The notes under the pieces were generated by a model, which was given only the letters and a program-made list of their open reading frames with translations, made no database searches and had not been told where the DNA came from. A program made the translations under genes and the position numbers. 64,000 nucleotides of DNA, from positions 308,174-372,173 of the IMG/VR virus record IMGVR_UViG_3300043410_001892. One strand, 5' to 3'. Of the stretch, positions 1-64,000 are shown in pieces; within the stretch, counting starts at the first letter, position 1; the number at the start of each line of letters is the position of its first letter.

Positions 1-3000
1 TATATTTGATGCTTTAAATAACTTAACAATGTTGATTGAATCGTTAGCAGTGTAAGATACTGAAGTAGTAGTTACATCTTGTCCCCAAACAAAATACAAT
101 CCGGTAATAGCTGGGAAATTTCCAGGATCTTGAATTGTAATTGAGTCATATGTAGATGAAACTGGTATAAAGACTTTATCGTAACTAGTTGCAGTATTTC
201 TAATTCTTACTCGATTAGTTTTGTTACGTATATTAGATGGGTTAAAGTATAACGTAATATAATCTGAAACAATAGTAGTTGAAACGAATGTATTTTTTTC
301 AAATGCATATACATTAGCAATAGATGGATTTGTGCTAAACCCAGTTCTACCAGTAATATAAATTAGTTCATCATACCATATTGGAGCAGTTGCACTTGTT
401 ATAGTTGATAATTCTTTACTTTGATAATTTCCAATTTTAACTGAAGTTAGAGCCAATAATTGTTTAGCAACATTGCCTTGTTTAATTTGGTTATTATCAT
501 TTGTAAGTTTAACTAGTTGTTTTGCCAATGTTCCGCTTACTGGAGCATCTACTAATTGACCTTGAAACTGTTTAACTTGTTTAATCAGTGGTACTGAATT
601 TGGATCAGTATAAGTTACATCAGTTTGTGTAGTTGAACGACCCCATGTGAAGTACATTCCTGAGATAGGAGGAAATTCGCGTGGTGCTTCGATTGTTACT
701 GAGTTAACAGTGGATGACACTACATTAAAGATTTGATTGTATCCAGTGTAAAGTTGTACAACACGAATTTTATCACCACCATTATATAAAGTTCTACCTG
801 TGTATAACGTGATGTAATTAGATGCAAGAGCAGTTGGTAAAATGATGTTTAAATCAAACTCGTACCATGCTGCAACTGATGGATTTGTGCTATGTCCACT
901 AATACCACTAACTGTAATCTGATCTGTATACCATATTACGGTTGGGAATGTTATACTTGTTGCACGTTCTGTACTTGCATATTTTCTATCAGATGTAAGT
1001 TTGACAATTTGTTTTGCTAAGTTGCCTGAAGTAACAGTTGTTCTATCAGATGCTACTTTAACTGATAGTGTGGTACTACTTACTTTGATAGCACTTGGTT
1101 CAGCTTTAACTATTATTCCTTTTAATTTTACACTATCGGATGACATCTTAGCAAGTGTATCTCTTAGTGAAATTTTAGAATTTATTAATATTCCATTAGC
1201 AGGAGTTACACTTGATGAACCTAATCCGGCTGAACCTTTGTTTAATGGTCTTAGCATTGAATAGTACAAGTTTTCTCTTGAATTAGTTGGGATAACAGTA
1301 GTTACTACTTGAGATTGTAAGTATACCGAAGCAGTAATTCGTTCTATATACAAGTTATCCATTGGCAATATAGTTGCTGGTTGTAAGAAACTAATTGAAT
1401 TGACTGTACCTGTAATTACTGTAGCAGTAATTGACATTAGGTCAGATGATATTTTTACAGTTGTGCCATTAGGATATGGAACTGCTAATTGCGTATCAAA
1501 GAATAATGTTTTAATAGTTGCAGGCGCAGATGTTGTAGTAATAACATTATTTTCAAACGTATACCACTGTAATATGTTGTTAGTTGCTGTTATTAAGTCA
1601 GATGTTTGTCTTGTAGCAAGTAATTTAAAATCACCTGTTATTTTCGTATCTTGGAAAACTTCAAGTCTGTTAGGTTGGCTAACATTTGTAACACCTGCAG
1701 CTCTATTACCAATTGAGTAATTAAATCCACGTAAGTTAGGTAATGTTTCAGTTGCGTACAAGTTTTCTCTTGGTAATGTAGTTTGAATAACAACACCGTA
1801 TTGCATTAATTGTGAAGCAACTAATGATCTACTGTATACTGGGTTTGAAACACTAACAATTGTCATACCGCTAATACTTGATGGAAAACCATCAACTTTT
1901 GCAAATGTTATGCTAAATGGTGTAGTTGATATTAGTTGTACAGTTGCAGAAAATCCACTTGATAACTGTTCAATTTTAACATAGTTGTTTTCATAGAATA
2001 GTTTAACTAAACCTTGTGTTGGACTATTAAATGTTAATGTCTGTGTTAATCCAGGAGTTGGTGTAGTTGATGCAACTATTTGATTTTCGTAAATATACCA
2101 AGATACAATATCATAGACTGCAGATTGACCAGTAACTGTTACTGGATTACCTTCAACTACATTATTAAAGTTAGATAACGCATACGATTTAACTGGGTCA
2201 CTTGGTACAGTAAATTTACTGTTAGCTGTAGGAGAAGTTGAAATCCCAGTTGGAATACCAAGTGGATTCATTTTTGCATATATTACTACTGGTGTTGCAT
2301 CACTAGAGTTTCCTGCATTAATATTAGATAAAACGCCGTATACTTCTTTATAAGTTTTTGCACTATATTTTTGAGGTACTACTTTTGAATAGAAGAAGTA
2401 ATCACATGGTCTTGATGCAGCACCATTTATAAGAATTGAATTTTGATCAATATAGTAATCAGTTGTAGCATATACCCCTATACCAGTATAGTTGATAGGA
2501 GGAAGTTGATCAATTTTAAGTTCGGGCAGTGTTGCAAGTTTATGTTTAAGTTTGGTTACTGTTTCAGTAGACAGTGCAATGTTATTACCTCTAACACCTA
2601 ATTTAATCTTTGTTAACGCTGATGCAGGTGTTGCGAATACATGTGTATTTGTAACAGTAAGTTTCATAAGTTTAGAAACTAGTAATTGCGTTGGTTCAGA
2701 TCTTACAGTTATTAGTTGTTTAGACATACTGCTCAATGATGATAGAGGATTAGGTGCAATTCCATTAACACTTCCGGTTAATTTAATAAAATTACCAATG
2801 AGTGGAAGAACTGGTAATGATTTAGCAAATATAACCTGCTTGCTTAATTGAGAATAACTAATATCTGCCGATACTGTTTTTAATTTTGTAATTGATTTAG
2901 ACAACCCTGATGACACAGGTGCTTCAAATACTTGAGAAGCTCCTGGTTTGTATTTTGTCATAGGTGACATAGAAATTACTGTTTTATCGGCTACTAATTT

Positions 3001-4599
3001 TGCTAATACTTTTTCTAATACAGCTGATCTAAGGTTGTTTCCAGACCCAGTACCTATAATTCGTACTCCAGATCGCAATCCAGGGCTTAAATTAAAGTAG
3101 TATAGATTTTCTCGAGGATTAACCGGTGTAGTTACTAATGAAACATTTTCTTGAGGAAATACGGATTTTGTAAAGTTATCAATGTATGTCCCATCAGTAA
3201 GGAATGCGTCAGACGTATCTAATATTACTGAATTGTTAGTACCTAATGCCACTGTGAATAATTTTGAATATCCATTTGTATTGTTTCTAAGTCTAATAGT
3301 GCTACCAGTTGGAAATGGTATTACGATTTGATTTTCAAAATATACAGTTTTAACTAATACTGCAGATGTGCCATATGTTAAAATATCAGAGTCGAATGCA
3401 TACCAAATACTTGTATTTGGATTTATAGTTATAAGATCAACTGATTGGCCAGTTATTGCAAAATTCTTATCACCAGTAAGAGCTTGATGTGTAAATGTTT
3501 CTAATTTGCTGTAGCTTGCTAATAAACGAGAATCTGCAAAGAATTGAGAAGTAGAAAATTTTACACCTCTAAAGTTTGGCAAATTTTCAGATGCAAATAA
3601 GTTCTCACGGGCCTTAGTAAGATTAGAAGGAACACCTTTACTTAACATTTCTGACTGCACTACAGATTTTGGATATACTTCCATAGTAACATTTACTAAT
3701 CTCAACGCTCCAGTATTTGTAGTAGGAAACCCGTCAACTACATCAAAAGTAATGCTTGCAACTGATGCTTCTCTAATTTGTACAATTGCACCAAACCCGG
3801 TTGTATCGTATGATATTTTAATTTTTTGATCTTTCTTATATCTTATTGATCCATTTTGAGAATTATCAAAGTATAACGTCTGTGTATTAACTACAGTCCG
3901 AGGTGATGATGTTAAAATTGCAGATTCTTTAATATACCAATCAACAACATTATACCCTAGATTGTACTGTCCGTTAATATATATTGGATTGTCAATTTCA
4001 GTTGATACGTTGTCAAACCAAGATAATTTAGGTGATACTTCTGGTAAGGTTGTAGTATTAAAGTTGTAATACCAACGTTTTGCAGATGTTGCTCCAGGTG
4101 CTGGAAAAGTAGTTGGTGCAGACGGCACAGGTGTACCTGGAAATAAATCAGTAGTAACGTTTACTAATCTAAGTCCGGCGGTATTAACTATTGGAAATCC
4201 ATCAAAGATATCAAAGGTAATACTTATTGGTGTAGATTCTTTAATAGTTACGATCTTGGAAAAACCGTCTCCAAGATATGTTAGTTTAATATCAGTATTT
4301 TTTCGATATAAGATCGCCCCAACTTTATCGGTATTATTAAGATATAAGGTTTGAGTTATAACCGGAGTTCTTATTGTTTTTGTAAGAATATTGCTTACAC
4401 TGCTAAGATACCAATCTGCTACATTATATGCAACATTGTATTGGCTACTTATGTAAGTAGGCGAATCAGTTTCAACTGGACTGTTTAAATATGTTGATAA
4501 TTTTCCAAAAACAGATGGAAGATCACATGAAACAAAGCTATCGGTTAATTGAAATGAGTTTGGTGCACCAGGTGCTGGAAAAATAATATTAGTAGTCAT
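1..4599 (-). CDS. Very large (>1530 aa) repeat-containing putative virion structural protein, 3' end outside window
   Basis: ATG at 4599 (MTTNIIFPAPGAPNSFQ...). Frame read open at both ends and in sampled internal parts, running off position 1, so absent from the ORF track. Recurrent modules ..WY..//..SITF..(V)DGFP..//..PRENL(Y/F).. ; late-promoter-like TAAATA just upstream. Confidence 0.85.
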   Translation of the reverse strand, partial: MTTNIIFPAPGAPNSFQLTDSFVSCDLPSVFGKLSTYLNSPVETDSPTYISSQYNVAYNVADWYLSSVSNILTKTIRTPVITQTLYLNNTDKVGAILYRKNTDIKLTYLGDGFSKIVTIKESTPISITFDIFDGFPIVNTAGLRLVNVTTDLFPGTPVPSAPTTFPAPGATSAKRWYYNFNTTTLPEVSPKLSWFDNVSTEIDNPIYINGQYNLGYNVVDWYIKESAILTSSPRTVVNTQTLYFDNSQNGSIRYKKDQKIKISYDTTGFGAIVQIREASVASITFDVVDGFPTTNTGALRLVNVTMEVYPKSVVQSEMLSKGVPSNLTKARENLFASENLPNFRGVKFSTSQFFADSRLLASYSKLETFTHQALTGDKNFAITGQSVDLITINPNTSIWYAFDSDILTYGTSAVLVKTVYFENQIVIPFPTGSTIRLRNNTNGYSKLFTVALGTNNSVILDTSDAFLTDGTYIDNFTKSVFPQENVSLVTTPVNPRENLYYFNLSPGLRSGVRIIGTGSGNNLRSAVLEKVLAKLVADKTVISMSPMTKYKPGASQVFEAPVSSGLSKSITKLKTVSADISYSQLSKQVIFAKSLPVLPLIGNFIKLTGSVNGIAPNPLSSLSSMSKQLITVRSEPTQLLVSKLMKLTVTNTHVFATPASALTKIKLGVRGNNIALSTETVTKLKHKLATLPELKIDQLPPINYTGIGVYATTDYYIDQNSILINGAASRPCDYFFYSKVVPQKYSAKTYKEVYGVLSNINAGNSSDATPVVIYAKMNPLGIPTGISTSPTANSKFTVPSDPVKSYALSNFNNVVEGNPVTVTGQSAVYDIVSWYIYENQIVASTTPTPGLTQTLTFNSPTQGLVKLFYENNYVKIEQLSSGFSATVQLISTTPFSITFAKVDGFPSSISGMTIVSVSNPVYSRSLVASQLMQYGVVIQTTLPRENLYATETLPNLRGFNYSIGNRAAGVTNVSQPNRLEVFQDTKITGDFKLLATRQTSDLITATNNILQWYTFENNVITTTSAPATIKTLFFDTQLAVPYPNGTTVKISSDLMSITATVITGTVNSISFLQPATILPMDNLYIERITASVYLQSQVVTTVIPTNSRENLYYSMLRPLNKGSAGLGSSSVTPANGILINSKISLRDTLAKMSSDSVKLKGIIVKAEPSAIKVSSTTLSVKVASDRTTVTSGNLAKQIVKLTSDRKYASTERATSITFPTVIWYTDQITVSGISGHSTNPSVAAWYEFDLNIILPTALASNYITLYTGRTLYNGGDKIRVVQLYTGYNQIFNVVSSTVNSVTIEAPREFPPISGMYFTWGRSTTQTDVTYTDPNSVPLIKQVKQFQGQLVDAPVSGTLAKQLVKLTNDNNQIKQGNVAKQLLALTSVKIGNYQSKELSTITSATAPIWYDELIYITGRTGFSTNPSIANVYAFEKNTFVSTTIVSDYITLYFNPSNIRNKTNRVRIRNTATSYDKVFIPVSSTYDSITIQDPGNFPAITGLYFVWGQDVTTTSVSYTANDSINIVKLFKASNI

Positions 4600-4612
4600 G
4601 TTATTATTTACC

Positions 4613-4643
4613 AAAAAAATAGCTGCGGGTTAGGCAGCTATTT
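4613..4643 (-). terminator. Rho-independent terminator
   Basis: AATAGCTGC/GCAGCTATT stem followed by a T7 run on the minus strand, just after the 1021-aa gene. Confidence 0.8.
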
Positions 4644-4668
4644 CTTGTTTACCTAAACAACTGGTAAA

Positions 4669-7600
4669 TTATGCAGGAATTGCAAATCTAAAGTTGTTTA
4701 CAAATACTGCAGAAGGAGTAGTACTGTTTGATGCAGTAGTATCTTCTAAACTACGATATTGTGCAGTTACAGGAACGTTTGGTGATGCTACGTTAACGAT
4801 TGTAAATCTATAAGTTTCAACACCTGTTTTAGTTGATGTAACACTGTTACCAGGTGATGTAACAACCCAGTGATCAGTTGCAGGAGCAGTTGAATCATAG
4901 AAATCATTTACTGTATCAACAGTTACACTTACTGTATCCATCAATGAACCTAATGCACTTGGAATTACTTTTAAACCAAAAATTCTTCCACGGATATCTG
5001 GATCATATGCAGGCCCCATAACAACTACTGGGCTAAACATAAAGCGTTTGCTGTTATAAACGTTAGAGTTAACAGGTACTAAATTTCCTAAGTGCGGCAT
5101 TGGGAACGCGTTTGTAACTGTAGCAGTCATTAAACCTGCAGAAAGTGTACCAGGAGAATTACCATACATACCAGTTGCACTTTGTTCAATTAAATGTCCC
5201 CAACGTCCAGTAGTAATTGTACATGCTGAATAAACATGAGCATTTTTACCAATTAAGTCACCACTACTTACATGCACACGTGGGCAAGCATAGATACCAC
5301 CATGTACTGACAAGTTAACACTGTTTAATGTGTAGTCACTCGGAGCAGTTGGAATTTGTGATGATCCAGTTGGGAATCTATCAGAATGGAAGTATGCAAA
5401 GCAAGGCCATGGACTGATGTTTGGTTGTCCAGTAGGCGAAATACTTGTGAAATAGTTTACACCATTTGAAGTAGTTGTTCCTAAACCTGTACCAACGTCT
5501 TCTGGTTGTGCTCTTTCAAATTCAATACAACCTAACCATGATTTTTGTACATTTAAGAATGATTTACCTTGGATAATAAAGTATCTTGGTTTAGCAAACA
5601 AATACAAGAAACCACCTGCAGTCAGCGATGTAGTTGTACGATCGATAACAGCACTTACTGAAGCTGTGTTATCACTTAAATCAGCTTTGTTTAAACCAAC
5701 ACCACCTGATTGTCCAAGTCCAGCAACCCAACGTTCGTATACAACTAAGTTATATGCACCGTCAGATGTAGCAAATGTACCTGTTGATTGCATTGGCCAC
5801 CAACGGAATCCAAAGTATTTACGATCTAAGCTTTGGTTAAACAATGCAACCGATGCTTCAGCTGATTTGTTTGGAGCTGAGTAAATAAATTCAATAAACT
5901 CGTTTTGTCCTGAAGAAGGTGTTGGGCACCAAACTGCTGGAGATTGTGCTGCTGCAATTTGTGATACTGGAATTGAGTTACGTAATGGTGTACCAAGTAC
6001 TAAGTTGTATGGACCAGCACCTGTTTGTGATACGATATATGTATACAATGGAACAGTTCTAAAAATTGGTGTAATACCAACTGTTGCTGCAAATGAATAA
6101 CTTGCAGTGAATGCAGAATCAGATGTAATAGATGCAACGGTTGTGTAAACACCTGCGATACATACTTCAGCACCGACATGTAATTCAGTTCCAAATTTAG
6201 TACCATAACCTGTAACAGTTGTACCTGCACCAGTAACAGCAACTGAACCAGTTAACATAACAGGAGGTCCGCCAGCATTTTGAATTTTGATAAAGTTGTT
6301 AACTGTGTTAATACCTGAAACTGTGTTTACAGTAATTGATGTAGCACCAATTGTTGCTGCAGTAGTAACATAAGATACAGTTGAGAATTTACCAATTGCA
6401 GTTGCACCTTCACGTGTACCTTCTAATACATAACCGTGAATTTTTTTCTTTTTGTATACAGTTGACAATGCAGGAATTGTAGGCATATCTTGTCCTACGC
6501 GGAACATTGTATCACTGATGATTTGAACAACAGTTGCTTCAGTTCCATTAACAATAATATCGTCACCTACACGCAATTCTTGTGATAACACAGTATTACC
6601 TGATTGAACATACGCAATCAATGTGTCATCTTTTCTAAATGGAGATGCCGAAATTGCTTCACGAATAGTACCATCAGTACCGCCTGATGAATATGTCGGT
6701 GCAGATAAAGTTGCAGCGTTGTATGCAGTTGGAGTGAATGTACGTAATTCATCACCAATCCATACTTGACTTGCAGCTAATGGTAAATCCCAGTAGAAGT
6801 TAGCACCAACTACGTTACCTGGTATAACTGCTGAAGCACCGGCTGCAACAGCGATAGTTCCACGTGGGTATGATTTTACTTTTAAGTTACTGTCAAAGAA
6901 ATCAAAACCAGCGTTAACTGTTAGTTGTGTGTTGCTAAGAATTGCAGTAATTTGTCTAACACGACCACCGATTACAATTGTTCTACCAGCAACACCGTTG
7001 ATTGCTTTGTAAATTGCTGATGCAGTTGAAATTGCAGATGCAGGCGGTACTGTTACAGTTGCAGTTGTATCATTAGTTACAGTTGCAATTGTGAAGTAGT
7101 TACTTGCACCAATTCTAATTGAATCACCAGGTTGTAATGCTGTAGTTGAAAGACCAGTACCTGTTGCAAATTGTGAATTAACACCAGTAATAACACCGTC
7201 TGTACCAACTGTAACGGTTACTGCAGCAGTACCTGTAAGTTGTACGTCGGTTACTTGGTTTGTAAGTTCACTTAAAAAGTATGTTCCAGTACCGTTAACG
7301 ATTGTGCTGTTTAAATCCGCTGTAACTGCAACAGATCCGCTAATGATATTTGAAAAATTGTAGTACCCTGTACCAGTTGTTGTGTTGTTAGCTGTCCCCA
7401 ATAAAGTATAGTTAATAACTTTAATTGAAGATGCAGTTGTAACTGCAGGGCTAAATGCTTGAGTTACAGTAAAACTTGTATCAGAAGCAACTGATTGTAC
7501 AATACGCAATTGCCCGGCAAGCATGATAGTATCGCCTGCTCTTACTTGTGTGTTAAAAATTGTGTTGTTTGTACCAGTAACAGTTGTGCTTGCTGCTGTT

Positions 7601-7734
7601 GCTGTCCCCTGTAACGTATCGTTTCGTAACCATTTGTCAACAGTTGCGAAAGTAGGCCATTGTTCAGAACCTGTACCACTTGCTGGGTATGTGATTGCTG
7701 CACTATTTCTGCCAAGTTCGTTAAGTACTGCCAT
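4669..7734 (-). CDS. Putative tail/virion structural protein with repeated beta-rich modules
   Basis: 1021 aa, T/G/S/V-rich; about 6 repeats of GT.T.F...GD.I.I.G..R.V..(V/I).SDT..TV; AGGAG RBS and late promoter upstream. Confidence 0.7.
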   Translation of the reverse strand: MAVLNELGRNSAAITYPASGTGSEQWPTFATVDKWLRNDTLQGTATAASTTVTGTNNTIFNTQVRAGDTIMLAGQLRIVQSVASDTSFTVTQAFSPAVTTASSIKVINYTLLGTANNTTTGTGYYNFSNIISGSVAVTADLNSTIVNGTGTYFLSELTNQVTDVQLTGTAAVTVTVGTDGVITGVNSQFATGTGLSTTALQPGDSIRIGASNYFTIATVTNDTTATVTVPPASAISTASAIYKAINGVAGRTIVIGGRVRQITAILSNTQLTVNAGFDFFDSNLKVKSYPRGTIAVAAGASAVIPGNVVGANFYWDLPLAASQVWIGDELRTFTPTAYNAATLSAPTYSSGGTDGTIREAISASPFRKDDTLIAYVQSGNTVLSQELRVGDDIIVNGTEATVVQIISDTMFRVGQDMPTIPALSTVYKKKKIHGYVLEGTREGATAIGKFSTVSYVTTAATIGATSITVNTVSGINTVNNFIKIQNAGGPPVMLTGSVAVTGAGTTVTGYGTKFGTELHVGAEVCIAGVYTTVASITSDSAFTASYSFAATVGITPIFRTVPLYTYIVSQTGAGPYNLVLGTPLRNSIPVSQIAAAQSPAVWCPTPSSGQNEFIEFIYSAPNKSAEASVALFNQSLDRKYFGFRWWPMQSTGTFATSDGAYNLVVYERWVAGLGQSGGVGLNKADLSDNTASVSAVIDRTTTSLTAGGFLYLFAKPRYFIIQGKSFLNVQKSWLGCIEFERAQPEDVGTGLGTTTSNGVNYFTSISPTGQPNISPWPCFAYFHSDRFPTGSSQIPTAPSDYTLNSVNLSVHGGIYACPRVHVSSGDLIGKNAHVYSACTITTGRWGHLIEQSATGMYGNSPGTLSAGLMTATVTNAFPMPHLGNLVPVNSNVYNSKRFMFSPVVVMGPAYDPDIRGRIFGLKVIPSALGSLMDTVSVTVDTVNDFYDSTAPATDHWVVTSPGNSVTSTKTGVETYRFTIVNVASPNVPVTAQYRSLEDTTASNSTTPSAVFVNNFRFAIPA

Positions 7735-7794
7735 TTTTTATTCTCCTTATTAATGAAGTAAGCTCGTCACTTCGATAAATGTATTTAGTTTATT

Positions 7795-9009
7795 TCACTG
7801 ATTATAAAGTAAAGTTAGACTAAAATTAGTACCTGCTCCTGCCACTACGCTAACCGTAAGTCGATCATTTGTATTGATACCAATTTGTAAACCAGTGTAC
7901 ATTGCTGTAATATTTGGTGCGTCAATTTGAAAAAATTGAACTAAGTCACCGCTTTTATATAATCCAACCATTATTTGTGAGGTTGTCATATTACCAACTG
8001 TTAGCTGTACAGATGTTATTAGTGAAGTAGCAACTGGAACAAAAATTGCACTTCCTAAAAGTGGTGCATGGAATTCTCCTAATATATTAAATGTTTTAAT
8101 TATAACAGGTGGGACATTATTTAAATCTTCGTAACTACCAGTTTTTGCTACAGTTGATAATCCTAAATTTGTAAATGCATTTAATTTTTCAGTATCTGAC
8201 AGATTTTGATTATTAACATCATATCTTATTGATGCAGTTACAAATTCAGTATATTCTAATCCATCTGCAGTAGAATTAACTCTTAAAACATTACCAGCTG
8301 CCCCGATTGGTAATGTAGTCATCTCATTATTAAGAGAACCAATTAGTATATCATTGGGATTAATAGATGAAAGACCAGTACCACCGTATTGTGGAGTTAT
8401 AACAGTACCATTCCACTCACCGGTAGTAATTGTTCCTAATGTAGTGATACTTGTTTGACCAACGTATGTGCTATCGATATCAATATTGGTAGTTGATACT
8501 ACAATTCGTCCATCAGTTCCTGCTTGTATTATCCCAGGAGGTCCTTGTTCACCTGTTGCACCGGTTGCACCAGTTGGTCCTTGTACACCAGGTACACCTT
8601 GTGGACCAGTATCACCTGTATCACCTTTAGGTCCTTGTAATCCGGTTTCTCCTTGTGGTCCAGTTAAACCAATAGGACCTTGATCACCAGTATCTCCCTT
8701 AGGTCCCTGTAAACCAGTTTCTCCTTGTGGTCCAGCAGGTCCAGTTTCACCTGTATCACCCTTAGGTCCTTGTAATCCAGTTTCACCTTGTGGTCCAGCA
8801 GGTCCAGTTTCACCTTGTGGACCAGTTGCACCCGGAATACCTTGTCCACCTGTTGAATATGGTAAATCATTCCATCGATGAATTCCATCACCAATCTTAA
8901 ATTTACCACCTTGATCTAATTCAATTGCTAATTCACCTTCAGCAAGAAGTGGATTATAATAAGTCCAGTCTGCCGCGAGTCCTCGCCGTAGTTGTAGCTG
9001 ATTAGCCAT
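7795..9009 (-). CDS. Collagen-like fibre protein with Mtd-like N-terminal domain
   Basis: N-term LRRG..ADW....LAEGE.AIELD..KFKIGDG..WNDLPY, then about 35 Gly-X-Y triplets. Confidence 0.8.
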
Positions 9010-11056
9010 TTATTCCTCCAAAATCAAAGGTTACTAATCCGCCGTATACTGAATTAGGTCCACCTCCGTCTATCATAAATTGTGATAAATCACCTTTAGG
9101 TCCTTGTGGTCCAATCGGACCAATATCACCTGTGTCGCCTTTAGGTCCTTGCGGTCCTACAGCTCCGTCTATTCCTTGTCTTCCGTCAACACCGGCAGGT
9201 CCTTGTTCTCCCTGAGGTCCTTGTGGACCAATTGGTCCAGTTTCACCTTGAATTCCTTGAATTCCTTGTGGACCAGTTTCGCCTTGAATTCCTTGAATTC
9301 CTTGTGGACCTTGATCTCCGGTATCGCCTTTAGGTCCCTGTATGCCTTGAATCCCTTGTGGACCAGTTAAACCAATTTCTCCTTTAAGACCTTGTTCGCC
9401 TTGTGGTCCTTGTGGCCCAATCGGTCCAGTTAAACCAGTTAAACCACGTGGTCCTTGTTCTCCCTGAAGGCCTTGAGGTCCTTGGTCGCCTTGTGGACCA
9501 ATTAATCCTGCAGGTCCTTGTGGTCCTTGTGGCCCAGTTAAACCATCTGCTCCCTGTGGTCCTTGTGGTCCAACAGCACCAGTTAAACCAGTAGCGCCAG
9601 TTAGTCCGCGTTCTCCCTGAAGTCCCTGCGGACCTTGCGGTCCTTGTGGACCAGTTAAACCAGTAGCACCTGTTGCACCAGTTAACCCCTGTGGTCCTTG
9701 AGCACCTTGTTCGCCTTGAGGACCAGTAGCACCAGTTAAACCACGTAGACCTTGCGGTCCTGTTGGTCCAATTTCTCCTTGTGGTCCTTGTATACCTTGA
9801 GCACCAGTTAATCCAGTTAAACCACGTTCCCCTTGTATACCTTGATCGCCTTGTGGTCCTTGTGGTCCAACAGCACCAGTAGCACCGGTAGCACCAGTTA
9901 GGCCACGCTCTCCTTGTATACCTTGCGGTCCTTGTGGTCCAACAGGACCAGTTGCGCCAGTTGCTCCTGTAGCGCCAGTTGCACCTGGTAATCCGTCTGC
10001 ACCTGCAGGGCCTTGTGGTCCAACTGCGCCAGTAGCACCAGTTAAACCAGTTAGTCCGCGTTCGCCTTGTAATCCCTGCGGTCCTTGTTCGCCTTGTGGT
10101 CCGGCAGCACCAGTTAAACCAGTTAGTCCGCGTTCTCCCTGCGGTCCTTGTGGTCCAATTGGTCCTTGTTCACCAGTAGCACCAGTTAAGCCGCGCGGTC
10201 CAGTCGGTCCTGCCGGTCCGGTATCGCCTTGTATACCTTGTGGACCAGTTGCGCCAGTAGCACCAGTTAAACCAGTAGCGCCAGTTAACCCCTGTGGTCC
10301 TTGTAATCCCTGTGGTCCTTGTGGGCCAACAGCACCAGTTGCACCAGTAGCGCCAGTAGCGCCTGGTAATCCGTCTGCACCTGCAGGTCCTTGTGGTCCA
10401 GTTGGTCCAGTTAAGCCAGTTAACCCACGTGGTCCTTGATCACCGGTATCACCTTTAGGTCCAGTTGGTCCAGTTAAACCAGTAGCACCAGTAGCACCAG
10501 TTAGTCCTCGTTCCCCTTGTATACCTTGAGGTCCGTCAGGTCCAGTTGGTCCGGTTAAACCAGTTAAACCACGTGGTCCTTGATCGCCTTGAGGTCCTTG
10601 TGGACCAGTTAAGCCTTGAGGTCCTTGTGGTCCAGCTGGGCCAGCTGGCCCTTGTGGTCCTGTAGTATATTCGACGCTAATAGTTCCGTCTGCGCTAACA
10701 GTAATACCAGAACCAATTTTAACACCGCCGAGGATAGATGAAGTAGCAATAGGTGTAGCAGATGCAGATCGCCATGTATTTGCATATCGGATATTTAGAT
10801 TGCCAGTTGTGGTATTCCACCACAAAGTACCTGGATCTAAAGAAGATGGAGGAGTGCTTGAAACGTAGATTGTTGCGTTGCCGGAACCCCCTCCACCTCC
10901 AGATCCTCCAAAGGTGAGTGGAATACCGCCAAGCGTTATACCGTCAGATAATCGTAAATCGCCGACATCTTCGTTATAAAATATAATACCTTTTTCGCCG
11001 ACAAAGTCGTCGGCATCAATTTTAACACGTCCTGATCTAATCTTTTGAGTGGTCAT
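9002..11056 (-). CDS. Collagen triple-helix repeat fibre protein
   Basis: About 175 consecutive Gly-X-Y triplets ([12 protein letters not shown]). Confidence 0.9.
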
Positions 11057-11106
11057 ACATGTATTTATTGTAGATTATCAAAAGATTAAGCAGGGTGTAT
11101 AAGTAA

Positions 11107-11340
11107 CTAGCGACGTCGTTTAGCTAGAATCGCTTCTTTTTCTAATTTTTTACGGTAACGTGCTTTTGCAGCGCCTGCTTCACGTTTACGCTTTGTAGTG
11201 GGTTTTTCGTAGAATTCTTTCTTACGTAGAGTTTCTAATTTATTTGAATCTTCAACTTTGCGTTTAAATCTACGCAATGCTTGTGTAATATTTTCATTTT
11301 CTCTTACTGAAACTTTAACTTTATTCTGCAGTGTTATCAT
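11107..11340 (-). CDS. rpsU: 30S ribosomal protein bS21
   Basis: [16 protein letters not shown].....[21 protein letters not shown] matches the bS21 signature; start reassigned to ATG 11340. Confidence 0.92.
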
Positions 11341-11728
11341 TATCTTCCTCATTGTTAATTTGATCAACTATCCAATCTAAATCAAAAATTCTATTTTTAG
11401 AAATTAAATTGTATGGTGTTAGTTCGTCGTTAGTTATATAATATGATTCTGGGTGTGTTAGCATAAAACTAATAAACAGTTTAGTAGTTGGATCACAATT
11501 ATCAACATCAATAATTATTACAGCTACTTGATGCATTACACTCAATAACCATTCAATATCTGGTTCGTCAGTATCGTAAATGAAGACATTCATGTCTTCA
11601 TCAGATTGACTAATAATAGTTTGAAAATTTTCTAAAACATTATTTGATGGACGTACTAATAAATAACCAACATCTAAATTAAAAAATTTATCTGGAGGAG
11701 TTATAACTGTAACTTTTCCTAAATTCAT
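11321..11728 (-). CDS. Hypothetical phage protein
   Basis: 135-aa ORF overlapping the rpsU start. Confidence 0.7.
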
Positions 11729-11736
11729 GTGACCTT

Positions 11737-12264
11737 CTATGTAGTGATTAGTTTTGTTTTGTATTTAGTGTAAAAACCTTTCACTGTTAAAGAAACCTTT
11801 TGAACACCGGTAATTCCAATTCTTTTAGCAGCTTCTTTTGAAAGATCAATGATTCTGCCTTTTAAAAATGGTCCGCGGTCATTGATTCTAACTAGTACTG
11901 ATTTATGATTTACATCATTAGTTACTTCAACAACTGTGCCAAATGGTAATGTCTTATGTGCTGCAGTTAGTTCTTTTGGACTAAAATATTCTCCGTTTGC
12001 AGTTTTTGGTCTGCGACGATATCTTGGTCCTGATTCATAACCATACCAGCTTGCATAACCATTCATGCTATCTCCAGATGCTAACGGATTTCTGTGTTTA
12101 TGTTTTCTGTGTTTTTTGAATAATGCAATTTTATGTTTCATTTTTGCATTGTGTTTAACTTGTTCGACATGTTTTTCGTTGACATGTTTTTGTGACGCAT
12201 CTACTGGAAATGCGGTTGAAATTAATGAGAGGGCAAGAAGCCCTATTGGTAGTGAATTTTTCAT
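11737..12264 (-). CDS. rlpA: RlpA-family septal ring lytic transglycosylase (DPBB) with N-terminal signal peptide
   Basis: G.ASWYG...TANGE.F....[16 protein letters not shown]...[19 protein letters not shown]; start [12 protein letters not shown] with AAAGGAG RBS. Confidence 0.9.
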
Positions 12265-12269
12265 ATTTT

Positions 12270-12575
12270 CTCCTTTCACTTGGTGTGCTCTGTCACAGCC
12301 GCACATTACATTAAGGGAGTAAACTGCACGAGGTTCTTCGAACCCATTTGTTCGTGACGTCTTCTCCATCAGCCACAACATTAAAACTGCAAATGTTGTA
12401 CCTTTGGCAAGCCTGGCTTCCCGAATTTCGCGGGTTTCTACTTTGGCCAAGACTCGCAGGATTGATTACATCTCTCAATCCAACTATCTTAGTTTCTCTC
12501 GAAACATATAATATATAGTATAAATTGATAAAATACAATTTAAAATATGGTTTTTTATCTAATTAACTTATACTT
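12270..12575 (-). ncRNA. Candidate structured 5' leader RNA of rlpA
   Basis: GC-elevated leader with several stems: GGATTGA/TCAATCC, GCGAGTCTTGGC/GCCAGGCTTGC enclosing CCCG/CGGG, ACAACATT/AATGTTGT, CACGA/TCGTG enclosing GGTTC/GAACC. Confidence 0.5.
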
Positions 12576-12581
12576 TTACAT

Positions 12582-12610
12582 ATTATACATAAAAATTGCT
12601 AAGTTGTCAA
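12582..12610 (-). promoter_or_regulatory. Consensus sigma70 promoter for leader + rlpA
   Basis: TTGACA-17bp-TATAAT on the minus strand. Confidence 0.8.
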
Positions 12611-12647
12611 GTGAAAACTACTAAATATAAGATAATAGGAGTTTTTA

Positions 12648-13550
12648 ATGAAAATACATGAATTAATGGAAGCACGTTTGCAAGATTCACTCCCTCATCT
12701 TCTTACAAGCGTAGCATCTTTAGAAAAACTATATACAATTACCATGCCAGGCATTCTTGCTGATTTTACAAGAAAAATGCGTGATACTGGTGCTGCTACT
12801 GATAGTTTTGGTCGTGGTATGGAAAATAGAGATATTAGAACTGTTACGATGCAACTTGGTGCTGCAAAATCAAAATGGTTTACTGAAAATTATTTTTCAT
12901 ATTCTAAGAGTAGAAGAGAGTTATCAGGGACTGGGCTAAAAACTGCATTAGTGGAATTATCAAAATTACCTGAATTACAAAGCATTCCTGCTATAAAAAC
13001 ATTAGCACATTTAGATGTTAACATAAATCCAAATAATAAATCTAAAGAAGCTGACATTATGTCATATGGTGAGTTAATGGGTGAGATTGAATTAGAGTTA
13101 CCAGAAATTTTAGAAAAAATTGGTAAAATTATTGGAAATCCGGATTTAACTGCTAGAGGAACAAGGTTAGATACTACTATCGGATCTTGGTATAAAAAGA
13201 AAGATGCTACTGTTCCAAAAGTTCATCAGGATGCAGACAAAATAGTAAAACGTGGTGATGCATATCATACTCATCGTAAAGATAGTAATTTAGGTAAAGG
13301 TGACATCATGTCGCCAGCTGAAAAACCTGGCAAATCTGGCAATCATAGTCAAAATATGAGTGCTGCTCAACAAGCAATTAATCAAGGTTTTGAATTACTT
13401 AAAAAGCATGGTATTAGAGATCATGAATTACATGCAATTAGACAAAAAGTTCAAAAAAGTGATAATCAACTAATGGCCTTACTGCAAGTATTTCAAGAGT
13501 TTGGAATCAACCCAAATGCGTTAATGGAAGCTTGGTTAAGAACTTATTAA
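12648..13550 (+). CDS. Hypothetical protein with capsid-targeting-like N-terminus
   Basis: 300 aa, MKIHELMEA start, AGGAG RBS, CTAAATA late-type promoter. Confidence 0.75.
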   Translation: MKIHELMEARLQDSLPHLLTSVASLEKLYTITMPGILADFTRKMRDTGAATDSFGRGMENRDIRTVTMQLGAAKSKWFTENYFSYSKSRRELSGTGLKTALVELSKLPELQSIPAIKTLAHLDVNINPNNKSKEADIMSYGELMGEIELELPEILEKIGKIIGNPDLTARGTRLDTTIGSWYKKKDATVPKVHQDADKIVKRGDAYHTHRKDSNLGKGDIMSPAEKPGKSGNHSQNMSAAQQAINQGFELLKKHGIRDHELHAIRQKVQKSDNQLMALLQVFQEFGINPNALMEAWLRTY

Positions 13551-13551
13551 G

Positions 13552-13578
13552 AAAAAAGGGCTAATTAGCCCTTTTTTT
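13552..13578. terminator. Bidirectional terminator
   Basis: AAAAAAGGGCTAATTAGCCCTTTTTTT between convergent genes. Confidence 0.85.
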
Positions 13579-13651
13579 AACGATTACAAATATACATAGT
13601 GACTTCAAAGCCAAACCGTATATCATTATAACTTGGTGTTTCCCATTTCAT
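13577..13651 (-). CDS. pqqA: Pyrroloquinoline quinone precursor peptide PqqA
   Basis: Translates to MKWETPSYNDIRFGFEVTMYICNR (24 aa), with the W..P...D.R.GFEVTMY..NR PqqA signature and E-x3-Y; AAGGAG RBS; terminator directly downstream. Confidence 0.92.
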   Translation of the reverse strand: MKWETPSYNDIRFGFEVTMYICNR

Positions 13652-13664
13652 AACTTAATCTCCT

Positions 13665-13931
13665 TTATCCGCCTGCAAATACGTTACCTGAACCGGTTGC
13701 AGGATGTGCGCATGATGCTTTATCACCCTCGCGACATACTCCAATATTGTTAGCAAACACTGTTCCGCTATGGTCAACCATTACAGGTGACGCATGTGGT
13801 GCATCACCGTGACCTTGAATGTGAGCACCTTGTACTGTAATAGGTTTGTTATTAACAAATACAGTAGGTGCTAACGCTTCAATGATTGTGCCACCTGCGG
13901 TATCTTGATTTACTCTCGAAACCCCAGGCAT
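13665..13931 (-). CDS. PAAR-domain baseplate spike tip protein (gp5.4-like)
   Basis: TVFVNNKP...H..HG..PH...S.TVFAN..GVCREGD.ASCAH..TGSGNVF. Confidence 0.85.
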   Translation of the reverse strand: MPGVSRVNQDTAGGTIIEALAPTVFVNNKPITVQGAHIQGHGDAPHASPVMVDHSGTVFANNIGVCREGDKASCAHPATGSGNVFAGG

Positions 13932-14218
13932 TAGGTTATAATACCAGTTGTTGCTTTAGTATAAGAACTTGCTGATTCTTTTTCAGTTGGTTCCATTACT
14001 ACTACAGTAGATGCAGCAATTTTAACTACTTTATCAGGATCAACTGTAAACAAGTATGGTGCCATTCCAATACCTGATTGTGTATTAGCTAACACACGAG
14101 GTTTTGAAACTTTAATATATTTGTCTGTTTCTTCAACCAATGAGGCTAATAGTTCTTCACCAGAAGTTAATTTAATTGTAACTACATCACCTACTGAAAC
14201 GCCTTTATCTATAATCAT
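13931..14218 (-). CDS. Conserved hypothetical phage protein (possible Sm-like fold)
   Basis: GDVVTIKLTSGEEL.A pattern. Confidence 0.6.
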   Translation of the reverse strand: MIIDKGVSVGDVVTIKLTSGEELLASLVEETDKYIKVSKPRVLANTQSGIGMAPYLFTVDPDKVVKIAASTVVVMEPTEKESASSYTKATTGIIT

Positions 14219-14448
14219 ACTTTACCTTTTAAATAATTTTGTAATTCTGAAAAACCACCTACATATTGACCATCAATTTTAATTTGTGGTACTGAACGTG
14301 CAGCTGGTACTTCTTCTAATAAATGTTCTTTTGTCCATCCGCCATCTGACAGATTTCTTTCTTCAAACTTAATGTTTTTCATTAGTAACAAGTTCTTAGC
14401 TTGTGTACATTGCGGGCACTGGTCCTTGCTCCATATAATTGCTGTCAT
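14215..14448 (-). CDS. Glutaredoxin
   Basis: CPQC, RSVPQI..DG.YVGGF; clustered with nrdAB. Confidence 0.9.
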   Translation of the reverse strand: MTAIIWSKDQCPQCTQAKNLLLMKNIKFEERNLSDGGWTKEHLLEEVPAARSVPQIKIDGQYVGGFSELQNYLKGKV

Positions 14449-14993
14449 TAAAAACTATCCATAATCTTTTGTAATCTATGCCATTCATCCATTTCTTTTT
14501 CTTTGTTAGCATTGCGGTAGTTTATGTATTCATCTGCGTACGGCGAAGCCGGCATTGGTTCTAAATTAGGTTTTGGATTTCCTGTAATACTGCAAACTGG
14601 TGCGTTTATCTTAGTTAACATATAATTACGAATTTTATCTGCAATAGTTTTTGATCGCGGTTTTTCAAAAAACTCAGCAACTGCACATAAAAACTTTACA
14701 GTACGGCATTCGTATTTTTGTTCAACTGCTTTTACGTGTTCGCTGATAATTTTCATATCATGTACTATTGCTCGATAATCCTCATCTGTTGATGTACGCA
14801 GTCTAACCAGTCGATCTTGACCTTCTTTTAATGTTATTTTTAACACTCTTATTCTTTCAGCCGGATTAATATACGAGTTATACCGGCTATTTGGATCAGC
14901 TTTGTCTGATTGACTTGGATTTTCAAGATCAGATATCTCTTGTTTTACTTTTTCAATTCTATCTTCTAATTTTTTTATTAAATGTGTTGTCAT
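14448..14993 (-). CDS. Hypothetical protein
   Basis: 181-aa ORF coupled to grx. Confidence 0.65.
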   Translation of the reverse strand: MTTHLIKKLEDRIEKVKQEISDLENPSQSDKADPNSRYNSYINPAERIRVLKITLKEGQDRLVRLRTSTDEDYRAIVHDMKIISEHVKAVEQKYECRTVKFLCAVAEFFEKPRSKTIADKIRNYMLTKINAPVCSITGNPKPNLEPMPASPYADEYINYRNANKEKEMDEWHRLQKIMDSF

Positions 14994-15128
14994 TTTAAAA
15001 AGTCCTTATGTGGGTTAGACCAATCGATCAATGATATCTTTTTCATCATATCATCTATTGCTTGTTGTTGGCTATTGATCGCTGCTTTAGTTAGTTCAGT
15101 GTACCTAGATGCTCTAGCGCACCTATAC

Positions 15129-15323
15129 TTACGGCTTTTCTTCAAAAATCTGTCTGAGCGCATTCTTCATGGCCTCCTGTTCTTTTTCAGTCCATAAACC
15201 AGCTGATGGAGTTTTTCCTTCTTTAACCATTGCGCAAGGGCATACAGGATCATTGCCCTGCGGTCCCATGCATGCACAAATCTTAAGATCTTTGTATTCG
15301 TTATAAGGCTGGTAGTTCGTCAT
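15129..15323 (-). CDS. Small Cys-rich hypothetical protein
   Basis: CACMGP...P.CPC.M motif; overlaps the nrdB end. Confidence 0.55.
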   Translation of the reverse strand: MTNYQPYNEYKDLKICACMGPQGNDPVCPCAMVKEGKTPSAGLWTEKEQEAMKNALRQIFEEKP

Positions 15324-16395
15324 AATTTAATTCATCCGACATTACACCTACTACATAGTTGACACTTTCAGATTCTTGTAAAGCAGTTTGCTTTTTACTC
15401 GGATCACTATGCTTGTTAAACCATGGAATAGGAGTTGATTTAGGTGCATGTTCACGATACTTAATGCCAACTTCTTTTAAAGCGTGTGCAGCAGTATAGT
15501 CAACAAATTCTTTTAAGATGTTAGCGTTAAGTCCAATTACTGGTCCTTTTAAGAATAAGTAATCTGCCCATTCTTTTTCTTCGCGAATAACATCTAAGTA
15601 CATATTATACACTAATTCCTCGCATTCTGCTTTAATTTCGGCAAAACGCGGGTCATCTTTTATTACCAAATTAATCATGTAAGCAGTCCACTCTTTATGC
15701 AATAATTCATCTTGTAATATAAGTGCAATAATGTTACCATTACCGATGAACAGTTTATTTTCAACCATTGCTAAACTGGTAGCAAACGACACCATAAATC
15801 TTAATGATTCTAATGCGTAGCTGGCATGTAGCGCAAGCCAGATAGCTTTAATGTGTTCTCTTTCAGGTACATAAATGCTAAGTTCGCATTTGCAATTGAT
15901 TATATGTAATTCATTATAGTATCTACCAACACTACTTGCCATATCAACAATTGGTTTAGTATCATGGATAGTGTTAAATATCTCTTTTGGGACATTATAG
16001 ATATTACGAATAATATGACTATAACTACGACTATGAATATTTGATTCAAAAAAGCCCCAGTTAAGCATTAGTAGTTCTGCTTCAGGTACACTAACTACAG
16101 GTGTAAACACTTGTGTAGGACCTCGTCCTTGTAAACTGTCTAATGCAGTTTGTCTTAATAAGTTACTAGTGAAAATATGTTTAACTGCATCACTAGCATC
16201 TTTAAAATCATTAGCGTCTTTGCTTAATGAGATTTCTTCTGGAGTCCAAAAGAAACCTCTAGCAGTTTGCTCATATTTTTGAATTTTTGGATAGCGAACT
16301 TCTTCAAATCTTTGAATGGTAACTGTCCCGTCTAGAAACAATTTTCTAGACAGGTAGTTAGTTTGTTCGCTTAGATTATATTGTTCATCACTCAT
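15301..16395 (-). CDS. nrdB: Ribonucleotide reductase class Ia beta subunit
   Basis: FFWTPEEI, LDSLQGR, E..HSRSY, LE..RF.VSFA, DE.LH, QE.E...Y. Confidence 0.95.
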   Translation of the reverse strand: MSDEQYNLSEQTNYLSRKLFLDGTVTIQRFEEVRYPKIQKYEQTARGFFWTPEEISLSKDANDFKDASDAVKHIFTSNLLRQTALDSLQGRGPTQVFTPVVSVPEAELLMLNWGFFESNIHSRSYSHIIRNIYNVPKEIFNTIHDTKPIVDMASSVGRYYNELHIINCKCELSIYVPEREHIKAIWLALHASYALESLRFMVSFATSLAMVENKLFIGNGNIIALILQDELLHKEWTAYMINLVIKDDPRFAEIKAECEELVYNMYLDVIREEKEWADYLFLKGPVIGLNANILKEFVDYTAAHALKEVGIKYREHAPKSTPIPWFNKHSDPSKKQTALQESESVNYVVGVMSDELNYDELPAL

Positions 16396-16397
16396 TA

Positions 16398-16655
16398 TTA
16401 CACCGATTCGTTAGGTACAACTGTAAATTCAGGAGGAGGAATTTCATCTCCTGAATAATTTATACATAACCCTTGTTCTTTATCGATATATACACTTAAA
16501 ACATCATCTGCACTTAACGCGGCTAAAACCATAGGTTTAGCTTCTTCTTCAATTATAAAATTATCAGGAACTCCCCATAATTTTAATTTTTCATTAAGGC
16601 GTTCATTTAACAGTTCGTCGTTAGTGAATTCTTTAATTGCAACTTCGTTAGTCAT
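16398..16655 (-). CDS. Hypothetical protein
   Basis: 85-aa ORF in operon. Confidence 0.6.
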   Translation of the reverse strand: MTNEVAIKEFTNDELLNERLNEKLKLWGVPDNFIIEEEAKPMVLAALSADDVLSVYIDKEQGLCINYSGDEIPPPEFTVVPNESV

Positions 16656-16839
16656 TTATAATCCTTATTGTACTTGTTTCATCTAATGCATACCACGCAC
16701 TTTCAAAATATTTCGTTATGTCATTTAATGTTTCTTCTGGCATACGCATTACCCATTCGTTTGTTTCAGCATCATGTTTAAGTGGTAATTCGATTTTTAA
16801 ATTATGCCGCATTGATACTACTAATTTTTTATCTTTCAT
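16648..16839 (-). CDS. Hypothetical protein
   Basis: Start MKDKKLVV overlapping the SOD stop. Confidence 0.55.
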   Translation of the reverse strand: MKDKKLVVSMRHNLKIELPLKHDAETNEWVMRMPEETLNDITKYFESAWYALDETSTIRIIND

Positions 16840-17384
16840 AACGTTTTGTTTACCTGTTCCCAGTTTATTATTTTCCATTGATTTTCTAAATACTTTTGTT
16901 TATCTGATTGATAGTCTAGTGCCCATGCATGTTCCCACCAGTCAACTAATAATACAATGTCTTTTTTAATAGCATGGTTAGTTATAGTTTTAATTTGTCC
17001 ATTTTTAGCAAGATAGACCCAACCACTTCCTTGTATGCCCATTGCTACTTTTAAAAACTCTTCTTTGAATTTATCAAAGGTTTTATAATGGGTTTCAATG
17101 AGCTCAAGTGCCTTGCCAACTGGCTTGTTTAGTTTACCAGTTGACTCTTGATATTGCTGGAACAAAATGTTGTGTAAAAATACACCTGCTTCGTTAAACA
17201 CCGGATCACCTTCACCTGCATTATACCGTTTTGCGTATGTTTTAGCAAGATGTTCGTAATGGTAATCTAATGTTTCTTTTGATATAGCAGGACTTAACTC
17301 ATTCATCCCGTATGGCAGGGCATCTATTTTTAAAGATGCCGGTCTACCTTCAGTTATAAATTGTTTAATGAAGCTATAACTCAT
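16836..17384 (-). CDS. sod: Fe/Mn superoxide dismutase
   Basis: LPY...L.P.IS.ETL.YHY..H, HN..F, GSGW..L, D.WEHA; ATGA-coupled to the nrdA stop. Confidence 0.9.
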   Translation of the reverse strand: MSYSFIKQFITEGRPASLKIDALPYGMNELSPAISKETLDYHYEHLAKTYAKRYNAGEGDPVFNEAGVFLHNILFQQYQESTGKLNKPVGKALELIETHYKTFDKFKEEFLKVAMGIQGSGWVYLAKNGQIKTITNHAIKKDIVLLVDWWEHAWALDYQSDKQKYLENQWKIINWEQVNKTL

Positions 17385-19696
17385 AGCTTGCAAGCCTCGC
17401 ATGATTCATCTTCTTCTTCAATAATTGCACTAGGTAAATCAATTTCAACTTCTTCTTTGCTACCAGTTTTGTCAATTAAACTATAGTAGAATGTCTTAAT
17501 ACCCCAATAGTGCCCTAACATTAAGTTTTTAGCAATTAGTGTAGTTGGTATCTTTCTACCTGGAAAGTGTTTTGGAGAATAGAATGTATCAGTACTAATT
17601 GATTGATCAATGTATGCAGCTAATACAGCCGCAGTTTTCAAATAACCAACACAATCAGTTTGTTCCCACATAAGTTGATATTTGTTTTTCAATTTATGAT
17701 ACTCAGGAACTACTTGTGTAAGTGAACCAGCTTTTGATTCTTTAGTTTGAATAAGCTGCATAGGCATTGCAATACCATTTGTAGAATTGATCACAACACT
17801 TGAACTTTCAACTGGAGCAATAGCACCTACTGTAGCATTTCTTACACCATATTGTTTCATTTCAGTACGTAGTGTTTCCCATGGTAATTCTGGAGTAAAG
17901 TCAGTTAAGTCATTAGCACCGTCTGCACGTAATTCCCATGGAAAGATACCTTGGCCATAACGTGTTTCTGCACTATGTCTGCAAGGACCACGTTCTTTAG
18001 CTAATTCAACTGACATTTCAGTTAAGTAGAAAGTTTGGTGTTCAATCCAGCTTTTAACTTCTGCCAATGCATCAGCATCTCCGTATTTAAAGTTACGTTT
18101 TGCATGCCAATATGCTAAGTTAGTAATACCAATACCTAACGGTCGTATTTCTTGATTGCTTTCATAACTATGTACAGACAAGAAATCTTGATAATCTAAG
18201 ATATTGTTTAAGCTGCGATGTAAAATACGGCAAGCTCTGCGCATATCTTCTGGATTACGGAATGCTCCCCAGTTCATAGACCCCAACGTACACAACGCTA
18301 TGCGTCCACTTGGATCATCCAATCGTTTAAATGCTTTTGTGGGGAGCAATATTTCTTGACATAAGTTACTTTGGTAAATTGTGTGAAAGTACGGATCAAA
18401 TGGTCCTTGCTTGATTACATTGTCAATGAACACTAAGTAAATACGGCCAGTGTCAGTGCGTTCTTTTAAGAGACCACCTTTGAACACCTCCTCGGCTGAC
18501 ATAGTTTTCTTCCGTAGCGTTTTATCTTGCTCATACTGGGTGTAGAGCTTTTCGAACAATAATGTATCAGTGTAAAACGCTTCATATAAGTCTGGTACTT
18601 CATTAGGATCAAAAAATGTTATGTTTTCTTTGTTTTTGAACCTACGCCAAAAGAATGCGTTTAATACAACGCTGTAATCTAAATGACGCACTCGTGTTTC
18701 ATCTGTTCCTTGATTGTTTTTAAGTACGATCAAGTCATCAAATTGATAATGCCAAATTGGAAATGTTATAGTTGCGCTTGCATTGCGTATGCCGCCTTGC
18801 GAGCAACTGCGTAAATCTCCAAACCATTTCTTTAAAAATGGAATCATTCCAGTATGCATGATTTCGCCACCGCGAATTGGGGAGCCCAAGGGGCGTAGTC
18901 GACCAATTTCTAATCCAATCCCCGCACGTTTACTGGCATATTTTGCCATCATTTCACCGCTTGCAAAAATAGAGTCAAGATCATCATCACTACGAATAAG
19001 TACGCAGGAGCTAAACTGTTTAGTTGGTGTGCCAAGCCCAGCAAGAACGGGTGTAGCAAGAGTAAATAAGCCATCGGATGCAGCATTATAATATTCCTTA
19101 ATATATTTCATTCTCGCAGTAGCAGGTTCTTCTTTATGGAAGACTGTTGCAGCAGCAATCATATATCTTACTTGTGGAGTTTCGTAAATATCTTTAGTAG
19201 CACGATTGCGTACTAAGTATTTTTCGATAAGTTGTTCAATAGCAGCATATGAGTAGGTTTCATCTTTTGAATGATCAAGCATGTCATTCATTTTATTCCA
19301 TTCTTCAACAGAATACCAATCAAGTAATTCTGAAGTGTATAGTCCAACTTCAATATTCTTTTTAACTATTGTATATAGATGTGGTGGTTCATATTGACCA
19401 TAGACATCTTTTCGTAGCATGGACAACCTTTGTTTACCTGCTACATATTGATAATTTGTATGACCTACATCAGGATTAGCGTCAACATCAATTAAGTTAA
19501 CAATTGCCCTTAATGTAATTTCGTCAATTTCTTGTGTAGTAATATTATCATAAAATTGTGGTTGGCTTTTGATTTCGATCATTGATTGACTAACATCTGC
19601 AATTCCACTGCAAATCTTTGCAATTTGAGCTTGCCATTTTTCGATTGTAAGATCGGCACAAATTCCGTTGCGTTTAATAACTTTTATTTTATTCAT
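17381..19696 (-). CDS. nrdA: Ribonucleotide reductase class Ia alpha subunit (with ATP cone)
   Basis: VIKRNG ATP cone, TPVLAG, FSSCVL, SCSQGGIR, SNLCQEI, APVESSS, KT.YY, C-terminal CEACKL. Confidence 0.96.
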   Translation of the reverse strand: MNKIKVIKRNGICADLTIEKWQAQIAKICSGIADVSQSMIEIKSQPQFYDNITTQEIDEITLRAIVNLIDVDANPDVGHTNYQYVAGKQRLSMLRKDVYGQYEPPHLYTIVKKNIEVGLYTSELLDWYSVEEWNKMNDMLDHSKDETYSYAAIEQLIEKYLVRNRATKDIYETPQVRYMIAAATVFHKEEPATARMKYIKEYYNAASDGLFTLATPVLAGLGTPTKQFSSCVLIRSDDDLDSIFASGEMMAKYASKRAGIGLEIGRLRPLGSPIRGGEIMHTGMIPFLKKWFGDLRSCSQGGIRNASATITFPIWHYQFDDLIVLKNNQGTDETRVRHLDYSVVLNAFFWRRFKNKENITFFDPNEVPDLYEAFYTDTLLFEKLYTQYEQDKTLRKKTMSAEEVFKGGLLKERTDTGRIYLVFIDNVIKQGPFDPYFHTIYQSNLCQEILLPTKAFKRLDDPSGRIALCTLGSMNWGAFRNPEDMRRACRILHRSLNNILDYQDFLSVHSYESNQEIRPLGIGITNLAYWHAKRNFKYGDADALAEVKSWIEHQTFYLTEMSVELAKERGPCRHSAETRYGQGIFPWELRADGANDLTDFTPELPWETLRTEMKQYGVRNATVGAIAPVESSSVVINSTNGIAMPMQLIQTKESKAGSLTQVVPEYHKLKNKYQLMWEQTDCVGYLKTAAVLAAYIDQSISTDTFYSPKHFPGRKIPTTLIAKNLMLGHYWGIKTFYYSLIDKTGSKEEVEIDLPSAIIEEEDESCEACKL

Positions 19697-19872
19697 ATAA
19701 TTTCACTTCTGGTTAGGATAGTATTTAGTTGGTACTAAACCGATAAAATACAGATTAGATTCCGCCTAAAGACCAGTAAAATCAATAAGATTTAATCATT
19801 TAAAATCAAGTTTATCTCTTATCATTTTTGTAATTATACTTGATTTTTTCTAATAAGTCTATCGATTTGGCA

Positions 19873-21459
19873 TTATGATATAGCTGAATATTTGTATGTA
19901 AATATACCCGAATCAGCTGTATATGTATTAAGGTAATTTAATGATATATTGTTATTTAGAACAGAAGCACTAAATTCCAATAATGTACTATTACTAGTTG
20001 TTCCAGTACAAGTGTAATCATCAACAACAGATAACGTTAATGATGTAGGATTTGGCGGAACATATATTGTAATAGTTCCTTGTCTGTTAAGATGATTACT
20101 TTTATAGGAGTAATCGATTGTGTATGTAACATCCCATGATCCAATTGAACCTCCTTCTGAATCAGTTGGAATTGGGAATCTAACTAATGATGTAGAAACC
20201 CCTACTACTGAAATAGTAGTATTAACTGTGTTTGTGCTGTACTCAACATGTCCTACTGCTACTGGGATAAATCTTGGTAAGGACAAAGATGTACTCGCCA
20301 TTGCAATAGCTCTTGATGATCTTAAATTTACAATTGAATTACCAACATCGTTAAAGTAAATTTGTGGATAATACGGCATTGTGTCTAAACCACCGACATG
20401 CTTCATTGATACATTGGCAATTGAGTTGTTAGATCCGTTATCTATAAACACACCTTGTTTAGTAATATCAGTAAACGTAGCATTTGTAATCTGTGTATTA
20501 AATGGTCCATTTGTACTTAAACCATTTCCTAAATTAACTGCAAAGTTACATATTGAAACTGTTAAATTAGTAAATGTGTTATTTGATGCACCAACATCAC
20601 CGTAAACTCCTGAATGATAGTTATTAATGGTAATATTGTTGAATACGTTATTAGATGAATTTTTTAGGTAAACTCCATTATGATCATTAAAGAAACCTGC
20701 AGTCCAACTTCCTGACATTTTTAAATCTTCAAATTTACTATCAGATACATTTGTAGCATTTATACCAGCATTAGTACCATTTGGTGATTTAAGCGTCATC
20801 CCTTGAATTGTAATAAATCTTGGGTTATTTGGTGATTCAAGTGAATCAACATCTGATACAAATCTAAATACGTCACTAGTATGTATATTTTGAATGATTG
20901 TTTTATCTATTCCTGCACCTATGATTGTTGTATAACTTGGTAATACAAGTGCATTAGTAATTTTATAAATACCAGCTGGCAAACGAAGAGTTACACGAGT
21001 TGAAATTCCATCGGCAGTGTTAAGGAATGATTTATTAGCAATTGGATTTGAAAACAATTGGTTAATTGCACGTTGTAGTAATGGAGTGTTATCAACTAAC
21101 CCATCCCCAACTGCACCAAAGTCAGCAGCCGATATTGAGTCATCAAGTTTTGATTGTATTGTTCTTGAAATAGGAAATGCTGCAGACGGACCAGTTACGA
21201 TTGGTGATCCTGCTGTTGCTCTATATGTATAAGGTAATAGAGAAATTAAGTTACCAGTAGTAGATGATATATCGCGTGAGGTTAATATTTTAGTTTTACC
21301 TATATAAGGTGCACCTTCTGCAATAGATCCGTTGCCAATGAACAACTCTTGTGTATCAATTGCCCATCCCATTTCGCCAGACGCTAGTTGCGGAAATCCA
21401 GTTTCGCTATTAGCTTTACCTCGACGTATTTGAATTTTTGAAACTTGGTAAACTGCCAT
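19873..21459 (-). CDS. Tail spike-like protein with right-handed beta-helix (pectate lyase 3-like)
   Basis: Mtd-like N-term (IQIRRG...PQLASGE.GWAID..LFIG); DFGAVGDG..DNT..LQRAI; PAGIYKI; Asn-rich beta-helix. Confidence 0.8.
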   Translation of the reverse strand: MAVYQVSKIQIRRGKANSETGFPQLASGEMGWAIDTQELFIGNGSIAEGAPYIGKTKILTSRDISSTTGNLISLLPYTYRATAGSPIVTGPSAAFPISRTIQSKLDDSISAADFGAVGDGLVDNTPLLQRAINQLFSNPIANKSFLNTADGISTRVTLRLPAGIYKITNALVLPSYTTIIGAGIDKTIIQNIHTSDVFRFVSDVDSLESPNNPRFITIQGMTLKSPNGTNAGINATNVSDSKFEDLKMSGSWTAGFFNDHNGVYLKNSSNNVFNNITINNYHSGVYGDVGASNNTFTNLTVSICNFAVNLGNGLSTNGPFNTQITNATFTDITKQGVFIDNGSNNSIANVSMKHVGGLDTMPYYPQIYFNDVGNSIVNLRSSRAIAMASTSLSLPRFIPVAVGHVEYSTNTVNTTISVVGVSTSLVRFPIPTDSEGGSIGSWDVTYTIDYSYKSNHLNRQGTITIYVPPNPTSLTLSVVDDYTCTGTTSNSTLLEFSASVLNNNISLNYLNTYTADSGIFTYKYSAIS

Positions 21460-21501
21460 ATAATATATCCTCTTGTTCTATATTTATGACATTTTAGACA
21501 T

Positions 21502-21525
21502 AAAAAAGCCCTGTTTACCAGGGCT
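21502..21525 (-). terminator. Rho-independent terminator
   Basis: AGCCCTG/CAGGGCT stem plus T run on minus. Confidence 0.75.
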
Positions 21526-21530
21526 AATTA

Positions 21531-22085
21531 TTAAGCTATTGTTAATGTAGTAGCTGATGCTACAGTTGATGTAGATAAATCGAAAGTTATTGTGAATACA
21601 GTTGCAGTTGTATAGCCAGTAGTTACAGGTGATGAAAGTGTTAAACTAGTTCCTGGAGTAACTGAAGAAACAGTAGTTCCTGTAGCAATACCTGGTCCTG
21701 TAACAGTTGCACCAACCATAACTGCAAGTGCAGAAACTGTAGTTAATGTTGAATTACTTGTTGTACCTAAGATATCAGCACCACTAATTCTACGAATACG
21801 TGTTTGTAATTCTGTTGCATCATTAATTGATTTATCCATAACTACGTGAATTAAGCCAGTTGATGCAGCAGGTGCATAGTAAATAAGTGGATTAATTTCT
21901 TTAATTATAGTTTCGTATAAACCATTAGGGTGTTGAGTAGTTGAATCAATATAGCTATCTTGTGCTTGTAGATCAATTGCAGTAGCACCCGTTTTTACTG
22001 TAATCAAATATGCATTTGCATTAGGTGTGTATATGGTTCCTGTTTTTGCAACAGAACCGTTTACTCTAGTAATTGTTTGAGTCAT
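21531..22085 (-). CDS. Putative virion structural protein
   Basis: Thr-rich 184 aa, GGAG RBS, late promoter, own terminator. Confidence 0.6.
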   Translation of the reverse strand: MTQTITRVNGSVAKTGTIYTPNANAYLITVKTGATAIDLQAQDSYIDSTTQHPNGLYETIIKEINPLIYYAPAASTGLIHVVMDKSINDATELQTRIRRISGADILGTTSNSTLTTVSALAVMVGATVTGPGIATGTTVSSVTPGTSLTLSSPVTTGYTTATVFTITFDLSTSTVASATTLTIA

Positions 22086-22110
22086 TATAAATCTCCGTTT
22101 GTTGTATTTA

Positions 22111-22827
22111 TCAGTTCATACTGTAATATTGGTCCACGCGATCCCACCATAAATTAACATACTTGTGGAAATCAGAACCTTCTAATATAAATTCCTGATA
22201 CGACGGTTCTCCCCAAATACATGTTGCTAGTTCTGGTGGTTTAACACAAATTAATACAACACCTTTTTCTATATTAGTTTCATGTATCTTATTATGTGCA
22301 GTAGCATAGGCAGCTAATTGTAGAAAGTAGTCCTCAATGTACTCTCTTTTTTTAGGTTTGTTAGATTGTTTATAATCAAGAATTGACGGAACGCCTAAAT
22401 GCAAACCAACTGCGTCAGTTGTACCTGCATATAGTTCTGGATAGTAAAGAGCAACTTCATTACCCCATACTTCATTTACATTCTTTAATCCGTTTTCAAT
22501 AATGTGTTTAGCCATTTTGTGACTTTGATGACTATATGGATTAGAACCTGGTTCTTTTAGAAATCCTTGTTCTACGTAATCCTCAAGAAACTTGTGCATT
22601 CTAGTGCCGCGTCCAGCAGCTTCTGTGGTTATTTGTTGTGCTTTTTCATGGCCGACCCAATTGCGCCATGCTTGTAAAGCAGCTTTGTCTTTTTCTGGTT
22701 TGGTTTCAGAAAGAATAGTGGTTACGGAAGGGACTTTTGAACCGTCTGGGCAAGAATAAAGTCTCTTGCCCTCTACGGATTGTCGGTTTATTGGTATATA
22801 TTGATATCGTTCTGTAAGTAGTTTCAT
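22111..22827 (-). CDS. PD-(D/E)XK exonuclease (Cas4/MGME1-like)
   Basis: PSVTTIL, GT.MH..LE, E..L, YAGTTD, I.DYK, Y..QL.AYA; TTGACA-17-TATAAT promoter upstream. Confidence 0.85.
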   Translation of the reverse strand: MKLLTERYQYIPINRQSVEGKRLYSCPDGSKVPSVTTILSETKPEKDKAALQAWRNWVGHEKAQQITTEAAGRGTRMHKFLEDYVEQGFLKEPGSNPYSHQSHKMAKHIIENGLKNVNEVWGNEVALYYPELYAGTTDAVGLHLGVPSILDYKQSNKPKKREYIEDYFLQLAAYATAHNKIHETNIEKGVVLICVKPPELATCIWGEPSYQEFILEGSDFHKYVNLWWDRVDQYYSMN

Positions 22828-22862
22828 AGTATGATTATACTACAAATTACATCATGTGTCAA

Positions 22863-23159
22863 TTACTTATTAAGCCGTCTTTTAGCTGTGCTTTTAGCAA
22901 TACCTGAAAGGTCAGCTTTTGGTTCTTGCATATCTACTGCATTGTCCGGTTGTTGCGGAGCAGTTGTTTTAAGTCTTAATCCAATTTGATCATAACCGTC
23001 AACATATTTTGCTAATTCGGGATCATTGTTAAATAATTCTTCAAAACCGGTACTATCAATAGCAGGAGCAGCACCATTTAAACTTTTATTGATATCTATA
23101 TATGTAAGAGTTTCTGGTGCTTCGCGTCTGTTTGCATCTGCTTGTAACTGACGTAACAT
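22863..23159 (-). CDS. Hypothetical protein
   Basis: 98-aa ORF. Confidence 0.6.
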   Translation of the reverse strand: MLRQLQADANRREAPETLTYIDINKSLNGAAPAIDSTGFEELFNNDPELAKYVDGYDQIGLRLKTTAPQQPDNAVDMQEPKADLSGIAKSTAKRRLNK

Positions 23160-23185
23160 CAGTTTAAGCGGTTCAAGCGTTTCTA

Positions 23186-24175
23186 CTACTTTTTTTTTGA
23201 GGTTAACATCATACCAAGTTTACGGCTGTACTCAACACTTTCACGTTTTAAACGTCCAGCATCAGGCATTTCTTCTTCTGGATTACCTGGCATTGGAGCA
23301 CCGCCCTCTGGGCTACCTGGAGCAGGAGCACCACCTTCTGGGCCACCTGGCATTGGCGCACCACCTGGAGCAGGAGCACCGCCAGGAGCAGGAGCAGGAG
23401 CACCGCCGGCTGCACCCATAGTATCTGGTTCTTCACCTGATACAATTGACAAACCAGTTGTAAATCCTTGGCGTGCTTGTTCTAAAGCGTTGTAAATTGT
23501 TTCAAATGCAGGACGTACTGCTTCGTTATATCTGTGTGCAACATCGCTACCTGCAATTTGTTTAATTTCGTCTAACAATTCTAAGAACTGTTCTGAACGC
23601 ATTGCAGCAACGTCTTCTAACCATCCAGTTACACGATCAACAATGTCGCGTGTAGCCATAATTACTTCAGCGCGTGTTTCTTCGTTTTCTAACAAGATCC
23701 AGCTGGCTTGTGATTCATTTAAATCATAGCGTAATTTTAATTCTGCAGTTAGTTCACGACGATCTGATTCGCCTAATGAAATTCTACGAATTGCACTATC
23801 AATCCAACTGTCAGGTACTGAACATTTTTCAGCACGTTGACGTAATGTACGTTGTGCATATCCTTCTTGAGTTTTTTGTTTTTTCTTTTTAATCATATTT
23901 TCAACAGGTGTTTTTTCACAGTTTTCACGTTCGTATATTTCTTGATTGATAACATCAAGGAACATACGTGTTTTTTGATATTCTGAATTTTCAATAACTG
24001 TGCTGTAACTTTCGTTCATTTCAAATTGGCTAATTTTAGTACGCAATTTATTACGTGCATCTTCAAGCTGTGCATCTGAAAAGTTTTCTAATTGTAATTT
24101 ATAACCAAAGTTTTTAGCTAAACTTTCGTTTAGTTTCAAACTTGTCATTGGTTGATTTAAATCATTAATTTGCAT
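23186..24175 (-). CDS. Hypothetical head/core-type protein with Pro/Gly-rich C-terminal repeats
   Basis: Helical, Glu-rich; GGAPAPG repeats; late promoter upstream. Confidence 0.6.
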   Translation of the reverse strand: MQINDLNQPMTSLKLNESLAKNFGYKLQLENFSDAQLEDARNKLRTKISQFEMNESYSTVIENSEYQKTRMFLDVINQEIYERENCEKTPVENMIKKKKQKTQEGYAQRTLRQRAEKCSVPDSWIDSAIRRISLGESDRRELTAELKLRYDLNESQASWILLENEETRAEVIMATRDIVDRVTGWLEDVAAMRSEQFLELLDEIKQIAGSDVAHRYNEAVRPAFETIYNALEQARQGFTTGLSIVSGEEPDTMGAAGGAPAPAPGGAPAPGGAPMPGGPEGGAPAPGSPEGGAPMPGNPEEEMPDAGRLKRESVEYSRKLGMMLTSKKK

Positions 24176-24206
24176 AATTGGTTCCTAGGTTATTCTTATT
24201 ACGTAT

Positions 24207-24653
24207 TTATATAAAAGTTTGGCGAAACAAAAGTAAAATTAATTTCTTATAATGCTTGTATTGTAAGCTATTCTCTTCAAATTTAGTTAATAACACATCG
24301 TGATTACTAAGATCTGTTACAGTATCTAAATTATGTTTAAAAATTAAATTATCATTTGATAACACTGCGTACTTTCTATCTAACTCGTTAATTTCGTAAT
24401 ATTTGGCATAATGCCTGTGGTTGTATGCTTTTGATGCTATCAACGCACTACTTTTAAGATAATATTCATTAATTAAGTCTTTAGTTGTTAAATTATACAT
24501 GCCCCAGTTCAGATTGTCAAGTTGTTTAACAAGAAAATCTTTATAAACTAATGATCCATCAGGCATTACTGATAATGGTAATGTAATTTGTAATTCCTGA
24601 TCAAAATAACTTGCTATTTCTTTGATTACAGTTTTAGATGGATATTTTTTCAT
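24207..24653 (-). CDS. Hypothetical protein
   Basis: Start MKKYPSK. Confidence 0.6.
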   Translation of the reverse strand: MKKYPSKTVIKEIASYFDQELQITLPLSVMPDGSLVYKDFLVKQLDNLNWGMYNLTTKDLINEYYLKSSALIASKAYNHRHYAKYYEINELDRKYAVLSNDNLIFKHNLDTVTDLSNHDVLLTKFEENSLQYKHYKKLILLLFRQTFI

Positions 24654-24843
24654 TTGCAACAACTGTTGGATCTTTAAATCCAATTTTCTTTACTAGACTT
24701 TTATGAATCATTCTTTCAACACAAACTTGTTCACGATTTTCAAGTTGTGATAACTTAACTGGCGTTTGTAATTTTTCTAATAACTTAGCTTCTTCGTTAG
24801 TAGTCCAAATTTCAAAGTCTGATATAAGTTCGTTTATTTTCAT
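24634..24843 (-). CDS. Hypothetical protein
   Basis: MKINELIS start; ATGA-type coupling. Confidence 0.65.
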   Translation of the reverse strand: MKINELISDFEIWTTNEEAKLLEKLQTPVKLSQLENREQVCVERMIHKSLVKKIGFKDPTVVANEKISI

Positions 24844-25286
24844 CTTAATCCGGCAATAGTTAGCATAGCTTCAAGTTCTGCAGATTCACGAACACGTTTT
24901 CCTCTAGCACCTCTTTCAAACTCTTTATCAACTACATCATCAATAAAATCATCGGTAGGATCACCACCAATATCTTTATTTCCTTTTTTGCTAATTAAAT
25001 CTTTTTCACCCATAGCTTCTGAAGTTTGTATATCAGTAGTGTCTATTTCAACATCTGAACCAACTTTAGGTCCAATTGGATCATGCGGGTGAGTATTTGT
25101 ATTATCTATTGATAACACTTCTGGATTGATTGAGAATTTAGTTGGATCGTTTGGTGTAGATTGAAGTGCAGCTAATTGTTCTGGTGGAATAATGACTGTT
25201 GTACCATCTGGTTTAGTTAAAGTAACACCAGATGCATCATTTTTGGTTACTTTGAAATTTTCTTTTACAATTTCATTTACTTTCAT
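24840..25286 (-). CDS. Hypothetical protein with capsid-targeting-like N-terminus
   Basis: MKVNEIVKE start; C-term EL..ML.IAGL. Confidence 0.65.
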   Translation of the reverse strand: MKVNEIVKENFKVTKNDASGVTLTKPDGTTVIIPPEQLAALQSTPNDPTKFSINPEVLSIDNTNTHPHDPIGPKVGSDVEIDTTDIQTSEAMGEKDLISKKGNKDIGGDPTDDFIDDVVDKEFERGARGKRVRESAELEAMLTIAGLR

Positions 25287-25308
25287 TTTATTTCTCGGTA
25301 AGTTTCAG

Positions 25309-25545
25309 TTAGAATTTTATTAAAATTGTAACAACAGTCGAAAGTAAACCGGCTACAATTGTAGCAGTTGCTCCTATGATTACTTTGCTCATACTTGATT
25401 GGCTATCTTGTATTTTTGAAGCTAACGTTTCAACTTTTGTTTCAATCACAGTAAGACGTGATTCTAAATTTTGGTATCGTAAAGCACATAGTTCAACATG
25501 GCTTTCTAAGTTTTCTTTTTCTATATCTGTAGGTTTTAGTGACAT
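25309..25545 (-). CDS. Small coiled-coil protein with C-terminal transmembrane helix
   Basis: LESHVELCA.RY..LE.RL plus hydrophobic tail. Confidence 0.7.
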   Translation of the reverse strand: MSLKPTDIEKENLESHVELCALRYQNLESRLTVIETKVETLASKIQDSQSSMSKVIIGATATIVAGLLSTVVTILIKF

Positions 25546-25594
25546 CTCATCGCTCCATTGGTCGTTCGGTGAGTTACTCTTGTAACACTAATAT

Positions 25595-25999
25595 TTATTG
25601 CTTTTTATGAAAAACAATATTCTTCAATTTTCCTTCAGTAATAAACACTGCATAGTTTTGATGCATTAATTCATCTAACCCTTGTATATATGGTACTAGT
25701 TCAAAGTCTTGTTTAAGAAAACCAATTGGATCATCATCAACCTCAAAAACATGTTCACGTTCTGTGTAGAAGTCAAATCTCCAAACTCGTATTAGCTGGT
25801 TGGTATCAAACCCAATTAAACTTCCTTTAACCTCAGTGACAATTGGATTAGTACTAAAGTTGATATTAGAACGAATTCCAAGTGTTTGAAGAACAGTATT
25901 AAAGTTCTGTTCTTTCCATCGAGCAGCTTCTTTGCCAGGCTCTGCCCTATATTGCCCGGTATGTGTTATATCAACATACGTGTAAAGTTTATATTCCAT
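25595..25999 (-). CDS. Hypothetical phage protein
   Basis: YT.VDIT.TG...QNFNT.LQT.G.R. Confidence 0.65.
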   Translation of the reverse strand: MEYKLYTYVDITHTGQYRAEPGKEAARWKEQNFNTVLQTLGIRSNINFSTNPIVTEVKGSLIGFDTNQLIRVWRFDFYTEREHVFEVDDDPIGFLKQDFELVPYIQGLDELMHQNYAVFITEGKLKNIVFHKKQ

Positions 26000-26017
26000 A
26001 CTGTATTTAACAGTCAT

Positions 26018-26050
26018 AAAAAAAGGGTTCATAAAAAATGAACCCTTTTT
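26018..26050 (-). terminator. Rho-independent terminator
   Basis: AAAAAGGGTTCAT/ATGAACCCTTTTT inverted repeat. Confidence 0.8.
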
Positions 26051-26071
26051 GAATTAATAAACTAGGTTAAA

Positions 26072-26557
26072 TTAAGCTGTTGTAGCCCAAGATAAAGATT
26101 GTCCTGAGAACGCACCGTTACTAATAGTAACTGTAACACCAGCGCCTAAGTTGTCAGCGATGATTTTTTCAGCATCACCCCAAATAGCACCACCTGATGA
26201 TGCAACTGCGTTTGAACCGTCTTCACTGTCGTTTGCAGTGTCATCTGCAATGATTGCAACGAAGTCATTTGCAGTTGGTGGAAATACAGCATAAATTTCA
26301 GCAACTGTTTGTAATGCACGAATTGCAAGGCTATATTTACTCAATGCAGCGTATTGATCACCGTCATTTGAGTTAGTACCATTTTGATATGTTAAGTTAG
26401 TACCAGTAGCGTTAATTTTGATTACACGCAATGTACGTGTGCCAAAGTTAGTAAATTTAAGACCAGTTCCATATGTTTGTTGAACAGACATTTTACCGTA
26501 GTTAGCAGCTACGTTTGTTTTACTGTTTGTCAACGATGCGTCGAATAATGATGGCAT
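26072..26557 (-). CDS. Putative virion structural protein
   Basis: Start MPSLFD with GAGGAG RBS; A/T/N-rich; late promoter and terminator. Confidence 0.6.
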   Translation of the reverse strand: MPSLFDASLTNSKTNVAANYGKMSVQQTYGTGLKFTNFGTRTLRVIKINATGTNLTYQNGTNSNDGDQYAALSKYSLAIRALQTVAEIYAVFPPTANDFVAIIADDTANDSEDGSNAVASSGGAIWGDAEKIIADNLGAGVTVTISNGAFSGQSLSWATTA

Positions 26558-26642
26558 GATTTGTATCTCCTCTATTACCATATAACTTACACTCTGTAAG
26601 TATTGTAATATTATTTAGCTTTAAGAGTGAAATTATATAGTA

Positions 26643-26891
26643 TTATTTGCTTTCTTGAATACGTTTGATACTACGTTTAAACTTGTTAGTGTCGCTTGAT
26701 TTAATACTGTTAATGAATCTACGTTCTAATTCTATTGCAGTTTCGACATCATAATTTTCTTTAATTAGTTCAATTAGGTTAATTGCACTTTGAATTATAT
26801 TTGAACCTCGACTCTCAATAATTAAGTTTATATCTCTACTAACACCAATGTCGCTAAGTTCTTGTAATATTGATCGTGTACTCTTTTTCAT
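26643..26891 (-). CDS. Conserved hypothetical phage protein
   Basis: TRSILQEL...IESR...II.SAINL...ERR..NSIK. Confidence 0.7.
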   Translation of the reverse strand: MKKSTRSILQELSDIGVSRDINLIIESRGSNIIQSAINLIELIKENYDVETAIELERRFINSIKSSDTNKFKRSIKRIQESK

Positions 26892-26893
26892 AA

Positions 26894-27295
26894 TTATTCC
26901 ACTGATGGTTGTTTAAACAGATTAGGATGCATTTTACCCCATTTACGCATAACCACAGCAGCTTGGGCATTAGCTTCGTTTTCGTGTGGACTCCCATCCA
27001 TACCGCTATCTGGTGTTAGTTCGTTATTTAGATCTTGTCGGTAGTGTACTAGTTCATGTGCCAATGTTCTACAAACATCCATAATATGTCTATTTGACAA
27101 AGTAACTGTAATATGATGATTACCGTAACCGCCAAATGAGCGATGTTTTGCACTAATTTTATTACCATCTTGTAAATCAATGTTAGGTAAATTATCTAAC
27201 CCTAATTCACTTGCTGCAAATTCGATAAATTTATCAATAATGCGAGATGCTTTATCACGACTAAGACCTTCTGTTAAAATTTCTTTTACTTTCAT
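26894..27295 (-). CDS. HExxH zinc metallopeptidase-like protein
   Basis: RTLAHELVH..Q and downstream ENEA; MKVKEILTE start. Confidence 0.75.
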   Translation of the reverse strand: MKVKEILTEGLSRDKASRIIDKFIEFAASELGLDNLPNIDLQDGNKISAKHRSFGGYGNHHITVTLSNRHIMDVCRTLAHELVHYRQDLNNELTPDSGMDGSPHENEANAQAAVVMRKWGKMHPNLFKQPSVE

Positions 27296-27312
27296 ATTAG
27301 TATTTACCTATA

Positions 27313-29610
27313 TTATCTAGCTATCTCAGTAATTCTCATCCATAGGGCAGTTGATGAGTTTGTAATAGTTATATTATCATCTGCACTATCTCTACGAACC
27401 CCAACAGTAATAGACTTTGCAGTTACGTTTGTGTTTGTGTATCTACCAGTTAAGGGAAATAGAGCACCTGTTCTAAAACTTTCGTTGCTCTTTGTCATCT
27501 GCCGACTGTAGGTAATTTCAGCTCCATCTACTTTAATACGAGAAAAATAGCTGTCTGTACCGGCACCGCCTGTATCAGATGCTGCTGAATATGCAGCCAC
27601 GTGAACATGAATAATTAGATAACTTGAACTACTCGATGGCGTATAACTATAGGTGATAAAATCTGTATCACTATTGCTAGTAGCTACTGTTGTCGTATTA
27701 ACAGTAAATTCTGTATTGCTTAACATAGTATCTTTAATAATCTGCCCAGCTCTATAAGAACCTGGTAGTACAAACCCGGCGGTCGCTAGATTACCAGTGG
27801 TATCAATCGCTGCTTTTACCGATCCACCTGTTTCGTTTAGATTATATACAAATCGTAGTAACTGTCCACTTAGAACACTAAATTGTCCATTCCAACTATC
27901 AAGCGCAAAGTTAGTATTATTGGCATAATACAGTAAGAGACCAGGTGTGTCTGTACTTCCGTTATCTAAAGTAATATCACCGGTTGCATATCCAGTCTTA
28001 GTAAATGTATTAGATCCAAAGTTATTAAGACCGGTAGTTCTTAAACCTGCTAATGTACCAACACTTGTTAAACTACTATTAACAACATTGTTTCCTAATG
28101 TCGTACCAGACAACGCAGACGTGCCTGCAATATAATATGCCATTCCAGCATCAATATCAATGTTATTTCCAACAAAGATATTAGCGGATACACCTAGTGT
28201 CCCTGTTATATTAACGGTATTAGATATGTGATTATATGTTGAACCACCAGTGCCGCGAGTAAATTGAATATAGCCATTGGAAGTAAGTGCAGATAGAGTT
28301 CCAACACTTGTTAAACTTGAACCAACTACGGTTGAGTTTAATGATGTTCCAGTTAAGGTCGTCGCTGCTGCGGTAACAGTTTTACTTTCACCTAATGATA
28401 TTTGTGTACCATTAATATAGAATAAGCTATTGGCTAATTTAGCATTACTAATACTACCAGCTAACATTGTATTTGTTACGGTTCCTGTATCTGTAGTATA
28501 AACACCATTAGTTACAGTTGCAGCATTGCCAGATGATGTAATGTAACCACTATCATTTGTAAACGCGCTTAACGTTGTAGGTTTATTAGTTAGATTATTA
28601 TAATCAGTAGTACCAGCTGGTCCTGTAAGTCCTTGTGGACCTTGATCTCCAGTATCACCCTTAGGTCCCTGTATGCCCTGAATTCCTTGTGCACCAGTTG
28701 CCCCAGTTGCCCCAGTGTCACCTGTAAGTCCTTGTGGTCCAGTTAACCCAGTATCACCCTTAGGTCCCTGTATGCCTTGAATTCCTTGTGGTCCAGTTGC
28801 TCCAGTATCACCTTTAAGTCCTTGTGCACCAGTTGCTCCAGTATCACCTTTAAGTCCTTGTGGTCCAGTTAAACCAGTATCGCCCTTAGGTCCCTGTATG
28901 CCTTGTGCACCAGTTGCACCAGTTGCACCAGTATCGCCTTTAAGTCCTTGTATGCCTTGTATACCTTGCGGGCCAGTTGCCCCAGTTGCGCCTGTATCAC
29001 CTTTGAGTCCTTGCGGTCCAGTTGCCCCAGTTGCGCCTGTAGCACCGGTTGGGCCAACAATAGGTCCAATGTAATCCCATTGTCCAAGTGTTAAATTCCA
29101 AAACCATAGTGCACCGTTTACATGTGGTAATATGCCAGTAGTAACAATCCAACCGTGACCTGCATAATCATTTAAATTAGTCGGAACTGCAGGTAGTGCT
29201 GATTCAGTTGCAACTGTTCCTTGGAGCTGTACACTAATACCTTGTGCACCAGTAGCTCCTGTGTCACCTTTTGGTCCTTGCGGTCCAGTTGCGCCTGTAG
29301 CACCGGTTGCACCAGTAACGCCTGCAGGACCTTGAATTCCTTGTACACCTTGTGGTCCTGCTGGGACAGCAGCCCATAATACAGTAGTACCATTAGTTTG
29401 TAAAAAATTACCACTTTGATTGGCTTGATCTGGATAACTAGCAGTACCACTACCGCTACCACTAATAATTATACCACCAGGAGTTATACCGTCTGATACT
29501 CTAATAGTATTACTTTCACTATCATACCAAAGACGATTTAATTGCCCAATACGTGTATTACCGTCGTTATAATCTCGATAACTAGTAAAAAAATCTTGTG
29601 TGAATGCCAC
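27313..29610 (-). CDS. Collagen-containing tail fibre protein
   Basis: Two Gly-X-Y blocks, SSLTSVGTL repeats; N-term LWYD....RVSDG.TPGG shared with 9002..11056. Confidence 0.85.
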
Positions 29611-29612
29611 AA

Positions 29613-29870
29613 TTAGCTCTCAAATGGTCCATCATCATCTGCTAAGTCAAATACAGATTTAAGACCTGCTGATTTTTTTAATAATTCAATTTTTTGTTGT
29701 AATGGCGGTGTAAACGGACCAGGTTCTTCATCTTCAGAATTACTTACATTGGAAGATGTTTCTCCATTCATATTATTATGGACGTGTACTACTACCGGTT
29801 GTTGTGTATTACCGTTTTCAATTTTATCTAATCGAGAAATTAATGATCTTAATAATTCTTGAATTGTCAT
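29613..29870 (-). CDS. Hypothetical protein
   Basis: [11 protein letters not shown] motif shared with the next gene. Confidence 0.65.
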
Positions 29871-30160
29871 TATAGTATACCTTTAATTATTTGTTTTAAT
29901 CTCGATAAATCATCTGGGGTATCATCACTATCGTCATCTTTACCAATATCTTCGGGTTCTGTAATTTTGTCTATAACTGCACTATCTTTACCAACCGCTG
30001 CTTTTTTAAGTTCTAATTCTTGTTGTAGTGGTGACACATAGATTGGATTCTCATCAGGTTCTTCTGAGTCATTGTTACCTGCTACATCAATTTCTGGATC
30101 ACCGTCACCGTTTATTCTAATATTAATAGGTACGTTGATTGTAAATTCTCTTGCTCTCAT
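29870..30160 (-). CDS. Hypothetical protein
   Basis: MRAREF start; PLQQELELKK. Confidence 0.65.
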   Translation of the reverse strand: MRAREFTINVPINIRINGDGDPEIDVAGNNDSEEPDENPIYVSPLQQELELKKAAVGKDSAVIDKITEPEDIGKDDDSDDTPDDLSRLKQIIKGIL

Positions 30161-30190
30161 TATAAATCCTTTAGCTATACTGTACTTATC

Positions 30191-32194
30191 TTAATCTTCA
30201 CTGAATACAACTGCTAATGATACACGATTTAATGCACTAGATGATTGTATCGCAAATGTAATGCTATCGCCGGGCGGTATTGCTACACGAACATTATCTA
30301 ATTGATACCTTGATTCACCGTTGATTGCCGTAATAAATCTAGAAACTGCAGTATCAATCAAATAGTTTAGTTGTCCATCTACTACACTAACCATACCATT
30401 ATCTTTAGGTTGACTTCTGTAAACATGTGTGGTATTTAAACTAGATGCATTGTAAAACACATATAAAATACCCGGATCATTTCCCTGTACACCTACGCTT
30501 ACATCTTTAAGAAGTATTTCTTTAGCGTTTAAAATATAATTCCCATTAAGTGCTCCTGCAGATCCGTTAGTAACATACGGGTTACGAATAGTTAATAAAT
30601 GATGGCATAAATCCTTAACTAACCCAGCTTTAACACTTTGAGTACTACGATTAAGTTCATTTTGTTTAATTTCGCCTTCAATAGCTCCCATCATACAAAC
30701 ACCACTTACTGTCGTATTAGTTGTGCTACCCAAGCTATATGCAACATACCCAATTTTAAAACTTGGATTAGCAACATGTGGTAAATTGTATTGATTAGTG
30801 TAATGCTCTCTATGAAAGAATAAAAGTTCCCCAGTGATTTGATTTTCAAGAGCATATCTAATTTCGCCAACACCTAACCATCTAAAGTTTATTTGAAATA
30901 CATTTAAGTGTTCAGTTGCTATTGTCATTCCGCTTGGGTTTAAATCTTTAGTTCCTGTTAGTGGATTGATATAACCTAATTTATCAACATTAAAGTCTTT
31001 TTGATATGTCCAATGTTCAGTTTGTGCTACTCCGATTTGCAACTGAGCAAATGTACCAGAAATAGTTCCAGTACTTGTGATACTATAAGTTCCTGATTTT
31101 GCTCCTAATGAATTAGCTAAGAATACAATAGTATTATCAACTTGATCTACTAACCATCCAGTGTATCCATTTAAACGTGTTGCAATTATAGATGCAGCAA
31201 TAGCTGTATCAGCAGTATTGACTGTTATGTTATTAAATGGAACTCCATTGAGTGTTATAGTGATTGTTTGCGATCCAGTTGTTATGCTGTTGATAGTAAG
31301 TTGATGAATATCTGCTTTGCCACCTGTTGCTCTCATTACACCAAACTTAGGTCCTGTTCCGTCGTCATTCCATCCAACCATGATAGCATTTTCTTGATTG
31401 AATAAACCAGCACGTTGACTAGTAAGTGCAATGTTTGGTGTAAATGCTGCAGTGAAACGACACAATGCACCTTGTCCAGGGCGGTATCTTATAAATCTTT
31501 TTGATCTTAACACACCGTATCCGTATGCGTCAGTTCCGGTATTTACTGTGAATAATGCCTGCAGTGGGTTTGCAGATGCACCTGATCCAGTACCAGAATG
31601 ATAAGTTTGAATTACGTCGTCAGTAATACCGTATATGCTGTCTAGTTGTATAACTGGTGTAATTGTTAACCCAAACGGTTCGCCAAACGCCGATACCGAA
31701 CTTGCACCTTTAACTACAGTTTCTATAGTACCTCCAGTAACAGTAGCAGTTAAGTTACCAGTAACTGCAATTGGATCAGTATTAGAAACTTTAGCATCGA
31801 CGTATATGCGATTGCTAGTAGTGTTGTCGTTGCTATCTTTAGATACTTTGTATATTGTTGGGAATGCAGGAAAATTACCTACATCGATACTGGTTGGAAT
31901 CGCAGGGAAGTTTCCTACATTGATACTTGTCGGAAATGCTGGGAAGTTTCCTACATTGATACTTGTCGGAAATGCTGGGAAGTTACCCACATCGATGTTA
32001 CTTGTTAAATGTACAGGGATACTTTGTAATTCAGTATTATTAACCCTAATCTCAGATGCAATGTTAACACTGCCGGTAACTGTAATATTATCAGAACCCA
32101 AAGTAACTCGAACATGGGGTAAATCACCAACTAGTTCCATTGCATGATGTAAATTGTTTATATTAACATCGCTTCGATCGTGTACGTATGCCAT
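30191..32194 (-). CDS. Putative virion structural protein
   Basis: 667 aa, beta-rich; 4x (I)DVGNFPAFPTS tandem repeat; RYRPGQG, F.WLG.G. Confidence 0.7.
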   Translation of the reverse strand: MAYVHDRSDVNINNLHHAMELVGDLPHVRVTLGSDNITVTGSVNIASEIRVNNTELQSIPVHLTSNIDVGNFPAFPTSINVGNFPAFPTSINVGNFPAIPTSIDVGNFPAFPTIYKVSKDSNDNTTSNRIYVDAKVSNTDPIAVTGNLTATVTGGTIETVVKGASSVSAFGEPFGLTITPVIQLDSIYGITDDVIQTYHSGTGSGASANPLQALFTVNTGTDAYGYGVLRSKRFIRYRPGQGALCRFTAAFTPNIALTSQRAGLFNQENAIMVGWNDDGTGPKFGVMRATGGKADIHQLTINSITTGSQTITITLNGVPFNNITVNTADTAIAASIIATRLNGYTGWLVDQVDNTIVFLANSLGAKSGTYSITSTGTISGTFAQLQIGVAQTEHWTYQKDFNVDKLGYINPLTGTKDLNPSGMTIATEHLNVFQINFRWLGVGEIRYALENQITGELLFFHREHYTNQYNLPHVANPSFKIGYVAYSLGSTTNTTVSGVCMMGAIEGEIKQNELNRSTQSVKAGLVKDLCHHLLTIRNPYVTNGSAGALNGNYILNAKEILLKDVSVGVQGNDPGILYVFYNASSLNTTHVYRSQPKDNGMVSVVDGQLNYLIDTAVSRFITAINGESRYQLDNVRVAIPPGDSITFAIQSSSALNRVSLAVVFSED
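31855..31998 (-). repeat. 4 x 36-bp coding tandem repeat
   Basis: Encodes I(D/N)VGNFPA(F/I)PT(S/I) four times. Confidence 0.85.
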
Positions 32195-32454
32195 TATGTA
32201 ATCCAGGGACGACCTAATACTAATCCGCCTGCATTAGGATTGTCGGTAATTCCGTCACCGTTATATTTTGTTGGTAGTTGTGTAATATCGTAATTGTTTC
32301 TATCGCGATAATATGGTTTAGTAGAATCGATGCTACCAGTAACCGTTCCATTGGCTGCTACCGTTTTACCTTGACGTTTAGCTTTTGCTAAGTTAAGTTT
32401 GGCTGTTTGTTTTGCTTCTTTGGTTGATAACCATGCTATTCCGTTTGCTGACAT
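32194..32454 (-). CDS. Conserved hypothetical phage protein
   Basis: MSANGI..L.TK...Q.AKL.LA...LPT.Y.....DNPN.GGL..GRPW. Confidence 0.7.
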   Translation of the reverse strand: MSANGIAWLSTKEAKQTAKLNLAKAKRQGKTVAANGTVTGSIDSTKPYYRDRNNYDITQLPTKYNGDGITDNPNAGGLVLGRPWIT

Positions 32455-32819
32455 TATTGTCCCCTCATTGTTTTAATCATTATAACGTGTTCAGGTGTGT
32501 CGTTTGATGGTTGATCAAATTCTTGATCTATTAAATGTGGAGTTGCGCTTGGATCTTTAACTCTAATATCAGCAGGATGTTTTGGCCCATTTAAACCACC
32601 ACCTGCATGAATTGTAACAGAATCAATACCAGCATACGCAGGATTTGGTTCATTAACATATTGATGTCTTTCTGGACTGTCAGCTAAGTCAACAATTTGT
32701 TTAAATCTATTGATGTCGTCTCCTGCTGTAACTTTATGATCAGGTTTAAGAACAACTTGTGGTTCTTGGCTACCATCAATAAAGTTTAAAATACTTCTTA
32801 TAATTTCGTGAGCTCTCAT
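32454..32819 (-). CDS. Conserved hypothetical phage protein
   Basis: MRAHEII start; N.P...YA......AGGGLNGPKHP.D.R. Confidence 0.7.
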   Translation of the reverse strand: MRAHEIIRSILNFIDGSQEPQVVLKPDHKVTAGDDINRFKQIVDLADSPERHQYVNEPNPAYAGIDSVTIHAGGGLNGPKHPADIRVKDPSATPHLIDQEFDQPSNDTPEHVIMIKTMRGQ

Positions 32820-32974
32820 TTATATGTCCTCTTAGTGTATTTAGTGTAAGAATAGACATTAAATGATGAATTTATAAATATGTTGTCAAAGTATGTTCTA
32901 AGATTTGAGGAAGAAAACGTTACAGGGATCGGTTGACAAAGTCAGTACCGTGGTGACATGGAAAATAATGAGAT

Positions 32975-33007
32975 AAAAAAATAGGAGCATAAGCTCCTAT
33001 CTTTTTC
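32975..33007 (-). terminator. Rho-independent terminator
   Basis: ATAGGAGC/GCTCCTAT stem flanked by A/T runs. Confidence 0.75.
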
Positions 33008-33016
33008 TAAGTACTG

Positions 33017-34234
33017 TTAGATAATATGTGATGGATATGGTGTCCATGATGGTTGAGGAACAGGCAATTCTAAACTTGTGTGTTTTTCTAAAACTGCATG
33101 CAAATACACGTTACCTATTTTCTTCTCAGGACGTTGAATGCCTTGCAATGTACCAGTAGTTGAAATAACGTTTCTAAACCATTCGTTATACGCATTTGTA
33201 CCATAGTTCATAAACTTAATGACATCAAACTTACCACCCATAACTGCATTTAGTGTATCTGCAACTGTTTTGATATATGCACTATCAACTGTAATCTTAG
33301 ACTTTTCACAAGCATCAAAGAAGCTATACAGTAACCAGCTTTCTTTTGTATCAACTGGTCGCTTTGCATCACATACTGCAGAAAAGTATTCACAAAAGTT
33401 TTCTGTAACCGTTAAGCTATATGCATCATTAAGGAACTCTGTCATTGTATGCAAAGCACCAGGTTTGTCTGTGTCACCAAACTTTGCATGTGTTGCAAAC
33501 ATGTTTGATTTTTCTAAGATCTTTTGCTTTGCATCTGCAAGTAGCCAATAATCTTGATAATTACAATCAGTTCTAACACCAAATAACATTTGATGGTACA
33601 AGTCAATTGGATCAAAACGTTTGCTAGAAACAGTATTCATGTAGATAAGTTTTTCTCTAACTTCATGCTTTTCTGTAGTAGTATAGACTGAACCTGGAAC
33701 TATGCAGTTATCTAGGTCGTTCTCTAACCCCATGTTTTTTGCAATTAGGTATAACATGCAAGCAGTATGCATACCATCAAATGCAATAAATTTATCAGGT
33801 ATTGCAGCATCGCGATAAACTCTAATTGCATTTACTGCATACTGATCAAATTTAGTAATAAGTCCAATTAAGTGATTTATATCTAATTGTCGTTGTAATG
33901 TTGTATCAACCATAATATCACTTAACGGAATATCCTTACATTCACATAGTAGTATGTCGCTCCATTTTTCATACGAGTGTTTACGATTAAAGATCGTCAT
34001 TGCATTCTGTAATCCTAATTGAGTATTGTTAGCTGCACTAACAGTATCAATTAATGTTTCTAATGAAACATAATGCGAATCAGATTTAAAAAATCGTTGA
34101 TTAACCTGTGATGAATATGATGACGTAGGATCAATTGTTAAATTAATTTCTGACGTGTTTATCACCGATTTAGGATTTAACATCCGTTTAATAGTTAATT
34201 CAAAGTTTGTATCTAAATCTAAATCTATGTTCAT
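33017..34234 (-). CDS. ParB/Srx (DGQH-type) domain protein, putative
   Basis: I.VD.T.QR.LD..H...I...FD...V....AFDGMHT; TTGACA-17-TATAAT promoter upstream. Confidence 0.55.
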   Translation of the reverse strand: MNIDLDLDTNFELTIKRMLNPKSVINTSEINLTIDPTSSYSSQVNQRFFKSDSHYVSLETLIDTVSAANNTQLGLQNAMTIFNRKHSYEKWSDILLCECKDIPLSDIMVDTTLQRQLDINHLIGLITKFDQYAVNAIRVYRDAAIPDKFIAFDGMHTACMLYLIAKNMGLENDLDNCIVPGSVYTTTEKHEVREKLIYMNTVSSKRFDPIDLYHQMLFGVRTDCNYQDYWLLADAKQKILEKSNMFATHAKFGDTDKPGALHTMTEFLNDAYSLTVTENFCEYFSAVCDAKRPVDTKESWLLYSFFDACEKSKITVDSAYIKTVADTLNAVMGGKFDVIKFMNYGTNAYNEWFRNVISTTGTLQGIQRPEKKIGNVYLHAVLEKHTSLELPVPQPSWTPYPSHII

Positions 34235-34325
34235 GCTGTTTCCTCACTAGTTGTTTAAAAATTGTTAATATGTGCATATTATACAATAAATACTATGCAA
34301 TGTCAATGATAACGAAGGAATAGAT

Positions 34326-34469
34326 ATGGAATTAATTAAGAGTATTATACATAATGTAATAGTTCATCCAATATTACCATTTTTGCCACGTAAATGGGCA
34401 AAAGTAATACATGAAAAAAACGCCCTGTGGGCATATGGTCCAAATGGACCATTTAATGGTTTAGATTAG
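34326..34469 (+). CDS. Small hypothetical protein (47 aa, not in track)
   Basis: MELIKSIIHNVIVHPILPFLP...; AAGGA RBS; abuts the lipase RBS. Confidence 0.55.
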   Translation: MELIKSIIHNVIVHPILPFLPRKWAKVIHEKNALWAYGPNGPFNGLD

Positions 34470-34478
34470 GAGCGTAAT

Positions 34479-35243
34479 ATGATATCAGATTTAACATTTG
34501 AAGAACAGTCTTTATTTTTTGCAAAACTAAGTTCTCTAGCGTATAACGATTATCAGTTATTCGATGGGTATGGTCTTAGTGGTGTATTTTTAAGTAATGG
34601 CGGATCACAGGCGTATGTACTGTGGAATAATGATGACATGATTATTGTATGTCGAGGAACTCAACCAAATGAACTTAATGACATTATTCACGATCTTGAA
34701 TTTGGATTAGTATCAAGTAGATCAGGATACGGACATGTTCACCGTGGGTTCCAAACCAGTATAGATTTAATATGGGTTGATATGCTTAAATTATTGCAGA
34801 AGTTTGGTTCTAATCGTAAGTTATGGTGTACTGGGCATAGTCTAGGTGCTGCAATGTCAACACTGGTTGCTGCACGATGTGCAAGAACAGATAAATTGCC
34901 ATGTCCAACGTTATTTACTTATGGTAGTCCGCGTGTAGGAAATATAGAATTTATTAGACATATGAATAATTTAGGAGTAGAACATCATAGATGGGTAAAC
35001 AATGCAGATATTGTTACGCGTAATCCAATTTATCCATATAAGCATCATGGAAAATTACACTACTTTGATCATTATGGCGATGTAAGAATTTTTACAAGAT
35101 GGCAAATGATCAAAGATAGAGTAAAAGGTTTTTATAAAGGTTTTAAAAAAGGTAAAGTGAATTTCTTTGTAAATCACTTTATGGATAACTACCTTAAGAA
35201 TTTAGAAAAGTTACAACCTTCCCCAAATGTCCCTGTTGACTGA
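34479..35243 (+). CDS. Class 3 lipase (alpha/beta hydrolase)
   Basis: RGT, VHRGF, GHSLGAA nucleophile elbow, YG.PRVG, N.AD.V, late His. Confidence 0.9.
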   Translation: MISDLTFEEQSLFFAKLSSLAYNDYQLFDGYGLSGVFLSNGGSQAYVLWNNDDMIIVCRGTQPNELNDIIHDLEFGLVSSRSGYGHVHRGFQTSIDLIWVDMLKLLQKFGSNRKLWCTGHSLGAAMSTLVAARCARTDKLPCPTLFTYGSPRVGNIEFIRHMNNLGVEHHRWVNNADIVTRNPIYPYKHHGKLHYFDHYGDVRIFTRWQMIKDRVKGFYKGFKKGKVNFFVNHFMDNYLKNLEKLQPSPNVPVD

Positions 35244-35966
35244 TTGTTCAATTGGTGTGGTACCAAGTGATGGGAAGAAGTTAATATTTACTATATTTTG
35301 TAATTGTTCAACAGTTAAAAGGTATTTAGGTAAATCTTTAGCAGACACTGAGTCATTTGGTATCAAAAACGCAATTGATTGTTTATTAGTTTCGTCGTAG
35401 ATAACCTTCCATAAGTAGTCCGGAATAACTACACCTTTGCCAATAGTTTTAAATGGTTTATCAGGCATGTGATAGGTACCGGATATTACATAAATGTCTC
35501 TTCCATCTTCAGCCCAATTTCGAACTGTGGCTTCCAACTTGTTCCAGATGCCTCTATTGTGAGCTGGAACTTGTGGAACCATGTTTGCGAGAGAAAAGCT
35601 TTCGCTCATCACCTCCTTGCTTTGTGTACTATCACCTGCAGGTACTAAGTGTCCTCTATCATATGGATGTCCTGCATAGTCATGCAGTGTTGAACGAAAT
35701 TGTTCAGGTAACGTTAAGTCCGGATGGAAATCATCTTCACGGTGGAATTCACCGTGTATATCTTCAGGTGATACATGTTCAACTACGTATTCTGCAGTCT
35801 TAGTATCATAACGATAATGAATTGCGTAATTCTGTTTACACATATATTGAGTAGCTGTTAGTTTTGAAACAGGTGCACCATATATTGTAAATTGCGGACA
35901 TTTATCGTCAATGGGGTTTGCTGCTACCGTTAGAGGTAACAGTAGTAATAATAAGAGTTTTTTCAT
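35211..35966 (-). CDS. DNA/RNA non-specific endonuclease (NucA-type) with signal peptide
   Basis: YDRGHLVPA.D, SF...NM.PQ...NRGIW..LE. Confidence 0.92.
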   Translation of the reverse strand: MKKLLLLLLLPLTVAANPIDDKCPQFTIYGAPVSKLTATQYMCKQNYAIHYRYDTKTAEYVVEHVSPEDIHGEFHREDDFHPDLTLPEQFRSTLHDYAGHPYDRGHLVPAGDSTQSKEVMSESFSLANMVPQVPAHNRGIWNKLEATVRNWAEDGRDIYVISGTYHMPDKPFKTIGKGVVIPDYLWKVIYDETNKQSIAFLIPNDSVSAKDLPKYLLTVEQLQNIVNINFFPSLGTTPIEQSVNRDIWGRL

Positions 35967-36373
35967 TTTAACCAGCCTATTTTTTTATTGTTGATAGTGC
36001 GAAAAATATATTCATCAATGCTTCCGGGGAATCTCCATGCCCATATTGCTACAAGCAACATAACACTTCCTGACCCAAAGATAGCATGTAAATTATGTGA
36101 AGTAAACCATATTGCAACTAATGAACTTGACATTACAAGTAACATCATATATTTCATTTTAGTTGGGAATACTTTCATGTTGACCCAATTATTTAAAAAT
36201 GGACCAAACTGTTTATGATTGTAGATCCATGTATGCATTCTAGGACTTCCTTTACTAAATGCATACGCAGATCCTACTAAAAATGGACTAAACGGTATAC
36301 CTGGAGTAACTACTCCAATATATGCTAGTCCTAATAAAATAAATCCTAAGATTTTCCAAAGTGTTTTTTTCAT
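35963..36373 (-). CDS. YbaN/DUF454 family membrane protein
   Basis: G.IG..PGIP..PFL..AYAFS..SPR.H.W...H..FGP...NW. Confidence 0.8.
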   Translation of the reverse strand: MKKTLWKILGFILLGLAYIGVVTPGIPFSPFLVGSAYAFSKGSPRMHTWIYNHKQFGPFLNNWVNMKVFPTKMKYMMLLVMSSSLVAIWFTSHNLHAIFGSGSVMLLVAIWAWRFPGSIDEYIFRTINNKKIGWLK

Positions 36374-36927
36374 TAGATCATAAAGTTTTGAGCAAATTCA
36401 AGACTGCATCTTTCTAATGCTTCGTCCCATATATCTTCAAGATCTGTTTCAAGTGCTAATTCTGAATCACAAGTTGATTTACACCAGCTAATGCTAGTAG
36501 TAGTTTGTTTTGAACCATTTATTTGTGATTCTAAATCTTCTAAATTCCATGTACACATACCCAAGAACATTCTCCATTGTTCTGGTTCGTCACCTACTTC
36601 AAATCGTGAAAGTATTTCATCATCTGAGCTTAAACAAAAATGTTCACTAATTTGGAATGTATTTCTACTTCTCCATTCTGTTGAATGTAATAATGAAAAA
36701 CTTGTTTGTCTATCTGGGCCTCCTATATGTAGCATACCTGACACATGTTCAAGGTTTGCACTTAGTCTTGATCCAAATTCGTTGATTGTCATACGACTGT
36801 CCTTATTTAAAATAAGTCCAGTTACGCAATTTGATCGTTCAATGTCAGTGACTAAAATAGTCGATCGTTCCCATAGATGATGTTTTACGCTTGGTGGTGC
36901 TATTAGTAATGTTCCTGGTTTTATCAT
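36373..36927 (-). CDS. YqgE/AlgH (DUF179) family protein
   Basis: G.LLIA.P......RS......GLILNK...GGP...LLH...R.FLG...W...L.. Confidence 0.8.
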   Translation of the reverse strand: MIKPGTLLIAPPSVKHHLWERSTILVTDIERSNCVTGLILNKDSRMTINEFGSRLSANLEHVSGMLHIGGPDRQTSFSLLHSTEWRSRNTFQISEHFCLSSDDEILSRFEVGDEPEQWRMFLGMCTWNLEDLESQINGSKQTTTSISWCKSTCDSELALETDLEDIWDEALERCSLEFAQNFMI

Positions 36928-36930
36928 ATG

Positions 36931-37968
36931 TTATGTTGGGTTATAAGTGTTATAATATTCGATTACGTCACCTTTAGTGTAATAATCTTGTCCTTTTGCT
37001 TGCGCAAATTTAGCAAATGCAGGGTTTGATCTCCATAAACTATCTCTAGAAATTTGAGTTCCTTTTAATGTTGAGTGATCACCTTTTCTTCCTATGACTT
37101 CAGAATTGCTTTTGTTTTTTGACCATGGTAAGAATGTTAGCATGTATATTTCAGAACCGGTCATTCCAGGTTTTACACCAATTACTTTATAATACTTATA
37201 AACATAATCTAATTGTTGTAATTGTGTCATGCTTGCAAGTTCTTTAAACGAAGTTCCTAGTCTTGCTGCTGTGTCTTCTGAAAATTGAATCAAACCAATG
37301 TGGTGACCTTTAGGCTCTCTTATTGAAGGCTTAAATGTCCCACCTGATTCGTGTTCCATAATTTTCATTAAAGTGTTTGGATCTATACCTAACTGCCCTG
37401 CAATCTTTTCAACTTTTTGAATAAATCCTGCTTCAAGTTTTCCGTTATAAGATTTCAATGGCTCAACTTTTGTTTTAGGTTCTTCATTACCTTTTGGTTC
37501 TTCATTACCTTTTAGTAGTTCGTCATCTTGATCAGTTCTAAATTGTTTAGTTATATCTTGATCTTGATCAGTGTTTTGTCTTGGTGTAACATTAAAATTA
37601 TCTATCGGTCTTTCTTTAGTGCCTTGTCCTTTATCACCTCCCAGTAATCTTGACACTAATGTAGTTAAGTATGCCATAACACCATTGATTTCAGGTGTTG
37701 CAATCAATGCAGTGTTGACATGATCGATAAATGTTGGATCAGCTTTTCCAGTAGCTGGCAATGATAAATCAGTCTGTGCTTGTTTTATAGCAGTCTCTGT
37801 TGGTAAATCATATTGTCCAGTTATTTGGTTTGGTTGCATATATTGAAATGCAACCAATATTTTTTGCAAATTTTGAGTATCGTCAGTGGTAGTAAGACTA
37901 ACAGGCAGTTGGTAAATCCCGTGAGTGCTTGCATAATCTTCGTTTATTCCAAATTCAGAGAATCTCAT
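36931..37968 (-). CDS. Peptidoglycan-binding plus lytic transglycosylase-like protein
   Basis: LQ..L......ITG.Y...T..AIK..Q..L.L..TG.AD (PG-binding); M..ESG..F.P......GLIQF...TA. Confidence 0.75.
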   Translation of the reverse strand: MRFSEFGINEDYASTHGIYQLPVSLTTTDDTQNLQKILVAFQYMQPNQITGQYDLPTETAIKQAQTDLSLPATGKADPTFIDHVNTALIATPEINGVMAYLTTLVSRLLGGDKGQGTKERPIDNFNVTPRQNTDQDQDITKQFRTDQDDELLKGNEEPKGNEEPKTKVEPLKSYNGKLEAGFIQKVEKIAGQLGIDPNTLMKIMEHESGGTFKPSIREPKGHHIGLIQFSEDTAARLGTSFKELASMTQLQQLDYVYKYYKVIGVKPGMTGSEIYMLTFLPWSKNKSNSEVIGRKGDHSTLKGTQISRDSLWRSNPAFAKFAQAKGQDYYTKGDVIEYYNTYNPT

Positions 37969-37970
37969 GT

Positions 37971-38354
37971 TTAACTCCAGTCTGGTAAAGGTCCACCGTA
38001 CTTAGCGCCTTTAATTTTCTTCCCATCAACTTTTACTCTTTTTCCTTTAGAACCTTTTGTACTTTTGCCACCCTTATTGATCAAATGGCTTTTATCACCG
38101 TCGCGAGCTCGTAAACCTTGACTTTTACAACTTGCCAATTGGCTAGCACCAAGATCTTTGTCTGGTTTAGAACTTTTGCATAATTTTACACTAGCTTTGC
38201 CTCTTTCGTCAAGATGCATTTCTTCAGTTTCTAAAGATTTTTGTTTGTATCTTGGTTCAGCAGCATGTCCACGTGGTGGACGATCGCTTGCACGACCTGT
38301 TCGTTTTGGCGTAGTGCCAATCTTTTCTTCTTTAATGAATTCTACAGCTCTCAT
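37971..38354 (-). CDS. Basic hypothetical protein with capsid-targeting-like N-terminus
   Basis: Start MRAVEFIKEE; ASCKSQGLRAR...YGGPLPDWS. Confidence 0.7.
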   Translation of the reverse strand: MRAVEFIKEEKIGTTPKRTGRASDRPPRGHAAEPRYKQKSLETEEMHLDERGKASVKLCKSSKPDKDLGASQLASCKSQGLRARDGDKSHLINKGGKSTKGSKGKRVKVDGKKIKGAKYGGPLPDWS

Positions 38355-38379
38355 AAGTATTCCTTTATTGATAATATAT

Positions 38380-39189
38380 TTATCTACTAATATATTCAAA
38401 TACATTAAGCCATGGCCGTTTTCCTATAGTTTCTTTTAGATGGGTTAAATTAGCACATGTTTTATTTCTTATTGCAGAATTAGTTGACTCAACTAACACA
38501 ATTTCAGCATCTTCTCTTTCTGCAATAGCTTCTGCTATATCTAAATAGCTATGTGCTAACCCTGAACCAACATTCCAAATGCCTGAACCATGTACTGTTT
38601 TAATAAAATCAATATGCAGCTTACACACATCACCGACCCAAACCCAATCACGTTTAATATGCTCAGCGTTATCCCAAACAGAAACTTTTCCAGTTTTATG
38701 GGCTTCTTCCTGCCAGCGATGTATAATATTAGCTTGATTGCCTCGGAGATGCATGTATTTGCCGTATACATTGAAATATCTAAATCCTTGTACAAATGCA
38801 GTATGTGCGGATTGCCTAAATGCCCATCTGTCAAAGAGATATTTACTCCATGCATACGGAGTTAGTGGTGAACACGCTGCAGTTTCACTAAAGTCTCGAT
38901 TATTACCATATACTGAACTTGTACTAGCATATTGTAAGTGAACTTCGTTAGTTTGACATTCGTTAAACAACCATTGGCTAAATTCATAATTTTGAATCAT
39001 AAACTTATCAATGTTTGTTTCAGTTTTGTCAGTTATTGCACCTAGATGGATTACCCATTGATACTTTTTAATATCAGGTAAATTGTTGGGATCGTAATCC
39101 CAACAATGTACATGCCATCCTTCGGCAGATAACCATTCAACCATATTTCGACCGATGAAACCAGACGAACCGGTTACTAAGATATTCAT
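38380..39189 (-). CDS. hldD: NAD-dependent epimerase, ADP-L-glycero-D-manno-heptose 6-epimerase-like
   Basis: GSSGFIG, HLGA..D.TE, YAS.SSVYG, YAWSK (YxxxK), GFRYFNVYG, RDWV.V.D, NVGSG. Confidence 0.75.
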   Translation of the reverse strand: MNILVTGSSGFIGRNMVEWLSAEGWHVHCWDYDPNNLPDIKKYQWVIHLGAITDKTETNIDKFMIQNYEFSQWLFNECQTNEVHLQYASTSSVYGNNRDFSETAACSPLTPYAWSKYLFDRWAFRQSAHTAFVQGFRYFNVYGKYMHLRGNQANIIHRWQEEAHKTGKVSVWDNAEHIKRDWVWVGDVCKLHIDFIKTVHGSGIWNVGSGLAHSYLDIAEAIAEREDAEIVLVESTNSAIRNKTCANLTHLKETIGKRPWLNVFEYISR

Positions 39190-39386
39190 TCGTCGTCGTG
39201 TATAACTAGTGAATAATCAACGCTAGAGAATGGACAGAGAACATACTCTTCAGCATCTTCTCTATTGTCAAATGTCTCCATTTCACATCGTGAATCGGTA
39301 TACTTAAAGACATGTATTGGACCGTCTTCATTTTGGCGGACTTGAACTGAATGTGTGTTAAAAACTATAGTGCAAAGGTTAATCAT
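39186..39386 (-). CDS. Hypothetical protein
   Basis: 66 aa; resembles 44770..44973 (Q......VF(K/A)(Y/F)....RC). Confidence 0.55.
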   Translation of the reverse strand: MINLCTIVFNTHSVQVRQNEDGPIHVFKYTDSRCEMETFDNREDAEEYVLCPFSSVDYSLVIHDDE

Positions 39387-39415
39387 CGAACCACTCCCTT
39401 ATTATAATATTTATG

Positions 39416-39910
39416 TTAAGTTACTGGTAACAAAATTGATTCTAACCATACCTTACAGTCTTCCCATTTCTTATATTGATACCCAACACCGCCTGCTTCA
39501 TTCCATTCAGTAATGTTGCTCATTCGATCATCAATTAAGATATCACCAAACTGACAACGTTTTACTTTTTCATGACTACGCGGACCAATAAACACAGGTA
39601 TACCCGGAAAGTACTTTTGGCACCACTCAACTTTATCCATAACTGCATAAGGAACATCGTTGTTTCTTGGAATAGCTGTTAAGAAAAACAAACCAGCATT
39701 GTGCTTATGGCAGTAAACTCGTAACCAGTTTATAAGTTCGTAACCACCATCTCTTACTTTAAGGTCACGATATAGTCTTTGATTGTCGGCTAGTCGATTC
39801 CACTCTTCTGGAGGTAACCGTTCTCGATCATCAAGTTCCTTGTTAAAGAACTCTTGTGCATATCCTTTGAAGTCTGCAACAACTTCATCCATATCTACAT
39901 ATATATTCAT
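39416..39910 (-). CDS. HAD-family 5'(3')-deoxyribonucleotidase
   Basis: IYVDMD.V.ADF, LTA, K..W, ILIDDR..N..EW..AGG. Confidence 0.85.
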   Translation of the reverse strand: MNIYVDMDEVVADFKGYAQEFFNKELDDRERLPPEEWNRLADNQRLYRDLKVRDGGYELINWLRVYCHKHNAGLFFLTAIPRNNDVPYAVMDKVEWCQKYFPGIPVFIGPRSHEKVKRCQFGDILIDDRMSNITEWNEAGGVGYQYKKWEDCKVWLESILLPVT

Positions 39911-40242
39911 TAGTTACCTGCAGGTTGTTGTACGATAACATCTCTATTTGGAAAACGAGCTTGAACTGCAGCTATTGCCTCTTCTAAACTTTTACCTTGA
40001 CCCGCAAAGATATTAGTTGAAATATCATATAGATACCAATGAGTGTTTACATTTTCAACTGAAACGATTAGTGCATCAGGGTCGTCAACGTCTTCAGGAC
40101 CGGATACTGCTTCGTGATAATCTCTAATAGCTTGAATTAGTTCGTTTGGCGAATGCTTCATAGCACTACGATGCATCATCAATATAAGCCATGCACCTGA
40201 TAAAACCCCAATAATAAAAACACCAATAAAAATTGCAATCAT
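39910..40242 (-). CDS. Hypothetical membrane-anchored protein
   Basis: N-terminal TM helix; YLYD....F.GQG. Confidence 0.65.
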   Translation of the reverse strand: MIAIFIGVFIIGVLSGAWLILMMHRSAMKHSPNELIQAIRDYHEAVSGPEDVDDPDALIVSVENVNTHWYLYDISTNIFAGQGKSLEEAIAAVQARFPNRDVIVQQPAGN

Positions 40243-40254
40243 CTCTAGTTCTCC

Positions 40255-40587
40255 TTAGTTTAAGTGTGAAGTGTCTAATTCTTCAATGTAAATATACAAT
40301 GTAGCATAAGATTTGTCCTCTGCTAATTTAATTATACAAAAATGCCCTAGTTCAATTACTTTCAATTCGATAGCAAGTAGTTCTTTTTGAAACTCCTTAA
40401 TCTTCTCATGGGCAATTAGTGCAACATTAGCAACTGGCAGCGGATCTTGCCGATATACATCAGTTGGTGTTACAACCAACATACAATGCTTTGATTCTTT
40501 TAGAGACTTGGCAATCTCATCGATTACCTTATCTAAAAGCGTAGGTTGAAAAAATTTACGCAAATATTTTACTGTGTCGTTAAACAT
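40255..40587 (-). CDS. Hypothetical protein
   Basis: 110-aa ORF. Confidence 0.6.
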   Translation of the reverse strand: MFNDTVKYLRKFFQPTLLDKVIDEIAKSLKESKHCMLVVTPTDVYRQDPLPVANVALIAHEKIKEFQKELLAIELKVIELGHFCIIKLAEDKSYATLYIYIEELDTSHLN

Positions 40588-40945
40588 CTTGTTCCTTAGT
40601 TAGTGGACGTTTATTACCGGCTTTATCAATACTAACAAATGTAATGTTAGTGCTGAAAGCATGTTCTCTTGGGTTTGATCGGTCATCGCAGTACACATCA
40701 ATTTTAAATGTAACTGATGAATTACCGACCGTTGTAAGTACAGCATCAAATTCTAAAATAGATCCGGCTGGTACACGCTTAGTAAACGATACGCTGTCTA
40801 AACCGCGTGTAACAAACTCATGTCCTGGAAATTCGTAGTTAGCTGATACGTAGCCTACTGAATCGATCCAGTGCAGCATTTGTCCGCCAAATAAAAAATT
40901 ATAGTGATTTAAGTGTGAAGCTAACACTAGTTTGTGATGTTTCAT
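40580..40945 (-). CDS. Acyl-CoA thioesterase (hotdog fold, YciA-like)
   Basis: HLN....LFGG.ML.WID......A....VT....V.F...V..G...VGNSS....TFV.ID..G..RP. Confidence 0.85.
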   Translation of the reverse strand: MKHHKLVLASHLNHYNFLFGGQMLHWIDSVGYVSANYEFPGHEFVTRGLDSVSFTKRVPAGSILEFDAVLTTVGNSSVTFKIDVYCDDRSNPREHAFSTNITFVSIDKAGNKRPLTKEQDV

Positions 40946-40984
40946 AATTTATACCTTAAAAAAGACTAAATACAAATAAAAAAA

Positions 40985-41039
40985 GCTGCTCGCGATCTTG
41001 GCGGATCCAGCAGCATTAACGTCGTTAAGGGACATCAAC
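40985..41039 (+). promoter_or_regulatory. Hairpin leader of homing endonuclease, downstream of a late-type TAAATA
   Basis: GCTGCT/AGCAGC stem enclosing GATC/GATC, then a small hairpin over the AAGGGA RBS. Confidence 0.45.
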
Positions 41040-41774
41040 ATGATTATTTATCAACCATTTACATACCTTATTAAATTTAAACCAACAGGCCAAGTTTATT
41101 ATGGAGTTAGGTATGCAAAAAATTGCAACCCAACACAGTTGTGGACAACATATTTTACTTCTTCGAAACAAATAAAAAACTTAATCAAAGAATACGGAAT
41201 TGCTTCATTTCAAACACAAATACGACATGTGTTCAATACAAAAGAAGCAGCAGTTTTATGGGAATCTAAGATTCTATCAAAGTTTAATGCTGCATTAAAT
41301 CCTTTATGGTTAAATCAAAACAATGGAGATAGAAAATTTATAGGAAGTCGTAAGTGGACTGACTATCAAAAACAAATTCTTTCTCAGAAGTTATCAGGTC
41401 GGAAACTATCAGACGAAACTAAGTCTAAATTGTCAGCAGTTCACAAAGGAAAACCAAAACCTCCTATTTCTGATGAAACTCGTGCTAAATTAAAAAATGC
41501 AGCAAACAACGTTTCTGATGAAACTCGTGCTAAAATCTCAAATTCGTTAAACGGTCACTTAGTATCTACAGAAACTCGATCTAAGATTAGTGTTGCTAAT
41601 ACTGGAAAAACCCACACTGCTGAGACTAAAGCTAAGTTATCAACTATACGAAAAGGTAAACCGTTATCTGCAGAACATCGGGCAAAAATCGCAGCATCAT
41701 CAAGAGTAAGACCGCCAGTGTCAGATGAAACCCGCGCTAAAATTTCTGCATCTAAACGTAAAAATAAACCATAA
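41040..41774 (+). CDS. Free-standing GIY-YIG-type homing endonuclease with NUMOD3 repeats (Seg-like)
   Basis: FTY.I......YYGVR.......YF.SS...E..N catalytic domain; about 7 S(D/A)ETRAKIS repeats; opposite strand to upstream neighbours. Confidence 0.85.
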   Translation: MIIYQPFTYLIKFKPTGQVYYGVRYAKNCNPTQLWTTYFTSSKQIKNLIKEYGIASFQTQIRHVFNTKEAAVLWESKILSKFNAALNPLWLNQNNGDRKFIGSRKWTDYQKQILSQKLSGRKLSDETKSKLSAVHKGKPKPPISDETRAKLKNAANNVSDETRAKISNSLNGHLVSTETRSKISVANTGKTHTAETKAKLSTIRKGKPLSAEHRAKIAASSRVRPPVSDETRAKISASKRKNKP

Positions 41775-41779
41775 ATTCC

Positions 41780-41787
41780 TATAAATA
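41780..41787 (+). promoter_or_regulatory. T4-type late promoter TATAAATA (representative of many NTAAATA sites)
   Basis: Exact T4 late consensus 20 nt before the ATG; (A/C/G/T)TAAATA also precedes about 15 other genes. Confidence 0.7.
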
Positions 41788-41807
41788 TATTATTATTTGG
41801 GTACAAC

Positions 41808-42527
41808 ATGAAAATTGAAGAAATACTAAGTGAAATAAAGTTTAAACCACGGATATCAAATAAATCTACAAGTGGTGTATTACAGTCACCAAGGTTGCAA
41901 TTTATTGCAGCTGGGTGTCAAGCCATTGCATACTATCATAAAACACATCCTAATACAGTAGTTAAAGTAGCTGCAGTATCAGGCGAAGATGATCCAATAT
42001 GGCAGTTCTTACGTGTATGTATCAATCATCCTAATAATCCGTATTTTCCAAAAATATTCAATCATAAAGTTTTTAACCTACAAGGTATAACACCTGAAGA
42101 AATAGACTATTTAGAGTCACAACCTGAGTTTGAATACCTTCCTATACACGACAATAGAAAGATGCAAATCTTAATAGTAACCGAGTTACTACAAGAAACT
42201 GATTCTGAACAGTTTGAAACATCATTAAACCGTATTGGAATACTTGATTACATCGTTAGCATGAAACCACAAGTCCAGGCTCAACGTAGAGCAAAGTATA
42301 ATATTACAACAGAATTTGCATGGATTCATCTGATGGATACACCACAGTTCCGTCGTGAAATAAGAAACCTTGCTACTGATAAGCATTTTAAAGATGCAAT
42401 GCGATTACTTGAACCATTATTTGCAAATACACGGTTTTATGCAGATGTCCATCTTGCTAATATGATGACACGCAGAAATGGACATCTAGTGTTCAATGAT
42501 CCGTTAGCACTTGCACTAACAGGTTAG
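41808..42527 (+). CDS. Protein kinase-like fold protein
   Basis: G....AY, VVKV, E.L, D.H..N.M, LVFNDP; MKIEEILSE start. Confidence 0.7.
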   Translation: MKIEEILSEIKFKPRISNKSTSGVLQSPRLQFIAAGCQAIAYYHKTHPNTVVKVAAVSGEDDPIWQFLRVCINHPNNPYFPKIFNHKVFNLQGITPEEIDYLESQPEFEYLPIHDNRKMQILIVTELLQETDSEQFETSLNRIGILDYIVSMKPQVQAQRRAKYNITTEFAWIHLMDTPQFRREIRNLATDKHFKDAMRLLEPLFANTRFYADVHLANMMTRRNGHLVFNDPLALALTG

Positions 42528-42772
42528 TACATTTCTGAATCTTTTGGAATACTGTCACACCAGCGTAAAACAAATACTCCGCGTTTCTTTTCGCTTTTAA
42601 AACTCCAAAGGCGTTCTGTCATACGAGTGCCGCAGTTATTATCCTTACACCATTGTTCCATTTCGTTACCTAATTCTTCGGTTATTTGTCCTTTGTCAAA
42701 AACAATCCCAGGTAGTCTAAACATTCCTACTTCACAAGTAGTCATGCCGTGTTGTTTGTTAGTGGTTGTCAT
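42524..42772 (-). CDS. Hypothetical protein
   Basis: 82 aa, F.LRW C-terminus. Confidence 0.6.
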   Translation of the reverse strand: MTTTNKQHGMTTCEVGMFRLPGIVFDKGQITEELGNEMEQWCKDNNCGTRMTERLWSFKSEKKRGVFVLRWCDSIPKDSEMY

Positions 42773-42780
42773 ATGATCTC

Positions 42781-43041
42781 CTAAGCTGAATGTTTAATAA
42801 TATATGTCATTACATGTGGTCCTTCAACTACTACTGTGTTCTCAGGTCTACATTGATAAAATTCACGTTTGTTGTACACGTTATTTGTATAAGCCGTTAC
42901 ACGATTTACCTTTACACGTTTTGGAGTAAGTTTAAGTACAGATCCAACTAATTGTTCATTACCTGAGCAATATGCAACTACATCACCTACTTTAATAACT
43001 TTACCTAACAAATCACGATGTTCAATTACTTTAGCTGCCAT
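42781..43041 (-). CDS. Hypothetical protein (SH3/KOW-like)
   Basis: Start MAAKVIEH; D.LG..IKVGD.VA. Confidence 0.6.
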   Translation of the reverse strand: MAAKVIEHRDLLGKVIKVGDVVAYCSGNEQLVGSVLKLTPKRVKVNRVTAYTNNVYNKREFYQCRPENTVVVEGPHVMTYIIKHSA

Positions 43042-43315
43042 AGTATTCCCAATCATTTGTTTCATCATCCCAATGTCTGCTGTCATACATTGACATTGAT
43101 AATTCAAAACAAAGCAAGCCAATGATTAGTTTAGGTCCTGCATGGTCTAATCCAGATAGCTGTGTGTATAATTCAAACGCAAAAATAGTATTTAGGTTAA
43201 ACATAAACTCTACTTCCCAGTGTTTGTGTTTACTAAATGAACCATGTTTGCAAAACAAGTTGCGAAACTTATTAGTTACAAACGGGTTAGTAACAGTAAT
43301 ATTTAAAGATAACAT
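43031..43315 (-). CDS. Hypothetical protein
   Basis: DHAG...YD.RHW; own sigma70 promoter at about 43347-43375. Confidence 0.65.
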   Translation of the reverse strand: MLSLNITVTNPFVTNKFRNLFCKHGSFSKHKHWEVEFMFNLNTIFAFELYTQLSGLDHAGPKLIIGLLCFELSMSMYDSRHWDDETNDWEYYGS

Positions 43316-43578
43316 AGTGTTTTCCTGTGATTGTTGTAATAGCGCATATTATATAGTGTTACATAAACATTGTCAAGTTATATTTGTTTCTGCATTTTAC
43401 ACTTATTATATAGCATTACAATTTGTAATCAAAATGTAGCAAATGATTTATTATTATTGGTATATTGTGTTTAATTGTTTACTAATTGTAGATAGTCATT
43501 TTACTGTTTAGCTACTTGTTTTTCGTGTTGAAAAAGCATAAAATACTATAGTAGCAACAACAAAAGGAGAACTACACT

Positions 43579-43734
43579 ATGATTAGCACTATTACAGCTT
43601 ATACTTCATCACGAAGTTGGAATGATTTAGCAATTGACGCATTGCATGTTGCAGGCGTTGTATTTTTTATTGGATTGGTTTGGGTAATGTTCTGTGGATA
43701 CATAATTACCCCTCCAGTCTGGTGGCATGTATAA
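43579..43734 (+). CDS. Small membrane protein (51 aa, not in track)
   Basis: AAAGGAG RBS; MISTITAYTSSRSWNDLAIDALHVAGVVFFIGLVWVMFCGYIITPPVWWHV. Confidence 0.65.
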   Translation: MISTITAYTSSRSWNDLAIDALHVAGVVFFIGLVWVMFCGYIITPPVWWHV

Positions 43735-43856
43735 CATGATCTCATAACTGCGTCACATTACAATACGTGGCGCAGTTATCCCCTAGCTTATCTTTCAAGT
43801 CAGTTGACTTGTCCTACAAAACTTGTTATACTTTTATTTTTTCACGAGAGTATACT

Positions 43857-44108
43857 ATGAAATTCGAAATAGCTCCTATTGATACACATATACTATGTGG
43901 TTCTTATGAAGAAGCCAAGATGTATCTAATGTTTTTAGAAGTCAACGGCAAACGAAAATGGAGACTTCCTACTCGATACGAACACTGTAAATATTTTGTT
44001 GCAGGAGTTAATCTAAATTATAATGATCATATATGGGATCAACGAGATGACAATACTATTCTGTTAAATGGTAACAAACGCCGTGTAATCCCAGTGAGAG
44101 ATTTATGA
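43857..44108 (+). CDS. Mini DUF1566/Lcl-like array A gene 1
   Basis: YEEA..Y...L..NG...WRLPT..E...VIPVRD. Confidence 0.75.
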   Translation: MKFEIAPIDTHILCGSYEEAKMYLMFLEVNGKRKWRLPTRYEHCKYFVAGVNLNYNDHIWDQRDDNTILLNGNKRRVIPVRDL

Positions 44109-44341
44109 CAGAAGTTTCAGATAAGAGTGTATGGTGTAATGAAATATCGTTAGATGATGCTCGATTATATCTGTTATTCTTAAATCATCGAGGACATAAA
44201 GATTGGCGATTTCCTACAGCATTAGAACGAATGATGCTTCCAGAGTTTTCAAAAACAGGAGGGTATTGGTATTCATTTGACCTTGATAGCACTAACATGG
44301 CATCTAAAAAATATACGCTAGTTCCAGTTCGAGATTGCTAA
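44105..44341 (+). CDS. Array A gene 2
   Basis: GHKDWRFPT...LVPVRD. Confidence 0.75.
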   Translation: MTEVSDKSVWCNEISLDDARLYLLFLNHRGHKDWRFPTALERMMLPEFSKTGGYWYSFDLDSTNMASKKYTLVPVRDC

Positions 44342-44349
44342 ATAATAGT

Positions 44350-44607
44350 ATGAAAATAGAAGAATTACTAACAGAACTTACGTTTAAGGGCTCGCAATGC
44401 ACTAAAGACTGCAGTGGTCACGAAGCAGGATTTAATCACCAAGTAAGAAAAGGTACTTCAAGTGACTCATATAGTCCTCATAGTCCTAGTTTTAATAAGG
44501 GTGCAGCTATTGCAAGGGCAGATCGAACTGTAACTAGAGCTCCTCAGCCTCGCGACAAAGGTAGATTTGCTGCTAGACCAAAGCCAAGAACTAAGAAATC
44601 TAAATAG
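44350..44607 (+). CDS. Hypothetical protein with capsid-targeting-like N-terminus
   Basis: MKIEELLTE; CT.DCSGH.AG...SF..G; CTAAATA upstream. Confidence 0.7.
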   Translation: MKIEELLTELTFKGSQCTKDCSGHEAGFNHQVRKGTSSDSYSPHSPSFNKGAAIARADRTVTRAPQPRDKGRFAARPKPRTKKSK

Positions 44608-44769
44608 GCCCCGCTGTGCAAGTGTGTGATATACTTATATATATGCGCATGCTTGCACGTTCAAAAAAATTTCAATTTAATCAAGTCGTATACATTGACA
44701 ATGCACACATATATGTGTATTATAACAGTTTTTAACATAGACCCCGCTGTACACATATAGGAGAAAACA

Positions 44770-44973
44770 ATGGCAGACGATTTTGAATCAAGAGTACAAT
44801 TGTCATCAGGTTGTTTGATGTACGTTCGTACACAGCACGATGATGATCGATTAGTAGTGTTTGCATTTAAGCACGATGAGTTTAGATGTGATTTCCAAAT
44901 ATTTTATGACGATTGTAGTGACGAATTTAAAAGCTGGGTAGAACAGCCAGTTATCACTGCTGCTTCGTTTTAG
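44770..44973 (+). CDS. Hypothetical protein
   Basis: AGGAG RBS, own promoter; flanked by motif copies. Confidence 0.7.
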   Translation: MADDFESRVQLSSGCLMYVRTQHDDDRLVVFAFKHDEFRCDFQIFYDDCSDEFKSWVEQPVITAASF

Positions 44974-45007
44974 GCCCCGCTGTACACATAATTGGTAAAA
45001 TCAATAA

Positions 45008-45048
45008 TTGACATTTGAGTTTAGTTACTGTATAGTATACGGTAACTA
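45008..45048 (+). promoter_or_regulatory. sigma70 promoter with overlapping palindrome
   Basis: TTGACA-17-TATAGT; TAGTTACTGTATA-G-TATACGGTAACTA inverted repeat at 45022-45048. Confidence 0.75.
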
Positions 45049-45410
45049 CAGAAGGTGTCGCGCAAACCACATAGTAACTGCGCCCTATAACTGGACAACT
45101 GTATCACAGTGAAGGAATTGTTGAGCTGTAGCAACGACATAACCACCTACCCATTTGGATGAACATGAGATGTACCTTTACAAAACTCATTACAGGTTAT
45201 GGCCCCGCTGTACACATAAGGTTAAAAGAAGGAGTAGCACTCCTACGATTGTATATGCAGTTAGCATTGTGTATACAGTCCGCCGTCATATTTACCAGGA
45301 CGGAGCTCGAGGTACCGGATGACCGCCTCTGTAATGCTCTAATGCTAAGACATGAAAAACTCAACAAATGTTCGCCATTGGCCTTTACGGGCCAATGTGA
45401 CTTCTTAATC
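45043..45410 (+). ncRNA. Candidate large structured non-coding RNA
   Basis: Follows a strong promoter with no credible ORF; at least 8 stems and a potential 8-bp pseudoknot (see findings). Confidence 0.6.
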
Positions 45411-45533
45411 TAACAAAATATTCAAAGAAATAAAAATTCAAATTAAAATAATGAATATGAGCGAATGCGAATTTGAATTATTTTAATTTGTTTGTGAGCT
45501 GTAAGCTCGCAATTTTACTATTAGTGAGGAAAT

Positions 45534-45767
45534 ATGATTGAAATATCTGACAAAACTGCATGCAGGAAATTAGGATACAATGAAGCATGGCTGTATTGCT
45601 TAACTTTAAACCATAATGGACATAAAGATTGGCGTATGCCAGCTCAGTTTGATCATTATCAAGGTAACGACTGGCCAACTTCAACTTGGGTTGAAGTAAG
45701 TAACCCAAATAGTATTATAGATATCACTGATACTTTTGGAATAGTCCCAGTAAGAACTATTGATTAA
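45534..45767 (+). CDS. Array A gene 3
   Basis: YNEAWLYCLTL..NGHKDWRMP...IVPVR. Confidence 0.8.
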   Translation: MIEISDKTACRKLGYNEAWLYCLTLNHNGHKDWRMPAQFDHYQGNDWPTSTWVEVSNPNSIIDITDTFGIVPVRTID

Positions 45768-45833
45768 ATTATCATTTGTAAATTCTAAAAATTTATATTA
45801 CAATAATGTTTTTTAATAATCATGAGGTGCAAC

Positions 45834-46190
45834 ATGGCAAAAAAAGTTAAGTATAAATCAGCCGAAGATAAACGCCGTGCATTAGAAGCTGAAAAACAAT
45901 GGAAAGAAATGACTAAGACATATGGTCTTAGTGATAAGCCGGCTAATACAAAATCACTTAGAACAATCTCACAGAAAAAAACATTAAGTAATGTTGCACC
46001 AACATATAGAGGTAGTGATAGTAAACCTCCCAGTTTAGTTACAACTACTAAAGGTGGCGGCAGCAAAGTTACAGCTCCAAGATATACCGGTACTTTGATT
46101 AAAGGTATCGCAACGATGCATAAATCAAATGCCGTGCCAATTATTGACCAAGAGCAAGCAACTGAGATTTCACGGATGCGTAGAGGATGA
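45834..46190 (+). CDS. Conserved hypothetical phage protein
   Basis: YTGT.IKGIATMHKSNAVP......A.EIS.MRR. Confidence 0.75.
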   Translation: MAKKVKYKSAEDKRRALEAEKQWKEMTKTYGLSDKPANTKSLRTISQKKTLSNVAPTYRGSDSKPPSLVTTTKGGGSKVTAPRYTGTLIKGIATMHKSNAVPIIDQEQATEISRMRRG

Positions 46191-46399
46191 CAGAATTTGC
46201 CCCAATGGTCTTCCATCAGCTAACATATAACGATGCATGGATGTACTGTGTTACATTAGAATACGATGGACATAAGGATTGGCGTTTGCCTACTTTTTTA
46301 GAATGGTGTAATAGAAATGATTTACTTGGTTGGTATGAAAACGCGACGGTGCAAGCCGCAACATCAGTGCGAGCTGTTTGCCCAGTGAGGGATATATGA
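46187..46399 (+). CDS. Array A gene 4
   Basis: AWMYCVTLEYDGHKDWRLPT...VCPVRDI. Confidence 0.8.
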   Translation: MTEFAPMVFHQLTYNDAWMYCVTLEYDGHKDWRLPTFLEWCNRNDLLGWYENATVQAATSVRAVCPVRDI

Positions 46400-46608
46400 T
46401 AGAATTTGCCGCAATGGTCTTCCATCAGCTAACATATAGCGAGGCATGGATGTACTGTGTTACATTAGAATACGATGGACATAAGGATTGGCGCCTGCCA
46501 ACCCTTAACGAATGGAGTAATAGTAGTGAATTACTCGGTTGGTATGAAAACGCGTCGCCGGTTTTCACCCATTCTAAGCGAGCTGTTTGCCCAGTGAGGG
46601 ATATATGA
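46396..46608 (+). CDS. Array A gene 5 (recent duplicate of gene 4)
   Basis: Near-identical DNA to 46187..46399. Confidence 0.8.
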   Translation: MIEFAAMVFHQLTYSEAWMYCVTLEYDGHKDWRLPTLNEWSNSSELLGWYENASPVFTHSKRAVCPVRDI

Positions 46609-46865
46609 TAGAATTTGGTCCATTATCTAGTACAAAATTTTTGTATCGAGATGCATGGCTATATTGTCACACCTTTAATTATAATGGACATAAGGATTGG
46701 CGTATGATAACAAAAGCAGATGCATTCGTATTAGCGTTGGACGGTATAACCATCTATTCTGGTACTTGGATTGATAAAACTGTTCCTGATCACATGTTAA
46801 GTAATAATATATTTGGCGACTTTACACGAGCCCATGTAATACCAGTGAGGGATAAAAATGATTGA
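46605..46865 (+). CDS. Array A gene 6
   Basis: AWLYC..F.YNGHKDWRM...VIPVRD. Confidence 0.8.
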   Translation: MIEFGPLSSTKFLYRDAWLYCHTFNYNGHKDWRMITKADAFVLALDGITIYSGTWIDKTVPDHMLSNNIFGDFTRAHVIPVRDKND

Positions 46866-47079
46866 TTTTGCAGAACTACCAGATTATAGGTTTACTTATA
46901 ATGAAGCATTTCTTTATTGTATAACACTAAGTTACAATGGTCATAAAGACTGGAGAATGCCAACACACGACGAATATATGAATTGCAAAGAGATTGCTAG
47001 TGAATCGTTTGATGACAGTGATGACCCTAAAGATATTAAAGCTAAATATCCCATTGTACCAGTCCGTGATGTGAACTAA
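46858..47079 (+). CDS. Array A gene 7
   Basis: AFLYCITLSYNGHKDWRMPT...IVPVRD. Confidence 0.8.
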   Translation: MIDFAELPDYRFTYNEAFLYCITLSYNGHKDWRMPTHDEYMNCKEIASESFDDSDDPKDIKAKYPIVPVRDVN

Positions 47080-47221
47080 TAACTACTTGCAAATTCTAAT
47101 ATAATTTGTTATAATTATTTTTTAAACTAAATGCGAGGTTATATGATTGATTTATTTTTAACTCTAAGTTTAATTGTAGTAATGCTATATTTGATGAATA
47201 AAGTTAGTGAGATTATCGAAC

Positions 47222-47470
47222 ATGATAGAATTTAGTACGCTATCTGATCAGATGGTTGACAGAGAAACTGCCATCATGTTAGAGTTTATGTGCTGTCACA
47301 ACAATAAAAAAGGTTGGAGATTTCCAACCGATCGAGAATACATCACTCGTAAAGAAATCCCATATGGAGTTTGGTCTAAAGGGTTAGTTGATCGTAATGA
47401 TAAAAAATCAAGATTATGCTTTTTTGTGAGAGATATAAATGACGAAAACATGGAAAGTAGCAGTAGGTGA
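47222..47470 (+). CDS. Array A gene 8
   Basis: MIEF...KKGWRFPT..E...FVRD. Confidence 0.7.
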   Translation: MIEFSTLSDQMVDRETAIMLEFMCCHNNKKGWRFPTDREYITRKEIPYGVWSKGLVDRNDKKSRLCFFVRDINDENMESSSR

Positions 47471-47741
47471 TTACGTAGTAGAAGTTGCTGATTATCCACG
47501 TAACTATATGTCGTATGATGAAGCAGCTATGCACTGTTTGTTTTTGAAAATCAATAAAGCAGCTGGTTGGCGAATACCAACTGCAGCTGAATATAACAAA
47601 ATTGATGGCATCACTTGTATAATTGATAGATATCGTGATAGTGGGCTATCAGCACCATTTGATCAACGTGATTTTGAGTCAGCAATACGTCGACCATTAT
47701 TACCAGTTAGAACTATCAAAGACCCCGCTGTACACACGTAG
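47439..47741 (+). CDS. Array A gene 9
   Basis: YDEA.MHC..L....GWRIPT..E...LPVR. Confidence 0.75.
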   Translation: MTKTWKVAVGDYVVEVADYPRNYMSYDEAAMHCLFLKINKAAGWRIPTAAEYNKIDGITCIIDRYRDSGLSAPFDQRDFESAIRRPLLPVRTIKDPAVHT

Positions 47742-47779
47742 GAAAATAGTAAATAATGAATTAGCCCGGGAGGAAAGTT

Positions 47780-48040
47780 ATGAAAAAACTTATTTTATCA
47801 GTTTTAGAAACTGGTCCAAAGACTCCGATTGAATTATTCAATCTTTGCAAGTTTACAGATCCTTATGTATTTGCAAGAACCATAACTGAACTCACTATTT
47901 CTAAGAAGATTCAAAGAAATGTGATAATCCCTAACCATCCTACAGTTTATCATTCAATTACCGCAGTACCTAATAAACTATTTGAGAATCTCTCATGGGA
48001 AGATATTCGGGTAGAATACCATTTGACATCCACACAGTAA
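47780..48040 (+). CDS. Hypothetical protein (possible winged helix)
   Basis: IL..L..GPKT..EL. Confidence 0.55.
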   Translation: MKKLILSVLETGPKTPIELFNLCKFTDPYVFARTITELTISKKIQRNVIIPNHPTVYHSITAVPNKLFENLSWEDIRVEYHLTSTQ

Positions 48041-48083
48041 TACACTATAATTTAACACATTACAACAACTTTAAGGAATCTAA

Positions 48084-48302
48084 ATGCAAGTGACGCAGAA
48101 CAATAAGGGCGATACAGTTGGTATTATTAAAGACGCAGAGGAAACAGTTATACTAAATTATTCCTTTTGGGAATGCGATTGTTCAACTATGTTTATACGA
48201 CCGGTAACTATTACACATTGTCGACAATGTGGTGCTGATCGTGATGACAGTCCTATTGCAAATGATCTTCATGTACAGATTTTTGTTTATAACACTATTT
48301 AA
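48084..48302 (+). CDS. Hypothetical Zn-ribbon protein
   Basis: WECDC...C.QCG; consensus promoter at 48023. Confidence 0.65.
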   Translation: MQVTQNNKGDTVGIIKDAEETVILNYSFWECDCSTMFIRPVTITHCRQCGADRDDSPIANDLHVQIFVYNTI

Positions 48303-48314
48303 TAAGGAGTAACT

Positions 48315-49394
48315 ATGACACTCGAAGCAACTGCTATTTCAATTCTTGAAGGCGAAGAAGTAAGTCCAATTGATAAAAAAGATGCAATGGAACTTATCGA
48401 ACACTTACAAGCATGGCTGCCAAATTATCCACAAGGTTCAAATAAGTTTATTTCTTATCTACATAAGAATTTAACTCCAATTCACGCAGTCTACGGTTTA
48501 TACTCTGCAGTTGACAATGGTAGTTTAGAAATTACACATCGTAATCTCCAAACTATGATGTTGTTTGAAAAAGATCTTGGTTACTTAGTCAAACATTTAG
48601 AAAATCCAGAGAAGAAGATAAACTTCTTCAATGCTATGCTTAAAGGTACTGATATTTCGTATGTCGAGCTGGAACTAACTAGTCCGTTTATGATTCAACC
48701 AGAAGAAGAGATTGGCACTGGTACATACGAACAAACTGTTGCGATTGAAGATTTATTTGCTAATACTGAAGAAGAAGATACTACAACAGCAGCTTCGACG
48801 ACCTCAGCGCCAAGTGTATCAACTGCAACTAAATCGTCTACTAATAAAATATCAGAACCATTTAAAGATATTTTAGATACTGCTGCTAAAAAAGTACTTG
48901 GCGTAGGAGTTAAGAAGACTGATGCTGAAAAAGATCAAGAACAAGATGATCATGATGCATACTATGTATATACGCAGTATTTGTATCAGTTTACCCCGGA
49001 TGAAGACTGTGATCTTGCTATCTCAGTAGTATCGCAAAAGTTTTGGGATGACAACGGATATCTTGATGATCAACACATCTCGGAGTATTTAGAAGCGATT
49101 ATTCCAGACTGGTCCGATAACTGGTGTGAAACTATGGAAAGTGTATTTGAATACACTGGTGGTTCAACTAAGGCAGAAGCTATTGCTTATTTAAAAGCAA
49201 CTGGGTTCTTTAAAGAAGAAGAACTATTTGATGTTGAATTTAGTAAAGCAGATATCTTACTAGGTTATCTTGAAGGCCAACCTGAAGAAATAATTTCTAA
49301 GTTTCTCAAAGAGGCACTTACACATCTTGATGAAAGCCAAATTGAAGACTTAATTCAAAAGTATGAAGACGCTTGGCACGAAGAGGATGATTGA
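48315..49394 (+). CDS. Acidic hypothetical protein
   Basis: 359 aa, AAGGAG RBS. Confidence 0.75.
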   Translation: MTLEATAISILEGEEVSPIDKKDAMELIEHLQAWLPNYPQGSNKFISYLHKNLTPIHAVYGLYSAVDNGSLEITHRNLQTMMLFEKDLGYLVKHLENPEKKINFFNAMLKGTDISYVELELTSPFMIQPEEEIGTGTYEQTVAIEDLFANTEEEDTTTAASTTSAPSVSTATKSSTNKISEPFKDILDTAAKKVLGVGVKKTDAEKDQEQDDHDAYYVYTQYLYQFTPDEDCDLAISVVSQKFWDDNGYLDDQHISEYLEAIIPDWSDNWCETMESVFEYTGGSTKAEAIAYLKATGFFKEEELFDVEFSKADILLGYLEGQPEEIISKFLKEALTHLDESQIEDLIQKYEDAWHEEDD

Positions 49395-49608
49395 TATACA
49401 CGATCTAGGCATATCAACTGATTACACCACTGCATGGTTGATATGCCTAACCATGGAACACAACGGACATAAAGATTGGCGATTGCCAACATGGTATGAC
49501 TATATAAATAGTGCAGAACTACATGACTGCTGGTATGAAGATGATTTTTACACCGTATACATAGGAAAGAACGTATTTGCAGTTCGTAGCAAAGAGGCCC
49601 CACTGTAA
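49387..49608 (+). CDS. Array A gene 10
   Basis: AWLICLT..HNGHKDWRLPT...AVR. Confidence 0.75.
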   Translation: MIDIHDLGISTDYTTAWLICLTMEHNGHKDWRLPTWYDYINSAELHDCWYEDDFYTVYIGKNVFAVRSKEAPL

Positions 49609-49826
49609 TGGAAAAAATAGAAATTGCTCAAACTACTCGAAAATCCTTAACTTATGCTGAAGCACAGATGTATTGTTTTGTGTATGAAGAGAATAATATT
49701 CGTGGTTGGAGATTACCAACTGAAGATGAGTATGTAAACCACAATGAAATATGGGGTTGGGTTCAAGATGATGAACGTCAAGACGAGTACGGTACCTTGA
49801 GAGTTACTCCAGTGAGAGATTTATGA
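49608..49826 (+). CDS. Array A gene 11
   Basis: YAEAQMYC......GWRLPT..E...VTPVRD. Confidence 0.8.
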   Translation: MEKIEIAQTTRKSLTYAEAQMYCFVYEENNIRGWRLPTEDEYVNHNEIWGWVQDDERQDEYGTLRVTPVRDL

Positions 49827-50056
49827 TTGAGTTTGCCCCTCAATCACCAACCAATATGTCATTTGATGAAGCATTTCTCTATTGTTTAACACTTAACTAC
49901 AAAGGACATAAGGATTGGTCTATACCTTATAGACGAGAGAAACGCTCATACATGATAGGTACTTGGTCTATTGATGATATAAAACTGATAGAGTTTTACT
50001 ATTCATCTGATACAAAGACATCTGTATTTCCTATTAGAGGTTATTATGAATCATGA
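49823..50056 (+). CDS. Array A gene 12
   Basis: AFLYCLTLNYKGHKDW..P...PIRG. Confidence 0.8.
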   Translation: MIEFAPQSPTNMSFDEAFLYCLTLNYKGHKDWSIPYRREKRSYMIGTWSIDDIKLIEFYYSSDTKTSVFPIRGYYES

Positions 50057-50273
50057 ATACGGTATAAGATCGCCCGATCGCTTAACTTTTGACGAAGCAT
50101 TTCTGTATTGCCTTACACATAATTTTAATGGACATAAAGATTGGTATATGCCAACTTTTACTATGTGGGTATTTGATGATGTTATTACTGGCTGGCATAG
50201 TTCAGCTAAACTGCAACGTGATATTAGTTATGACATATCACGAGTTATACCAGTGAGAGATATAGATGATTGA
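50046..50273 (+). CDS. Array A gene 13
   Basis: AFLYCLT..FNGHKDW.MPT...VIPVRDIDD. Confidence 0.8.
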   Translation: MNHEYGIRSPDRLTFDEAFLYCLTHNFNGHKDWYMPTFTMWVFDDVITGWHSSAKLQRDISYDISRVIPVRDIDD

Positions 50274-50481
50274 AATTGCATATAAAACTATAAAAGACAT
50301 GGATTACGATACTGCATGGCTTTATTGTTTGGTATATGAGAAAGACGGGCATAAAGATTGGCGATTGCCTAGTCGTGACGAATACTTTAATACTGACGGA
50401 ATACATCTACATACTTGGTTTGAAAACAGAGAAGATGACACTAAATGGTGTTGCCAACCAGTGAGAGGTATAGATGATTGA
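50266..50481 (+). CDS. Array A gene 14
   Basis: AWLYCL....DGHKDWRLPS...QPVRGIDD. Confidence 0.8.
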   Translation: MIEIAYKTIKDMDYDTAWLYCLVYEKDGHKDWRLPSRDEYFNTDGIHLHTWFENREDDTKWCCQPVRGIDD

Positions 50482-50686
50482 ATTTGCTATACGATCTCAA
50501 GAAGAAATGGTTTACGACCAAGCATTTCTGTATTGTCTAACACTCGAGTATAATGGACATAAAGATTGGCGATTGCCTACAGGAATTGAATATTCTATTA
50601 CGGATGCGCTATCATTTTGCTGGTTTGAAGAAAGAAAAACCGGCGAAAGATGGGTATGTCAACCAGTGAGAGATATAGATGATTGA
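50474..50686 (+). CDS. Array A gene 15
   Basis: AFLYCLTLEYNGHKDWRLPT...QPVRDIDD. Confidence 0.8.
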   Translation: MIEFAIRSQEEMVYDQAFLYCLTLEYNGHKDWRLPTGIEYSITDALSFCWFEERKTGERWVCQPVRDIDD

Positions 50687-50891
50687 AAAAGGACCAGCAG
50701 CTGGAAAAAAACTTCATTATAGAGAAGCGTGGATGTATTGTCTTACACTCTCTTATAACGGACACAAAGATTGGCGTATGCCAAGTTACTTTGAAACTAA
50801 TTACGGGTGGAATGAACGAGATGTAATGAACCCTAATTTAGAATCGCCCTATCAATATTCAATTATACCAGTGAGAGATATAGATGATTGA
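50679..50891 (+). CDS. Array A gene 16
   Basis: AWMYCLTLSYNGHKDWRMPS...IPVRDIDD. Confidence 0.8.
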   Translation: MIEKGPAAGKKLHYREAWMYCLTLSYNGHKDWRMPSYFETNYGWNERDVMNPNLESPYQYSIIPVRDIDD

Positions 50892-51090
50892 ATACGCCCC
50901 ACCAACAACAGAATGTGTAGACTATGACACTGCTTGGCTGTATTGCGTTACCCTAGCACACGATAACAAATACGACTGGCGAATGCCAACACATAAAGAA
51001 TATGAGACTTCTCCATTTATATTAGGTTGGTTTGTAGATAGACCACAGACTGAAAATCTCTGGACTTGCCAACCAGTGCGTGATTGTTAA
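50884..51090 (+). CDS. Array A gene 17
   Basis: AWLYCVTL....YDWRMPT...QPVRD. Confidence 0.8.
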   Translation: MIEYAPPTTECVDYDTAWLYCVTLAHDNKYDWRMPTHKEYETSPFILGWFVDRPQTENLWTCQPVRDC

Positions 51091-51157
51091 ACCATTTGCA
51101 ATTTTAAATTTATACTGTTATAATATATTTTTATTTACACACCCCGCGGGAGTATAT

Positions 51158-51451
51158 ATGTCTAACGAACTTATTGAAAAATTAGCACAAGACCCAGGTT
51201 CTCATTCAGCTTACATTGAGGATTCAGAATTACGAGAAATGGCAATTGTATGGGCAGTTGTAATTCGTAATGAAACCCGACCAGATCATTATTCAGAGTA
51301 TGTAAAACGAATAGATGAGATGAAGAAAAATGAGCCATTGTTGTATAGACGATTTGCTGACTATCTAGTCGATACTGTTGAAAACGGTACACATAGCGCA
51401 GCTTGGAGTGCACCAGCAGACCGTATTCGTAGAACATTACTACCTAAGTGA
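51158..51451 (+). CDS. Hypothetical protein
   Basis: Start MSNELIEK, GGGAG RBS, early promoter at 51097. Confidence 0.65.
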   Translation: MSNELIEKLAQDPGSHSAYIEDSELREMAIVWAVVIRNETRPDHYSEYVKRIDEMKKNEPLLYRRFADYLVDTVENGTHSAAWSAPADRIRRTLLPK

Positions 51452-51458
51452 GGTAAGC

Positions 51459-51662
51459 ATGGCAATTGAACACGCGCCACGTTCTGAACATAAGATGAGT
51501 TACGAACAAGCAGAGATATACGCATTTATGTGTAACCATGACGGTAAGCGCGGTTGGCGCTTACCGACCTTTAACGAGTTTGTGGATCCTAATACATGGT
51601 ATAAAGATGCTGAGATTACTAAAAGAAAGTGGTTTGTTGCACCAGTGAGGGATATAAAATGA
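51459..51662 (+). CDS. Array A gene 18
   Basis: YEQA..YA....DGKRGWRLPT..E...APVRDIK. Confidence 0.75.
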   Translation: MAIEHAPRSEHKMSYEQAEIYAFMCNHDGKRGWRLPTFNEFVDPNTWYKDAEITKRKWFVAPVRDIK

Positions 51663-51991
51663 ACTTTGAGATATCACCAAAAACGATGGAGATACACGCT
51701 ACGTGGGATCAAGCAGTTATTTACTGTTTTGGTTTAGGAGATGGTTGGCGATTACCAACGTTGGCGGAATTACAAGAAATAACCACAATCTCTAAAAATT
51801 CCCTTAATCCTACAACAAGCGTACTAACACATGTCCCATATCATGATATGGCAAATAAATGGCATTGGTCGTCTGACGAATATGAGTATAATAACAATAA
51901 AGTCTTGTGTTTCAATTATTGGACCAATACAATGTGGGACTGCGATAAAAACAACTGTTATATTATTAGACCAGTGAGGGATATAAAATGA
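51659..51991 (+). CDS. Array A gene 19, near full-length DUF1566 domain
   Basis: TW.QA..YC..LG.GWRLPT..EL...WSS.E...IRPVRD. Confidence 0.85.
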   Translation: MNFEISPKTMEIHATWDQAVIYCFGLGDGWRLPTLAELQEITTISKNSLNPTTSVLTHVPYHDMANKWHWSSDEYEYNNNKVLCFNYWTNTMWDCDKNNCYIIRPVRDIK

Positions 51992-52194
51992 AAGCTAAAG
52001 AACTAATTAAATTATTATCACAACATCCTAACGCTGATGTGGTTATAAGTGACTATAATGGTTGGGAAACACCATTTTATGATGTCGATGCTATTGAATT
52101 CCATGAAAATAGTTATCCTGTTGGTGAAAATATTAGAAAAAGTGCCAAGCCTAATAATGGTTTGGTTACTTTCACATTGGGTAAGAGACATTAA
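51988..52194 (+). CDS. Hypothetical protein (unrelated gene within array)
   Basis: MK.KELI..L...P.ADV. Confidence 0.65.
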   Translation: MKAKELIKLLSQHPNADVVISDYNGWETPFYDVDAIEFHENSYPVGENIRKSAKPNNGLVTFTLGKRH

Positions 52195-52195
52195 A

Positions 52196-52591
52196 ATGAT
52201 TGAATATGCACCAATCGCTATTACCAAACAACACTATGACAACAGATCCTCAGTTTATTCGGATAAATTGTTTGTGGTATGGATGCCAGATAATACCAGA
52301 AGAAAAACAATCGAACTAGCCATTAAATCAGTAAGTTTATCTTGGGCTAATTTAGCACATGATGATTTGTCAGAGTTAGATTTATCAGGTCTAGATCTTT
52401 CTTATGCTGATTTATCGTTTGCAAATTTGTCAAATGCTAATCTAACCAATACGAATTTATTTCAAGCAAGTTTACGTGGAGCAGATCTTACAGGTGCATT
52501 ACTTGACAATACCAACCTACAATATGTGGATCTGTCCTATGCAACTTTAGATCATACCAACTTACACAACTGCAACTTCCATAAATTATGA
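52196..52591 (+). CDS. Pentapeptide-repeat protein with array-A-type N-terminus
   Basis: MIEYAP start, then A(D/N)LS/T pentapeptide repeats. Confidence 0.8.
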   Translation: MIEYAPIAITKQHYDNRSSVYSDKLFVVWMPDNTRRKTIELAIKSVSLSWANLAHDDLSELDLSGLDLSYADLSFANLSNANLTNTNLFQASLRGADLTGALLDNTNLQYVDLSYATLDHTNLHNCNFHKL

Positions 52592-52902
52592 ATATTGAAC
52601 TAGCCCCTTACAAATATTGGCTGATTGACACTAATTTTGACACAGCTAAAATGCACTGCTTTTTTCTTAACATTGACAATAAGCTTGGTTGGCGTTTACC
52701 AACTAATCAAGAAGCCTGTGATCTTGTTAATTTTGTTGAATCGTTAGATACTGATTTCCCAAAAGAATTACAAGAGTTTTCAGAGTATTGGTTTGATGAC
52801 GAGAGTTATGGTTTTTGGACTTTTGAAGATGAAGATCTTCATTCAAATGCAGATTTAGGCGAATTATTTACAGTAATCCCCGTGAGAGATAAAGATGCTT
52901 GA
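52588..52902 (+). CDS. Array A gene 20
   Basis: FDTA.MHC..L....GWRLPT..E...VIPVRD. Confidence 0.8.
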   Translation: MNIELAPYKYWLIDTNFDTAKMHCFFLNIDNKLGWRLPTNQEACDLVNFVESLDTDFPKELQEFSEYWFDDESYGFWTFEDEDLHSNADLGELFTVIPVRDKDA

Positions 52903-53104
52903 ACATGCACCAAGAATAGAAAAAGATATGTGTTATGATACCGCATGGCTTCACTGCCTAACACTTAACTATAATGGCCATAAAGATTGGCGATTACCAA
53001 CTCAAAGAGAATATGATAAATCTAGTATAACAATAAGTTGGTTTGAAGATAGATTACCAACACCATTACAATGGTACTGTCAACCTGTACGCGATATAAT
53101 ATAA
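52895..53104 (+). CDS. Array A gene 21
   Basis: AWLHCLTLNYNGHKDWRLPT...QPVRD. Confidence 0.8.
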   Translation: MLEHAPRIEKDMCYDTAWLHCLTLNYNGHKDWRLPTQREYDKSSITISWFEDRLPTPLQWYCQPVRDII

Positions 53105-53189
53105 TCTTTACAAATCAACAAATAATTGCTATACTATATTTTTTTAACACTACAGCAAGCAGGCCCCGCTGTACACACAGGAGCATAAC

Positions 53190-53792
53190 ATGGCAACACG
53201 TAGCGCAATTGGTTTTATGAGAAACGATGGTACTGTCCGTGCAGTATATTGTCATTGGGATGGATACTTATCACACGTTGGTAAAATCCTTATTGAGAAT
53301 TATGATTTACTTGGTGTTGATGACTTATGCGATTTAGGTGATATAAGCTCATTAGGTGAAACAATTGAAGATACTGTGTTTTACGGACGCGATCGCAACG
53401 AAGATGATGTTGAAGCACATGAGTTTGCATCTGAACAAGAGTTTGTAGATTGGTATGATGATTCTGAGTTTTTCTACTTAATAAAAGATGACAAATGGTA
53501 TGTGTCAGAACATTGCGAAGAGTTCTCGTTACTTGAAGATCGTTTAAAAGATACAAAAGTTAAGTTTACTAAGTATGTTCGTCCAGATGAAACAACAACA
53601 TCCTACAGTGCAAGAGATGCAGTAGTAGCAATGGTAGCCGATGGTGTAGTTGAACCAGTGTATATGGTTAAGTTATTGCTTGATCGTATTGATCCTGAAA
53701 CATTAGAAGCGTTGTTGAAAGAAGAATTCCACATTGACGAGATCATTCCAGAATGCTACTTTGAAGAGGAGGAAAATAATGAAATTGATTAA
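53190..53792 (+). CDS. Conserved hypothetical phage protein
   Basis: MATRS.IG......VYCHWDGY...VG..L...GDISSL...YGRDR.E. Confidence 0.75.
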   Translation: MATRSAIGFMRNDGTVRAVYCHWDGYLSHVGKILIENYDLLGVDDLCDLGDISSLGETIEDTVFYGRDRNEDDVEAHEFASEQEFVDWYDDSEFFYLIKDDKWYVSEHCEEFSLLEDRLKDTKVKFTKYVRPDETTTSYSARDAVVAMVADGVVEPVYMVKLLLDRIDPETLEALLKEEFHIDEIIPECYFEEEENNEID

Positions 53793-54009
53793 ACTAACAG
53801 AGTTAAACACTGATCCTATGGTAATACCTAACACTTATCATATACCAGTTGAGAAAATTGATTATGTTATTGAACATGAAACAGGATCAACTGTTGTAGT
53901 CAATCGTGCAGATTTAAGGGTAATTGAACCAGCTGAATATATCAATAGCATATTATCAGCTAATACTGATTTTAGTAATTTTGGAGGGTTTGATGAGTAC
54001 GTCAATTAA
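53779..54009 (+). CDS. Hypothetical protein
   Basis: Start MKLIKLT. Confidence 0.6.
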   Translation: MKLIKLTELNTDPMVIPNTYHIPVEKIDYVIEHETGSTVVVNRADLRVIEPAEYINSILSANTDFSNFGGFDEYVN

Positions 54010-54283
54010 AGTCAATGTTGTAGCTAAGGATTCTAAACCTAAAAAACCAGTAATCAAAAAACGTTTGGTTCAGGTTGATAATCATCGCATTCGAATCGCT
54101 GAAACTGATTTGCCACATAAAGGTAATGTTGACCTGCATGATCCTAAGATTAAAGAACGCGGACCTAATCAAGAATTGGTAGTGTATGCTACTGCCAAAG
54201 AAGATACTTACGAACCTGGGAGAGAATACGTCTGTTACTTTACTCTTAAAGGTAAACTTGAAGGTTACTTCACAGTCAATTAG
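53993..54283 (+). CDS. Hypothetical protein
   Basis: Start MSTSIKV. Confidence 0.6.
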   Translation: MSTSIKVNVVAKDSKPKKPVIKKRLVQVDNHRIRIAETDLPHKGNVDLHDPKIKERGPNQELVVYATAKEDTYEPGREYVCYFTLKGKLEGYFTVN

Positions 54284-54291
54284 AAGGCACA

Positions 54292-54696
54292 ATGAATATT
54301 ACATTTGCAAGTTTAAAGACAACTGGTAAAGTTGAAACAGTATGGTGTGTACTTGATCTTGGTATGTCAAATTATTATAGTGACCTAGGTTACAGAGATC
54401 ATATTCGAGATTATCTAATAGTATGGGGTAGGCGTGGTGGCAAATTACAGACTATTGTGAAACGAGGACACACTAAAATCTCTATCAATAAAGACATTTA
54501 CGATCAAGAATTTCGCGAAAATATGTGGGGTTTTTACCAAATTACTCACGGCCAAGGTATGGCTATAGCTAAACGGATTTATAAGATTCTTAAGAAAGAT
54601 TATATTCCATTTAAGGCAGATTCTCTCGAAGAGATTGATCCAAACTTACCTGAACAGCTAAACAAATTAGTATTTTGGGAGACTATGAAATTATGA
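54292..54696 (+). CDS. WGR-like domain protein
   Basis: WGRRGGKLQ...K..K.Y; paralog of 55104..55448. Confidence 0.6.
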   Translation: MNITFASLKTTGKVETVWCVLDLGMSNYYSDLGYRDHIRDYLIVWGRRGGKLQTIVKRGHTKISINKDIYDQEFRENMWGFYQITHGQGMAIAKRIYKILKKDYIPFKADSLEEIDPNLPEQLNKLVFWETMKL

Positions 54697-54875
54697 GTGG
54701 ATTAGGATATATTGCAGCTGAACTTGAACAGTGTTGTGAACTCTGTGGCAAAATTGAAGAATGTCGTCCGTATGGTCCTAATGGTGAACAAATCTGTTTT
54801 GACTGTGGTATGAAAGATGAAGAAACTACTAAACAACAGATGGCAAAGTATATCTTTGGAGTAGACAGTGATTAA
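54693..54875 (+). CDS. Small Zn-finger protein
   Basis: CELCG...ECRPYG..GE.IC.DC. Confidence 0.7.
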   Translation: MSGLGYIAAELEQCCELCGKIEECRPYGPNGEQICFDCGMKDEETTKQQMAKYIFGVDSD

Positions 54876-55107
54876 AGATAATCCGTTGCTCGATTATGCT
54901 CCACCGTTAAATAAACCTGTAGATGAAGATACCGCATTCATGTATTGTATAACACTAAGTTACAATGGTTATAAAGACTGGAGATTCCCAACAAGACCTG
55001 AATTTGGAGATACGGGTGATGTATGGTTTGACGGTGAGAACTTTTCTAATGCATCTGGCTATTGGAGATGGCGAGTTCAACCAGTAAGATCTAAAGAGGA
55101 TATATGA
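54868..55107 (+). CDS. Array A gene 22
   Basis: AFMYCITLSYNGYKDWRFPT...QPVR. Confidence 0.8.
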   Translation: MIKDNPLLDYAPPLNKPVDEDTAFMYCITLSYNGYKDWRFPTRPEFGDTGDVWFDGENFSNASGYWRWRVQPVRSKEDI

Positions 55108-55448
55108 AGATTACATTTGCAGGTTTAAAGACCTCAGGTAAAGTTGAAACGGTCTGGGTTGTTATTGAGTTAGGTACACATCAACCACAATCATGGTATC
55201 ATGATTTTGTGATTGCCTGGGGCAGACGAGGCGGCAAATTGCAGTCTATGACTCGATTAGGATATAATCAACCACATTTAGAATATAACTCTGATCGTTA
55301 CCACAGGTTTAGCACTATTGGCGGCATGATCAATAAGAAACTTAACAATGGATACAAAAGTATTGACGAAACACAGTTAGATGAAGTATATCCAGAGTTT
55401 AAACAAGATTTAGATAAACTTGCATTTTGGGAAACATTGAAACTATGA
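55104..55448 (+). CDS. WGR-like domain protein
   Basis: WGRRGGKLQ...KKLNNGY. Confidence 0.6.
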   Translation: MKITFAGLKTSGKVETVWVVIELGTHQPQSWYHDFVIAWGRRGGKLQSMTRLGYNQPHLEYNSDRYHRFSTIGGMINKKLNNGYKSIDETQLDEVYPEFKQDLDKLAFWETLKL

Positions 55449-55726
55449 GAACAGTTGATCTTAAAGAAAACGAAAATGCATCTGATTTACATGTAAATCT
55501 AATACGAAGTTGTGTTAAGGAATATGAACAACTGAACGATACAACACTATTTGAAGTATTTCATTTTAAAGATTGGCTAATACCATGGATTTTTTCAAAA
55601 TATAAAGTTAAGTATAATGTGTTCATCGACGACGATGGCGATGACGCTATTTGTAGTGTTACTATAACCGATGAAAAGCAATACGCTTGGTACTTATTAA
55701 AACATACAACCTGCGAGGTCTTATGA
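55445..55726 (+). CDS. Hypothetical protein
   Basis: C-term I.DEK.Y.WYLLK, shared with the next gene. Confidence 0.6.
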   Translation: MRTVDLKENENASDLHVNLIRSCVKEYEQLNDTTLFEVFHFKDWLIPWIFSKYKVKYNVFIDDDGDDAICSVTITDEKQYAWYLLKHTTCEVL

Positions 55727-55980
55727 AAATAACAACAAACGATGAAATGTTTAATGGTGCAATTCGAACAGCCTATAGAGATGCATTCCGCGGTACATCT
55801 TATGCCAATCAGTGGTATTTTCGATACAGTGCAATAGAGCTTCTCACTAATTGGGCTAAACAGCACGGCATCCGTCCTTATGCTAAAGCACATGGAAGAT
55901 TTGTACAACTTAGAAAGAAAGATTGGTATATTACAGATAAAAAGAAGTATATGTTTTTCATTATGCAATATGGAAAGTAA
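55723..55980 (+). CDS. Hypothetical protein
   Basis: C-term ITDKKKYMFFIMQY. Confidence 0.6.
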   Translation: MKITTNDEMFNGAIRTAYRDAFRGTSYANQWYFRYSAIELLTNWAKQHGIRPYAKAHGRFVQLRKKDWYITDKKKYMFFIMQYGK

Positions 55981-56051
55981 AAATACTGCTTGCAATGCCA
56001 AACAAACTTTGCTATAATATATTTTTTAGTTAAACAACTGCGGAGCACACA

Positions 56052-56225
56052 ATGGACCAAATAGAACAATTTGAAGTAGACCAAATCACAGCTAATCTTG
56101 CAGCAAAAGGTATTACTGAATTTTCAATGCGACGTGGTAACAACTGCGTTTGGGTTTCATATGGCAGAGTAGATGCTTACTACATTTTTAGAGATGAGAA
56201 GTTAGTTGATATTCAAATTGACTAA
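56052..56225 (+). CDS. Small hypothetical protein (57 aa, not in track)
   Basis: Early promoter at 55990, GGAG RBS; MDQIEQFEV...DIQID. Confidence 0.65.
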   Translation: MDQIEQFEVDQITANLAAKGITEFSMRRGNNCVWVSYGRVDAYYIFRDEKLVDIQID

Positions 56226-56233
56226 TAACGTGC

Positions 56234-56270
56234 TTGCAATCCAGCTTACACTTTGCTATAATATATTTTT
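56234..56270 (+). promoter_or_regulatory. Early sigma70-like promoter (identical copy at 60672)
   Basis: TTGCAA-17-TATAAT with extended TG; related promoters near 43804, 44695, 45776, 47088, 48023, 51097, 53107, 55990, 59879, 62635. Confidence 0.8.
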
Positions 56271-56297
56271 ACTTACACAACATTAGGAGCGTACACT

Positions 56298-56720
56298 ATG
56301 GCTTACATGTCAAAAGAAAACAAAGAATCAAAAGCACCACGCTTAAGAGCTTTGGCTAAATCATATGGCTTAACTGCAACAGTAGCAGTTCATCATTCTA
56401 GTACATTGGTGTTAAATGTGTCTAAAGGTAAAATTGATTTTATCTCTAACTATGCTGATACTGTTTACAAAACTAATCACTGGGCAGCTGATAACGAACA
56501 AGACTACGAGTATAATAAAACTCGCACATATATGCAAGTATCGCATCACTACACAGGCAACTTTGATGGCAAGGCTAAAGAGTTTTTAGATAAAGCGTTT
56601 GCTATTATGTTTGAAGGCAATCATGATCGCAGCGATATCATGACAGACTACTTTGACGTGGGCTGGTATTGCGACATCAATATTGGAAAATGGGATAAAC
56701 CTTATATCGTTACTGCTTAA
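56298..56720 (+). CDS. Conserved hypothetical phage protein
   Basis: MAYMS.E.K...D.SD.MTDYFDVGWY.DINIGKWDKPY. Confidence 0.75.
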   Translation: MAYMSKENKESKAPRLRALAKSYGLTATVAVHHSSTLVLNVSKGKIDFISNYADTVYKTNHWAADNEQDYEYNKTRTYMQVSHHYTGNFDGKAKEFLDKAFAIMFEGNHDRSDIMTDYFDVGWYCDINIGKWDKPYIVTA

Positions 56721-56732
56721 GAGGAGATTGAA

Positions 56733-56981
56733 ATGGCAGTTAAAGTTACAACAAACCAAACAGAGTCTGTTGAAAAAAATAAGTATCCAATACTTGGAAT
56801 TTTTCCAGATGGTACTATTATTTTGTTTTCTTCTATAAATGAAGGCACTATCTTGAAATCAGAATCAAAACAAAGTATAGGTCAGTATAGTTCAAATCGG
56901 CCCGATTATCGCCATTTTGGTCCGGACTATAACTGGGTTCCGTATACTGGAACTATTACATTATCTAATGAGGAGCTATGA
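56733..56981 (+). CDS. Hypothetical protein
   Basis: GAGGAG RBS; YP......I.LF....GT....IG...Y.G.ITLSN. Confidence 0.7.
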   Translation: MAVKVTTNQTESVEKNKYPILGIFPDGTIILFSSINEGTILKSESKQSIGQYSSNRPDYRHFGPDYNWVPYTGTITLSNEEL

Positions 56982-57038
56982 GGGATTTAATAAATGTGGG
57001 ATAAGCCATACGTCGTTACCGCGTAACTTTCATTACAC

Positions 57039-57069
57039 AAGGTGCTTTGGTAACAGAGCACCTTTTTTT
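57039..57069 (+). terminator. Rho-independent terminator
   Basis: AAGGTGCTTTG-GTAA-CAGAGCACCTT followed by T run. Confidence 0.8.
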
Positions 57070-57079
57070 ATGAGATTAT

Positions 57080-57274
57080 ATGATAGAATTTTCATTTGAC
57101 GAACAAAATGGTGTTATTCATCGTACTAATGGTCCAGCTTGGATAAATCCAGGATATGGACATACTCCACTTGGATACTATTGGCATTGGCGGCTATTTG
57201 GCGTTAGACATCGTTATTATGGACCGCAAAATCGGGATGGTGATTGGTGGTTACATGGGAAGAGAGTAAAATGA
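57080..57274 (+). CDS. Array B gene 1 (HRxNGPA/HRYYGP)
   Basis: HRTNGPA...W.LFG.RHRYYGP...W.LHGKRVK. Confidence 0.8.
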   Translation: MIEFSFDEQNGVIHRTNGPAWINPGYGHTPLGYYWHWRLFGVRHRYYGPQNRDGDWWLHGKRVK

Positions 57275-57474
57275 TTGAAATACGAAACACTGCTAACAAT
57301 GGATTTGTATATCTTTTAGATGGTAATTGGCATCGATCTAATGGCCCTGCTAGGGTATGGGCAAATGGAGAATGGGGATGGTATTTAACTGATCGCCAAC
57401 ATCGCTATTATGGTCCGCAAGCAAACAATGAGTGGTGGATACATGGGGAGTGTATAAAATATGGATTCGACTAA
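57271..57474 (+). CDS. Array B gene 2
   Basis: HRSNGPA...HRYYGP. Confidence 0.8.
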   Translation: MIEIRNTANNGFVYLLDGNWHRSNGPARVWANGEWGWYLTDRQHRYYGPQANNEWWIHGECIKYGFD

Positions 57475-57682
57475 GTCACAACGATATTTATACAGTTATT
57501 TAACACCTAATGATACAGTTGAGTACAAATTGCATACTGGTGGGTTTCATCGATGTGATGGACCTGCACTAACACGATATGAAAGATGGGCATGGTTTTT
57601 ATATGATCAACATCATCGGTATTATGGTCCGCAGCACTCACATTATCCTAATTGGATGATTCATGGGAAGAGGGTTAAATGA
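57461..57682 (+). CDS. Array B gene 3
   Basis: HRCDGPA...HRYYGP. Confidence 0.8.
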   Translation: MDSTKSQRYLYSYLTPNDTVEYKLHTGGFHRCDGPALTRYERWAWFLYDQHHRYYGPQHSHYPNWMIHGKRVK

Positions 57683-57879
57683 TTAAACAAACTAAAAACG
57701 ATCATAGTATTAGGTTTACTAAAGATGGTAAGTTGCATTGTGCAAATGGTCCAACAGTATCATGGAATGATGGTTCATGGTCCTGGTATTTAGATGGCTA
57801 TCCTCATCGTTATTATGGACCACAAAAATCTTATGTGTTATATCGTAACTGGTATATTCACGGGATTGAAATTAAATGA
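57679..57879 (+). CDS. Array B gene 4
   Basis: HCANGP...HRYYGP. Confidence 0.8.
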   Translation: MIKQTKNDHSIRFTKDGKLHCANGPTVSWNDGSWSWYLDGYPHRYYGPQKSYVLYRNWYIHGIEIK

Positions 57880-58076
57880 TTATAAGAATTGAAGAAGAAC
57901 ATAGTATATGCTATCGATTAGAAAATGGTGTGTGCCATCGACCTAATGGACCTGCTGTAGAGTTTAAGGCTGACAAGACAGGCTATTGGTTCTTGTTTGG
58001 TAAACGACATAGATACTATGGTCCGGCATCTCATGCTAATAATTGGTTTTGGATACATGACAAGAGAGTTAAATGA
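57876..58076 (+). CDS. Array B gene 5
   Basis: HRPNGPA...HRYYGP. Confidence 0.8.
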   Translation: MIIRIEEEHSICYRLENGVCHRPNGPAVEFKADKTGYWFLFGKRHRYYGPASHANNWFWIHDKRVK

Positions 58077-58267
58077 TTACAAAAACTAAGGAAGGCAGTA
58101 TTGTTGTATACCGATTAAATGACATGTGGCATCGATCTAGTGGTCCTGCTTATGAGTTTCCTAATGGTAAAGGCTTTTGGGCATTATTTGGTAAACGACA
58201 TAGATACTATGGTCCGGCATCTCCCTATAGTAACATATATTATCTACATGACAGGTTGGTTAAATGA
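58073..58267 (+). CDS. Array B gene 6
   Basis: HRSSGPA...HRYYGP. Confidence 0.8.
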   Translation: MITKTKEGSIVVYRLNDMWHRSSGPAYEFPNGKGFWALFGKRHRYYGPASPYSNIYYLHDRLVK

Positions 58268-58491
58268 TAGAAAGATTTGAAGACATTGAATGTGTTCGTT
58301 ACCGATTAAATGGTGTGCCTCATCGAACTAATGGACCTGCGTTTGAATGGCTAAATGGTGACTGGAGTTGGGCATTGCATGGGAAAATACATCGTTATTA
58401 CGGACTTGCAGGTAGCAATGCAATGATAGATATTTTTCATGAATCGCGCAAAATAAAGTTTTGGGTATTGCACGGTGAGAGAGTTAGATGA
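58264..58491 (+). CDS. Array B gene 7
   Basis: HRTNGPA...HRYYG. Confidence 0.8.
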   Translation: MIERFEDIECVRYRLNGVPHRTNGPAFEWLNGDWSWALHGKIHRYYGLAGSNAMIDIFHESRKIKFWVLHGERVR

Positions 58492-58712
58492 TTGATCGAA
58501 TTGAGGAAAACGATCGTGTTTGTTATCGATTAAATGGGGTGCCTCACCGTCCTAATGGACCTGCGTTTGAATGGCCAAATGGTGACTGGAGTTGGTCGTT
58601 GTATGGGAAAATACATCGCTATTACGGACCTGCGGCTTGCAATGAAACGATAGATAAGTATCATGGCGGCAATTCAAAGTTTTGGGTATTGCACGGTGAG
58701 GGAGTTAGATGA
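58488..58712 (+). CDS. Array B gene 8 (recent duplicate of gene 7)
   Basis: HRPNGPA...HRYYGP. Confidence 0.8.
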   Translation: MIDRIEENDRVCYRLNGVPHRPNGPAFEWPNGDWSWSLYGKIHRYYGPAACNETIDKYHGGNSKFWVLHGEGVR

Positions 58713-58948
58713 TTGAAGAAAGACAGTGTGTAGCATCAGTTGTTGGTACATACACAGAATATGTAAAAGACAATAAACCTCATCGACCCAATGGCCCGGC
58801 AAGGATCTATAATGATGGTGATGCTTACTGGTGGTTATATGGGAATAGACATAGATACTATGGACCTCAAACATCTAACCAAGAACGATCAATTTGGCGA
58901 GTACACGACCGGGAAATGAAATATGAAGTCCACTGGATTGAAGAATAA
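58709..58948 (+). CDS. Array B gene 9
   Basis: HRPNGPA...HRYYGP. Confidence 0.8.
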   Translation: MIEERQCVASVVGTYTEYVKDNKPHRPNGPARIYNDGDAYWWLYGNRHRYYGPQTSNQERSIWRVHDREMKYEVHWIEE

Positions 58949-59117
58949 TAAGTATTATGAGCATCGAGAAGATGACAAGTTACACTGCACTAATGGTCCG
59001 GCATGTGCTGCCGGACCAAACAGTTGGTTATGGTGTTTAAATGATCAACCTCATAGATATTACGGTCCTTACCATTCTGACGGATGTTGGTGTCTTCACG
59101 GGAAAAGAGTTAAATGA
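58923..59117 (+). CDS. Array B gene 10
   Basis: HCTNGPA...HRYYGP. Confidence 0.8.
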   Translation: MKSTGLKNNKYYEHREDDKLHCTNGPACAAGPNSWLWCLNDQPHRYYGPYHSDGCWCLHGKRVK

Positions 59118-59323
59118 CTAAGCCACACCGATATGTAAGCACTTATTGTGAAACTGATGATACAGTTATTTATAGAGTGCTCAATGATTATCATCGATGT
59201 GATGGACCTGCACTAATACAATATGACAAATGGGGATGGTTTTTGTTTAACAACTGGCACAGGTATTATGGAGAGGCTCGTAGTGCCGGTGATTGGTATA
59301 TTCACGGGAAATTAGTTAAATGA
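59114..59323 (+). CDS. Array B gene 11
   Basis: HRCDGPA...HRYYG. Confidence 0.8.
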   Translation: MTKPHRYVSTYCETDDTVIYRVLNDYHRCDGPALIQYDKWGWFLFNNWHRYYGEARSAGDWYIHGKLVK

Positions 59324-59511
59324 TAAAAAAAACAGATGGCGGATATTATTATGAATATCGATCAAATGGTAAGAGACATCAAGTCAATGGTCCTGCGTTA
59401 GTCTTTGTTACTGGTGAAAAATATTGGTTTTTATATGATCAATGGCATAGATATTATGGCTATCAATCTAACAAGAATCAATGGTGGTTACATGGGGAAA
59501 AAATTAAATGA
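59320..59511 (+). CDS. Array B gene 12
   Basis: HQVNGPA...HRYYG. Confidence 0.8.
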   Translation: MIKKTDGGYYYEYRSNGKRHQVNGPALVFVTGEKYWFLYDQWHRYYGYQSNKNQWWLHGEKIK

Positions 59512-59720
59512 TTGAACAATTTGAGTACCATAGTTGCACAGTATATTTAAAGGACGGCGAACCGCATCGTCCTAATGGACCAGCAAGGATATACCGTGAT
59601 GGATCTAAGTATTGGTGGTTATATGGGATTCGCCATCGATACTATGGACCACAATGTAAGGATATTTATGGAACAATTTGGAGAATACATGGCTTACTGA
59701 TAAAACATGAACACAAATAA
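59508..59720 (+). CDS. Array B gene 13
   Basis: HRPNGPA...HRYYGP. Confidence 0.8.
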   Translation: MIEQFEYHSCTVYLKDGEPHRPNGPARIYRDGSKYWWLYGIRHRYYGPQCKDIYGTIWRIHGLLIKHEHK

Positions 59721-59871
59721 CGATCTAACACATAAGACTAATGGCCCCGCTGTAACGTGTAGCAACGGTTATTGGTCATGGAGATTATTTAACAATTATC
59801 ACAGGTATTACGGTCCGGTAAATAGTAGAGGACGATGGTGTATTCATAACAAGTGGGTTAAATGGTTGTAA
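59707..59871 (+). CDS. Array B gene 14 (54 aa, not in track)
   Basis: MNTNNDLTHKTNGPAV...HRYYGP...WCIHNKWVKWL. Confidence 0.7.
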   Translation: MNTNNDLTHKTNGPAVTCSNGYWSWRLFNNYHRYYGPVNSRGRWCIHNKWVKWL

Positions 59872-59931
59872 AAATCATTGTACATTTCTGTGATAATATG
59901 CTATAATATATTTTTTTACTTGCAAAATTAT

Positions 59932-60195
59932 ATGCCTAAATTAAAAAAACAAAAAGGGTTTTGGTATGCCCCTAAACCATATAAAGGAGTAATTGCTTTG
60001 AGAGATTTAATAAACATTGTCGAAGACAAAGAATGCCAGACACCTGGCGCAAATTATAGATTTGAAACAACTGATGATAGCGTAACATCAACTGTTACAT
60101 TACCATTCAAACTTAACTTAACAGAAGAACAGGTTAAGAAACTTGAAAACGAATTACACGATTCATTAGAACAAGTATTTAAACAATTTTTCTAG
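59932..60195 (+). CDS. Hypothetical protein
   Basis: Start MPKLKKQ after early promoter. Confidence 0.55.
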   Translation: MPKLKKQKGFWYAPKPYKGVIALRDLINIVEDKECQTPGANYRFETTDDSVTSTVTLPFKLNLTEEQVKKLENELHDSLEQVFKQFF

Positions 60196-60206
60196 GATAA
60201 CACACA

Positions 60207-60278
60207 ATGATACCTGGACCGCCTGCACCAAACACAATAAACTGGTTTTGTGTTAGACCAGTGAGGGATATTAAATGA
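60207..60278 (+). pseudogene. Vestigial array A member (23 aa)
   Basis: MIPGPPAPNTINWFCVRPVRDIK; keeps the CCAGTGAGGGATATTAAATGA junction. Confidence 0.6.
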
Positions 60279-60664
60279 CTATCGAAACTGCTAAAGAGTA
60301 TATCAAACACCGTGCAAGACCGCGATACACCAAATATTACGATGAAAGTGCAGTAGTTGAAACTACAATGCGATCTGGATGGATAGTGCATGATTTTAAA
60401 TTATCAGTTGAGCATAACCTCAACCTAATCCATGATGTAGCCCGTGCTTGGCTAACATCAACTCATGAGGAACGTATTGCCAACTGCAAGGCGACAACTT
60501 ACGACGAATGGTTGAAGAATCCTAAATCAGATTTTATTATGGTTCGTGATGGCCATAGAAGAGAAGTACAACGAGTAAATGATATTACTGAAATAGAAAA
60601 AACGCATACCTTTGAAGGTATGAGTACATTAGGCACTATGCCTATATTTCGCAAACAGGTTTAA
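60275..60664 (+). CDS. Hypothetical protein
   Basis: 129 aa, coupled to the vestigial ORF. Confidence 0.65.
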   Translation: MTIETAKEYIKHRARPRYTKYYDESAVVETTMRSGWIVHDFKLSVEHNLNLIHDVARAWLTSTHEERIANCKATTYDEWLKNPKSDFIMVRDGHRREVQRVNDITEIEKTHTFEGMSTLGTMPIFRKQV

Positions 60665-60732
60665 AAATCATTTGCAATCCAGCTTACACTTTGCTATAAT
60701 ATATTTTTTTAACGCACACATGAGGCAAACGC

Positions 60733-61263
60733 ATGGCACTGCTAAAATCTATGTCGCAACAAACTGTTCCAGTTCCAGTTACGGAACCAGTTACTGTATT
60801 TTCTCCATTTGGTAACAGTATAACAAATGGCATTCGCATTTCGACACATGTTAGGATTTCATTTAACACAGAAGATTTAACTCCGGTTAGCTTTTACAGT
60901 TTCTTTGCAGGTAATACATTGCCTTACCCTCATCAGCAAATGAGCTTTTCTGCGCGAGATGGCTATAAAGTAATGTACACATCAACTCCTAGTCCAGTAC
61001 ATAACATCGATGAAAATAGTTTACTTACTGTGGACAACATCATAGGTCCACATAAGATAACAGATGACATTTATGTTCATTTTAAAGATGGATATGATAT
61101 TCAAAGATCTCTAAATCTTGATATAAAAGATAGACGGCTAATAGCCTATATCCCCGATGCAAGTGGTAATAATACAGTCAGTTTAATACCACATGTCACG
61201 CGTGAAAATCTTGACGCATGGATTCGCGTGTTCTTAACATTCCGAACTTTAATAGAGGACTAA
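60733..61263 (+). CDS. Hypothetical protein
   Basis: MALLKSM; paralog of the next gene. Confidence 0.7.
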   Translation: MALLKSMSQQTVPVPVTEPVTVFSPFGNSITNGIRISTHVRISFNTEDLTPVSFYSFFAGNTLPYPHQQMSFSARDGYKVMYTSTPSPVHNIDENSLLTVDNIIGPHKITDDIYVHFKDGYDIQRSLNLDIKDRRLIAYIPDASGNNTVSLIPHVTRENLDAWIRVFLTFRTLIED

Positions 61264-61264
61264 T

Positions 61265-61786
61265 ATGTCAATTTTAAAATCAATGGTTAAACCTAGAACA
61301 ATTACTGTTGCAACTCCTCAACCAGTAGAAGATTCATATGATAAGAATACTATGCAGATTGCAGAAAATAAATGGATTCGTGCTTGTATCGATGACTTAG
61401 AAAAACCATCGTGCAATGTTAGAAGTGATGGGAACGACAGGGTATTATCGTGGGAGTTTCACGACTGGGACGACGATTACTATTCAGGTCCTGTTTGTAC
61501 AGTTGACTTTAGGAGCGGTCTTCCAGAGAAGTGCGGTGTGTTATCTTTTGATGAGGTGTTATCTTACAATGATGGAGGAGTCTACTATGTTCAGATAACA
61601 GAACCAGAATCATGTAAGAACTTAGAGGTTCAACTTACCCTTGCTGTAGATAGACGTACAGACGTATTGAGCATAGTACCTGACCCATATAATGGTGAAC
61701 GCATCTCTTTACTACATCTAGACAATCCTGCCGCACTTGATGCTTTGATTAGATCACTGATGGTTATTAGAAGTACGATCGTTTAA
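61265..61786 (+). CDS. Hypothetical protein
   Basis: MSILKSM; shares PD...SL......LDA.IR C-terminus. Confidence 0.7.
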   Translation: MSILKSMVKPRTITVATPQPVEDSYDKNTMQIAENKWIRACIDDLEKPSCNVRSDGNDRVLSWEFHDWDDDYYSGPVCTVDFRSGLPEKCGVLSFDEVLSYNDGGVYYVQITEPESCKNLEVQLTLAVDRRTDVLSIVPDPYNGERISLLHLDNPAALDALIRSLMVIRSTIV

Positions 61787-61814
61787 CAGCCACACTAAGT
61801 TGAAGAGGTATACG

Positions 61815-62627
61815 ATGGACACACTTGACCATTACGTGTTGCTAGGATTTCCTGTGCATCACAGTGAATCACCACGTATTCATGCGTTATTTGCAGAACA
61901 AACCGGGCAAAATATGAGTTATCTTGCGCAAGAAGTTAGGCCAGAAAATTTTATCGTTGCCGTCAATGAATTTTTTGAAAAAGGCGGCAAAGGCCTAAAC
62001 TGTACGCTACCACTCAAAGAATTGGCATGGGAATTTGCCACGAATAAAACGCCACGCGCCCAAGCGGCAAAAGCAGTCAATACACTGGTTTTGCAAGAAA
62101 ATGGGCAAATTTTAGGTGACAATACCGACGGCATTGGTTTAGTAACAGATTTGACAAACAATCACGGTGTCAATCTTGAAAATAAACGATTGCTTATTTT
62201 GGGAGCGGGTGGTGCTACACGCGGAATTTTATTGCCGCTACTTGATGAAAAGCCCAAAAGTATCACTATTGCTAATCGTACCGTTGAAAAAGCCATGCAA
62301 CTCGCTAATGAGTTTCAACAACACATTCATGCGTGTAGATTTGAGGCGTTAGAAAATCATCAATTCGATGTTATTTTAAACGCCACATCGGCCAGTTTGA
62401 GTGATGATTTGCCACCGCTACCAGAAAATATATTGGCTGAAAACGGCATTTGTTACGATTTAGCGTATAGCAATCAACCGACTGCGTTTGTGCGTTGGGG
62501 GATTGAGCAAAACGCCCATAAAAGCGTTGACGGCTTAGGCATGCTTGTTGAGCAAGCGGCAGAGGCTTTTTTTCTCTGGCGTGGCGTTCGTCCTAGCACA
62601 CAATTTTTATTACATGACATGAAGTAA
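61815..62627 (+). CDS. aroE: Shikimate dehydrogenase
   Basis: G.PV.HS.SP.IH, G.NCT.P.K, AVNT, GDNTDG.G, GAGGA, ANRT, NATS, YDL.Y, DGLGMLVEQAA. Confidence 0.95.
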   Translation: MDTLDHYVLLGFPVHHSESPRIHALFAEQTGQNMSYLAQEVRPENFIVAVNEFFEKGGKGLNCTLPLKELAWEFATNKTPRAQAAKAVNTLVLQENGQILGDNTDGIGLVTDLTNNHGVNLENKRLLILGAGGATRGILLPLLDEKPKSITIANRTVEKAMQLANEFQQHIHACRFEALENHQFDVILNATSASLSDDLPPLPENILAENGICYDLAYSNQPTAFVRWGIEQNAHKSVDGLGMLVEQAAEAFFLWRGVRPSTQFLLHDMK

Positions 62628-62697
62628 ATATCATTTGACAACCACACTAAATAATTGTATAATTGTTTTTTTACTTACACGCTATAGGAGCAAAAAA

Positions 62698-63069
62698 ATG
62701 TCTAAAACACTTAAAGAAACCTCACAAGCAGTTGCCAATGCTAACTTTGACGCAGCCAAAACTGCGGCAGTATTGTCAGCAGCTGGTATTGCTAACCGTC
62801 AAATTGTTAAGTTAGCAGCATCAAAAGCACCGCTAATGATGAGAGGTTACGTTGATACTGCATTTGGTAAGTTAGTTCTCGCTAACATCGCAGCACAAGG
62901 TTTAATGTATGCAAGACCAAACGATGCCAGAATCAACACCTTAGCAGAAGCTATGATGGTTACTGCTTATCAAGATGCAATTGGCGAGTTTGATATCGAT
63001 GGCATGATCGATGACTTCCTTAATACATCACAGATGAAAAAAGCATTAGCTAATTTGGAGACGGAGTAA
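62698..63069 (+). CDS. Hypothetical protein
   Basis: Start MSKTLKE, AGGAG RBS, consensus promoter at 62635. Confidence 0.7.
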   Translation: MSKTLKETSQAVANANFDAAKTAAVLSAAGIANRQIVKLAASKAPLMMRGYVDTAFGKLVLANIAAQGLMYARPNDARINTLAEAMMVTAYQDAIGEFDIDGMIDDFLNTSQMKKALANLETE

Positions 63070-63246
63070 AAACTTCCGTTTATAATAGCTTTGATAGCTT
63101 GGCTAACATCAACACTGCTGTTAGCATCTAATCCATATCCGGACTTACAAGGCTTGCTATGTCTTGTAATTACAATGACAGCAGTTGATATGGTTTCATC
63201 AACTATGGGGGAGTAATTCCCCCATTCACAGAATGGTGGTTACTTA

Positions 63247-63738
63247 ATGTTTAAGAAACACAGATCAGAACGCATCTCAGCATACTCTAACATGATTGCT
63301 GAATTGGCTATTGAGTTAGCTATGGACGATACAACAAAAGATGATGCAGTTAAATATGCAGCACGGTCTATGGGTAATATATTAGAGCGACTGATGCTAA
63401 GTCCTGAAGCGATTGAGCTACTTGACAATGACTTACAAACGAATGTAATTCCATTCTACACTCTCACAAAGTCAAAGAATGACGCTATCAGACGTGCTAA
63501 ACGAAAAGCTAAGAAAACAGACGATGACGAGTTTAATTTTGATTTAGACAAAATGAAAGCTGCTGTTGAGTCCGGACGTGTTTCAATTCCTAAAGAAGCC
63601 TTAACAAGTTTTGAAGCATTTGATAAATGGTTAAGTGAAGACACTGAACCTGTTATAAAAAAAGTTTGCGATCAAAAAGTAAATGGCAGTTGCCCATTAC
63701 ATAATCTACATTGTCAATATCCCGAATGTGAGAAATAA
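63247..63738 (+). CDS. Hypothetical protein
   Basis: C-term C....G.CPLHNLHC.YP.CE. Confidence 0.65.
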   Translation: MFKKHRSERISAYSNMIAELAIELAMDDTTKDDAVKYAARSMGNILERLMLSPEAIELLDNDLQTNVIPFYTLTKSKNDAIRRAKRKAKKTDDDEFNFDLDKMKAAVESGRVSIPKEALTSFEAFDKWLSEDTEPVIKKVCDQKVNGSCPLHNLHCQYPECEK

Positions 63739-63741
63739 ACA

Positions 63742-64000
63742 ATGATAACATTTTATCCCCGTAATATAGGAATGTGGCGTGAAGTATTTACATTTAATGA
63801 TATTACATTAAGTGTGAATAATATACAATCCAAAACATTTTATAACCGTGATGAATTGATTGAATTTTTAAAGCAACATAAAGTTAGATTAGATGATCCA
63901 AAATATCCCTTAGAATTCGATGGACCTTACGAACATCATGTCTTTGGTAATTGTGTTTATACCGTTATACAATGGTCCACTATTGGCTGGATTAAAGACG
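63742..64000 (+). CDS. Hypothetical protein, truncated by window end
   Basis: MITFYPRNIG... open to 64000. Confidence 0.55.
   Translation, partial: MITFYPRNIGMWREVFTFNDITLSVNNIQSKTFYNRDELIEFLKQHKVRLDDPKYPLEFDGPYEHHVFGNCVYTVIQWSTIGWIKD

Follow-up and report, generated by a model that had tools for sequence, protein, structure and literature searches.

An extended two-domain Polynucleobacter-1 RNA in a jumbo phage, in T4-like phages and in freshwater bacterial islands

The question raised by this locus is what a near-consensus promoter is doing ahead of about 490 nucleotides that hold no convincing gene. The original prediction, made by reading the sequence, proposed an ornate structured RNA of some 370 nt, transcribed from this promoter and containing a pseudoknot, and, as an alternative, a primer RNA for an R-loop origin. 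The locus lies within a 64,000-nucleotide stretch of DNA, referred to here as the window and used for all coordinates unless a genome position is named, which is the final 64 kb (308,174-372,173) of a 372,173-bp IMG/VR record (IMGVR_UViG_3300043410_001892) with direct terminal repeats and 35% G+C. The source is a jumbo phage. Its genome carries 13 tRNA genes, 11 of them clustered at 258.9-264.3 kb, and a two-piece (permuted) tmRNA of betaproteobacterial type (genome approximately 273,638-274,062, minus strand; RF01850 at 113.5 bits and RF04321 at 116.6 bits), and this tmRNA indicates a betaproteobacterial host. The RNA locus is situated in a block of small plus-strand open reading frames without assigned function, 4-5 kb from a strand switch, and a PHROGs search of the reading frames neighbouring it in the window returned no function. 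Elsewhere in the window the minus strand holds three genes (17381-19696, 19873-21459 and 27313-29610), which encode an ATP-cone ribonucleotide reductase large subunit, a fibre-like protein with Mtd_N and a beta-helix of pectate-lyase type, and a protein with collagen repeats. An RNA identical to the window copy was found on a 171.6-kb viral contig (L167, IMGVR_UViG_3300047560_002175), indicating that the same phage or a near relative was assembled independently from another sample.

A search of the window with Rfam models identified a catalogued motif that had gone unrecognised in the original prediction. The covariance model of Polynucleobacter-1 (RF01718) matched the 5' part of the locus with a score of 61.1 bits (gathering score 37; E 1.5e-10, 64 kb searched). 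In the resulting alignment the helices of the model are formed by the window copy with a few non-standard pairs, the conserved loops GGAA, GCNGUAGC, GAC and CUAYCC are all present, and a degenerate search pattern for the motif matches the window copy as well. The 2010 description of Polynucleobacter-1 drew on metagenomes of freshwater and marine origin and on one Polynucleobacter genome; in that description the motif's 3' half was not always detected, the motif usually followed genes of the GOS11034 family, and no copy was present in any sequenced purified phage (Weinberg et al., PMC2864571). Our literature search found no later publication naming the motif. The window copy agrees with the description in its helices, its conserved loops, its freshwater habitat and its betaproteobacterial link. 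It differs in its surroundings, as the customary position downstream of a GOS11034-type gene, which is typical of the motif and not defining, was not found at the window. It also differs in its carriers, since the copies reported here reside in metagenome-assembled T4-like contigs and in a 372-kb jumbo phage. Models of tmRNA, RNase P RNA, group I and II introns, 6S RNA and SRP RNA gave no match at E ≤1 over 44400-46000, in agreement with the earlier judgement that the element is not a tRNA, tmRNA, RNase P RNA or intron. The GOLLD, ROOL, HEARO and OLE models found nothing in the window or in 11 homologous loci. The cow-rumen-2 model (RF02947) aligned with 45248-45357 at 21.7 bits (gathering score 66, E 0.37); this match was not reproduced in four homologous loci at E ≤10 and was taken as chance.

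Relatives were collected with a degenerate pattern built from invariant positions of the 5' domain, which yielded about 90 stretches of viral contigs and 41 stretches of bacterial genomes, the latter including a few chance matches. In every full-length copy aligned, conservation extends approximately 230-290 nt past the end of the Rfam model, and no Rfam 15 family covers this 3' extension in the 11 homologous loci scanned. The Polynucleobacter-1 family is consequently about three times longer than catalogued: the 141-nt motif is only the 5' third of a real unit of 370-430 nt. Covariation among the homologs, one of the checks proposed for the structured RNA, was strong. In the 3' domains of 36 phage and bacterial copies, paired cells made up 97.7% as compared with 83.3% after shuffling (RNAalifold, pair counts), and 17 of 28 pairs had changed on both sides. 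When the pseudoknot was included for 32 phage 3' domains, 94.8% of cells were paired as opposed to 77.0% in shuffled and 37-50% in slid controls, with both sides changed in 29 of 46 pairs.

A covariance model trained on these 32 phage 3' domains (R2), with the window copy and its identical twin on L167 left out, matched the window over 45223-45411 at full length (40.4 bits, E 2.8e-10), and this was the sole match across the 372-kb genome. With the same model each of the 25 full-length bacterial copies was recovered (50-80 bits), and the three truncated ones were missed. A model built jointly from bacterial and phage copies (R1) gave 16 bits (E 0.02) for the 3' domain of the window, and a sequence-only profile (nhmmer) of this domain did not find the window, so that homology of its 3' half rests on structure and short motifs. 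G-U pairs dominate some columns of the 3' domain alignments, which points to an RNA, or a single strand, of plus sense only. The window has a single occurrence of a 17-nt loop signature (GGTACNGNNNRACCGCC), with 0.00 expected. The two model matches, with E-values of 1.5e-10 and 2.8e-10, and this unique signature exclude a chance origin of the whole element, and the window RNA is a full-length member of the Polynucleobacter-1 family. It adds a new member, divergent and carried by a phage, to a known orphan family, and family membership, covariation that includes the pseudoknot and the lack of a conserved reading frame bear out the claim of an ornate, pseudoknotted structured RNA of some 370 nt.

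Nearly all of the stems listed in the original prediction are present where they were placed, and most correspond to helices of the family. CATAACC/GGTTATG (P4) and ATGAG/CTCAT (P6) are both helices of the Rfam model; AGGAGT/ACTCCT (P8), GAGC/GCTC (P13), GAGG/CCTC (P11) and the terminal hairpin map to helices that covary among relatives; and CCGTC/GACGG (P10) coincides with a hairpin that most relatives fold at the same position. One stem did not stand. The letters of TGTCG/CGACA (45056/45135) are there, yet the pairing overlaps three family helices and has no counterpart among relatives, for which reasons it is probably fortuitous. A separate candidate, a 5' pseudoknot between the leader and the P1 loop, scored 3.65 in an automated test against 3.49 for shuffles and remains tentative; the pairings seen by eye are GGU/ACC in the window, GAG/CUC and GUG/CAC in bacteria and UGCC/GGCA in phages.

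The 3' domain is composed of a long hairpin, a pseudoknot, a junction and a terminal hairpin, with an invariant junction loop (GGUAC..ACCGCC). The predicted 13-bp stem is helix P9, and the complementarity noted between its loop and AATGCTAA is the pseudoknot PK2; both are conserved and covary within the family. P9 is made from unrelated stem sequences in 37 of 37 sequences folded, and among relatives the pairing between its loop and a strand about 80 nt downstream takes at least eight sequence versions. Among the phage relatives, six of the seven PK2 pairs covary and 92.9% of cells are paired. The complementarity score of PK2 is 7.85 within molecules, 5.05 across molecules and 4.64 after shuffling, and the window loop scores 8.5 with its own partner strand versus at most 7.0 with the strands of other members. 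The pseudoknot strand and the terminal hairpin are each followed by a repeat unit (A and B). In all relatives the starts and ends of the two units match within one molecule and differ between lineages, the versions being AGCGAAAG, AUCGAAAG, ACCAAAAG, GGAGAAAG, GUGUCAAGU and AGGAUAAU, with AACAAA in the window. The two units are alike rather than complementary, and their behaviour is the concerted change of a direct repeat, not a helix. The window copy departs from its relatives in lacking helix P12, in having a genome-specific repeat as linker between its domains, where relatives have AGC(U/A)AAAA(U/A)GAG, and in having no GIY-YIG gene upstream.

Table 1. Positions of the RNA, its structural elements and its surroundings (window coordinates unless a genome position is given)
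Feature	Position	Strand	Remarks
Second near-consensus promoter	44695-44723		TTGACA, 17 nt, TATTAT; palindrome CACATATATGTG inside spacer; upstream of 67-aa ORF
67-aa ORF	44770-44973	+	Upstream of RNA; no family match
Sigma-70-type promoter	45008-45036	+	TTGACA 45008-45013, 17-nt spacer, TATAGT 45031-45036
Full-length extended Polynucleobacter-1 RNA	45043-45411	+	Two domains; approximately 370 nt
5' domain	45055-45199	+	RF01718 model positions 1-141 of 141
P1	45060-45064/45079-45083	+	5' domain
P2	45091-45097/45102-45109	+	5' domain
P3	45120-45123/45132-45135	+	Loop AGCUGUAG
P4	45138-45144/45195-45201	+	CATAACC/GGTTATG; outer helix of Rfam model
P5	45151-45152/45157-45158	+	Only 2 bp in window copy
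P6	45165-45169/45186-45190	+	ATGAG/CTCAT; present in Rfam model
Linker joining domains	45201-45221	+	One copy of genome-specific plus-strand repeat (GGCCCCGCTGTACACATAAGG); includes GGCCCCGCUG
3' domain	45223-45411	+	Approximately 190 nt; outside Rfam
P8	45230-45235/45239-45244	+	AGGAGT/ACTCCT
P9	45247-45259/45268-45280	+	13-bp stem of original prediction
PK2 pseudoknot	45261-45348	+	P9 loop 45261-45269 pairs with 45340-45348; core TTAGCATT (45261-45268)/AATGCTAA (45341-45348)
P10	45283-45287/45299-45303	+	CCGTC/GACGG
P13	45303-45306/45336-45339	+	GAGC/GCTC
P11	45309-45312/45326-45329	+	GAGG/CCTC; encloses conserved loop 45313-45325
Repeat unit A	45349-45372	+	After pseudoknot strand; ends in CUCAACAAA; changes in concert with unit B
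Terminal hairpin	45376-45383/45390-45397	+	CATTGGCC/GGCCAATG; flanked by units A and B
Repeat unit B	45398-45418	+	UGUGACU ... UCUAACAAAA; directly after terminal hairpin
AT-rich spacer	45419-45491	+	Inverted repeat AATTCAAATT/AATTTGAATT at 45435-45444/45470-45479; unconserved in family
Terminator-like hairpin with TTTTACTATT	45492-45522	+	Hairpin 45492-45512, then T-run
77-aa ORF	from 45534		Next ORF 3' of RNA, beyond terminator-like hairpin
Repeat RGRCCCCGCTGYAC...	44609, 44742, 44975, 45203, 47723, 53164, 59745; genome 9456-53400	+	
Second RNA copy, diverged	genome approximately 272,230-272,700	-	RF01718 28.7 bits, below threshold; approximately 950 nt from tmRNA gene

The claimed near-consensus promoter is present directly ahead of the RNA and agrees with the consensus at 11 of 12 positions, a quality reached by just two sites across 44300-46000. 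It predicts a transcription start at approximately 45042-45044, which is 1-3 nt 5' of the conserved ACUAC of the family. The AT-rich tract and inverted repeat of the original prediction also exist, but they lie 3' of the conserved RNA. Beyond them, the primary transcript probably ends at the terminator-like hairpin; this hairpin and its T-run predict a length of about 475 nt for the transcript, with conservation confined to 45043-45411. Contigs of lake metatranscriptomes, derived from relatives 90-95% alike, cover 45043-45216 and 45294-45421, and the exact window sequence was in none of the RNA runs searched. These contigs hint at transcription; they extend into flanking sequence and may be DNA carry-over.

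Examination of the homologous loci demonstrated that the two-domain RNA is common to many T4-like phages, to the jumbo phage and to integrative islands of freshwater Burkholderiales. A BLASTN search with the window RNA and one T4-like copy against 50,697 GenBank phage records gave no match, so that metagenomic phages and bacterial genomes are the only sources of the family known to date. In T4-like contigs the RNA is part of a module downstream of gp47 and gp46 that converges with baseplate-hub-like genes. Here it lies 3' of a 142-aa SegE-like GIY-YIG gene on the same strand (79 viral loci), and in 15 viral loci a 170-aa PDDEXK_15 nuclease gene is located upstream of it, again on the same strand. 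A survey anchored on gp46 detected the 3' domain in 55 of 78 T4-like loci, with 11 of the 78 too short to judge: it was found in all 35 loci that had enough flank and a gp46 identity of at least 78%, whereas among distant relatives, at 51-57% identity, it was found in 20 loci and absent in 12. The jumbo phage carries a second, diverged copy (Table 1), with a promoter-like site just upstream. The terminal hairpin and two repeat units of this copy (CUCACAUAAA and UCUACAUAAA) are visible, and its 3' domain was not found by our models.

Within Polynucleobacter, 9 of 101 species genomes carry the RNA in one or two copies each. The bacterial RNA stands beside a divergently oriented DUF6641 gene (33 loci), and in 15 loci it is followed on the same strand, after about 400 nt, by a gene for a 188-aa tyrosine recombinase that comprises just the catalytic domain. 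The jumbo phage genome has no DUF6641, the neighbour that is constant in bacteria. The predicted fold of DUF6641 (pLDDT 86) has no PDB match, retrieves from AlphaFold DB clusters only its own family and a weak HK97 gp10-like resemblance, and offers no RNA-binding clue; PADLOC and NCBIfam scans of the bacterial neighbours returned nothing informative past the recombinase. Two tandem islands are carried by Polynucleobacter sp. MWH-HuK1 (L214 and L215, contig positions 396,000-430,000), each with AAA-like genes, the 188-aa tyrosine recombinase, the RNA and DUF6641. As a side observation, the first of these islands contains metal-binding and ArsR-like cargo, and a haloacid-dehalogenase-like gene is duplicated at the island ends. 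Three bacterial copies are truncated (L181, L182 and L207), with breaks in the P7, P6 and P9 loops and DUF6641 still adjacent. They look like deletions or insertions, and the three different break points argue that no attachment site lies inside the RNA. Linkage to tRNA genes was considered and rejected as a family trait, as such genes are near the RNA in just 2 of 54 homologous loci. The RNA family is accessory, a cargo of mobile elements. Complete or isolate genomes are among its carriers (Limnohabitans sp. DCL3 and several Polynucleobacter), so that genetics may be possible if these are still cultured.

These results turn Polynucleobacter-1, since 2010 a short orphan Rfam motif known mainly from metagenomes, into a large pseudoknotted RNA that comprises two domains and covaries strongly. 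A whole T4-like lineage carries it in synteny; it is present in a tmRNA-encoding jumbo phage and recurs in Polynucleobacter, Limnohabitans and freshwater Burkholderiales related to them, in islands that bear a recombinase. The extended RNA thereby joins GOLLD, ROOL, OLE and HEARO as a large ornate RNA, with a full-length structure and candidate partners that can be tested. It resembles those RNAs in being large, in its multiple pseudoknots, its invariant unpaired nucleotides and its carriage by phages and prophage-like islands. GOLLD and ROOL are often found near tRNA and tmRNA genes, and one jumbo-phage copy likewise lies near such genes. The family differs from all four in having no sequence or model match to them and in being smaller, at approximately 370-430 nt.

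With regard to function, we consider it probable, with moderate confidence, that the full-length RNA is an independently promoted, stable molecule that acts in trans, through its fold, for its mobile element. In the proposed sequence of events the host RNA polymerase would make the RNA early, as a separate, stable, non-coding transcript. The folded RNA would act in trans, be it by binding proteins as a scaffold or decoy, by catalysis or by binding a ligand, and its action would benefit the mobile element that carries it; in this it would resemble other large ornate phage-associated RNAs such as GOLLD and ROOL. Two features are those of an independent gene, namely a promoter suitably spaced from the conserved 5' end and, downstream, a hairpin of terminator-like form. 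We infer the trans-acting mode by exclusion, no partner having been found.

Six other readings were weighed against a trans-acting RNA. We think it unlikely that the RNA is a cis-regulatory leader or riboswitch-like sensor in which alternative 3' pairing controls the genes that follow (the 77-aa reading frame in the window and the recombinase in the islands). Weinberg et al. scored the motif as possibly cis-regulatory (PMC2864571), and the bacterial copies have something of the look of an expression platform: CUCAG in unit A and GGCUCAG in the 3' strand of the terminal hairpin both complement the 5' strand CUGAG, and a same-strand recombinase gene comes next in the 15 loci described above, where a leader role is conceivable. 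In the T4-like phages, on the other hand, the RNA sits between convergent genes and so cannot be a leader of the genes that come next. The terminal hairpin lacks a U-tract, the window copy is divided from the next reading frame by a further, terminator-like hairpin, and two domains of about 400 nt far exceed the known leaders of this kind.

A further reading, which we hold to be improbable to a similar degree, makes the extended RNA a working partner (guide, scaffold or activator) of the adjacent nucleases and recombinase, which lack DNA-binding domains, or else a new ribozyme or self-assembling RNA. If the partnership with nucleases and recombinase were true, it would constitute a new class of RNA-dependent DNA-transaction system. 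Slightly harder to credit is a specific role as RNA cofactor or guide for the DNA-cutting or DNA-joining enzymes encoded alongside, to whose stand-alone catalytic domains it would lend target recognition or a scaffold, the whole forming a mobility or recombination module. What speaks for such a module is the neighbourhood. Stand-alone nuclease or recombinase genes, or both, adjoin the RNA in nearly all phage contigs and in 15 of the bacterial islands examined; they represent three unrelated catalytic domains without recognisable DNA-binding domains in different elements (the SegE-like GIY-YIG, PDDEXK_15 and tyrosine recombinase loci counted above), and the phage module comes after the recombination nuclease genes gp47 and gp46. 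The arrangement recalls the omega RNAs of IscB and TnpB and the bridge RNA of IS110, which are likewise structured RNAs of hundreds of nucleotides beside small nuclease or recombinase genes. It differs from them in its GIY-YIG, PD-(D/E)XK and tyrosine recombinase neighbours and in having no guide segment identified: no hypervariable guide-like stretch is evident, and the variable parts of the RNA are compensated stems. Neither jumbo-phage copy has a nuclease or recombinase gene of this sort alongside, the PDDEXK_15 homologue of that genome lying more than 200 kb from the RNA. Moreover, free-standing homing endonuclease genes often settle near conserved genes, and this habit would account for the linkage with no need for the RNA and the proteins to work together.

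We are more doubtful still that the RNA assembles with itself, with PK2 or units A and B serving as intermolecular contacts that build homo-oligomers like the GOLLD and ROOL cages or the packaging RNA ring of phi29. Covariation, which PK2 displays, is blind to whether a pairing is intra- or intermolecular, and the concerted, identical change of units A and B is unexplained by a simple helix. Large ornate phage RNAs are reported to form RNA-only complexes (PMC12286853). Against self-assembly, PK2 is sterically plausible within a single molecule, and no link to the virion or to packaging was found.

The primer RNA for an R-loop origin, whose transcript would hybridise to an AT-rich region and prime DNA synthesis, now appears very unlikely. 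Like ColE1 RNA II and T4 oriF and oriG, the locus has a promoter-driven non-coding transcript of several hundred nucleotides on a mobile replicon, with a strong promoter followed about 400 nt on by an AT-rich tract; the family inhabits replicating mobile elements, near recombination genes, and the minimum of the cumulative GC skew of the genome falls within the same 10-kb neighbourhood. However, the analysis lent no support to this alternative. The AT-rich tract is outside the conserved element and absent from the T4-like relatives. The skew check for an origin placed the minimum at the strand switch (window 37-42 kb), 4-8 kb from the RNA, and one genome holds two copies. The structure, in addition, is far more conserved than is known of those primers: pseudoknots and invariant loops maintained across phages and bacteria are not a known trait of R-loop primers.

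Least of all, to the point of being negligible, is the 84-aa reading frame 45159-45413 the product of the locus: it is open in the window, but among 54 family members, where conserved coding would have spoken against a non-coding RNA, the median open stretch in this frame is 34 codons, at least 60 codons are open in only 10, indels among relatives do not come in threes and helix substitutions are compensatory, all in keeping with the original view that no convincing gene is present.

A final observation concerns the repeat that serves as linker in the window copy of this trans-acting candidate. At least 14 copies of it occur in the jumbo phage genome, within two plus-strand, early-like blocks. 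PF00940, the family of the T7-like RNA polymerases for which the GGCCCCGCTG repeat might have been a promoter, was not found in the genome, and the controls likewise gave no signal. The RGRCCCCGCTGYAC... form is restricted to the plus strand, with 6 window matches against 0.26 expected. A role as processing site, cassette boundary or operator is conceivable. Its copies overlap stop codons and stand ahead of a ribosome-binding site and ATG, or ahead of promoter and hairpin modules.

What the first reader, a model, noticed from the sequence alone, without database searches (positions are those of the whole stretch)
57080..59871. Second, unrelated array: 14 consecutive HRxNGPA/HRYYGP mini-genes
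Seen: 14 back-to-back 54-79 aa ORFs with no intervening gene. Each has one H(R/C)x(N/D)GPA unit, one HRYYG(P) unit and a W.(L/I)H(G/D)..VK end, and most are joined by ATGA overlaps. Known: LHRxDGPA-type beta-hairpin repeats normally occur as internal repeats of longer phage and giant-virus proteins. Inference: the repeat protein has been split into separately encoded, Trp/His/Tyr-rich two-repeat units that might co-assemble combinatorially. Two independent families with the same architecture suggest a general diversification strategy in this phage.
Basis: partly seen in the sequence, partly recalled or inferred. Interest (0 to 1): 0.8.

Follow-up and report, generated by a model that had tools for sequence, protein, structure and literature searches.

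The report
Jumbo-phage array of MORN-like mini-genes
The 14 back-to-back tiny genes are real and are one cluster of a 57-copy family of small beta-hairpin-repeat proteins in a 372-kb freshwater phage; a related phage carries at least 125 copies at the same place, so the family is under selection and turns over fast, but what the proteins bind is unknown.

Summary
In detail: there are 14 intact + strand genes (54-79 aa) at 57080-59871, and 10 of the 13 junctions are ATGA overlaps. They are only one cluster. The complete 372,173-bp T4-type jumbo phage genome holds 57 copies (11.7 kb). These are interleaved with 48 copies of an unrelated Lcl_C/DUF1566-like mini-gene family in one 64-kb + strand region rich in sigma70-type promoters.

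Each protein has one canonical HRxNGPA repeat, one HRYYGP variant (57/57 invariant) and a truncated third repeat. Profile comparison (98.9%, E 3.5e-17) aligns it with the last 2.5 repeats of canonical 23-aa HRxDGPA repeat proteins. AlphaFold models and fold searches point to a MORN-like single-layer beta-hairpin sheet.

The copies are coding and under selection: pS>pN in 99.9% of pairs, there are no pseudogenes, and all 230 HRYYG motifs in four sequences lie in intact ORFs. None of the 120 best homologues has two units, so the idea of a split long repeat protein is not supported. Tandem duplication of a whole short gene fits better.

A related contig shares the right flank (76-96% nt) and the first unit, yet carries at least 125 copies with almost no orthologues. 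That shows strong birth-and-death turnover.

Function is inferred only: a diversified set of small binding proteins used in phage-host conflict. It is a new variant of a known kind.

The parts
57039..57071 (+). Intrinsic-terminator-like hairpin (11-bp stem, T run) 9-16 nt before gene 1
   Evidence: it is one of only three strong + strand terminators in the 64-kb small-gene region, and each lies just upstream of a cluster of this family.
57080..57274 (+). Mini-gene 1, 64 aa (HRTNGPA, HRYYGP, WWLHGKRVK)
   Evidence: HMM E 1e-19. Its orthologue in the related contig is L004 2784-2963, 64% aa, dN/dS 0.50.
57271..57474 (+). Mini-gene 2, 67 aa, ATGA overlap with gene 1
   Evidence: E 6e-25. Its orthologue is L001 786-980, 62% aa, dN/dS 0.54.
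57461..57682 (+). Mini-gene 3, 73 aa, 14-nt overlap
57679..57879 (+). Mini-gene 4, 66 aa, ATGA overlap
57876..58076 (+). Mini-gene 5, 66 aa, ATGA overlap; this is the copy that was modelled
   Evidence: AlphaFold2 model: pLDDT 86, all beta-hairpins.
58073..58267 (+). Mini-gene 6, 64 aa, ATGA overlap
58264..58491 (+). Mini-gene 7, 75 aa, ATGA overlap; it has an insertion before the last half-repeat
   Evidence: Its closest paralogue is gene 8 (69% aa, dN/dS 0.47, dS 0.38).
58488..58712 (+). Mini-gene 8, 74 aa, ATGA overlap
58709..58948 (+). Mini-gene 9, 79 aa, ATGA overlap
58923..59117 (+). Mini-gene 10, 64 aa, 26-nt overlap
59114..59323 (+). Mini-gene 11, 69 aa, ATGA overlap
59320..59511 (+). 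Mini-gene 12, 63 aa, ATGA overlap
59508..59720 (+). Mini-gene 13, 70 aa, ATGA overlap
59707..59871 (+). Mini-gene 14, 54 aa, 14-nt overlap; last of the cluster
59879..59907 (+). Sigma70-type promoter-like site (extended -10) directly after the array; it starts the next transcription unit
   Evidence: Similar sites follow two other clusters of the family, at genome 24189 and 27295.
43740..55107 (+).

Best explanation
The 14 genes are one cluster of a very large, fast-turning-over family of separately translated mini-proteins of about 65 aa.

Anatomy. Each protein is a minimal member of the HRxDGPA (MORN-like) beta-hairpin repeat superfamily. It has one canonical repeat, one family-specific HRYYGP repeat and a truncated terminal half-repeat. 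The predicted fold is a small single-layer beta sheet, with a conserved Trp/Tyr/His/Gly/Pro scaffold and variable residues between the scaffold positions.

Origin of the arrays. They arose by repeated unequal-crossover duplication of a whole short gene together with its junction. The stop of one gene overlaps the start of the next (ATGA), and the conserved C-terminal codons supply a Shine-Dalgarno-like stretch, so copies are probably translated by coupling from polycistronic mRNA. Copies are old (about 40% identical), individually kept intact by selection, and gained, lost and exchanged between related phages.

Function (inferred, not shown). The copies form a repertoire of small binding modules. 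They are expressed from the early or accessory + strand region of a T4-type jumbo phage and used in phage-host conflict, as host-takeover or anti-defence binders with many different targets or target variants. This is analogous to repeat-protein multigene families of giant viruses and to MORN_2/YwqK-type immunity proteins.

Confidence by part: about 0.9 for anatomy, homology, selection and turnover; about 0.35-0.4 for the binder/conflict function.
For: Shown.
- There are 57 intact copies, all on the + strand, in seven clusters of a complete 372,173-bp genome.
- HRYYG is invariant in 57/57 copies, and W38, H21, G25 and P26 are nearly so.
- pS>pN in 99.9% of paralogue pairs (median pN 0.43; pS 0.75, saturated). 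The youngest pairs have dN/dS 0.3-0.8, and six orthologue pairs have 0.37-0.54, with one at 1.37.
- All 230 HR(Y/F)YG motifs in G000, L001, L004 and L005 lie in intact ORFs.
- 36 junctions are ATGA. An SD-like tetramer lies at -18..-5 in 30/57 starts against 17% at internal positions.
- hhalign against canonical multi-repeat relatives gives 98.9%, E 3.5e-17, aligned to their last 2.5 repeats.
- The AF2 model has pLDDT 86 and is all beta-hairpin. The best AFDB matches are MORN repeat and YwqK-family proteins, TM 0.7-0.82. The best BFVD matches are Atu_ph07, uncultured Caudovirales and giant-virus MORN proteins. The Atlas neighbours are nearly all viral.
- Turnover: the related contig (L004 + L001) shares the right flank (76-96% nt) and the first unit (81% nt) but has 56+69 copies in about 29.5 kb. 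Only 5 of its 125 copies have a partner of 65% identity or more in another genome, although G000 is complete. Flank genes are 63-95% aa identical with dS 0.05-0.78, so point divergence alone cannot explain the missing orthologues.
- Context: 15 of 16 sigma70 extended -10 sites lie on the + strand of this 64-kb region.

Inferred: the binding role (from the fold class, the scaffold/variable-residue pattern and the birth-and-death dynamics) and translational coupling.
Against: - There is no expression or protein evidence. No RNA run was listed as holding the stretch.
- There is no match to any anti-defence or defence model (PADLOC), to NCBIfam, or to Pfam for the members themselves.
- Matches to solved structures are weak: no significant match for the unit, and MORN1 E 0.025 / MORN4 Z 6.3 for the longer relative.
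- The proteins are mostly basic (median pI 9.2) and 24% aromatic plus His, which would also fit nucleic-acid or glycan binding.
- A terminator sits directly upstream of three clusters and no strong promoter was found in front of the window's array, so the timing and level of expression are unclear.
- Paralogues are old (dS 0.28 or more), so this is not a recent burst of the poxvirus 'accordion' type.
- Orthologue dN/dS of about 0.4-0.5 is no higher than in neighbouring accessory genes.
Confidence: 0.5

Rival explanations
1. Structural co-assembly. The mini-proteins pair through the exposed edge strands of their single-layer sheets, with the truncated C-terminal half-repeat docking onto the N-terminal hairpin of another copy. 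This would build mixed homo- or hetero-oligomers or filaments, for example a scaffold or a virion decoration.
For: The predicted fold is a single-layer hairpin sheet with free edges. All copies end in a half-repeat that, in longer relatives, is followed by further structure (a helix). Known MORN proteins dimerise through their repeats (established knowledge; MORN1 structures were the best PDB matches). Many copies are co-encoded and probably co-translated.
Against: No multimer prediction could be run. None of the 120 best homologues is a natural fusion of two units, although fusions are commonly found between obligate partners. The genes lie in a sigma70-promoter-rich small-gene region and not among the structural genes. 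Near-complete turnover of the repertoire between related phages fits poorly with a co-adapted assembly.
Confidence: 0.12
2. Nucleic-acid-binding family. These would be small basic aromatic beta-sheet proteins that coat or recognise DNA or RNA, serving as gene regulators, in nucleoid remodelling, or in protecting phage DNA, with the paralogues differing in specificity.
For: Median pI is 9.2, net charge is +3, and W+Y+F+H make up 24%. Relatives of the repeat are fused to an HNH endonuclease, an LHH nuclease-toxin domain, a YopX domain, a protein named 'terminase', a nucleotide-modification domain and a dATP/dGTP diphosphohydrolase N-terminal domain. Precedent: about 35 zinc-ribbon copies in Bacillus phage G, proposed to be specific transcription factors or structural DNA binders (PMC7824862).
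Against: The fold class is known for protein and lipid binding, not for DNA binding (established knowledge of MORN). Some copies are acidic (pI down to 4.3). No known DNA-binding family matched.
Confidence: 0.15
3. The ORFs are joined into long repeat proteins by programmed frameshifting or stop bypass at the ATGA junctions, so the real product is a conventional long HRxDGPA repeat protein.
For: ATGA junctions place each next ORF in the -1 frame. Long proteins with up to 20 matched stretches of this repeat exist elsewhere.
Against: Met is conserved at the first position in 55 of 56 aligned copies, and the stop always follows the same C-terminal motif. Junctions also occur with overlaps of 8, 14, 26 or 34 nt and with gaps of 2-42 nt, so no single frameshift rule fits. 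An SD-like sequence is enriched before each start. Gene callers never found a protein with two HRYYG units among 120 homologues. The N-terminal strand region is part of the confidently modelled fold (pLDDT 92-93 for residues 1-20).
Confidence: 0.03
4. Neutral or selfish expansion. The copies would be decaying duplicates or filler DNA with no function of their own.
For: The copy number is very large and variable (57 versus at least 125). No function is assigned. For giant viruses, repeat-protein gene number correlates with genome size (PMC5753266).
Against: There are no pseudogenes: 230 of 230 motifs lie in intact ORFs. Synonymous sites are saturated while the scaffold residues remain invariant. 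Orthologue dN/dS is about 0.4-0.5. The same 39-copy stretch is identical apart from 1 mismatch in 8,401 nt in two sequencing runs.
Confidence: 0.05

Closest known systems
Canonical HRxDGPA 23-residue repeat proteins of phages and bacteria. There is no dedicated Pfam repeat model; they are caught only through a short segment of DUF6745, PF20530. Examples: seven 91-145-aa proteins on contig L003, PA5oct EST35_0328, and several Agrobacterium phage Atu_ph07 proteins.
   Same: They are homologous (hhalign 98.9%, E 3.5e-17). They share the period of about 23-24 residues, the W..G..HR.(D/N)GPA core, the truncated last half-repeat and the hairpin-sheet model.
   Different: Canonical proteins have 3 to more than 20 equal repeats, often with a C-terminal helix or an enzyme domain, and occur singly or in a few dispersed copies (9 matches in Atu_ph07, 3 in PA5oct, 0 in Phosso and Vibrio phage 2.275.O). 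The window family has a fixed layout of 2.5 repeats with an invariant HRYYG second repeat, is never fused, and occurs in arrays of 14 to more than 125 genes.
MORN / MORN_2 repeat proteins, including the YwqK-family antitoxin (immunity) proteins of polymorphic toxin systems
   Same: They share the repeat length and the predicted single-layer beta-hairpin sheet. They are the best AFDB and Atlas structural neighbours (TM 0.7-0.82). MORN1 and MORN4 are the best PDB matches of the longer relative. They are binding modules, and immunity genes can also occur in tandem arrays (own knowledge).
   Different: There is no sequence match to the Pfam MORN/MORN_2 or NCBIfam YwqK models. The consensus differs (HRxDGPA instead of YxGxWxxGxxHGxG). 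No partner toxin gene was identified. The proteins are much shorter.
Repeat-domain multigene families of giant viruses (MORN, ankyrin, FNIP and others) and the roughly 35-copy zinc-ribbon expansion of Bacillus phage G
   Same: All are lineage-specific expansions of small binding domains in very large viral genomes, clustered in accessory regions and thought to act in host interaction (PMC5753266; PMC7824862).
   Different: Here each gene is a single minimal unit of about 65 aa joined to the next by ATGA. Copy numbers (57 and at least 125) exceed what those two papers report for phages. Two unrelated families show the same layout side by side.
Multigene families at genome ends of poxviruses and African swine fever virus ('genomic accordion') (own knowledge, not tested here)
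   Same: Copy number varies between related viruses, the copies lie in an accessory region, and evolution follows a birth-and-death pattern.
   Different: The copies here are old (dS 0.28 or more; about 40% aa identity), not recent amplifications. The target and the selective agent are unknown.

Membership tests
HRxDGPA beta-hairpin repeat superfamily (uncurated; partly covered by Pfam DUF6745) | Profile-level homology to canonical W..G..HR.(D/N)GPA repeats | tested here: met
   hhalign of A1 against A3 gives 98.9%, E 3.5e-17 over 48 columns. The family profile finds 23,039 cluster representatives, and the long ones carry up to 22 canonical repeats.
HRxDGPA beta-hairpin repeat superfamily (uncurated; partly covered by Pfam DUF6745) | Several equal tandem repeats of about 23 residues in one polypeptide | tested here: inconclusive
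   The spacing from G25 to G49 is 24 residues. There is one canonical repeat, one divergent repeat (HRYYGP) and one half-repeat. This is a minimal, modified version.
Pfam DUF6745 (PF20530, 206-position domain) | Match over the gathering score across the domain | tested here: not met
   The 10 window members scanned gave no DUF6745 hit at E up to 1; the only hit was a chance-level one to Pop8, E 0.19, for one member. Longer relatives match only profile positions of about 48-88. Only the repeat motif is shared, so these are not members.
MORN (PF02493) / MORN_2 (PF07661) | Sequence match to the repeat models | tested here: not met
   There is no MORN or MORN_2 hit for members or relatives.
MORN (PF02493) / MORN_2 (PF07661) | Single-layer antiparallel sheet built from successive beta-hairpins | tested here: inconclusive
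   AF2 models have pLDDT 86 and 89 and hairpin strands. AFDB matches to MORN/YwqK proteins reach TM 0.7-0.82, E 6e-5 to 1e-2. PDB matches are MORN1 at E 0.025, prob 0.99, and MORN4 at Z 6.3, which are below firm thresholds. These are predicted models only.
YwqK-family antitoxin / polymorphic-toxin immunity protein | Match to the NCBIfam family model | tested here: not met
   There is no NCBIfam hit at E up to 0.01.
YwqK-family antitoxin / polymorphic-toxin immunity protein | Adjacent cognate toxin gene, and neutralisation of that toxin | not tested
   In the window, neighbours are other copies or small ORFs of unknown function. No systematic toxin search was made, and neutralisation needs an experiment.
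Viral multigene family evolving by birth and death | Many tandem paralogues, each under purifying selection | tested here: met
   There are 57 copies, pS>pN in 99.9% of pairs, and no pseudogenes.
Viral multigene family evolving by birth and death | Copy number and content differ between related genomes at a syntenic locus | tested here: met
   The count is 14 here against at least 125 in the related contig, between an orthologous first unit and a shared right flank. Only 5 of those 125 copies have a partner of 65% identity or more in another genome.
Anti-defence or defence protein families | Match to a known model | tested here: not met
   PADLOC gave no hit. PHROGs gave none apart from one weak hit to a family of unknown function.

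The most novel reading that the evidence does not exclude
A clade of freshwater T4-type jumbo phages carries a germline-encoded library of dozens to more than a hundred minimal beta-hairpin binder proteins, alongside a second library on a lectin-like Lcl_C scaffold. Each binder would have a different specificity. The library would be renewed by duplication, loss and exchange of whole ATGA-linked gene units between phages. In effect it would be an innate repertoire of inhibitors or adaptors that lets one phage cope with many variants of host defences, toxins or other targets.
Probability: 0.3. Interest if true: 0.85.

Novelty: new variant of a known kind. Interest (0 to 1): 0.7.

Why it matters
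If the inferred role holds, these arrays would be the largest diversified gene repertoire I found reported for a bacteriophage. The two families make up about 105 genes, or 6.6% of the genome, and a relative has at least 125 copies of one family in about 29.5 kb. That would extend to phages the giant-virus pattern of expanding repeat-domain binders, but with the smallest possible unit.

The family is also useful as material for experiments. There are hundreds of natural variants of a 65-residue scaffold with an invariant core. This suits deep mutational, structural or binder-discovery work, and studies of how tandem, translationally coupled genes are born and lost.

The canonical HRxDGPA repeat matches 23,039 cluster representatives but has no curated repeat model, which is a gap in annotation.

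Tried and rejected
- Pfam, PHROGs, NCBIfam and PADLOC scans of members gave nothing usable.
- Megablast and tblastn against 50,697 phage records found no match.
- A profile search of PDB sequences gave only chance hits to a nanobody CDR.
- Foldseek and VIA searches of the PDB with the 66-aa model were not significant. The Swiss-Prot AFDB search gave nothing.
- Rfam found no RNA family and TRF found no gene-sized DNA period, so an RNA or iteron reading was rejected.
- The search for related loci with the alignment failed for lack of a conserved stretch. With a single protein it gave only a 10-residue match (L002), which the family HMM did not confirm.
- The genome search could not reach the records behind L001 and L002.
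- A T4-like capsid-targeting or prohead-protease motif at the N-terminus was considered. (L/I/V)xE occurs in the first 12 residues of only 9 of 57 copies, so it was rejected.
- Concerted evolution or a recent burst was rejected. Adjacent copies are 45% identical, against 39% between clusters, and the nearest relative of a copy is as often in another genome as in its own.
- Laying contigs of four other metagenomes gave fragmented pieces. It also gave joints, such as an ATGA-to-ATGA skip of genes 9-10 in run X9 and a skip from gene 3 to gene 11 in X3. These may be real rearrangements, paralogous loci or assembly collapse, so they were not used as evidence.
- Literature searches for DUF6745, for the motif and for phage mini-gene arrays found no description.


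Full report
**1. Observation**

The ORF listing shows 14 consecutive + strand ORFs from 57080 to 59871 with nothing between them. With ATG starts they encode 54-79 aa. Ten of the 13 junctions are ATGA overlaps and three are longer overlaps. All 14 carry H-x-x-(N/D/S)-G-P-(A/T), an exact HRYYG, and a C-terminal (W/Y)-x-(I/L/V)-H-(G/D/N)-x-x-(V/I/M)-(K/R). Each copy scores E 1e-19 to 6e-25 against the family HMM. At DNA level no gene-sized tandem period is detectable and no Rfam family matches.

**2. Genome context**

- The window is the last 64 kb of a 372,173-bp virus record whose ends overlap by 83 bp, meaning a circularly closed assembly.
- The phage has a T4-type Gp23 capsid protein. Its nearest relatives are Sinorhizobium phage Phosso (77%), Vibrio phage 2.275.O (71%) and Pseudomonas phage PA5oct (70%). 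The window also holds class Ia RNR genes and collagen-like tail fibres.
- Near-identical DNA occurs in freshwater, aquatic and microbial-mat metagenomes.
- An HMM census of all six frames finds 57 copies of the family, all on the + strand. They lie at 19.8-21.2, 23.5-24.2, 25.3-25.7, 26.5-27.3, 33.9-39.3, 42.9-43.6 and 365.25-368.04 kb; the last cluster is the finding.
Its signature is dWRLPT...PVRD, and it matches Pfam Lcl_C/DUF1566 weakly or above the cut-off.
- The two families are interleaved in one 64-kb region that spans the arbitrary start of the record. Together they occupy about 24.4 kb, or 6.6% of the genome.
- Fifteen of the 16 sigma70-type extended -10 promoter matches in the genome lie on the + strand of this region. 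This suggests transcription by the host polymerase, as for early genes of T4-like phages (inference).
- Only three strong + strand intrinsic terminators occur in the region. Each lies directly upstream of a cluster of this family, including 57039-57071 in front of gene 1. This is unexplained.

**3. What the proteins are**

- The members scanned (10 of the 14) match no Pfam repeat or domain family, no NCBIfam or PADLOC model, and in PHROGs only one weak hit to a family of unknown function.
- The 5.8-billion-protein search finds 193 homologues, unnamed and almost all from metagenomes, with a median length of 66 aa.
- The exhaustive profile search finds 23,039 cluster representatives. The best are long proteins, up to 1,927 aa with up to 20 matched stretches, carrying up to 22 canonical HRxDGPA repeats and no HRYYG. 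The only Pfam model touching them is DUF6745, through about 20-30 positions.
- Short canonical relatives on contig L003 have 3-5 repeats of 23 residues, a truncated last repeat and a C-terminal helix.
- hhalign aligns the mini-family to the last two and a half repeats of these relatives (98.9%, E 3.5e-17). HRYYGP is therefore a fixed variant of HRxDGPA, and W-x-I-H-G-x-x-V-K is the usual terminal half-repeat.
- The AlphaFold2 model of gene 5 (122-sequence alignment, pLDDT 86) is made of beta-hairpins.
- Its best AFDB cluster matches are MORN-repeat and YwqK-family antitoxin proteins (TM 0.7-0.82). Its best viral matches are proteins of Agrobacterium phage Atu_ph07, uncultured Caudovirales and giant-virus MORN proteins. 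The Atlas gives the same picture.
- PDB matches are not significant for the 66-aa unit. For the 124-aa relative the top Foldseek hits are all MORN proteins (MORN1 E 0.025, prob 0.99), and VIA gives MORN4 at Z 6.3, beside other single-layer sheets.
- I therefore call the fold MORN-like. I do not file the family under MORN, MORN_2, DUF6745 or YwqK, because their sequence models are not met.

**4. Are they real, separate genes?**

- Yes, as far as sequence can show. Among the 1,596 paralogue pairs pS exceeds pN in 99.9%. Synonymous sites are saturated (median 0.75) while pN is 0.43.
- HRYYG, W38 and the H-x-x-N-G-P-A core are invariant or nearly so. Positions between them have entropies above 3 bits.
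- Orthologue pairs with the related contig give dN/dS 0.37-0.54, with one short pair at 1.37. This is similar to neighbouring accessory genes, at 0.17-0.70.
- All 230 HR(Y/F)YG motifs in the forward frames of G000, L001, L004 and L005 lie in intact ORFs, nearly all with full HMM coverage. No decayed copies were seen.
- Met is conserved at position 1 in 55 of 56 aligned copies. SD-like tetramers lie 5-18 nt upstream of 53% of starts, against 17% at internal positions. These sit inside the conserved C-terminal codons of the preceding gene, so that motif is probably under double constraint (inference).
- Junction geometry varies: -4, -8, -14, -26, and +2 to +42. No homologue with two HRYYG units exists among the 120 best hits. 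Both facts argue against a frameshift-fused polyprotein.
- No RNA run was listed as holding the region, so expression is untested.

**5. Evolution**

- Paralogues are old. The closest pair has dS 0.28, and mean identity is 45% for neighbours, 41% within clusters and 39% between clusters.
- A 39-kb JGI contig was fetched as L004 and L001, with 4.2 kb between them not fetched. It carries 56 + 69 copies in one + strand array of about 29.5 kb.
- The DNA to the right of that array matches the DNA right of the window's array at 76-96% nt. Its second unit matches gene 1 at 81% nt. Four units in its middle are collinear with the genome's 35.6-36.4-kb cluster at 87% nt. The locus is therefore syntenic, but it holds 14 copies here and at least 125 there, and cluster segments have moved.
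- Only about 7 of the 57 copies have a recognisable orthologue on that contig. Only 5 of the contig's 125 copies have a partner of 65% identity or more in any other sequence, although G000 is a complete genome. Flanking proteins are 63-95% identical with dS 0.05-0.78.
- With dN/dS near 0.5, that amount of divergence cannot turn orthologues into 50%-identical proteins. The repertoire must have been replaced by gain, loss and exchange of units.
- On short time scales arrays are stable. Two Logan contigs from different runs share 39 copies, with 1 mismatch in 8,401 nt. An 18-kb contig has 51 copies.
- Cultured relatives have no arrays: Phosso 0 matches, Vibrio phage 2.275.O 0, PA5oct 3 weak matches, and Atu_ph07 9 dispersed matches to canonical-type proteins.

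**6. Mechanism**

Shown:
- This is a minimal HRxDGPA/MORN-like protein family of separately encoded units.
- The copies are under purifying selection.
- The genes sit in ATGA-linked tandem arrays with strong birth-and-death turnover.
- They lie in a promoter-rich accessory region beside a second family organised in the same way.

Inferred:
- Arrays grow and shrink by unequal recombination between units, which preserves the ATGA junction.
- Units are translated by coupling.
- The proteins are small binders whose variable residues set their specificity, and they are used in conflict with the host.

The function rests on three things: the known role of MORN-type sheets as binding modules, the YwqK analogy, and the evolutionary pattern. 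I give it about 0.35-0.4.

Rivals:
- Nucleic-acid binding. The proteins are basic and aromatic, and relatives are fused to nuclease and nucleotide enzymes.
- Frameshift fusion and neutral filler, both largely excluded.

**7. Novelty**

Lineage-specific expansions of repeat-domain proteins are known in giant viruses (PMC5753266). A roughly 35-copy zinc-ribbon expansion is known in phage G (PMC7824862). I found no description of this family, of DUF6745 in phages, or of mini-gene arrays of this size in the searchable literature. It is a new variant of a known kind. Three features make it notable: the minimal unit, the copy numbers (57 and at least 125), and the parallel Lcl_C-like family.

Noticed in passing
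window 43740-55107 (genome 351913-363280; also genome 2.4-11.2 kb, 20.0 kb and 41.3-43.8 kb): There is a second multigene family of 48 copies (68-147 aa stop-to-stop), 22 of them in the window. Its signature is MIE.AP...Y.EA..YC..L...G..dWRLPT...PVRD. Several copies match Pfam Lcl_C/DUF1566 weakly, and one matches above the cut-off (38.7 bits). It is interleaved with the HRYYGP family on the same strand.
   Followed up: partly
window 55990-56018, 56234-56262, 59879-59907, 60672-60700: There are repeated sigma70-type promoter-like sites with an extended -10 (TTGCAA-17-TATAAT with TG). Genome-wide, 15 of 16 matches to this pattern lie on the + strand of the 64-kb mini-gene region. Three of them come directly after clusters of the family (genome 24189 and 27295, and window 59879).
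   Followed up: partly
window 57039-57071; genome 19790-19814 and 33865-33897: The only three strong + strand intrinsic-terminator-like hairpins in the 64-kb region each sit just upstream of the first gene of a cluster of this family. It is unclear whether the arrays are expressed by read-through, by anti-termination or from an unrecognised promoter.
   Followed up: partly
window 57068: In metagenome run X9 a contig carries a 10-nt insertion (a duplication of TATGAGATTA) between the terminator and the start of gene 1.
   Followed up: no
window 58708/59114 and 57619/59264: Contigs of other metagenomes show joints that skip whole units. In X9 the skip is genes 9-10, from one ATGA junction to another. 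In X3 the skip runs from gene 3 to gene 11 at similar positions within the two genes. These may be real unit deletions, paralogous loci or assembly collapse.
   Followed up: partly
window 56733-56981: The 82-aa ORF just upstream of the terminator contains DYRHFGPDYNW, which is faintly reminiscent of the HRYYGP motif. The family HMM does not detect it.
   Followed up: no
window 7795-11056 and 27313-29610 (- strand): Three large paralogous genes give very strong hits to collagen-like tail-fibre PHROGs (up to 3e-159). This points to multiple tail fibres, as in other jumbo myoviruses.
   Followed up: no
window 15301-19696 (- strand): These are class Ia ribonucleotide reductase small and large subunit genes. 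The large subunit is at most about 59% identical to those of Xanthomonas, Ralstonia and Stenotrophomonas phages.
   Followed up: no
L003 10001-14953: A different phage contig (84 kb) carries seven canonical HRxDGPA proteins (3-5 repeats plus a C-terminal helix). They lie beside a CCA-adding/poly(A) polymerase-like gene, a methyltransferase and a pyrimidine-dimer excision (DenV-like) gene.
   Followed up: partly
P0164 (335 aa, metagenome): This protein has seven stretches matching the family profile (canonical-type HRxDGPA repeats), fused to a dATP/dGTP diphosphohydrolase N-terminal domain (PF18909, E 2.5e-23). AFDB neighbours include fusions to HNH, LHH, YopX and nucleotide-modification domains.
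   Followed up: no
L005 316-8716 versus L006 1-8401: Two Logan contigs from different sequencing runs carry the same 39-copy stretch of the family, with one mismatch and no gap in 8,401 nt.
   Followed up: yes
genome 1-83 and 372091-372173: The record's 'direct terminal repeat' is only an 83-bp overlap, i.e. a circularly closed assembly. The mini-gene region is therefore continuous across the record's ends.
   Followed up: yes

What the first reader, a model, noticed from the sequence alone, without database searches (positions are those of the whole stretch)
61815..62627. Recently captured host aroE
Seen: an intact AroE whose body uses GCG/GCC/CGC/GGC/ACG codons and higher GC than flanking genes, inserted among early hypothetical genes. 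From memory it resembles gammaproteobacterial (Methylococcales-like) AroE; this is unverified. Inference: a recent host-to-phage transfer, a useful host marker, and an uncommon auxiliary gene for aromatic amino acid, folate and quinone precursors.
Basis: partly seen in the sequence, partly recalled or inferred. Interest (0 to 1): 0.6.

Follow-up and report, generated by a model that had tools for sequence, protein, structure and literature searches.

The report
Host-derived aroE in methanotroph jumbo phage
A giant virus of methane-eating lake bacteria carries an intact copy of its host's shikimate dehydrogenase gene (aroE); it is a rare type of stolen metabolic gene and a good host marker, but it is older, more rearranged and more mosaic than a simple recent capture.

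Summary
The ORF at 61815-62627 (+) is a real, intact AroE (270 aa; NCBIfam equivalog 354 bits; catalytic motifs present). The window is the last 64 kb of a complete 372-kb phage genome that also encodes pmoC, so it is a jumbo phage of methanotrophs. The codon claim holds: GCG+GCC make up 61% of Ala codons against 11% phage-wide, and GC3 (36%) is the highest of 140 long ORFs and equals the donor background. GC is only modestly above the neighbours.

The gene nests (98% support) in a narrow clade of freshwater Methylococcaceae MAGs, all with cbiA-aroE-gyrB-like context. The best bacterial alleles are 88-92% identical in nucleotides; the rest of the family is about 70% or less in protein.

"Recent capture" is only partly right:
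- Diverged relatives (L027, L029) carry aroE at the same locus with the same 5' junction.
- A closer relative (L028, run X8) lacks it.
- The window copy is a derivative whose last 7 codons come from a phage ORF.
- Its 3' third is 97-100% identical to the other phage's allele, but its middle is closest to bacterial alleles (mosaic, p=3e-11).

Both junctions are bridged by independent contigs. The physiological role is inferred, not shown.

The parts
61815..62627 (+). aroE ORF (270 aa plus stop), NADP-type shikimate dehydrogenase
   Evidence: Motifs: HSESP 16-20, NCTLPLK 62-68, DNTDG 102-106, GAGGATRG 130-137, NRT 154-156, Q247.
61815..62603 (+). Part of the ORF homologous to bacterial aroE (gene nt 1-789). 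No bacterial homology on either side of it.
   Evidence: blastn and alignments against L002, L007-L010 and L031/L032.
61869..62354 (+). Middle segment (gene nt 55-540). It is closest to bacterial alleles: 91% to L007 over the whole segment and 89-98% to L031/L032 in 90-nt windows. It is only 61-82% identical to the other phage allele (L027) in those windows.
   Evidence: dS to L031 0.24; dS to L027 1.22.
62355..62603 (+). 3' third (gene nt 541-789). It is 97% identical overall to the aroE of related phage L027 (98-100% in the core) and about 90-92% to the best bacterial alleles. This is a recombination patch shared by the two phages.
   Evidence: dS win-L027 0.12 here.
62604..62627 (+). Chimeric C-terminal tail FLLHDMK plus stop. 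It derives from codons 73-79 of a phage ORF (orf79 of L028, which is the N-terminal 76 codons of orf175 of L027 plus DMK). It replaces the bacterial tail DVIDLLNAHR.
61797..61814 (+). 5' junction: 18 nt carrying the ribosome-binding site, homologous to the last bases of phage orf175 that precede aroE in L027 and L029.
61783..61803 (+). Truncated remnant of the promoter repeat (degenerate -35, -10 deleted) directly after the stop of the upstream gene.
   Evidence: Alignments; this reading is an inference from similarity to the repeat at 62628-62678.
60671..60700 (+). Sigma-70-like promoter (TTGCAA, 17 nt spacer, TATAAT, with TG) of a repeat family. It is the likely promoter of the three-gene unit 60733-62627, which includes aroE.
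   Evidence: (family D8). No plus-strand terminator-like site lies between it and aroE.
60733..61786 (+). Two upstream hypothetical genes (176 and 173 aa, weak paralogues), conserved in relatives with and without aroE.
62635..62678 (+). Perfect sigma-70 consensus promoter (TTGACA, 17 nt spacer, TATAAT) plus a T-run. This repeat element starts the next gene and is shared with L027 and L028.
62698..63069 (+). Downstream gene with a DUF7566 C-terminal domain. It is the right-hand neighbour in all three locus architectures.

Best explanation
The ORF is a shikimate dehydrogenase gene taken from the host. It lies in a hyperplastic, promoter-repeat-rich region of small early-type genes in a complete 372-kb jumbo phage. 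That phage also carries pmoC and infects a narrow lineage of freshwater Methylococcaceae methanotrophs with assemblies of about 2.1-2.7 Mb.

Shown:
(1) The donor clade is identified.
(2) The gene occurs at the same locus in diverged relatives. There it is complete, keeps the bacterial C-terminus, follows a phage gene (orf175) and is flanked by a perfect 12-nt direct repeat. This is the primary capture form.
(3) The window copy is a secondary derivative. orf175 is deleted except for its last 18 nt. The last 10 bacterial codons are replaced by 7 codons of a phage ORF remnant.
(4) The gene is a mosaic. Its 3' third is shared almost identically with the other phage, while its middle is closest to bacterial alleles. 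So at least one homologous exchange within aroE, phage-host or phage-phage, followed the first capture.
(5) A closer relative lacks aroE, so the gene is polymorphic in the phage population.
(6) Both phage alleles are intact, keep the catalytic and NADP-binding motifs, and evolve under purifying selection.

Inferred:
- aroE is transcribed by host RNA polymerase from the sigma-70-like promoter at about 60.7 kb, together with two upstream genes.
- It acts as an NADPH-dependent 3-dehydroshikimate reductase.
- It tops up one step of the host's chorismate pathway during infection. The phage has no other shikimate-pathway enzyme.
- Which downstream product matters (aromatic amino acids, folate for the phage ThyX, or quinones) is unknown.
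For: Phage identity:
- The record is a 372,173-bp virus genome with direct terminal repeats, rated 100% complete. It has tail-fibre genes, ribonucleotide reductase and pmoC.

AroE identity:
-.

Donor:
-.

Homology limits:
- Bacterial homology starts at the ATG and ends at 62603.

Related loci:
- L027 and L029 have orf175 followed by aroE; L028 has orf79 in place of aroE.
- Run X8 holds a contig at depth 48 that joins 61780 to 62603, the same break points as L028.

Mosaic structure:
- Informative sites in nt 55-540: win=L007 but not L027, 105; win=L027 but not L007, 16; L027=L007 but not win, 19.
- The same three classes in nt 541-789: 5, 21 and 2. Fisher p=3e-11.
- dS between the window and L027 is 1.22 in the middle and 0.12 in the 3' third.

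Selection:
- On the window's own branch (codons 19-263) there are 18 synonymous and 6 nonsynonymous changes, omega about 0.09.
- On the L027 branch omega is about 0.17; a bacterial control gives 0.06.

Codon use stays donor-like.

Junctions:
- In run X1 contigs bridge both junctions at 100% identity (61430-62422 and 62574-63753), at depths close to the flanks.
- L028 runs across the record's end into its start, which confirms circular continuity.

Pathway context:
- The phage has no shikimate kinase, type II dehydroquinase, EPSP synthase, chorismate synthase, ThyA or DHFR. ThyX is present.
Against: - No expression data exist; no RNA run holds the stretch.
- No enzyme assay has been done.
- The near-invariant Lys of the H-S-K-S-P substrate loop (K in 130 of 134 homologues) is Glu here and Arg in L027. 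Nine of the first 18 residues are phage-specific and the C-terminal helix is replaced. Altered or lost activity cannot be excluded.
- Loss of aroE in a close relative (L028, X8) shows that the gene is dispensable.
- The direction of the intragenic exchange is not resolved: either the window's middle or L027's middle was the part replaced.
- The window-specific 3' junction is seen only in runs X1 and X2, which are one sample and possibly the source sample.
- AroE is not classically the rate-limiting step of the pathway (own knowledge).
Confidence: 0.72

Rival explanations
1. Simple recent capture: this phage alone picked up aroE directly from its current host very recently, in one event.
For: - Codon use and GC3 equal the donor background and are not ameliorated.
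- The closest overall homologues are bacterial, not phage.
- The nearest relative in flank identity, L028, lacks the gene.
Against: - The best bacterial allele is only 92% nt identical, with dS about 0.33.
- L027 and L029 have flank genes only 76-80% nt identical to the window, yet they carry aroE at the same site with a homologous 5' junction and shared derived N-terminal residues.
- The window copy lacks the bacterial 3' end that L027 retains. It instead carries remnants of orf175 and orf79, so it derives from a phage-borne form.
- The 3' third is 97-100% identical to the other phage's allele.
Confidence: 0.08
2. Two or more independent captures of aroE at the same hot spot in related phages, rather than one capture followed by recombination.
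For: - In the middle segment the two phage alleles sit with different bacteria: the window with L007, L008 and L031, and L027 with L010 at 94/93 support.
- The locus is clearly recombination-prone.
Against: - The two alleles share 18 nt upstream of the ATG.
- They share derived residues in the first 31 codons (V9L, I/M10L, I14V, A/E31G).
- They share a near-identical 3' third that differs by about 8-10% from all sampled bacteria.
Confidence: 0.1
3. aroE is a neutral passenger gene with no benefit to the phage. It is kept only because it arrived or was refreshed recently, and it is on its way to loss.
For: - Presence and absence vary among close relatives.
- There is no partner pathway gene in the phage.
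- dN/dS against bacteria is about twice the bacterial background.
- The conserved Lys is replaced and both termini are altered.
Against: - The ORF is intact in at least two diverged phages.
- The long L027 branch has 58 synonymous and 37 nonsynonymous changes (omega 0.17), and the window branch has omega 0.09, with every catalytic and cofactor motif kept.
- The frame was preserved through a 3' fusion that supplies an in-frame stop after 7 codons.
Confidence: 0.12
4. Assembly chimera or bacterial contamination joined to the end of the phage contig.
For: - The gene lies 1.4 kb from the end of the record.
- Its composition is donor-like.
Against: - The record closes on an 83-bp terminal repeat, and contig L028 from another sample runs across that end into the record's start.
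- Logan contigs of run X1 bridge both junctions without mismatch, at depths like the flanks.
- Independent JGI and ENA assemblies (L027, L029) place aroE between the same phage genes.
- Bacterial homology stops inside the ORF, which ends in phage-derived codons.
Confidence: 0.02

Closest known systems
Bacterial AroE, NADP-dependent shikimate 5-dehydrogenase (for example P. putida 4OMU, E. coli 1NYT), and specifically the AroE of freshwater Methylococcaceae MAGs (loci L007, L008, L031, L032)
   Same: - Same length class and three-domain architecture.
- Scores above the equivalog HMM cut-off.
- Catalytic Lys/Asp, the S-x-S, N, T and Q substrate residues, the glycine loop and the NRT motif are all present.
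- 88-90% aa identity to the MAG proteins.
   Different: - It is encoded on a phage without the bacterial cbiA and gyrB-like neighbours.
- The first 18 residues are heavily substituted.
- The conserved Lys of H-S-K-S-P is Glu.
- The last 10 residues are replaced by 7 phage-derived residues.
pmoC-phages: large freshwater phages carrying a host-derived pMMO subunit C (Chen et al. 2020, PMC7674155)
   Same: - A jumbo freshwater phage with a pmoC that is 94% aa identical to Methylococcaceae PmoC.
- The host is predicted from AMG similarity, as in that paper.
   Different: [quoted passage not shown]
- None of 20 other pmoC-bearing IMG/VR records has a Shikimate_dh_N domain, although most of them are fragments.
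- aroE here is closer to host alleles (up to 92% nt) than pmoC is (82% nt).
Cyanophage psbA and other host-like AMGs that show intragenic phage-host recombination (own knowledge: Zeidner et al. 2005; Sullivan et al. 2006)
   Same: - A host-derived metabolic gene under purifying selection.
- Patchy within-gene similarity to host and to other phage alleles, which implies repeated homologous exchange.
   Different: - The pathway differs (shikimate rather than photosynthesis).
- The gene is rare and polymorphic rather than near-universal.
- Codon use is not ameliorated.
- Expression has not been shown.
Modular shuffling of small early genes flanked by repeated early promoters in T4-type hyperplastic regions (own knowledge: Arbiol, Comeau and Krisch 2010)
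   Same: - Small genes lie behind repeated sigma-70-like promoter elements.
- Three alternative architectures in relatives have break points at or in these repeats and at short repeats.
   Different: - No stem-loop partner of the promoter repeat was demonstrated here.
- Whether this phage is related to T4-type phages was not tested.
aroE and aroQ listed among gut-phage AMGs by bulk annotation (PMC12180181)
   Same: Shikimate dehydrogenase annotated on viral contigs.
   Different: That report is a catalogue entry, with no locus, junction or phylogenetic validation. Here the phage context, the capture site and the donor are resolved.

Membership tests
AroE, shikimate dehydrogenase (NADP+), EC 1.1.1.25 | Score above the curated equivalog HMM cut-offs | tested here: met
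   NF001310 scores 354 bits against a cut-off of 221. TIGR00507 scores 261 bits against 200.
AroE, shikimate dehydrogenase (NADP+), EC 1.1.1.25 | N-terminal substrate domain, Rossmann NADP domain and C-terminal SDH_C helix | tested here: met
   PF08501, PF01488 and PF18317 all score above their cut-offs. The protein aligns over residues 4-268 to solved AroE structures. The last 7 residues are not bacterial.
AroE, shikimate dehydrogenase (NADP+), EC 1.1.1.25 | Catalytic Lys/Asp pair and substrate-binding Ser-x-Ser, Asn, Thr and Gln (E. coli S14, S16, N59, T61, K65, N86, D102, Q244; numbering from own knowledge) | tested here: met
   S17, S19, N62, T64, K68, N89, D105 and Q247 are present, by motif position and alignment to 4OMU. 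Deviation: the residue between the two serines is Glu, whereas it is Lys in 130 of 134 homologues.
AroE, shikimate dehydrogenase (NADP+), EC 1.1.1.25 | NADP(H) binding: glycine-rich loop and the N-R-T motif | tested here: met
   GAGGATRG at 130-137 and NRT at 154-156.
AroE, shikimate dehydrogenase (NADP+), EC 1.1.1.25 | Catalytic activity on 3-dehydroshikimate | not testable with these tools
   This needs an enzyme assay or a complementation test.
Phage auxiliary metabolic gene (AMG) | Lies inside a bona fide phage genome with phage genes on both sides, and is not an assembly artefact | tested here: met
   The record is a complete 372-kb virus genome. Flanks are shared with phage contigs L027-L029. 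Contigs span both junctions. Continuity holds across the record's end.
Phage auxiliary metabolic gene (AMG) | Cellular origin shown by phylogeny | tested here: met
   The gene nests in a Methylococcaceae clade with SH-aLRT 98 (protein tree) and 96/97 (DNA tree of the middle segment).
Phage auxiliary metabolic gene (AMG) | Expressed during infection and altering host metabolism | not tested
   No RNA run holds the stretch. The promoter context is consensus-level only.
Recent horizontal transfer | Near-identity to a donor allele (above about 95-98% nt) | tested here: not met
   The best alleles are 92.1% (L031, L032) and 88% (L007, L002). dS is 0.33 overall and 0.24 in the middle segment.
Recent horizontal transfer | Donor-like, unameliorated codon usage | tested here: met
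   GC3 is 36.1%, against 36.0% in the donor background and 20.7% in the phage. The codon log-likelihood ratio is +3 SD.
Recent horizontal transfer | Absent from the syntenic site of relatives | tested here: inconclusive
   It is absent in L028 and in the main X8 variant. It is present in the more distant L027 and L029.
pmoC-phage (Chen et al. 2020) | A pmoC gene on a large phage genome without pmoA or pmoB beside it | tested here: inconclusive
   pmoC was found at G000:C1:249671-250387 with 404 bits. The neighbouring ORFs were listed but not annotated. pmoA and pmoB were not searched for.

The most novel reading that the evidence does not exclude
aroE in this phage lineage behaves like psbA in cyanophages. 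On this reading it is a host gene kept under selection and repeatedly re-patched by homologous recombination with the current host's allele. It would be functionally coupled to the phage's pmoC, for example by sustaining chorismate-derived quinone or aromatic supply so that methane oxidation keeps running in infected cells. The replaced Lys in the substrate loop and the new termini might give the phage enzyme altered regulation, such as escape from product inhibition.
Probability: 0.15. Interest if true: 0.7.

Novelty: new member of a known kind. Interest (0 to 1): 0.5.

Why it matters
- It adds a validated shikimate-pathway enzyme to the short list of metabolic genes carried by phages of methanotrophs, next to pmoC.
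- It gives a host marker that resolves to a narrow Methylococcaceae lineage, more sharply than pmoC does.
- The locus offers three natural architectures (primary capture, rearranged derivative, gene-less form) plus an intragenic mosaic. Together they document step by step how a jumbo phage acquires, reshapes, exchanges and loses a host gene.
- If the enzyme is active, it points to chorismate-derived metabolites as a limiting resource during infection of methane oxidisers.

Tried and rejected
Searches that found nothing useful:
- The megablast search of INPHARED with window 60000-64000 found nothing.
- The protein search of INPHARED found only matches of 42% or less. The clearest cases are multi-hundred-kb Salmonella whole-genome-shotgun contigs filed as phage.
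- INPHARED holds no pmoC either, so it is uninformative about pmoC-phages.
- IMG/VR pattern scans with AroE and with both flank proteins found no relatives. Relatives were reached instead through the word search with the upstream protein and contig look-ups.
- A strict promoter-repeat pattern matched only once in the window. The looser repeat family came from the repeat finder.
- A DNA search of five pmoC-phage records for the aroE locus hit only the promoter repeat. Those fragments do not cover the locus.

Unresolved:
- In run X8, low-depth (4-8x) aroE-like contigs stop at 62603 or run into non-phage sequence. One is 98% identical over 62109-62603.
- These may be host alleles or another phage form. 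The contigs could not be fetched.

Rejected ideas:
- A frameshift as the cause of the novel C-terminus. The nucleotide homology simply ends at 62603.
- An alternative TTG start at 61800. The ATG form is the one on record and it aligns with its homologues.

Not run because unnecessary:
- The large representative protein search.
- Structure prediction.
- Complex prediction.

The stretch laid on the runs was 3,401 bases long.

Full report
**What the window is.**
- The window is bases 308174-372173 of a 372,173-bp IMG/VR virus record with direct terminal repeats, rated complete. The exact end repeat is 83 bp and the genome is 35.5% GC.
- The window holds collagen-like tail-fibre genes, a virion structural protein and a class Ia ribonucleotide reductase on the minus strand. 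From about 41 kb onward it holds dozens of small plus-strand ORFs.
- Outside the window the genome encodes PmoC (Pfam AmoC, 404 bits). It is therefore a jumbo phage of methanotrophs of the kind described by Chen et al. 2020 (PMC7674155).

**The observation.**
- The ORF 61815-62627 (+) is intact, has an AGAGG ribosome-binding site, and encodes a 270-aa AroE. It matches the NCBIfam equivalogs, all three Pfam domains, and solved AroE structures at E=7e-80.
- The catalytic Lys/Asp pair, the substrate residues, the glycine loop and the NRT motif are all in place.
- GC is 42.7%, against 36.4-40.9% in the five neighbours and 35.5% genome-wide. That is higher, but only modestly.
- The codon signal is strong:
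  - GCG+GCC are 61% of Ala codons, against 11% phage-wide (p=8e-10).
  - GC3 is 36.1%, against 20.7% for the phage and 36.0% for the donor background.
  - This is the highest GC3 among the 140 ORFs of 200 aa or more.
  - The donor/phage codon log-likelihood ratio lies 3 SD above the phage mean.

**The donor.**
- The word search returned bacterial proteins only. A top tier at 81-88% is followed by named Methylococcaceae, Methylococcales and Methylobacter proteins at 64-70%.
- The top hits lie on contigs with housekeeping context: ilv genes, ubiA, cbiA-type amidase, aroE, then a gyrB-type gene.
- The genome scan found MAGs labelled Methylococcaceae or proteobacterium from freshwater at 86-90%. 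Their assemblies are about 2.1-2.7 Mb.
- A metagenome scan with a phage-specific 23-mer found two more bacterial contigs, L031 and L032. They are collinear with L007 over 8 kb, and their aroE is 92.1% identical to the window over nt 43-789.
- In a 92-row protein tree the phage protein nests in a 7-row clade of these MAG proteins (SH-aLRT 98), on a longer end branch.
- In 121 species genomes of the donor's GTDB family only two reach 85-89%; the next is 70%.
- The phage PmoC is 94% aa but only 82% nt identical to the PmoC of the same MAGs. aroE is therefore the sharper host marker.

**Junctions.**
- Nucleotide homology to bacteria begins at the ATG and ends exactly at 62603, which is 24 nt before the phage stop. 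Neither flank has any bacterial homology.
- In run X1 Logan contigs cover 61430-62422 and 62574-63753 with no mismatch, at depths like the flanks.
- A contig from another sample (L028) runs from the aroE region across the record's end into its start. Chimeric assembly is excluded.

**Relatives and the history of the locus.** Homologues of the upstream 173-aa protein led to three phage contigs.
- L027 (JGI, 39 kb) and L029 (ENA) have flank genes about 76-80% nt identical to the window. Both have the order upstream gene, promoter repeat, orf175, aroE, and L027 continues with promoter repeat and the DUF7566 gene.
- In L027 aroE keeps the bacterial C-terminus and stop. It is bracketed by a perfect 12-nt direct repeat, one copy 8 nt before the ATG and one directly after the stop. 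This looks like the primary insertion, at the end of orf175.
- L028 (Logan) has flanks 91-96% identical to the window and lacks aroE. In its place sits orf79, which is the first 76 codons of orf175 followed by three codons and a stop.
- The window breaks from L028 at 61780 and 62603. Those are the same joints seen at depth 48 in run X8.
- The window's 18 nt before the ATG match the end of orf175. Its last seven codons plus stop match codons 73-79 of orf79. A truncated promoter repeat follows the upstream gene's stop.
- The window form is therefore a rearranged derivative of a phage-borne aroE, not a fresh insertion.
- Loose ends in runs X3 and X5 match the L027-type allele. X5 also shows the gene-less joint, and X1 holds a second, diverged strain. 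All forms therefore coexist in lakes sampled by different studies.

**Mosaic structure.**

| Segment (gene nt) | Window vs L027 | Window vs L031 | Window vs L007 |
|---|---|---|---|
| 55-540, 90-nt windows | 61-82% | 89-98% | 88-96% |
| about 600-790 | 98-100% | about 90-92% | about 88-91% |

- Over the whole middle segment the window is 91% identical to L007.
- Informative sites switch between the two segments (Fisher p=3e-11). Segment trees place the window's middle with L007, L008 and L002, L027's middle on a long branch with L010, and the two phage 3' thirds together.
- Synonymous divergence between the two phage alleles is 1.22 in the middle and 0.12 in the 3' third.
- Together with the shared 5' junction and the shared derived N-terminal residues, this requires at least one homologous exchange inside aroE after the first capture. 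Which allele was overwritten is not resolved.

**Selection and function.**
- On the window's own branch (codons 19-263) there are 18 synonymous and 6 nonsynonymous changes, giving omega about 0.09.
- On the long L027 branch there are 58 and 37 (omega 0.17). A bacterial control gives 0.06.
- Phage-specific residues are concentrated in the first 18 residues and in the new tail.
- The near-invariant Lys of the H-S-K-S-P loop is Glu here and Arg in L027.
- The phage has no shikimate kinase, type II dehydroquinase, EPSP synthase or chorismate synthase. It does have ThyX and ribonucleotide reductase.
- No plus-strand terminator-like site separates aroE from the sigma-70-like promoter at 60671-60700. 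A perfect consensus promoter follows aroE.
- The most likely working model is an inference. Early transcription by host polymerase would yield an active NADPH-dependent 3-dehydroshikimate reductase that supplements one host step towards chorismate.

**Comparison and novelty.**
- The protein is a member of the AroE family by every sequence criterion tested.
- As a phage gene it fits the AMG concept, and its mosaic history resembles cyanophage psbA (own knowledge).
- aroE has been listed among gut-phage AMGs by bulk annotation (PMC12180181). It was not reported for pmoC-phages.
- It was absent from 20 other pmoC-bearing IMG/VR records, four of which are at least 98% complete.
- I rate it a new member of a known kind, of moderate interest.

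**Limits.**
- There are no expression data.
- The reads tool gave contigs only, not raw reads.
- The window-specific 3' junction is confirmed only in one sample.
- Some low-depth aroE-like contigs in run X8 remain unassigned.

Noticed in passing
window 57100-59871 (+): A tandem array of at least 11 small paralogous genes (about 54-79 aa). They share an H-R-x-N-G-P-A motif and a second H-R-Y-Y-G-P motif, and the genes overlap by ATGA start/stop. The one member tested has no Pfam hit. Similar small genes occur in L027 (weak DNA matches).
   Followed up: partly
G000:C1:249671-250387 (-), locus L020, outside the window: Phage-encoded pmoC (AmoC family, 404 bits). It is 94% aa and 82% nt identical to the PmoC of the same Methylococcaceae MAGs that hold the closest aroE. 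137 pmoC-bearing stretches exist in IMG/VR, one with an identical protein on a 171.6-kb fragment (L033).
   Followed up: partly
window residues 16-20 of AroE (61860-61874); L027 aroE: The Lys of the H-S-K-S-P substrate loop is K in 130 of 134 homologues held. It is replaced in both phage alleles, by Glu in the window and Arg in L027.
   Followed up: partly
window 55990, 56234, 59879, 60672 and 62635 (+): Repeated sigma-70-like promoter elements (TTGCAA or TTGACA, 17 nt spacer, TATAAT, then a T-run) precede small genes. Contig depth spikes about fourfold at 60614-60727 in run X1, as expected of a multi-copy element. Rearrangement break points lie in or beside these repeats.
   Followed up: partly
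L027:11087-11098 and 11920-11931: A perfect 12-nt direct repeat brackets aroE in the related phage. The bacterial sequence upstream of aroE contains a similar 9-10-mer, which suggests microhomology-mediated capture.
   Followed up: partly
window 15301-19696 (-): Class Ia ribonucleotide reductase small and large subunits. ThyX lies elsewhere in the genome (G000:C1:176059-176649). ThyA and DHFR were not found.
   Followed up: partly
window 7795-11056 and 27313-29610 (-): Collagen-like repeat tail-fibre proteins. The gene at 9002-11056 has 51% GC driven by codon positions 1 and 2, with GC3 only 18%. It is the second most GC-rich ORF of the genome.
   Followed up: no
G000:C1:46000-54500, outside the window: A cluster of about 15 small ORFs with GC of 43-59% and GC3 up to 60%, far above the phage mean. 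It could be a second foreign or RNA-gene-rich island. It was not examined.
   Followed up: no
run X1 over window 61459-62329 and 62696-63753: A second, diverged strain (contig depth about 124-135) coexists with the window-type strain in the same sample and carries a different aroE allele. This gives an opportunity for phage-phage recombination.
   Followed up: no
L002:10703-11590; L027:6634-6978; L029:1751-2083: Lcl_C (PF07603) domain genes occur both on the host-type bacterial contig near aroE and in the related phage contigs. An IS605-type OrfB/TnpB gene lies 3.4 kb downstream of the bacterial aroE in L002.
   Followed up: no
window 60733-61263 and 61265-61786 (+): The two genes upstream of aroE are weak paralogues (23% identity, E=6e-4). 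Only six proteins in the 5.8-billion-protein collection match the second one, and all come from related phage contigs.
   Followed up: partly
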